Source: Thermostichus sp. DRC_bins_24
GTDB lineage: Bacteria > Cyanobacteriota > Cyanobacteriia > Thermostichales > Thermostichaceae
DNA length: 15,797 nt
Direction of reading: 5' to 3'
Assembly (NCBI GenBank): GCA_039794845.1
Contig: JAUQVK010000047.1
Location: forward strand, 826-16,622
A model generated the notes under the pieces. The model was given only the letters and a program-made list of their open reading frames with translations, had not been told where the DNA came from and ran no database searches. This document shows, one piece after another, positions 1-15,797 of the stretch. Numbering within the stretch: the stretch's first letter is position 1; the number at the start of each line of letters is the position of its first letter. Both the position numbers and the translations under genes were made by a program.

Positions 1-721
1 AAACCCTTTCAGGCTCTTTGAGGAAGCTCTTCAAATCTCCACTGAACTGGAGCTTTCCACCAGGTGCTAACACTAGAACATAGTCAATCAAGTGCTGGAA
101 CCAGTCTAGAGTTTGGTCGCTGATAACTAAAGTTTTGCCGAGTTGTTTTAATCGCTCAAGCACTCGACTCACCAATGCTTTTCCGGCTGGATCCAAGGCT
201 GCAGTCGGCTCGTCCAAAACAATAATCGGTGTATCTAGAGCCAACATGGCAGCCAGCACACAAACCTGCTTTTGTCCTCCCGAAAGTGTGCTTGTAAGTC
301 GGTATCTCAGGTGAGCGATATTAAGTTCATCAAGAACTTGCTGAATACGATGACGAATCTGTGCAGGGGGGATACCTTGGTTTTCTAAAGCAAAAGCTAT
401 TGTCTCTTCAACTCGAAAGCCGATCAACTGAGTATCGGGAACTTGGAGAACAATCGCAACCTGCTGAATGACATCCGCAGCGTGAGAATCTTCAGCGCTT
501 ACAACCACATCTCCTACTTTTAAAGAACCCGACCAAGAGCCTCCATAAAACTCGGGTATTATTCCTGCCAAGGTTAGAAGTAGGGTTGATTTACCAGCCC
601 CACTGCATCCCAGCAGCGCCGTTACGGTAGAAGGCTGAATTTCAAACGAAAGATTGTCTAAGGTGGGTTTGGTTGATCTTGGATAACTGTATGTAAGGTG
701 TTCAGCCTTGATGATACTCAT
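1..721 (-). CDS. ECF-type ABC transporter ATPase (EcfA/CbiO/YkoD-like), partial; runs off the left edge
   Basis: Manual translation from ATG at 721 (not in the ORF track): MSIIKAEHLTYSYPRSTKPTLDNLSFEIQ, Walker A GCSGAGKST, Q-loop VLQVPDTQL, ETIAFALENQG, signature LSGGQKQ, Walker B/D-loop IIVLDEPTAALDP. The IIPEFYGGSWSG segment resembles duplicated-ATPase ECF subunits. Confidence 0.92.
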   Translation of the reverse strand, partial: MSIIKAEHLTYSYPRSTKPTLDNLSFEIQPSTVTALLGCSGAGKSTLLLTLAGIIPEFYGGSWSGSLKVGDVVVSAEDSHAADVIQQVAIVLQVPDTQLIGFRVEETIAFALENQGIPPAQIRHRIQQVLDELNIAHLRYRLTSTLSGGQKQVCVLAAMLALDTPIIVLDEPTAALDPAGKALVSRVLERLKQLGKTLVISDQTLDWFQHLIDYVLVLAPGGKLQFSGDLKSFLKEPERV

Positions 722-742
722 AACAACTGAATATGTCAGGGC

Positions 743-1315
743 TTAAATACGCTGTGTTGGCAACCACGTTGCTGTCTGAAGGACTTTTGCTCCGTATCTC
801 ATTACGATTGGCGTTCCAACAAGAACAGGAACAATATCAGAGAGTCCAATCCACAACACAGCCCACCAAAAAGGGAAAATACCCAAAACAGCTAGGCTGG
901 CACATACGGCAAACACCATGATGACTGTGATAATTCCAGAGGATACTATAGAATGCAACATTGCGCTTCTGGATGTAGCCATTTCTTCAAGTGTAAACTT
1001 GCGTCCTGTTGTTAAGGCAGGTACCAGTCCAGTTGCACCTACCATAATGCCATCGACAATTAAGGTATGAGCCGGAATAAATGTGCCAGCAAGCAATCCC
1101 CAGACTACAGAGCCTAAATATCCCGATATAAAACCCGAAATAGGACCAAAGAGAATCCCAATGACGGGAGGAAGAAATGCAAATATACGCCATTGAATAA
1201 CTCCGGGCACAAGTTGAATAGGATTTGCATAGGCCCACAATACCCCTGTAATGACTCCCCAGATCACAGCAAACACAATAGCAAACACTTGCTTGCTCTT
1301 CTTCTGCTCGTTCAT
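743..1315 (-). CDS. ECF transporter substrate-specific S component (about 190 aa)
   Basis: Hydrophobic protein with about 6 TM segments and the S-component-type motif LPPVIGILFGPISGFISGYLG; directly upstream of the ECF ATPase. Start moved from 1585 to the ATG at 1315 (MNEQKK), which has a purine-rich GAGAAGAG upstream and lies downstream of the promoter. Confidence 0.85.
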   Translation of the reverse strand: MNEQKKSKQVFAIVFAVIWGVITGVLWAYANPIQLVPGVIQWRIFAFLPPVIGILFGPISGFISGYLGSVVWGLLAGTFIPAHTLIVDGIMVGATGLVPALTTGRKFTLEEMATSRSAMLHSIVSSGIITVIMVFAVCASLAVLGIFPFWWAVLWIGLSDIVPVLVGTPIVMRYGAKVLQTATWLPTQRI

Positions 1316-1347
1316 GCTCTTCTCACTGCAATTTTTCACTTTTTGGT

Positions 1348-1389
1348 AGCATATCAAGGGGACAGTGTTTGATATGTAATTTCTGATAC
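1348..1389 (-). promoter_or_regulatory. NtcA-activated class II promoter for the ECF operon
   Basis: Minus strand reads GTA-TCAGAAAT-TAC (1389-1376), exactly 22 nt spacer, then TATGCT (1353-1348, TAN3T) preceded by TGn. Matches the GTA-N8-TAC-N22-TAN3T consensus. Confidence 0.8.
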
Positions 1390-1399
1390 GAAAAAAGCG

Positions 1400-1424
1400 A
1401 AGAAAATGACCGATGGCTTCGGTC
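1400..1424 (-). terminator. Possible weak intrinsic terminator insulating the NtcA promoter
   Basis: Stem GACCGA/TCGGTC (1408-1424) followed on the minus strand by ATTTTCTT. Confidence 0.3.
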
Positions 1425-1483
1425 TTGTGTATCTCCATTGTTGCCGGTTCTTCCGGTTGTTTTCTCGATTCTTTAGAGATGAT

Positions 1484-1514
1484 GAAAAACAGCTCAGTGG
1501 CTGTGGAGCCACTG
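1484..1514 (-). terminator. Possible terminator hairpin
   Basis: Perfect 8-bp stem CAGTGGCT-GTGG-AGCCACTG (1495-1514), followed on the minus strand by AGCTGTTTTTC. Confidence 0.4.
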
Positions 1515-1783
1515 TTGCAAATGCAAACGGCTGCTTTCCCCCTCCAGGATCCAGCAAGACAGATTGGGAGGGGATCCCGTTCCAAACCCCAGTCCGGTTT
1601 GTTTGGGGGCGGTAACCGGCAGGGAGGTGGAAGTATGGGTGGCCGTGATCCGTACCCGATCGTTGCCTGTGGAAGGGGACCTCCTCTGGCTCATCCAAGC
1701 TTTGGCCAGGGATCCGGCTAGGAATGATCCAACGACCACGTTCACAAGTTTCGGCCCGGGCTCAGCCCTCGATCGGGAGCTTC

Positions 1784-1812
1784 AGATCAACACAAGATCA
1801 ACACAGATCAAC
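1784..1812. repeat. Triple direct repeat AGATCAAC(ACA), 11/10-bp period
   Basis: AGATCAACACA-AGATCAACAC-AGATCAAC. Confidence 0.85.
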
Positions 1813-1950
1813 GATTCCCGACAGGGATCCTCTTCATCTGGGGTCACATCATCGGCTTGGCAGAGCTTGAGGTAGGCAGTGCTGACCGGTTTGACAAGGG
1901 TGGTGGGAAGGAAGTTGACTTGGATTCCTTCTTATGCCCCCTAGCACCTC

Positions 1951-1972
1951 TTAACAAGACTTTAACAAGACT
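1951..1972. repeat. Perfect 11-bp tandem repeat TTAACAAGACT x2
   Basis: TTAACAAGACT-TTAACAAGACT, immediately past the stop codon of the 1972-3024 gene. Confidence 0.85.
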
Positions 1973-3024
1973 CAACCCACCTGAGCGCGAAAACCACGAG
2001 CTGCTGTCAGTGCCCCATACGGATCCCCTTTGTAGAGGCCATAGTGCATCAACGACATCCGCCGTAGCCCCAACTGTGATACTTCTGTCAGCCAGTCCGG
2101 TTGGCTCATGATCTGAAAATCTGTAGCTACTGTGTCGGCCCGCCCGCCGCTGGGGTGTTTGTCTTTGATAGACGGTTCGTAGTGGGCCAGCATCAAGTTG
2201 GGATGAATCGGAGAGAACAACTGACAACAGAGGCGGATTTGCTCGGGATTGCCGGGATCCGGCCCATTCAGTTCAGGGTTAAACTCTCCCGGTTGGCGCT
2301 GGCGCATCGATTGAAAGGCGATCCCATCCATTTGGCTCATCATCTCGGCAAAGGGATCCACCATGCTGCGCCCGGCACCCCGTTCCGGCTGGTCAAACGT
2401 GGCGATCCAGCCTCCCCAGCAAAGGGCAACCTGGGCTTCTGGCAGCCGATCTTTAATGACTTGCCGGGCCCGCAACAGGTTCTGCATCAGGGCTTGGTAA
2501 TAGGGGGCGGTGTCGGCATTGTAGGTATCGGCGGGCAGTCGCCAGTAGGAAAACTCGGTGGCCAGGCTCCAGTCGGTGCGGATCCCATGGGGGTTGGCCT
2601 GGGCGATGTAACCGGCCAACTCCGCCATATCCTGCACGAATTGCTCAGAGATGTGATACTCGCCACAGGGGAGGATGGTATCGTCTTCCCAGGTGATCAC
2701 ATGCAGGCTGTAGCCCCGCTCAAACCACTCCGATAACCATCCGGCCTGATGCCAATCTCGCCAAAAGGACAAATCCCCCGTTTTGTGGTCAAAGCTATTC
2801 AGCCAGCCACTCAAAAAGTGGGGATCCCATCCCTGAGCCACCGCCGCCACCTCGGGATCCGATACGATCTCCCAGATAAAACGACCGGGATCCTCCCCAA
2901 TGCCCACTTGCCAGGGGCCGAAGCCAGAACCTCTTCTCTTAGCCGTCAGGAAAGCCCCTAGGGTAGCAGCAGCCAGGGATCCTCCCACTTGCAAAAAGCG
3001 TCGCCGACTCTGCTTAACCCTCAT
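1972..3024 (-). CDS. Tat-exported glycoside hydrolase-like TIM-barrel protein (GH26/clan GH-A-like)
   Basis: Twin-arginine signal SRRRFLQ plus a hydrophobic stretch; Trp-rich; strand motifs LHVITWE, SLATEF, VALCWGGW, MDGIAFQ and LMLAHYEP follow the GH26-type barrel order. The CDS is secure; the family is inferred. Confidence 0.65.
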   Translation of the reverse strand: MRVKQSRRRFLQVGGSLAAATLGAFLTAKRRGSGFGPWQVGIGEDPGRFIWEIVSDPEVAAVAQGWDPHFLSGWLNSFDHKTGDLSFWRDWHQAGWLSEWFERGYSLHVITWEDDTILPCGEYHISEQFVQDMAELAGYIAQANPHGIRTDWSLATEFSYWRLPADTYNADTAPYYQALMQNLLRARQVIKDRLPEAQVALCWGGWIATFDQPERGAGRSMVDPFAEMMSQMDGIAFQSMRQRQPGEFNPELNGPDPGNPEQIRLCCQLFSPIHPNLMLAHYEPSIKDKHPSGGRADTVATDFQIMSQPDWLTEVSQLGLRRMSLMHYGLYKGDPYGALTAARGFRAQVG

Positions 3025-3092
3025 GGTATCTCTTCTCTATGGTTCTATGGTTAGAGTTTTATAGTATCTACCCAACTGTAGGGTCTACGTAT

Positions 3093-4697
3093 TTACCCAG
3101 TCTGACGTGCCAACAGCCGCACCTGCGGGGATCCGTACACCTCCACAAACCCCGGCAAAGAGCCAGAGCTAAGCTCCGGCCAAAATTGTAGCAGCGGATC
3201 CGATGGGCTCCAGGGAGCTTCTGGCCCCGACAGCAGCAGGTAATCCACCCACTCCTGGGGTTGTTGCAGGGCGATGGAAAACTCGTATTGATGAGGTGTG
3301 ATGAATAGGCGTGGATCCCCAGCCCAGAAGATCGCCTCAAAGTGTAGGGCATCATCGGTCAGCACCCGTTGTCTTGGCCGCAGATGTTGATGCAGATACT
3401 GCCCCACCTGCTGTTGTGCCTGCCGCTGCGCTTGCCAGTGTTGCAGGGGTTGGCTAGCTGGACTTGGCTGCGGTTCCGCTTGTAGCTGTTGCCAGAGGGC
3501 CTGTTCTTCCGGGAGCAGGGATCCCTGGGTAAGGACAAAGCCACTGCTTAGTAAACTCAGCACCAGCAGAGCCGTTACACCAATTTTTTGTCCCAACCGG
3601 CTCTTCCCATCGGCAGTCAGATAGGATCCCAGCACCAGCGGCATCAACACCCAAAACACCCCAAAGCGGCTCAACTCCGGCAAAAAGAGGCCCTGCCCAA
3701 AAGAAACCACCAATAGGACCAGCGGCAAAGCCCAGACCAGCCCCCACACCCAGCGCCCAGGCCCAAAGGAAAGAAAGGTTCCCAACCCCAACATCAGGTA
3801 AGCCGGCACCACCGCCAGTAGCCAGATCCCAGCCTGGGCCAGGCCATCCCATCCCCCTGCCGAGATCAGCCAGGCCTGCAGTTGGGGTAGCTTCAGCCCA
3901 CTGCTGGGCCAGTAGGTAAAAGCCCAGGGATCCCCAACCGCCAACCCATTCACGTACAGCCAGCCCAGGATCAACGTCAGGCTCATAAAGCTGACCACCA
4001 AAACCGCCGTGCCCCGAAACCCCCAAGACTCTTGCCAAAAGGCCAACAGCACCATCAGACCCACCCAGATCAGCAGCCACCAACTCTCCCAACGCAGCAC
4101 CATCAACGGTGCTAGACAGAGGCCCAAGAGCACCAAGCGTAAGGTGAGCAGCAAGGATTGCTGACTTTGACCGACAATCCCTAATGCGGAGGATCCGGTT
4201 ACCGGATCAACTTCCGCTCGTAATGCCTTTTTCACCTTACCCACGTGACTCAGGGGCAGCAGCAACGCCATATTGATCCCCAGCAACCCTGCCGTCGCAA
4301 TCCACGTGGGGCTACGCAACAGCATCAAGCCAAAGCTGGGCTGCACCGCCATCAACATTCCCCACAGCCAGCGCCACCCCACCCCCACCGGCAGTCGGGC
4401 CAACTGTCGCCACCACCCCAGCAACAGCAGCGATCCCAGCAGAATGTGCAACAGCAACGGGGATCCCAGCAATGCCGTCCCCAACACCAACAGGGGCGGG
4501 AAACTGATCCCCACCACCGACAAACGCGGATCCGGCCCCACTGCCGCCACGGATCCCGTGTAGCCCAGAAATTGTGTCTCCAAACTCCTCCACCCCCAGC
4601 CCCATTCCAAACCCACCAAAGCCAGGGGGAACAACAAAAACGGGATCCCAATGGGCCCGAAAAACCGGAAGAAACTCTTAAACTTTGTCGGTAGCAT
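3093..4697 (-). CDS. Polytopic membrane protein, GT-C/PMT (GT39-like) architecture with a C-terminal soluble domain
   Basis: About 11-13 hydrophobic segments, a first-loop motif PRLSVVGISFPPL and a soluble tail (VLTDD...DPRLFITP...VDYLLL). Start placed at ATG 4697 (AGGA upstream) rather than 4832. Confidence 0.6.
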   Translation of the reverse strand: MLPTKFKSFFRFFGPIGIPFLLFPLALVGLEWGWGWRSLETQFLGYTGSVAAVGPDPRLSVVGISFPPLLVLGTALLGSPLLLHILLGSLLLLGWWRQLARLPVGVGWRWLWGMLMAVQPSFGLMLLRSPTWIATAGLLGINMALLLPLSHVGKVKKALRAEVDPVTGSSALGIVGQSQQSLLLTLRLVLLGLCLAPLMVLRWESWWLLIWVGLMVLLAFWQESWGFRGTAVLVVSFMSLTLILGWLYVNGLAVGDPWAFTYWPSSGLKLPQLQAWLISAGGWDGLAQAGIWLLAVVPAYLMLGLGTFLSFGPGRWVWGLVWALPLVLLVVSFGQGLFLPELSRFGVFWVLMPLVLGSYLTADGKSRLGQKIGVTALLVLSLLSSGFVLTQGSLLPEEQALWQQLQAEPQPSPASQPLQHWQAQRQAQQQVGQYLHQHLRPRQRVLTDDALHFEAIFWAGDPRLFITPHQYEFSIALQQPQEWVDYLLLSGPEAPWSPSDPLLQFWPELSSGSLPGFVEVYGSPQVRLLARQTG

Positions 4698-4946
4698 TGC
4701 TTCGTCCTGAACCAAGAAAATCCAAGCGCAGAATAAATATCCAACTGTTTTAAGGGTTGAGGGGTTTTGCCAGCCGCTTGGACGGTGATAAAACACACTG
4801 GGAGTAGCCATTGTGCAAAGACAAGCTAGCATTCCCTTTGGGCGAATGTTTCTCCGAGTTTTCGCTTAGAGCAATTCAGCAGGATCCCCGATTAAGCCCC
4901 CCATTTCAAGTGTGAGGATAAAAAAGACCTCGAAAGGATACAACCA

Positions 4947-5351
4947 ATGTTGCAAGCTGTGAGCGAAGCCGAAGCTGCCGCCCCGATTCTAGAGCTTTTG
5001 CCCTCAACTTCCCCCAACGCTGAGACCCGCCCCTGGGGAGCCTTCTTGGTTTTGGAAGAAGGCCCGATGTACAAGATCAAGCGCATTGAAGTGAAACCAG
5101 GCCATCGCCTCAGTTTGCAGATGCACTACCATCGCAGCGAACACTGGGTTGTAGTTATGGGCACGGCTCGTGTGACCTGCGGTGACGAAGTGATGTTGCT
5201 GACCTCCAACCAATCCACCTACATTCCCCCCTGTACCCCACACCGTTTGGAAAACCCCGGCACGATTCCATTGGTCTTGATCGAAGTGCAAAACGGGCAA
5301 TACCTAGGCGAAGACGACATCGTGCGGTTTCAAGATGACTATGCCCGCTAG
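4947..5351 (+). CDS. Stand-alone mannose-6-phosphate isomerase type II cupin (ManC C-terminal domain)
   Basis: RPWG...YKIKRIEVKPGHRLSLQMHYHRSEHWVVV...HRLENPG...IEVQNGQYLGEDDIVRFQDDY. Confidence 0.93.
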   Translation: MLQAVSEAEAAAPILELLPSTSPNAETRPWGAFLVLEEGPMYKIKRIEVKPGHRLSLQMHYHRSEHWVVVMGTARVTCGDEVMLLTSNQSTYIPPCTPHRLENPGTIPLVLIEVQNGQYLGEDDIVRFQDDYAR

Positions 5352-5402
5352 GGATCCAGCCGGAAGCAGCCGAAATATTGGGATCCGAAGGGAGGCAAAA
5401 AG

Positions 5403-7352
5403 GTGTCGCATTCCTGGAAATCTTGGAGCCTAATGGCCGTCAGCTTGCTGTGTTGGGGCAGGGCTCCGGCCCAAGCTCAGGAGGCCGAAACGGTTTCTCT
5501 GCAAACCCTCGGCTACAGCCGCTCTATTCTTCTTCAGGGGCCCAGCCCAGAACTCAATCTCGGGATCCCTGCCCCCAATGGAGGGATCGACCCCTCCGCC
5601 AGCTTTGTGCAATTGCGCTTGGATCCCTCGCCAGTTTTGGGGCCGGAATCGACGGTGCGGGTGTTGATCAACGAGGAGCCGATGGAGGTATTCTCGATTG
5701 GGCAGTTGCGGGCCAACCCCGTTGTGCAGGTACCGATCCCCAATCTCCCCCCCGCCGAGCGTTTTATCAACCTGTCGGTGCAGCCTTTTCTAAGCATCAG
5801 TGGCGATATCTGTCGGGATAGTGGCACCGGTAACCTGTTTTTAACGGTGGGGCGCGACAGCTTCTTTCAAGTGGTGCCCCGCATCCCCGAGAGCACGGTG
5901 GCCGACTTTTTCCGCCCCCTCTACAGCCAGCTCAGCCTCGTGGTGCCTGCCGATCTCAGCCCCGAAACCGCTGAAGCCGCCCTCTGGCTGTACAGCCTCC
6001 TTGCCCATCAGTTCCCCCAAACGCCGATCCTTTGGACGAGTGGCCCCGTGAGCGGCCCCCAGGTGGTTTTGGAATCGCCAAATTTCTCTCCACAACTGCA
6101 GCGTCAGGGATCCACCTTGCGAGTGGCGGCCAGTGGGGAAGCAATCCGGGCTTTGTACTCCGAATGGCAACGGCCAGGGCTGATCGGCGGGGCTGTGGGG
6201 GTGGAGTCTGCCCCCGGGATGGATTCCCCAATCCAGGGGAACCGACGCAGTCTGCGGGAGTTGGGCTTTGCCGATCCGACGCTGCGGGGCATTGGCACCC
6301 AGTCTTTGCTGCTGAACTTCGATCTGGCCCAGTTAGGGGGACGTCCCCGCGATTTGGCCTTCCAGCTCAATGCTGTCATGACCCCGGTGGATGGTCGCGC
6401 CGGGGATCGGCTGAACGGTCAGGTGTTTTTGAATGGAGTGCTGCTGCAAACCTACAATCTGACGGGCCGAAATCAATTCAGTGAAAGCCTTCGGCTGCCC
6501 TCGGGGCTCCTACGCCGCACCAATACCCTAGAGTTGCGCTTCGACTATGCCCCCAGCCAAGGCAGTTGTGGGGGATCCCCCACCCCCTTAACCTTACAGG
6601 TGCGTGGCGACAGCTCTGCCCTCAGTTGGAACGGTTACGAAGCTGCGCTGGGGGAACTGCAGGAGATCCCGGCTCTGTTGCAGGGATCCGGCCAGTTGCT
6701 TCTGCCGCTCGGGGATCCCGACCTGATTGCCAGTGCCGCCTATTTGTTGGGGAGCCTCAGCCGTCTGTCGCTGCTGCCCCTCTTGCCAACCGTAGTGCCG
6801 CTGCCCGAATCCCTGACGGGATCCACCCTGCCCGCCGGGGATCCCGATTGGCGGCTGATCGTGGCTGGGCCAGACCAGGTGAATCTGAACACCCCGATTC
6901 GTCTCGGATCCCGGTTTGAAATTCTCAACCCCCTCAATCAGCAGGCGGTGTTGGCGGTACAGCCGGAGGATGAGCTGGGCCTGCTGCAGTACTTTTTGCA
7001 GGGGGGTAAACCCACCCTCTGGCTCTCCTGGTGGGGACCCGATCCGACTATGGCTGAGCGGTTGAGCCGTTCGCTTGCGGATCCCCGCACCCTTTTGGCC
7101 GGTCAAATACAGGGGAATGTGGTCACGGCCTACGCCGCAGCCCCGGATCTGACACAGGTGCAAAGCTGGGATCTAAGTGGCCAAACCTATCAAGTTCACT
7201 ACCCAGACCGCCTGGACTGGCGGCTACTGTTGTGGCGATATCGGTTCCTGCTGGTAATTGTGGTGGCCCTCTTGGGGGCGGGAGTTGCCTGGGGTCTCTA
7301 TCAACGCCTAGCCCGGCTGCCAGAGGTGCCCACCCCCCCATCCCAAAGCTGA
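5403..7352 (+). CDS. BcsB-like periplasmic polysaccharide co-polymerase subunit
   Basis: GTG start with GGAGG at 5391-5395; signal peptide ending AQA; two jelly-roll-like repeats (SLQTLGY...TVRVLINE; SLRELGF...GQVFLNG...NTLELRF), each with one Cys (GDICRD at 5811, QGSCGG at 6567) as in the BcsB inter-CBD disulfide; C-terminal TM anchor FLLVIVVALLGAGVAWGLY; 13 nt upstream of a GT2. Confidence 0.8.
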   Translation: MSHSWKSWSLMAVSLLCWGRAPAQAQEAETVSLQTLGYSRSILLQGPSPELNLGIPAPNGGIDPSASFVQLRLDPSPVLGPESTVRVLINEEPMEVFSIGQLRANPVVQVPIPNLPPAERFINLSVQPFLSISGDICRDSGTGNLFLTVGRDSFFQVVPRIPESTVADFFRPLYSQLSLVVPADLSPETAEAALWLYSLLAHQFPQTPILWTSGPVSGPQVVLESPNFSPQLQRQGSTLRVAASGEAIRALYSEWQRPGLIGGAVGVESAPGMDSPIQGNRRSLRELGFADPTLRGIGTQSLLLNFDLAQLGGRPRDLAFQLNAVMTPVDGRAGDRLNGQVFLNGVLLQTYNLTGRNQFSESLRLPSGLLRRTNTLELRFDYAPSQGSCGGSPTPLTLQVRGDSSALSWNGYEAALGELQEIPALLQGSGQLLLPLGDPDLIASAAYLLGSLSRLSLLPLLPTVVPLPESLTGSTLPAGDPDWRLIVAGPDQVNLNTPIRLGSRFEILNPLNQQAVLAVQPEDELGLLQYFLQGGKPTLWLSWWGPDPTMAERLSRSLADPRTLLAGQIQGNVVTAYAAAPDLTQVQSWDLSGQTYQVHYPDRLDWRLLLWRYRFLLVIVVALLGAGVAWGLYQRLARLPEVPTPPSQS

Positions 7353-7365
7353 GGCTCTCGGGTTC

Positions 7366-9681
7366 ATGATTCGTTCTGTCACGCCGAGTTTTGCCATGTT
7401 GCTCGTAGAATCCTGGCTGATCCGCACCGGGTATCTCACGGCTGAGCAGCTGGCAGAAGCCCGGGAGTATCAACAACGGGCCTTTTGTTCTCTGCCCCGT
7501 GCCCTCTGGAGCTTGGGGTTAATGCATCCTTTCAAATTTGCAAGGCTCTGTGCCCACATTACGAATCGCCCCACCTTGCGGGACTGGCTGAAGCAGCATC
7601 CTCTCGACCCGGAGTTGCTCTGGCTGGTGGGAGCGGTAGATTTGGTGCCGGTGCGCTTTTTGCTCTGTGGTTGGGCCGATGCCAACACGGTGGTGGTGGC
7701 CACCGAAGAACTGGGGCACCCAATGGTGCGGCAAAATGTGCAACGCCTCTGGCCCGAAGCCGCGATTTGGGAGATCCCGGCCACCGAGCAGCAGATCCTC
7801 TCGGTGATTGTGGAGCGCAAACTGGTGGCCGAGTTTTTGGGCAGCAAACTCACGCTGGAACAATGGCAGGCGGTGCAAGCGACCCGGCGCCGTACGGGAT
7901 CCAGCCTCGGACAGGTTTTAACCCGCCTCAACTACCTTGATCCGAAAGACTACCTGGGCATGATCACCCAGTTGCTGGGCTACCCGGTGATGTCAGACCT
8001 GATCGGCGCCGGCCTACTTTACGTCGATAAAACCCTGAGCCAACGGTTCGACCCCCGCGGCATGATGCGCCACCTCTTCTACCCCCTCGCCTGGGTGGAT
8101 ACCGAGACCCTGATGGTGATGGTGCAGGATCCGCTGGATCTGGCCGTGGATGAGGCCGTTTATGCCCTGCGGCCCGGCCTGCGCATCGAGAAAGTCTTGG
8201 GCACCGAAGCGGATCTCACCCAACTGTTGGCCCAAACCCACGGTTCCGGGTTCAGCCAAGATGCGGTGTTTAGGTTACTGGCGCGCCTACCGGAAGAATC
8301 CGCCTCGCGGGTGTTCACGTTGCCCCAGATCCTGGTGGGCTATGGGCTGCTGGTAGCCTTGGTTTGGGGTCTGACTTTGGCTCCCTGGAGCACCCTCACG
8401 GTGTTGGTGTCATTGGTCAACGTATTCTACATCGGCTCCATTCTTTACAAATTGCTCCTCAGTCTGGTGGGATCCGCCGACCAATTCCATCAAATCACCG
8501 ATGCAGAAGTGGCCGCCGTGGATGACCGCAGTTTGCCCATCTACACGGTGTTGGTGCCGGTATACAACGAACCAGAGGTGATGCCGATCTTAATCAGATC
8601 TTTGTCTAAACTGAACTATCCGCACGAGAAGTTGGATGTTTTGATCCTGCTGGAGGAAAAAGATCAAGTCACCATTGATGCTGCCCGTGCTGCCAATCCT
8701 CCCAATTTCATTCGCCTGATTCGAGTACCGGAAAGTCATCCGAAAACAAAGCCCAAAGCCTGTAACTATGGCCTTGCCTTCGCCCGTGGCGATTACCTAA
8801 CCATTTACGATGCCGAAGATATTCCCGACCCGGATCAACTGAAAAAAGCGGTGATTGCCTTCCGCAAAGGGGATCCCAGCCTGGTGTGCGTACAAGCGGC
8901 TCTCAACTATTTCAACCGTGAGGAGAATTTCCTCACACGCATGTTCACGCTGGAGTATTCCTATTGGTTCGACTATCTCTTGCCAGGATTGGAAACTCTA
9001 AAAATGCCGATCCCCCTCGGAGGAACCAGCAACCATTTCCGTACCGATCGCCTGCGGGAGCTAGAAGGATGGGATCCCTTTAATGTGACCGAAGATGCGG
9101 ATTTGGGCATTCGGGCCAGCCAACATGGCTACACCGTCGGCGTGATCAATTCCACCACCTACGAAGAAGCCAACTGCGCCACCAAAAATTGGATCCGGCA
9201 ACGTTCCCGCTGGATCAAGGGTTATATGCAGACGTGGTTGGTACACAATCGCCATCCCCTGCGTTCTCTGAGCAAACTGGGCCTAAAAAACTGGCTCTCC
9301 TACCAATTCTTCATCGGTGGCACCTTTGTAACCTTCCTCACCAGCCCAATCATGTGGCTGATGTTTGTGTTTTGGTGGGTTACCCGGGCCAGTTGGCTGC
9401 AAAATCTGTTTCCCAGTTGGCTGATCTATATTGGCTTGTTTAATTTGATCCTGGGCAATGCCATTGGCATCTATCTAAATTTGATCGCGGTCTTCCGGCG
9501 TGGCTATTACGATCTGGCCCTCTATGCCCTCCTCAACCCCATCTATTGGCAGCTACACTCCATGGCCGCCTACATGGCCCTTTGGCAACTGTTTACCAAG
9601 CCCTTCTACTGGGAAAAAACCGTGCATGGCCTGAGCAAATTCACCCAGGCTAAGGTTCATGCTGCCGGCGAGTCGGCGTGA
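7366..9681 (+). CDS. Processive GT2 (cellulose-synthase-like) with two N-terminal MshEN/GspE-N modules
   Basis: VLVPVYNE, TKPKACNYG, YDAED, GGTSNHFR, NVTEDADLG, QRSRW (D,D,D,QxxRW), about 2+3 TM helices, terminal WEKTVHG, no PilZ. Residues ~11-149 and ~150-293 are repeated MshEN-like helical motifs plus T2SSE_N-like folds (LMVMVQDPLD). Confidence 0.88.
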   Translation: MIRSVTPSFAMLLVESWLIRTGYLTAEQLAEAREYQQRAFCSLPRALWSLGLMHPFKFARLCAHITNRPTLRDWLKQHPLDPELLWLVGAVDLVPVRFLLCGWADANTVVVATEELGHPMVRQNVQRLWPEAAIWEIPATEQQILSVIVERKLVAEFLGSKLTLEQWQAVQATRRRTGSSLGQVLTRLNYLDPKDYLGMITQLLGYPVMSDLIGAGLLYVDKTLSQRFDPRGMMRHLFYPLAWVDTETLMVMVQDPLDLAVDEAVYALRPGLRIEKVLGTEADLTQLLAQTHGSGFSQDAVFRLLARLPEESASRVFTLPQILVGYGLLVALVWGLTLAPWSTLTVLVSLVNVFYIGSILYKLLLSLVGSADQFHQITDAEVAAVDDRSLPIYTVLVPVYNEPEVMPILIRSLSKLNYPHEKLDVLILLEEKDQVTIDAARAANPPNFIRLIRVPESHPKTKPKACNYGLAFARGDYLTIYDAEDIPDPDQLKKAVIAFRKGDPSLVCVQAALNYFNREENFLTRMFTLEYSYWFDYLLPGLETLKMPIPLGGTSNHFRTDRLRELEGWDPFNVTEDADLGIRASQHGYTVGVINSTTYEEANCATKNWIRQRSRWIKGYMQTWLVHNRHPLRSLSKLGLKNWLSYQFFIGGTFVTFLTSPIMWLMFVFWWVTRASWLQNLFPSWLIYIGLFNLILGNAIGIYLNLIAVFRRGYYDLALYALLNPIYWQLHSMAAYMALWQLFTKPFYWEKTVHGLSKFTQAKVHAAGESA

Positions 9682-9775
9682 AGTACCCAACCCTTGGGCC
9701 TCACAACAGCGGGAACCGCCCACCCCGGGTGCCATCGCCTAGAATCAATCCAGAACTACACCTGTCTCTGCTGCC

Positions 9776-10249
9776 ATGAGTTCTAGCTCTTCCGATTGGT
9801 TTACCCGTGCCCGCCACATCTTTTACGGCACAGCCACCGCCTTGGTGGAGATCCTCCAGGATCCCGAGAAGCGCACCGAAAATCTAAACCGCCTATCGAT
9901 GGATTTGGGGCAACTGGCGGAAGAACTGGAGCAGAAAGGAGAGCTGACCGAGCAAGAGGCGATTCGTTACCTGGAGGGCCTCAAGGATGCCGCCGCCAAT
10001 ACCCCCTCCACAGCCCCAGATAGTGAAATGCCCGGGAGCGTCCCCAGCCCCTCTGAGCCTGTCTCCAGCTCCACAGCGACTGCTCCTGTAGCACCCGCCA
10101 GTACCCAAACGCCCATCTCCAAAGAAGAAATCGCCGAGTTGATGGAGCTAACCTATCAGATCGAGTCATTGCGCTTGGATTTGGAACGGTTGCGCACCGA
10201 GCCATCCTCTCCTTCTTCTGATACGGCTTCTGACAAGTCCTCGGCCTAA
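9776..10249 (+). CDS. Hypothetical coiled-coil protein, possibly phasin-like
   Basis: Helical N-domain with KGELTEQEAIRYL, P/S/T/A-rich linker, C-terminal heptad repeat (ELMELTYQIESLRLDLERL); 5 nt before trmD. Confidence 0.7.
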   Translation: MSSSSSDWFTRARHIFYGTATALVEILQDPEKRTENLNRLSMDLGQLAEELEQKGELTEQEAIRYLEGLKDAAANTPSTAPDSEMPGSVPSPSEPVSSSTATAPVAPASTQTPISKEEIAELMELTYQIESLRLDLERLRTEPSSPSSDTASDKSSA

Positions 10250-10254
10250 GTCTT

Positions 10255-11031
10255 GTGCGTTTTGATATCGTTACCCTGTTTCCTGAGTTTTTTGAAGGAC
10301 CCCTGCAAGTTGGGTTGCTGGGTAAGGCCTTGCAGCAGGGGATTGCCCAGGTCAGCTGTACCAATCCACGGGACTTTGCCAGCGATAAGCACCGCCGTGT
10401 TGATGATGAACCCTATGGCGGAGGGGTGGGCATGGTGCTCAAGCCGGAGCCCTTTTTTGCTGCAGTTGAATCTCTTCCCCGGCTGGATCCTTATGAGATT
10501 GTTCTGCTGACTCCCCAAGGGCAAACCCTCCACCAGGAGCTACTGCAAAAGCTGGCCCGAAAGGCACAACTGATTGTGCTGTGTGGCCAGTACGAAGGCT
10601 TTGATGAACGGATTCGCCAACACCTGGCCACCTGCGAGATCTCTTTGGGAGATTTTGTCCTGACGGGGGGAGAAATTCCTGCTCTGGCCTTGATCAACGG
10701 TGTGGTGCGGCTCTTGCCAGGCACAGTCGGTAAGGTAGACTCACTGAAGAGTGAAAGCTTCGAATCAGGGTTGTTGGAATATCCCCAATACACCCGTCCA
10801 GCGGAGTTTCAAGGCCACAAGGTGCCAGATGTGCTCCTCTCGGGTGACCACCAAGCAATCGCCCGTTGGCGGCAGCAGCAGCAGTTGGTTCGCACCTGGC
10901 AACGACGGCCCGACCTATTGGCAAAACGCCCCCTCAGCCCTCATGAACAACAGTTGCTGGCAGCAGGGTTGGCTGAGCAGCTTACAGAGCTTACAGATGT
11001 GGATATGGAGGAACAGAATCGATGCCTGTAA
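10255..11031 (+). CDS. trmD: tRNA (guanine37-N1)-methyltransferase
   Basis: MRFDIVTLFPE, VDDEPYGGGVGMVLKPEP, LCGQYEGFDER, SLGDFVLTGGE, LLEYPQYTRP, VPDVLLSGDH. Confidence 0.98.
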   Translation: MRFDIVTLFPEFFEGPLQVGLLGKALQQGIAQVSCTNPRDFASDKHRRVDDEPYGGGVGMVLKPEPFFAAVESLPRLDPYEIVLLTPQGQTLHQELLQKLARKAQLIVLCGQYEGFDERIRQHLATCEISLGDFVLTGGEIPALALINGVVRLLPGTVGKVDSLKSESFESGLLEYPQYTRPAEFQGHKVPDVLLSGDHQAIARWRQQQQLVRTWQRRPDLLAKRPLSPHEQQLLAAGLAEQLTELTDVDMEEQNRCL

Positions 11032-11372
11032 ATCATCCCAATCATCTTCTTAACCCACCGCTGGTTTCCTGGCACGGGATCCCTTTAGCCCTGGTCCTGT
11101 TGGTCGGGATCCCTGGGGTGGCCTTGGCCCAAAACGAGAACGTCAACGATGTAATTCGCCGCGACGGCAATTCCAACCTGTTCGATGGCACCAGCATTGA
11201 TATGAACGATCTCTTCCGGGCTGCCAACTACCTTTCCAACCAAAATGCCGCCTCCCGCTGGGATGGCAAGGCCGGGATCGATGCTGCCGTCGAGCAATTT
11301 AACCAATCCCGCCGCCGCCCCCTGCAGCTCTCCCCCAGTTCATTGCAGCCTGGACCCGCGGCCAAGCCCTAA
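11022..11372 (+). CDS. Small hypothetical secreted protein
   Basis: Hydrophobic segment ending in ALA-Q (signal peptidase I-like); overlaps the trmD stop by 10 nt. Confidence 0.65.
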   Translation: MPVNHPNHLLNPPLVSWHGIPLALVLLVGIPGVALAQNENVNDVIRRDGNSNLFDGTSIDMNDLFRAANYLSNQNAASRWDGKAGIDAAVEQFNQSRRRPLQLSPSSLQPGPAAKP

Positions 11373-11475
11373 AATCGGAGCCCATCCCAAATAAATCTGT
11401 TAGGATCGCTAAGCCGATCCTGTATGTGCTGAAATACAGTGCACCGTTTTCGGGATCCATTAGGAGAGTACCACC

Positions 11476-11745
11476 GTGGTCAAGAGCACACCTTCCAGCA
11501 AAGCCGATACGGAGCAGCGTCTAGATCCTTCCAGTCGGGGTAACTCCAAAGAAGGTTCTGCTGAGTCCAAAGGCCTTGCAGGCTTTGTGAAAGAAACCCG
11601 TGAGGAGTTGGGCAAAATTGTTTGGCCAAGCCGTCAGCAGCTCATTAGCGAATCGGTGGGGGTTTTGTTGATCGTGCTGGCCTTTGCCTCTTTCATCTAC
11701 CTGATCGATCAAGCGTTCAGTTGGATCGCAATTCAATTGTTCTAG
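11476..11745 (+). CDS. secE: Preprotein translocase subunit SecE
   Basis: FVKETREELGKIVWPSRQQL plus a single TM; AGGAGA RBS; upstream of nusG. Confidence 0.97.
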   Translation: MVKSTPSSKADTEQRLDPSSRGNSKEGSAESKGLAGFVKETREELGKIVWPSRQQLISESVGVLLIVLAFASFIYLIDQAFSWIAIQLF

Positions 11746-11865
11746 TGTTCTGGCCAGCCCAAGGAGGGGATCCCTGTTCATGGGGATGCGGGTGATGGAG
11801 ATGCGTAACCGGCTTCTCCTCGGAGAAGCGGAATGATACAGAAACGATAAGGTGGAGGACGTTGG

Positions 11866-12519
11866 GTGATGAGCCTAGAGCCAAGTCAGCGGGAGGAGTA
11901 TGGATCCTTAGATCCGGCATCGGAAACGCTGGATGCTGAGGAGCAAGAAGGTCATCGTAACCTGCGTTGGTATGCTGTGCAGGTGGCTTCGGGCTGCGAA
12001 AACAAGGTGAAAAGTACCCTGATGCAGCGGGCTGCCGCTTTGGATGTGGCAGATCAGATCGTCGAAGTGGTGATCCCGAAGCGCATGGGCTTCAAGCTGG
12101 ATCGCGTTGGCAAACGCCAAGAGCAGGAAGAAAAGATCTTCCCGGGCTATGTGCTGGTGCGCATGGACATGAACGACGATTCTTGGATGGTGGTGAAAAG
12201 CACCCCCAACGTGATCAACTTTGTTGGTACTGAAGAAAAGCGGGCCTATGGCCGTGGGCGGGGACATGTGACGCCGCGTCCCCTTAGCCCTGGGGAGATT
12301 CGGCGCATCTTCAGCAGTGTCGAGGTGGAGGAAGTGCCCCTCAAGATCGATATGGCTGCTGGGGATCGGATCGAAGTGCTGTCGGGCCCTTTTCAGGGTT
12401 TCTATGGGGAGGTGGTGGAAGTCAGCCCAGAACGGGGCAAGCTAAAGGCCCTGATCTCGATCTTTGGGCGCGATACCCCGGTAGAATTAGAGTTTGGTCA
12501 AGTGCGAAAAGAGGTGTAA
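11866..12519 (+). CDS. nusG: Transcription termination/antitermination factor NusG
   Basis: WYAVQVASGCENKV, KIFPGYVLV, KOW motif GDRIEVLSGPF, SIFGRDTPVEL; GGAGG at 11854-11858. Confidence 0.98.
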   Translation: MMSLEPSQREEYGSLDPASETLDAEEQEGHRNLRWYAVQVASGCENKVKSTLMQRAAALDVADQIVEVVIPKRMGFKLDRVGKRQEQEEKIFPGYVLVRMDMNDDSWMVVKSTPNVINFVGTEEKRAYGRGRGHVTPRPLSPGEIRRIFSSVEVEEVPLKIDMAAGDRIEVLSGPFQGFYGEVVEVSPERGKLKALISIFGRDTPVELEFGQVRKEV

Positions 12520-12528
12520 CAGCAGTTC

Positions 12529-12954
12529 ATGGCTAAAAAATTGGTGGCAGTGGTTAAGTTGGCCATCCAAGCGGGCAAAGCCACCCCTGCACCCCCAATT
12601 GGCCCGGCGCTCGGTCAACATGGGGTCAACATTATGGCCTTTTGCAAAGAATATAACGCCAAAACGGCGGATCAGGCGGGGATGGTGGTGCCTGTTGAGA
12701 TCTCCATTTTCGAAGATCGCAGCTTTACCTTCGTCCTCAAGACCCCGCCCGCTTCGGTATTGATCAAAAAGGCACTCGGCATCGAATCGGGTTCTAGTGA
12801 ACCCCATAAAACCAAAGTGGGATCCCTAAGTAAGGCTCAGTTGCGTCAGATTGCCGAGCAAAAATTGCCGGATTTGAATGCCAACGATGTCGAGTCGGCC
12901 ATGAAAATCATCGCCGGAACCGCCCGCAGCATGGGCGTGACGGTGGCCGACTGA
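12529..12954 (+). CDS. rplK: 50S ribosomal protein L11
   Basis: [42 protein letters not shown]. Confidence 0.99.
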
Positions 12955-13003
12955 GGTGGATAGCCTTCAATCCCGATTAATTGAATTGTTCAAGCAAACC
13001 ATT

Positions 13004-13034
13004 GTGGGGGAGAGACATTCTCGCTAGCACCCCG
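13004..13034 (+). promoter_or_regulatory. Ribosomal protein L1-binding autoregulatory RNA element upstream of rplA
   Basis: GGGGGAG-AGACATTCT-CGCTAGCACCCC forms an asymmetric internal-loop hairpin like the L1 operator, abutting the GAGGAG RBS of rplA. Confidence 0.7.
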
Positions 13035-13044
13035 AGGAGAAACC

Positions 13045-13755
13045 ATGGCTCGAAAGATATCCAAACGTATGCAGGCCTTGCGGGAGAAGGTGAAGCCCAT
13101 CGCCTATGCTCCGGAAGCGGCCTTGGCCCTGATGAAAGAAACCGCCACCGCCAAATTTGAAGAGGCGGCAGAGGTTCACATCCGTCTGGGGATTGATCCC
13201 AAGTATGCCGACCAACAGTTGCGAACCACCGTGGTTCTGCCCAAGGGCACGGGCCAAGAGGTCCGGGTAGCGGTGATTGCCCGGGGTGAAAAGGTTACGG
13301 AAGCCCAGAACGCCGGTGCCGATCTGGTGGGGTTTGAAGAGCTCATCGACGAAATCAGCAAAGGCATGATGGATTTTGACCTCTTGATCGCCACGCCTGA
13401 TGTCATGCCGCAGGTGGCCAAGCTGGGGCGGCTGCTAGGGCCGCGCGGCCTCATGCCTTCTCCCAAAGGGGGAACCGTTACCACCGATCTGACCCAAGCG
13501 ATTAGAGAGTTTAAGGCCGGTAAGCTGGAGTATCGGGCCGACCGTACGGGCATTGTGCACGTCATGTTCGGCAAATGCAAATTCACCGTGGAGGCTCTGC
13601 TGGAGAACCTAAAGGCCGTACAGGAGTCGGTCGATCGTAACCGTCCCCCGGGTGCCAAGGGCAAATACTGGCGAACCCTACATGTTTCTGCTACAATGGG
13701 TCCTGCGATTGAGGTCGATATCAATGCCCTTCGAGATCTGAAGTTGGCCGTCTAG
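13045..13755 (+). CDS. rplA: 50S ribosomal protein L1
   Basis: [46 protein letters not shown]. Confidence 0.99.
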
Positions 13756-13838
13756 GCTGCCATTGGCAGTGTAAGGGGTCGGAGATCTTTGTCTACAGGG
13801 TGAGTTTGTGAACTTTCAGGAGATCCCCGACAGGACAC

Positions 13839-13858
13839 TTTTCCACAACTTTTCCACA
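13839..13858 (+). promoter_or_regulatory. Two tandem DnaA-box-like 9-mers (TTTTCCACA)
   Basis: TTTTCCACA at 13839-13847 and 13850-13858, 2 nt apart; matches TT(A/T)TNCACA. Confidence 0.55.
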
Positions 13859-13871
13859 GCCGAATAGTCTG

Positions 13872-14008
13872 AGCCGAAGACAGCAGGTGCCGATGGGCTT
13901 AATGGCCTGCCGAGGTTTGAGTAGGGTGCAGCGGGATCCCTTGTGGCTCGCACTTTGCCACGTGCTTACCTCAATGCGTCTTGGCTTCGGCTAAGGCGCA
14001 TTCTGTTT
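13872..14008 (+). ncRNA. Ribosomal protein L10 leader (cis-regulatory RNA)
   Basis: CCGAAGACAGCAGG...TTAA..CCTGCCGAGG core, followed by a 13-bp hairpin AATGCGTCTTGGC-TTCG-GCTAAGGCGCATT (13973-14002) and CTGTTT, upstream of rplJ. Confidence 0.88.
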
Positions 14009-14082
14009 GGCAGATGAAATCCACCCCATTCCGGCAACATCTGTTTAATCATTCATCATCATTCAACTGAGGAGGTGAGCAC

Positions 14083-14646
14083 ATGGGCAAGCAACCTGTA
14101 GCGAAAAAAGCGGAGGTCGTCGATGAAGTGCGATCCCTGCTGCAAGCCAGCCAAATGGTGTTGGTGATCGACTACAAGGGGCTGACAGTTTCGGAGATGA
14201 ACCAACTGCGGGCAGAGTTACGCAAGTCGGATTCTGTTTGCATGGTTGTGAAAAACACTCTTATGCGGCGGGCCATCGCCGACCAAAAAGCTTGGGCAGG
14301 GATCATTCCCTTTTTGGCAGGGCCAACAGCCTTTATCTTGATTCGGGGCAACATTACAGAAGCTCTAAAGGCTTATCAGGATTTTGCCAAGCAAACCAAG
14401 AAAACCGAGTTCCGTGGTGCGGGTATCGAAGGCCTATCCCTAACCTTAGATCAGGCCAAAGCCATCGCCGACCTGCCCCCCAAGGAGGTGCTCATGGCCC
14501 AAGTGGCGGGCGGCCTCAACTCGGTGGCTACCAAGTTGGCCGTCGGACTCAATGCTGTGCCCACTCAGGTGGCGCGTGGCATCAACGAGATCCCGGCCTC
14601 TCTGGGACGGGCCATTCGGGCCATTGCCGACAAAGAGGCCGCATGA
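14083..14646 (+). CDS. rplJ: 50S ribosomal protein L10
   Basis: IDYKGLTVSEMNQLRAELR, VVKNTLMRRA, GPTA, IADLPPKEVL; GGAGGTGA RBS. Confidence 0.98.
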   Translation: MGKQPVAKKAEVVDEVRSLLQASQMVLVIDYKGLTVSEMNQLRAELRKSDSVCMVVKNTLMRRAIADQKAWAGIIPFLAGPTAFILIRGNITEALKAYQDFAKQTKKTEFRGAGIEGLSLTLDQAKAIADLPPKEVLMAQVAGGLNSVATKLAVGLNAVPTQVARGINEIPASLGRAIRAIADKEAA

Positions 14647-14797
14647 TGGGAGATCCGTCTGTATCCCCTCCATTCCACCGGTCTGTCGGAGAGTATCCTG
14701 CAGCTGGAAATGGATTTGCCTCACAGAGCTGGCACCCATCCAGTCCATCAATCAGACCACACATTATCCATTCAGTTACCCCTAAGGAGAAAACACC

Positions 14798-15208
14798 ATG
14801 GCTTCAGAGCGCGTTGAAAAAATCCTCGAAGATCTGAAAGCGCTGAGCTTGCTGGAAGCTTCTGAATTGGTGAAAGCCATCGAAGAGGCCTTCGGCGTCA
14901 GTGCAGCAGCCCCAGCGGGCGGCATGATGATGGCGGCTCCCGTGGCAGCGGCAGCAGCAGCTCCGGCAGCAGCGGCCGAACCTGTGGAAGAACAAACTGC
15001 CTTCGATGTCATTCTCGAGGCTGTTCCAGCTGATAAGAAGATCGCCATTCTCAAGGTGGTACGCGAGTTGACTGGCTTGGGCTTGAAAGATGCCAAGGAC
15101 CTCGTGGAAGCTGCTCCCAAAGCTGTTAAGGAAGGGGCTACCAAAGAGGAAGCCAACGACATCAAGAAGAAGCTGGAAGAAGCTGGTGCCACCGTCAAGG
15201 TGCAGTAG
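14798..15208 (+). CDS. rplL: 50S ribosomal protein L7/L12
   Basis: [23 protein letters not shown], Ala-rich hinge, [28 protein letters not shown]. Confidence 0.99.
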
Positions 15209-15215
15209 TTCAAAT

Positions 15216-15250
15216 CCTTTGGGGGGAGGGCTTTCTTCTCTCCCCAGAGG
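15216..15250 (+). terminator. GC-rich hairpin after rplL (3' stabiliser or terminator)
   Basis: CCTTTGGGGGGAGGG pairs with TTCTCTCCCCAGAGG using several G-U pairs; no clear U tract. A second hairpin, TCCCC-TTGC-GGGGA, follows near 15284-15297. Confidence 0.5.
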
Positions 15251-15327
15251 GCTCAACTCGATGGAAAATCCCCTCTGTTTCCGTCCCCTTGCGGGGAAAA
15301 GGTAGGGATCAACTAAGGTAATTAGAT

Positions 15328-15797
15328 TACAGCGCTTTCGCTAATTAACTAGTACAGTAACAGCACTTAGTCATCCAATTGATAAATGCAGACTGCTCAA
15401 TTAGAGATAGTCCAATCTCTATCAGCTTTTTCATCTCATCTCTGCTCCGACATGGAAATAATCGAACAAATGATTTGATAACAGACCACATCATTTCAAT
15501 CGGATTCATATCCGGTGAGTATGGAGGTAGATACTCAACGCGGGCTCCCCTTGATACAATCATCTCTTCTAGCCATTCCATTTTATGAATCCTAAGATTG
15601 TCCATGACAACCACAGACCCCTTCCTTAATTTAGGTAATAACTCCTCTTCAATAAACTGTCGAAAATCATCCCCCCTTCATAGATTGGTCAACAATCTTT
15701 GTGGCTACAATCTTTTCTTTGTTGATAGCTCCTATCAATGTCATCTTCTCTCCTCTATAAGACTCCCTCAAGGTGATAGCTCTCCTCTCTCGCAAAC
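15328..15797 (-). mobile_element. IS630-family insertion sequence, transposase-3' end; runs off the right edge
   Basis: Abrupt shift to AT-rich, HIP-free sequence; candidate end TA|CAGCGCTTTCGCTAATTAACTAG at 15328 overlapping the transposase stop, consistent with IS630 TA targeting. Confidence 0.85.
15345..15797 (-). pseudogene. IS630 transposase DDE domain, frameshifted, partial
   Basis: VVVMDNLRIHK and YLPPYSPDMNPIEMMWS motifs. The upstream frame (...RGEKMTLIGAINKEKIVATKIVDQSMKGG*) stops at a G6 run (15671-15676); removing one G gives a continuous SMKGDDFRQFIEEELLPKL. Confidence 0.85.

Follow-up and report, generated by a model that had tools for sequence, protein, structure and literature searches.

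A probable Xag/Sfz-type exopolysaccharide synthase cluster in a hot-spring Thermostichus-like cyanobacterium

We analysed a window of 15,797 nucleotides (the whole stretch of DNA under study) from Thermostichus sp. DRC_bins_24. Five of its genes, from a hot-spring Synechococcus/Thermostichus-like cyanobacterium, probably encode the inner-membrane and periplasmic parts of a synthase-dependent exopolysaccharide system of the Xag/Sfz type, a reading to which we give a probability of roughly 0.7. In the proposed mechanism, a cupin would make mannose-6-P as the feed for GDP-mannose, from which a GT2 synthase would polymerise and translocate a mannose-containing chain (possibly beta-mannan-like), with a BcsB-like subunit guiding it. 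In the periplasm a GT-C-fold protein would then either decorate the chain from a polyprenyl-phosphate sugar or transfer it to an acceptor, a hydrolase would trim or release the chain and a barrel would take it across the outer membrane.

Coordinates re-derived from the sequence place five open reading frames in two divergent units, with intergenic gaps of 68, 51 and 13 nt and a divergent spacer of 249 bp (4698-4946), which reproduces the five genes, the gap sizes and the divergent region of about 250 bp in the original prediction. The longest frame of the 534-aa gene reaches 4832, and an identical 534-aa database record supports a start at 4697. A consensus promoter scan of the spacer gave no match. 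The features of the window are as follows.

1972..3024, minus strand: periplasmic hydrolase-like protein of 350 aa with a Tat signal and a (beta/alpha)8 fold; its family is clan GH-A-like and unclassified
1975..1987, no strand: synteny breakpoint, just beyond the hydrolase stop codon
3093..4697, minus strand: polytopic membrane protein of the XagC/Sfz3 type, 534 aa, with a GT-C fold; its C-terminal globular domain, at about aa 421-532, is OST-like
4698..4946, no strand: divergent intergenic region, 249 bp, between the two units
4947..5351, plus strand: stand-alone type II phosphomannose isomerase cupin, 134 aa (Pfam: PF01050)
5403..7352, plus strand: BcsB-family periplasmic subunit, 649 aa, Sfz1-type; it has a signal peptide and is anchored by a C-terminal TM segment
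7366..9681, plus strand: XagB/Sfz2-type GT2 synthase of the membrane, 771 aa, whose N-terminal part carries two MshEN-like modules
7366..7821, plus strand: MshEN-like module 1 of the synthase, aa 1-152, both half-motifs degenerate
7822..8271, plus strand: the membrane-proximal MshEN-like module 2, aa 153-302; its two half-motifs are likewise degenerate
8542..9222, plus strand: catalytic GT2 domain of the synthase (aa 393-619), containing DAED, TED and QRSRW

The Pfam scan of the synthase found GT2 families, with the catalytic domain matched by PF13641 at 1.9e-24, as well as MshEN (Pfam: PF05157) at residues 214-292 and no PilZ domain. The protein has the processive-type signature D, DxD, TED, QxxRW and its own multi-helix membrane domain. 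TKPKACNYG, DAED, WEKTVHG and QRSRW are all present in the translation, so that scan and translation agree with the QxxRW synthase with MshEN and without PilZ that had been proposed. Alignment of 32 orthologs, sampled over phyla, gave about 110 invariant columns. The BcsB-like gene adjoins the MshEN-GT2 gene with a gap of 13 nt and across loci lies mostly directly upstream of GT2. Its 649-aa product matches PF03170 over two stretches (E 2.2e-14; 53.2 bits, where the cut-off is 21), as expected from the earlier BcsB-like call, and BLASTP aligns it locally with E. coli BcsB in two places. The NCBIfam BcsB equivalogs reach about 20 bits on this protein, against cut-offs of 750-922; by sequence it is a BcsB family member, not an equivalog.

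For the synteny analysis we searched 80 loci with a GT2 homolog by HMM. Failure of the five genes to co-occur in other genomes had been named as grounds for giving up the prediction; the gene set was found in at least 11 phyla. BcsB-like genes were present in 70 of the 80 loci, GT-C-like genes in 71, the barrel gene in 52 and the hydrolase family in 22. All four partners occur together in 20 loci, and a single locus, the 7-kb contig L025, has none of them. Restricted to the 48 loci that span 15 kb or more, the corresponding counts are 47, 44, 35 and 18. Because the same set recurs round GT2 homologs over 80 loci and at least 11 phyla, the association of the genes is well above chance. The gene order outside cyanobacteria is BcsB-barrel-GT2-GT-C(-GH)(-GMP/PMI).

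The two units of the window lie on opposite strands and have only the spacer in common, so they might be read as unrelated neighbours, GT-C and hydrolase genes on one side and cupin, BcsB and GT2 genes on the other. In most non-cyanobacterial phyla, however, the GT-C-like gene stands directly after GT2 on the same strand, and the hydrolase gene follows the GT-C gene in 8 Aquificaceae loci. This synteny leaves the unrelated-neighbours reading close to refuted, and we consider it very unlikely. The Tat-signal hydrolase-like protein joins the system in cyanobacteria and Aquificaceae. A conjugative Geobacillus plasmid also carries a GMP/PMI-BcsB-GT2-GT39 cassette, flanked by transposase and integrase genes, and the Gram-positive hosts Geobacillus, Anoxybacillus and Ammonifex carry the cassette without the barrel gene.

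The xagABCD genes are those of the plant pathogens Xanthomonas campestris / X. oryzae pv. oryzicola and were reportedly described by Tao in 2010. The original prediction knew of no characterisation of the combination seen here; this no longer stands, as it matches the published xagBCD and bcsB-xagBCD / sfz1-5 clusters (PMC3609779, PMC4643136, PMC8250860). Judged from motif blocks read by eye and from published descriptions, the window is a cyanobacterial Xag/Sfz-type cluster. According to Koeksoy 2021 (PMC8250860) and Kato 2015 (PMC4643136), sfz1-sfz5 belong to Mariprofundus ferrooxydans PV-1 and bcsB-xagBCD (sfb1-4) to Ferriphaselus, stalk-forming iron oxidisers, and the gene sizes and domain descriptions given there agree with the window cluster. 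The parts list is the same: a BcsB-like protein, a T2SSE_N/MshEN-GT2, a membrane protein of about 500 aa of 'unknown function', a hydrolase of about 330 aa and an unknown protein of about 310 aa. The window differs in its two divergent units, in having the barrel gene elsewhere in the genome, in the extra degenerate MshEN module of its GT2 and in the added PMI cupin. Homology to Xanthomonas xagABCD can be drawn only through the FeOB clusters, whose genes were described as xagBCD-like (Kato 2015, PMC4643136). In Xanthomonas, rpf mutants need the xag system to form biofilm, and DSF/Clp signalling represses the system (Zhang 2013, PMC3609779).

Read by eye in the supplement, Sfz2 of PV-1 has the blocks KPKACNY, IPLGGTSNHF, NVTED, NWIRQRSRW and FYWEKT.HG in common with the window GT2, and a motif search of the supplement found KPKACN and QRSRW. 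By the same kind of reading, Sfz3 shares the blocks W.Y.NW.F.GDP and LLEN..P.FPL with the GT-C-like family and Sfz5 shares IP.GY.....RLG.G with the barrel family; the motif YPPL had no match in the Sfz sequences. What is known of Xag/Sfz clusters comes from genetics and comparative genomics only, and our literature search found no identification of the polymer. New here are the sixth gene for the barrel, the association with GDP-mannose genes, the degenerate MshEN sites and a hydrolase family without a Pfam model.

The cupin matches PF01050 at 5.5e-50, in line with the mannose-6-P isomerase cupin of the original prediction, and the C-terminal part of TIGR01479 at 2.1e-50; the genome has one further gene of this kind. 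A PMI-cupin-containing gene occurs in 19 of the 80 loci, from four phyla, mostly adjacent and co-oriented, and two loci have a full-length GMP/PMI by Pfam. The other 61 loci are without a PMI/GMP gene within the locus DNA covered. The presence of GDP-mannose genes at 19 loci points to a mannose-containing polymer, with the donor sugar read from gene neighbourhood only. The second cupin copy in this genome and the GH26 feature match of the hydrolase are in line with a mannose link. ManA could serve other Xanthomonas polymers too.

Alternatively, the cluster could encode a divergent cellulose or beta-glucan synthase, a Bcs variant using UDP-glucose, with the cupin as a bystander. The BcsA-BcsB-BcsZ-BcsC system has the same set of roles, namely synthase, BcsB, periplasmic hydrolase and outer-membrane channel, and the Pfam membership of the BcsB-like protein favours such a variant. 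So do the best NCBIfam match of the GT2, which is CelA (TIGR03030, 4.3e-20), its 25% identity to E. coli BcsA over 293 aa (BLASTP, E 5e-14) and a GH5 'cellulase' family gene near some related clusters. However, the CelA match reaches only 71.3 bits against a cut-off of 699.1, the BcsB equivalog scores are also far below theirs, and FFCGS of BcsA aligns with an invariant GGTSNHF in the GT2. Compared with Bcs, the window is without PilZ and TPR-barrel BcsC, none of its proteins has a GH8 match in the Pfam scan, and a GT-C partner is added. Together with the GDP-mannose genes, this makes a Bcs variant quite improbable.

The alignment of the GT2 with NfrB of the E. coli NfrB-NfrA-YbcH system is longer than that with BcsA, with 24% identity over 426 aa (BLASTP), and takes in both the GT and the membrane domain as far as W[DE]KT.H. 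Like the window protein, NfrB is a GT2 synthase fused to MshEN, which regulates it, and its product depends on UDP-ManNAc (Junkermeier and Hengge 2021, PMC8669469). In NfrB the MshEN domain is C-terminal, whereas it is N-terminal in the window GT2. The partners of NfrB are the TPR-barrel NfrA and YbcH, without BcsB and without GT-C, and the window has no NfrA- or YbcH-like gene.

Module 2 of the window GT2 is the one matched by PF05157 (37.7 bits against 23.1, 2e-09, residues 214-292), and the MshE structure (PDB: 5htl) aligns to residues 153-284. Module 1 scores 27.4 bits with NF053729, under the cut-off of 38, and among the 80 loci is restricted to cyanobacterial proteins. Cyanobacterial GT2 proteins are about 764-797 aa long (one ORF call of 920) and those of most other phyla about 609-704 aa, with two outliers of 535 and 856. 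As the criterion for an MshEN c-di-GMP receptor we took a tandem of two 24-residue RLGxx(L/V/I)(L/V/I)xxG...LxxxLxxQ motifs. The window GT2 has no match to the strict motif and none to the published relaxed motif, and its best score in the MshEN region is 6 of 11 key positions. The first residues of its four half-sites are L, S, L and S instead of R; in the alignment of module 2, half-motif I has a one-residue deletion and half-motif II has S/N substitutions. Most non-cyanobacterial orthologs have tandem sites at i and i+29 with 8-11 of 11 key positions. Because all four half-motifs are degenerate, c-di-GMP gating of the window GT2, which the original prediction had implied, is doubtful and may be weakened, lost or re-purposed. 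Motif degeneracy alone does not prove that c-di-GMP binding is lost. The genome has 10 GGDEF matches.

The AF2 model of the GT-C-like protein has a pLDDT of 89.4. In a wide VIA search the highest-ranking unrelated chain was FtsW, at rank 23 (Z 6.3); ranks 1-22 and 24-25 all went to GT-C glycosyltransferases or their soluble domains, or to GPI-pathway subunits with a GT-C fold. On this predicted model the GT-C-like call is borne out by the fold matches to ALG3 (Z 15.3) and ArnT (Z 14.9, rmsd 4.7, 397 residues aligned). The window protein itself matches no Pfam family at E<=0.1, whilst 5 of 35 homologs match PMT_2 (Pfam: PF13231), at best with 8.2e-07. The homolog on the Geobacillus plasmid carries a GT39 annotation and fits the GT-C-like profile at 99.8%. 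GT-C glycosyltransferases have a conserved catalytic Asp or Glu in the first periplasmic loop. In the alignment of 35 sequences, no acidic column of this loop is invariant, and catalysis by the GT-C-like protein is therefore not assured. The invariant residues are R58, P68, Y248 and D449.

The C-terminal domain of the model resembles the globular domains of AglB (Z 7.7) and PglB (Z 6.9) and contains an invariant DD pair. This OST-like domain on a GT-C fold would suit a cell-attached glycan, in which the GT-C protein acts as a ligase, joining either the synthase product or mannose from polyprenyl-P-mannose to a protein, lipid or cell-wall acceptor. The cassettes without a barrel in Gram-positive hosts would fit as well, and iron-oxidiser stalks stay cell-attached according to PMC8250860. 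Yet the cluster holds no acceptor candidate, the BcsB partner and the outer-membrane barrel in diderm lineages suit export better, and Xanthomonas xag mutants lose biofilm matrix. We regard a cell-attached product as improbable and prefer the exported polysaccharide.

Beyond this, we tentatively suggest, as a reading that is still doubtful, that Xag/Sfz is a distinct pan-bacterial pathway. A BcsB-assisted GT2 would make a GDP-mannose-derived (beta-mannan-like) chain, to be decorated or ligated to an acceptor in the periplasm by an obligate GT-C partner with an OST-like domain. Hot-spring mat organisms would have passed the pathway on by horizontal transfer, a conjugative plasmid being one route, and the cyanobacterial branch of the pathway would be uncoupled from c-di-GMP by degraded MshEN sites. 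If true, it would combine the synthase-dependent logic with that of lipid carriers and GT-C enzymes, a hybrid that to our knowledge no textbook exopolysaccharide pathway covers.

The hydrolase-like protein has no Pfam (E<=0.01) or NCBIfam match, GH26 (Pfam: PF02156) included. Its AF2 model (pLDDT 83.6) is a (beta/alpha)8 barrel, for which VIA gives a tie between GH1, GH26 and GH53 at Z of about 17, with the GH26 lichenase 2bv9 at 17.4; the top Atlas feature match is GH26 (0.95). The twin-arginine motif SRRRFLQ is present, with RR invariant in 24 of 24 homologs. Clan GH-A barrels carry one catalytic Glu on strand 4 and another on strand 7. E113 and E157 are invariant in all 24 hydrolase sequences, and position E283 is Glu in 15 of 15 cyanobacterial and Met in 9 of 9 Aquificaceae sequences. 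At E<=0.001 the family has 144 representatives among 1.84 billion. We consider it a small family without a Pfam model, probably of clan A, with GH26 as the best lead. Of the Tat-exported GH26-like hydrolase first proposed, the Tat signal and a predicted clan-A TIM barrel thus hold, and GH26 is not proven.

The window hydrolase is probably not a member of the XagD/Sfz4 family, as its invariant motifs are missing from Sfz4: searches for TWEN, GNPQ and FQSM all had no match in the Sfz sequences (3/3). Read by eye, Sfz4 has IGTEL and VLEFG like a classical clan-A enzyme, and none of the ten hydrolase relatives named is from Xanthomonas or Mariprofundus. Different families thus seem to serve as the hydrolase of these clusters.

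The sixth conserved gene encodes a putative outer-membrane barrel of about 270 aa, Sfz5-like, and accompanies the others in most lineages. Its assignment as a barrel is weak, with a match to PDB 4rl8 at E 0.003 and PF13557 on 19% of the members of one look-alike Atlas cluster. It was correctly stated before that the window holds no BcsC or porin (Pfam; by tblastn the partner barrel protein has no match there below E 0.03), but this is misleading, as the barrel gene of the cluster lies on another contig of this genome (G000:C17:17056-17895). In close relatives the barrel gene occupies the breakpoint site at 1975..1987. Nucleotide similarity to a relative locus (L005) starts at window position 1987, and GC falls to 44-45% across window 1-1500.

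We find that the exopolysaccharide cluster at 1972-9681 is a cyanobacterial variant of the xag/sfz kind of system, which has been named but is biochemically unstudied. The five open reading frames lie where the original prediction had placed them, with the same gaps and spacer, in two divergent units.

Features of the cluster and of the adjoining low-GC segment
2-721, minus strand: ECF-transporter ATPase, in the low-GC segment
743-1585, minus strand: 280-aa membrane ORF, in the low-GC segment
1972-3024, minus strand: hydrolase-like protein, 350 aa (ORF)
3093-4697, minus strand: GT-C-like protein, 534 aa (ORF and identical database record)
4947-5351, plus strand: PMI cupin, 134 aa (ORF)
5403-7352, plus strand: BcsB-like protein, 649 aa (ORF)
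7366-9681, plus strand: GT2, 771 aa (ORF)

Within the units, neighbouring genes are separated by 68, 51 and 13 nt; between the units lies a spacer of 249 bp at 4698-4946. The longest frame of the GT-C-like gene extends to 4832; its start was set at 4697 because the 534-aa database record is identical. Promoter and terminator scans were uninformative: one promoter-like site was found where 2.9 would be expected, and for terminator-like sites the count was 11 and the expectation 10.2. The window lies on contig C47 of a genome that is 3.5 Mb in size and 99.9% complete, and its proteins have their nearest named relatives in Synechococcus sp. Nb3U1 (87% for the hydrolase) and in MAGs of Thermostichus. 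A DNA run labelled 'hot springs metagenome' contains 0.99 of the sampled words and may be where the window comes from; no RNA run was listed as containing 1972-9681.

At 9776-10249 (plus strand), downstream of the GT2 gene and before trmD, is a 157-aa ORF rich in Ser, Pro and Ala, with no family except a sub-threshold HTH_12 match and no homolog in the 80 related loci. The genes at 10255-15208 (plus strand), named from their translations, encode TrmD-like and NusG-like proteins and the ribosomal proteins L11, L1, L10 and L7/L12, so the cluster is embedded in the core genome on that side. At the other end, positions 1-1971, which carry the ECF-transporter genes, have a GC content of 44-45% compared to 55-60% elsewhere. 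This segment adjoins a synteny breakpoint at about 1987, where a barrel gene sits in close relatives, and may have arisen by insertion or by rearrangement.

The folds that had been assigned from the sequence proved accurate in structure searches and domain scans. The GT2 protein has its glycosyltransferase domain at residues 393-619 with DAED, TED and QRSRW motifs, a Pfam MshEN domain (214-292) and, at 18-55, an MshE-type motif match below threshold; PilZ was not found in the domain scans. It aligns with BcsA at 25% identity over 293 residues (E 5e-14) and with E. coli NfrB at 24% identity over 426 residues (E 2e-9), the latter alignment extending across the membrane domain as far as W[DE]KT.H. 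The GGTSNHF motif, invariant in the family of the window GT2, aligns opposite FFCGS of BcsA. The 649-aa protein matches Pfam BcsB in two stretches (53.2 bits, cut-off 21) and E. coli BcsB in two local BLASTP matches, and inspection of its translation showed a signal peptide and a C-terminal transmembrane helix. For the NCBIfam BcsB equivalogs, with cut-offs of 750-922 bits, the protein scores about 20, so that this is BcsB at the family level and not the cellulose BcsB.

The 534-aa GT-C-like protein has no family match, and a PDB sequence search gave nothing useful. Its model (pLDDT 89.4) clearly has a GT-C fold. In a structure search independent of Foldseek, over 48,161 chains, ranks 1-22 and 24-25 were all GT-C-fold proteins, namely glycosyltransferases or their soluble domains and the GPI-pathway subunits PIG-M and PIG-U. 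The best matches were ALG3 (Z 15.3) and ArnT (Z 14.9, 397 aligned, residues 7-534), followed by ALG12, AglB, Pmt1/2, Pmt4, PIG-M, AftA/B, PimE and PglB; FtsW, at rank 23 (Z 6.3), was the highest-ranking unrelated chain. For residues 421-532 there are matches to the globular domains at the C-termini of AglB (Z 7.7) and PglB (Z 6.9). PMT_2 (Pfam: PF13231) is matched by 5 of 35 homologs, and a Geobacillus homolog annotated as 'glycosyltransferase family 39' is a 99.8% match to the family profile. R58, Y248 and D449 are among the invariant residues of the family, D449 being part of a DD pair in the C-terminal domain, and the first periplasmic loop contains no invariant acidic residue.

For the hydrolase-like protein, sequence searches of Pfam, NCBIfam and the PDB gave no match. 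Its alignment-based AF2 model (pLDDT 83.6) is an eight-stranded beta/alpha barrel, which Foldseek and the structure search VIA place in clan GH-A, with GH1, GH26 and GH53 tied at Z ~17. GH26 came first in the feature-based Atlas search (score 0.95, 170 features in common). Membership of GH26 is unproven and, as the fold scores are tied, we did not file the protein there. The RR pair of the Tat signal, W112-E113 and E157 are invariant in 24 of 24 homologs. Residue 283 of the window hydrolase (E283), which we take to be the strand-7 position where clan GH-A enzymes have their nucleophile, is Glu in all 15 cyanobacterial and Met in all nine Aquificaceae sequences; the Aquificaceae homologs may be non-catalytic or use another residue.

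The hydrolase belongs to an unclassified family, and a small one, with 144 representatives among 1.84 billion at E<=0.001, falling to 85 at 1e-10 and to 16 at 1e-30. Ten relatives were checked by name and all were 'hypothetical protein' or without a name; those named by organism came from Thermoflexus, Anaerolineae, Chloroflexia and Hydrogenobacter, with Xanthomonas and Mariprofundus not among the ten. A word-indexed search with the profile reached only cyanobacteria and one Aquificaceae protein. No Pfam model covers the matched region in any of 24 relatives scanned, six of which carry PA14, CBM60, SLH or CWB2 domains, as expected of a secreted carbohydrate-active enzyme.

The original prediction would have failed if the genes did not occur together in other genomes, and the gene set does recur. 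Scanning one genome per species gave 572 GT2 relatives, of which the best 80 loci were kept, a sample biased to the best matches. They come from Cyanobacteria, Aquificota, Chloroflexota, Synergistota, Bacillota, Thermodesulfobacteriota and related 'delta' lineages, Ignavibacteriota/Kryptoniota/Bacteroidota, Acidobacteriota, Eremiobacterota, Proteobacteria and Thermotogota. HMMs were built from clustered neighbours and searched against all ORFs of the 80 loci, which brought in a sixth family, here called c3.

Occurrence of four families in the loci with GT2 homologs (all 80 loci; 48 loci of at least 15 kb)
BcsB-like: 70/80; 47/48
GT-C-like: 71/80; 44/48
Hydrolase family: 22/80; 18/48
c3: 52/80; 35/48

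Twenty of the 80 loci (12 cyanobacterial and eight Aquificaceae) have all four families, and a single locus, a 7-kb contig (L025), has none. Outside the cyanobacteria the order is usually BcsB-c3-GT2-GT-C on one strand, to which the Aquificaceae loci append the hydrolase and often a full-length GMP/PMI gene. In five Gloeomargarita-type loci the BcsB-GT2 pair is alone nearby. Chance neighbourhood of these genes was rejected on synteny.

The c3 proteins have about 260-300 residues, a signal peptide and an aromatic last residue. The profile of the family gives a weak match (E 0.003) to 4rl8, a 12-stranded outer-membrane barrel of COG4313; PF13557 is found on 19% of the members of one look-alike Atlas cluster and directly in one of 34 family members (E 0.012). 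With modest confidence, c3 is probably an outer-membrane conduit or barrel. Its gene directly follows the hydrolase gene in five of six Thermostichus-type loci. In the window there is no c3 remnant, and nucleotide similarity to one of the related loci (L005) begins at 1987, just past the hydrolase stop. The c3 copy of this genome, 76% identical to that of L005, lies on another contig (C17:17056-17895), next to genes which by their translations are cytochrome-c-biogenesis-like and universal-stress-like.

The same set of proteins has been described in other bacteria. A bcsB-xagB-xagC-xagD cluster was reported in stalk-forming Ferriphaselus and Mariprofundus (Kato 2015, PMC4643136), and genes named sfz1-6 were described later (Koeksoy 2021, PMC8250860). 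There, Sfz1 is BcsB-like, Sfz2 combines an 'EpsE-like T2SS' N-terminal domain with a GT2 domain carrying QxxRW, Sfz4 (~330 aa) is GH10-like, and Sfz3 (~500 aa) and Sfz5 (~310 aa) are listed as unknown proteins. Sfz2 of Mariprofundus ferrooxydans PV-1 has the blocks KPKACNY, PDQLKKAVIAFRK, IPLGGTSNHF, NVTED, NWIRQRSRW and FYWEKT.HG in common with the window GT2, two of them found by motif search and the rest by eye in the sequences printed in the supplement. Also by eye, the W.Y.NW.F.GDP block of the GT-C-like family is present in Sfz3 and the IP.GY.....RLG.G block of c3 in Sfz5. Sfz4 has IGTEL and VLEFG, and the invariant motifs of the window hydrolase are absent from it (no matches for three motifs); in our view the two hydrolases probably belong to different families. 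The link to xag is indirect, by way of published descriptions and these iron-oxidiser sequences.

The combination had been predicted to be uncharacterised; this does not hold for its name, since xag/sfz exists, and does hold for its biochemistry. In the parts of the xag/sfz literature available to us, we found no GT-C fold for XagC/Sfz3, no barrel for Sfz5, no polymer identity and no cyanobacteria, nor a report of the polymer, of regulation or of the roles of three of the proteins; wider literature searches yielded none of the first four either. The window differs from xag/sfz in its rearranged layout, an additional sensor module that is degenerate, an apparently dedicated PMI cupin and the hydrolase of an unclassified family. 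What the window and its relatives add is a GT-C fold, as judged from the model, for the 'unknown' Sfz3/XagC-type protein, a suggested barrel for the Sfz5 type and a proposed GDP-mannose donor, in a system linked to the biofilms of Xanthomonas and the twisted stalks formed by iron-oxidising bacteria.

The case for mannose starts from the cupin, which matches PF01050 (5.5e-50) and also TIGR01479, the model of the bifunctional GMP/PMI, over its C-terminal third. A PMI-cupin-containing gene is present in 19 of the 80 loci (Cyanobacteria, Aquificota, Synergistota and Bacillota), usually directly adjacent and in the same orientation; at the other 61 it is absent within the DNA available. Outside the cyanobacteria it is mostly a full GMP/PMI of 450-500 aa, with NTP_transferase and MannoseP_isomer confirmed by Pfam in both loci checked. 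The window genome has a second stand-alone cupin on another contig (C85), and thus the copy in the window looks dedicated to the cluster. In Xanthomonas oryzae pv. oryzicola, xagABCD is up-regulated in an rpfG mutant, and xagA and xagB are required for the enhanced biofilm of this mutant and not for virulence (PMC3609779). According to two reviews, Clp represses xagABC and activates manA, whose product is a beta-1,4-mannanase dispersing biofilm. Given the PMI/GMP neighbours, the GH26 lead and the ManA link, our best guess is a GDP-mannose-derived polymer; equally, GDP-mannose may instead supply a polyprenyl-P-mannose donor to the GT-C protein.

Putative c-di-GMP sites were scored with the 24-residue motif and its 11 key positions as published (PMC5013675). 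In most non-cyanobacterial orthologs there are two sites, spaced by 29 residues, with 8-11 of the 11 key positions, and several match the strict pattern; Ignavibacteria/Kryptonia-type, Acidobacteriota and Eremiobacterota proteins do not. A second N-terminal module makes the cyanobacterial GT2 proteins about 140 residues longer. In the window GT2 neither module matches even the relaxed motif, with 6/11 as the best score in the MshEN region; its four half-sites begin with L, S, L and S where Arg is expected, and one has a deletion. The genome has 10 GGDEF matches, so the c-di-GMP signal exists, although this synthase may no longer read it. Orthologs with intact and with degenerate MshEN sites offer a natural comparison for c-di-GMP gating of this synthase class.

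Among cyanobacteria, searched at E<=1e-60, the GT2 is found in all 11 other species of the genus (one match being partial at a contig end), in none of seven genomes of other genera of the family, in none of 12 more distant relatives and in one of 200 genomes from outside the genus, sampled evenly across the phylum. Named matches include Chroococcidiopsis, Leptolyngbya, Coleofasciculus, Acaryochloris and Gloeomargarita. For cyanobacteria the system is a rare exopolysaccharide route, and it is absent from the types covered in the available text of a review from 2025 on cellulose synthesis in cyanobacteria, which describes cyanobacterial systems as lacking bcsB. A four-gene cassette, nucleotidyltransferase (GMP/PMI)-BcsB-MshEN-GT2-GT39, is carried by the conjugative plasmid pEF60063-1 (MOBQ/MPF_T; CP128455.1, 31-41 kb) of a Geobacillus stearothermophilus hot-spring isolate. 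A DDE transposase, a tyrosine recombinase (integrase) and IS256 flank it, so that the system is mobile. Horizontal spread fits this plasmid copy, the patchy distribution and the identity of 46-53% between synthase cores across phyla. The core is strongly conserved in thermophile-rich lineages, including culturable Hydrogenobacter, Geobacillus and Anoxybacillus, which could yield heat-stable proteins for biochemistry and cryo-EM.

Further families adjoin some of the clusters. A protein of ~920 aa with a CotH kinase domain (Pfam: PF08757) is found at L058:11010-13769 and in L068, L069 and L081. In these loci, from Kryptoniota and Bacteroidota, VTC and DUF4956 genes accompany it. The end of Sfz6 of M. 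ferrooxydans also looks CotH-like by eye, and the association may be recurrent. A lipoprotein-like family of ~400-465 aa (c7), without a Pfam match, occurs at L010:12334-13725, in L012, L017, L018 and in five other loci. In Chroococcidiopsis-type loci its gene comes after GT2, and in Kryptonia-type loci it separates the BcsB-like gene from the barrel gene; by eye, the family has a putative GH8-like acidic motif. A GH5 'cellulase' protein (Pfam: PF00150, 2.5e-06) is encoded beside the clusters at L017:1922-3289 and in L012, L018, L065 and L073, indicating that the hydrolase slot differs between lineages.
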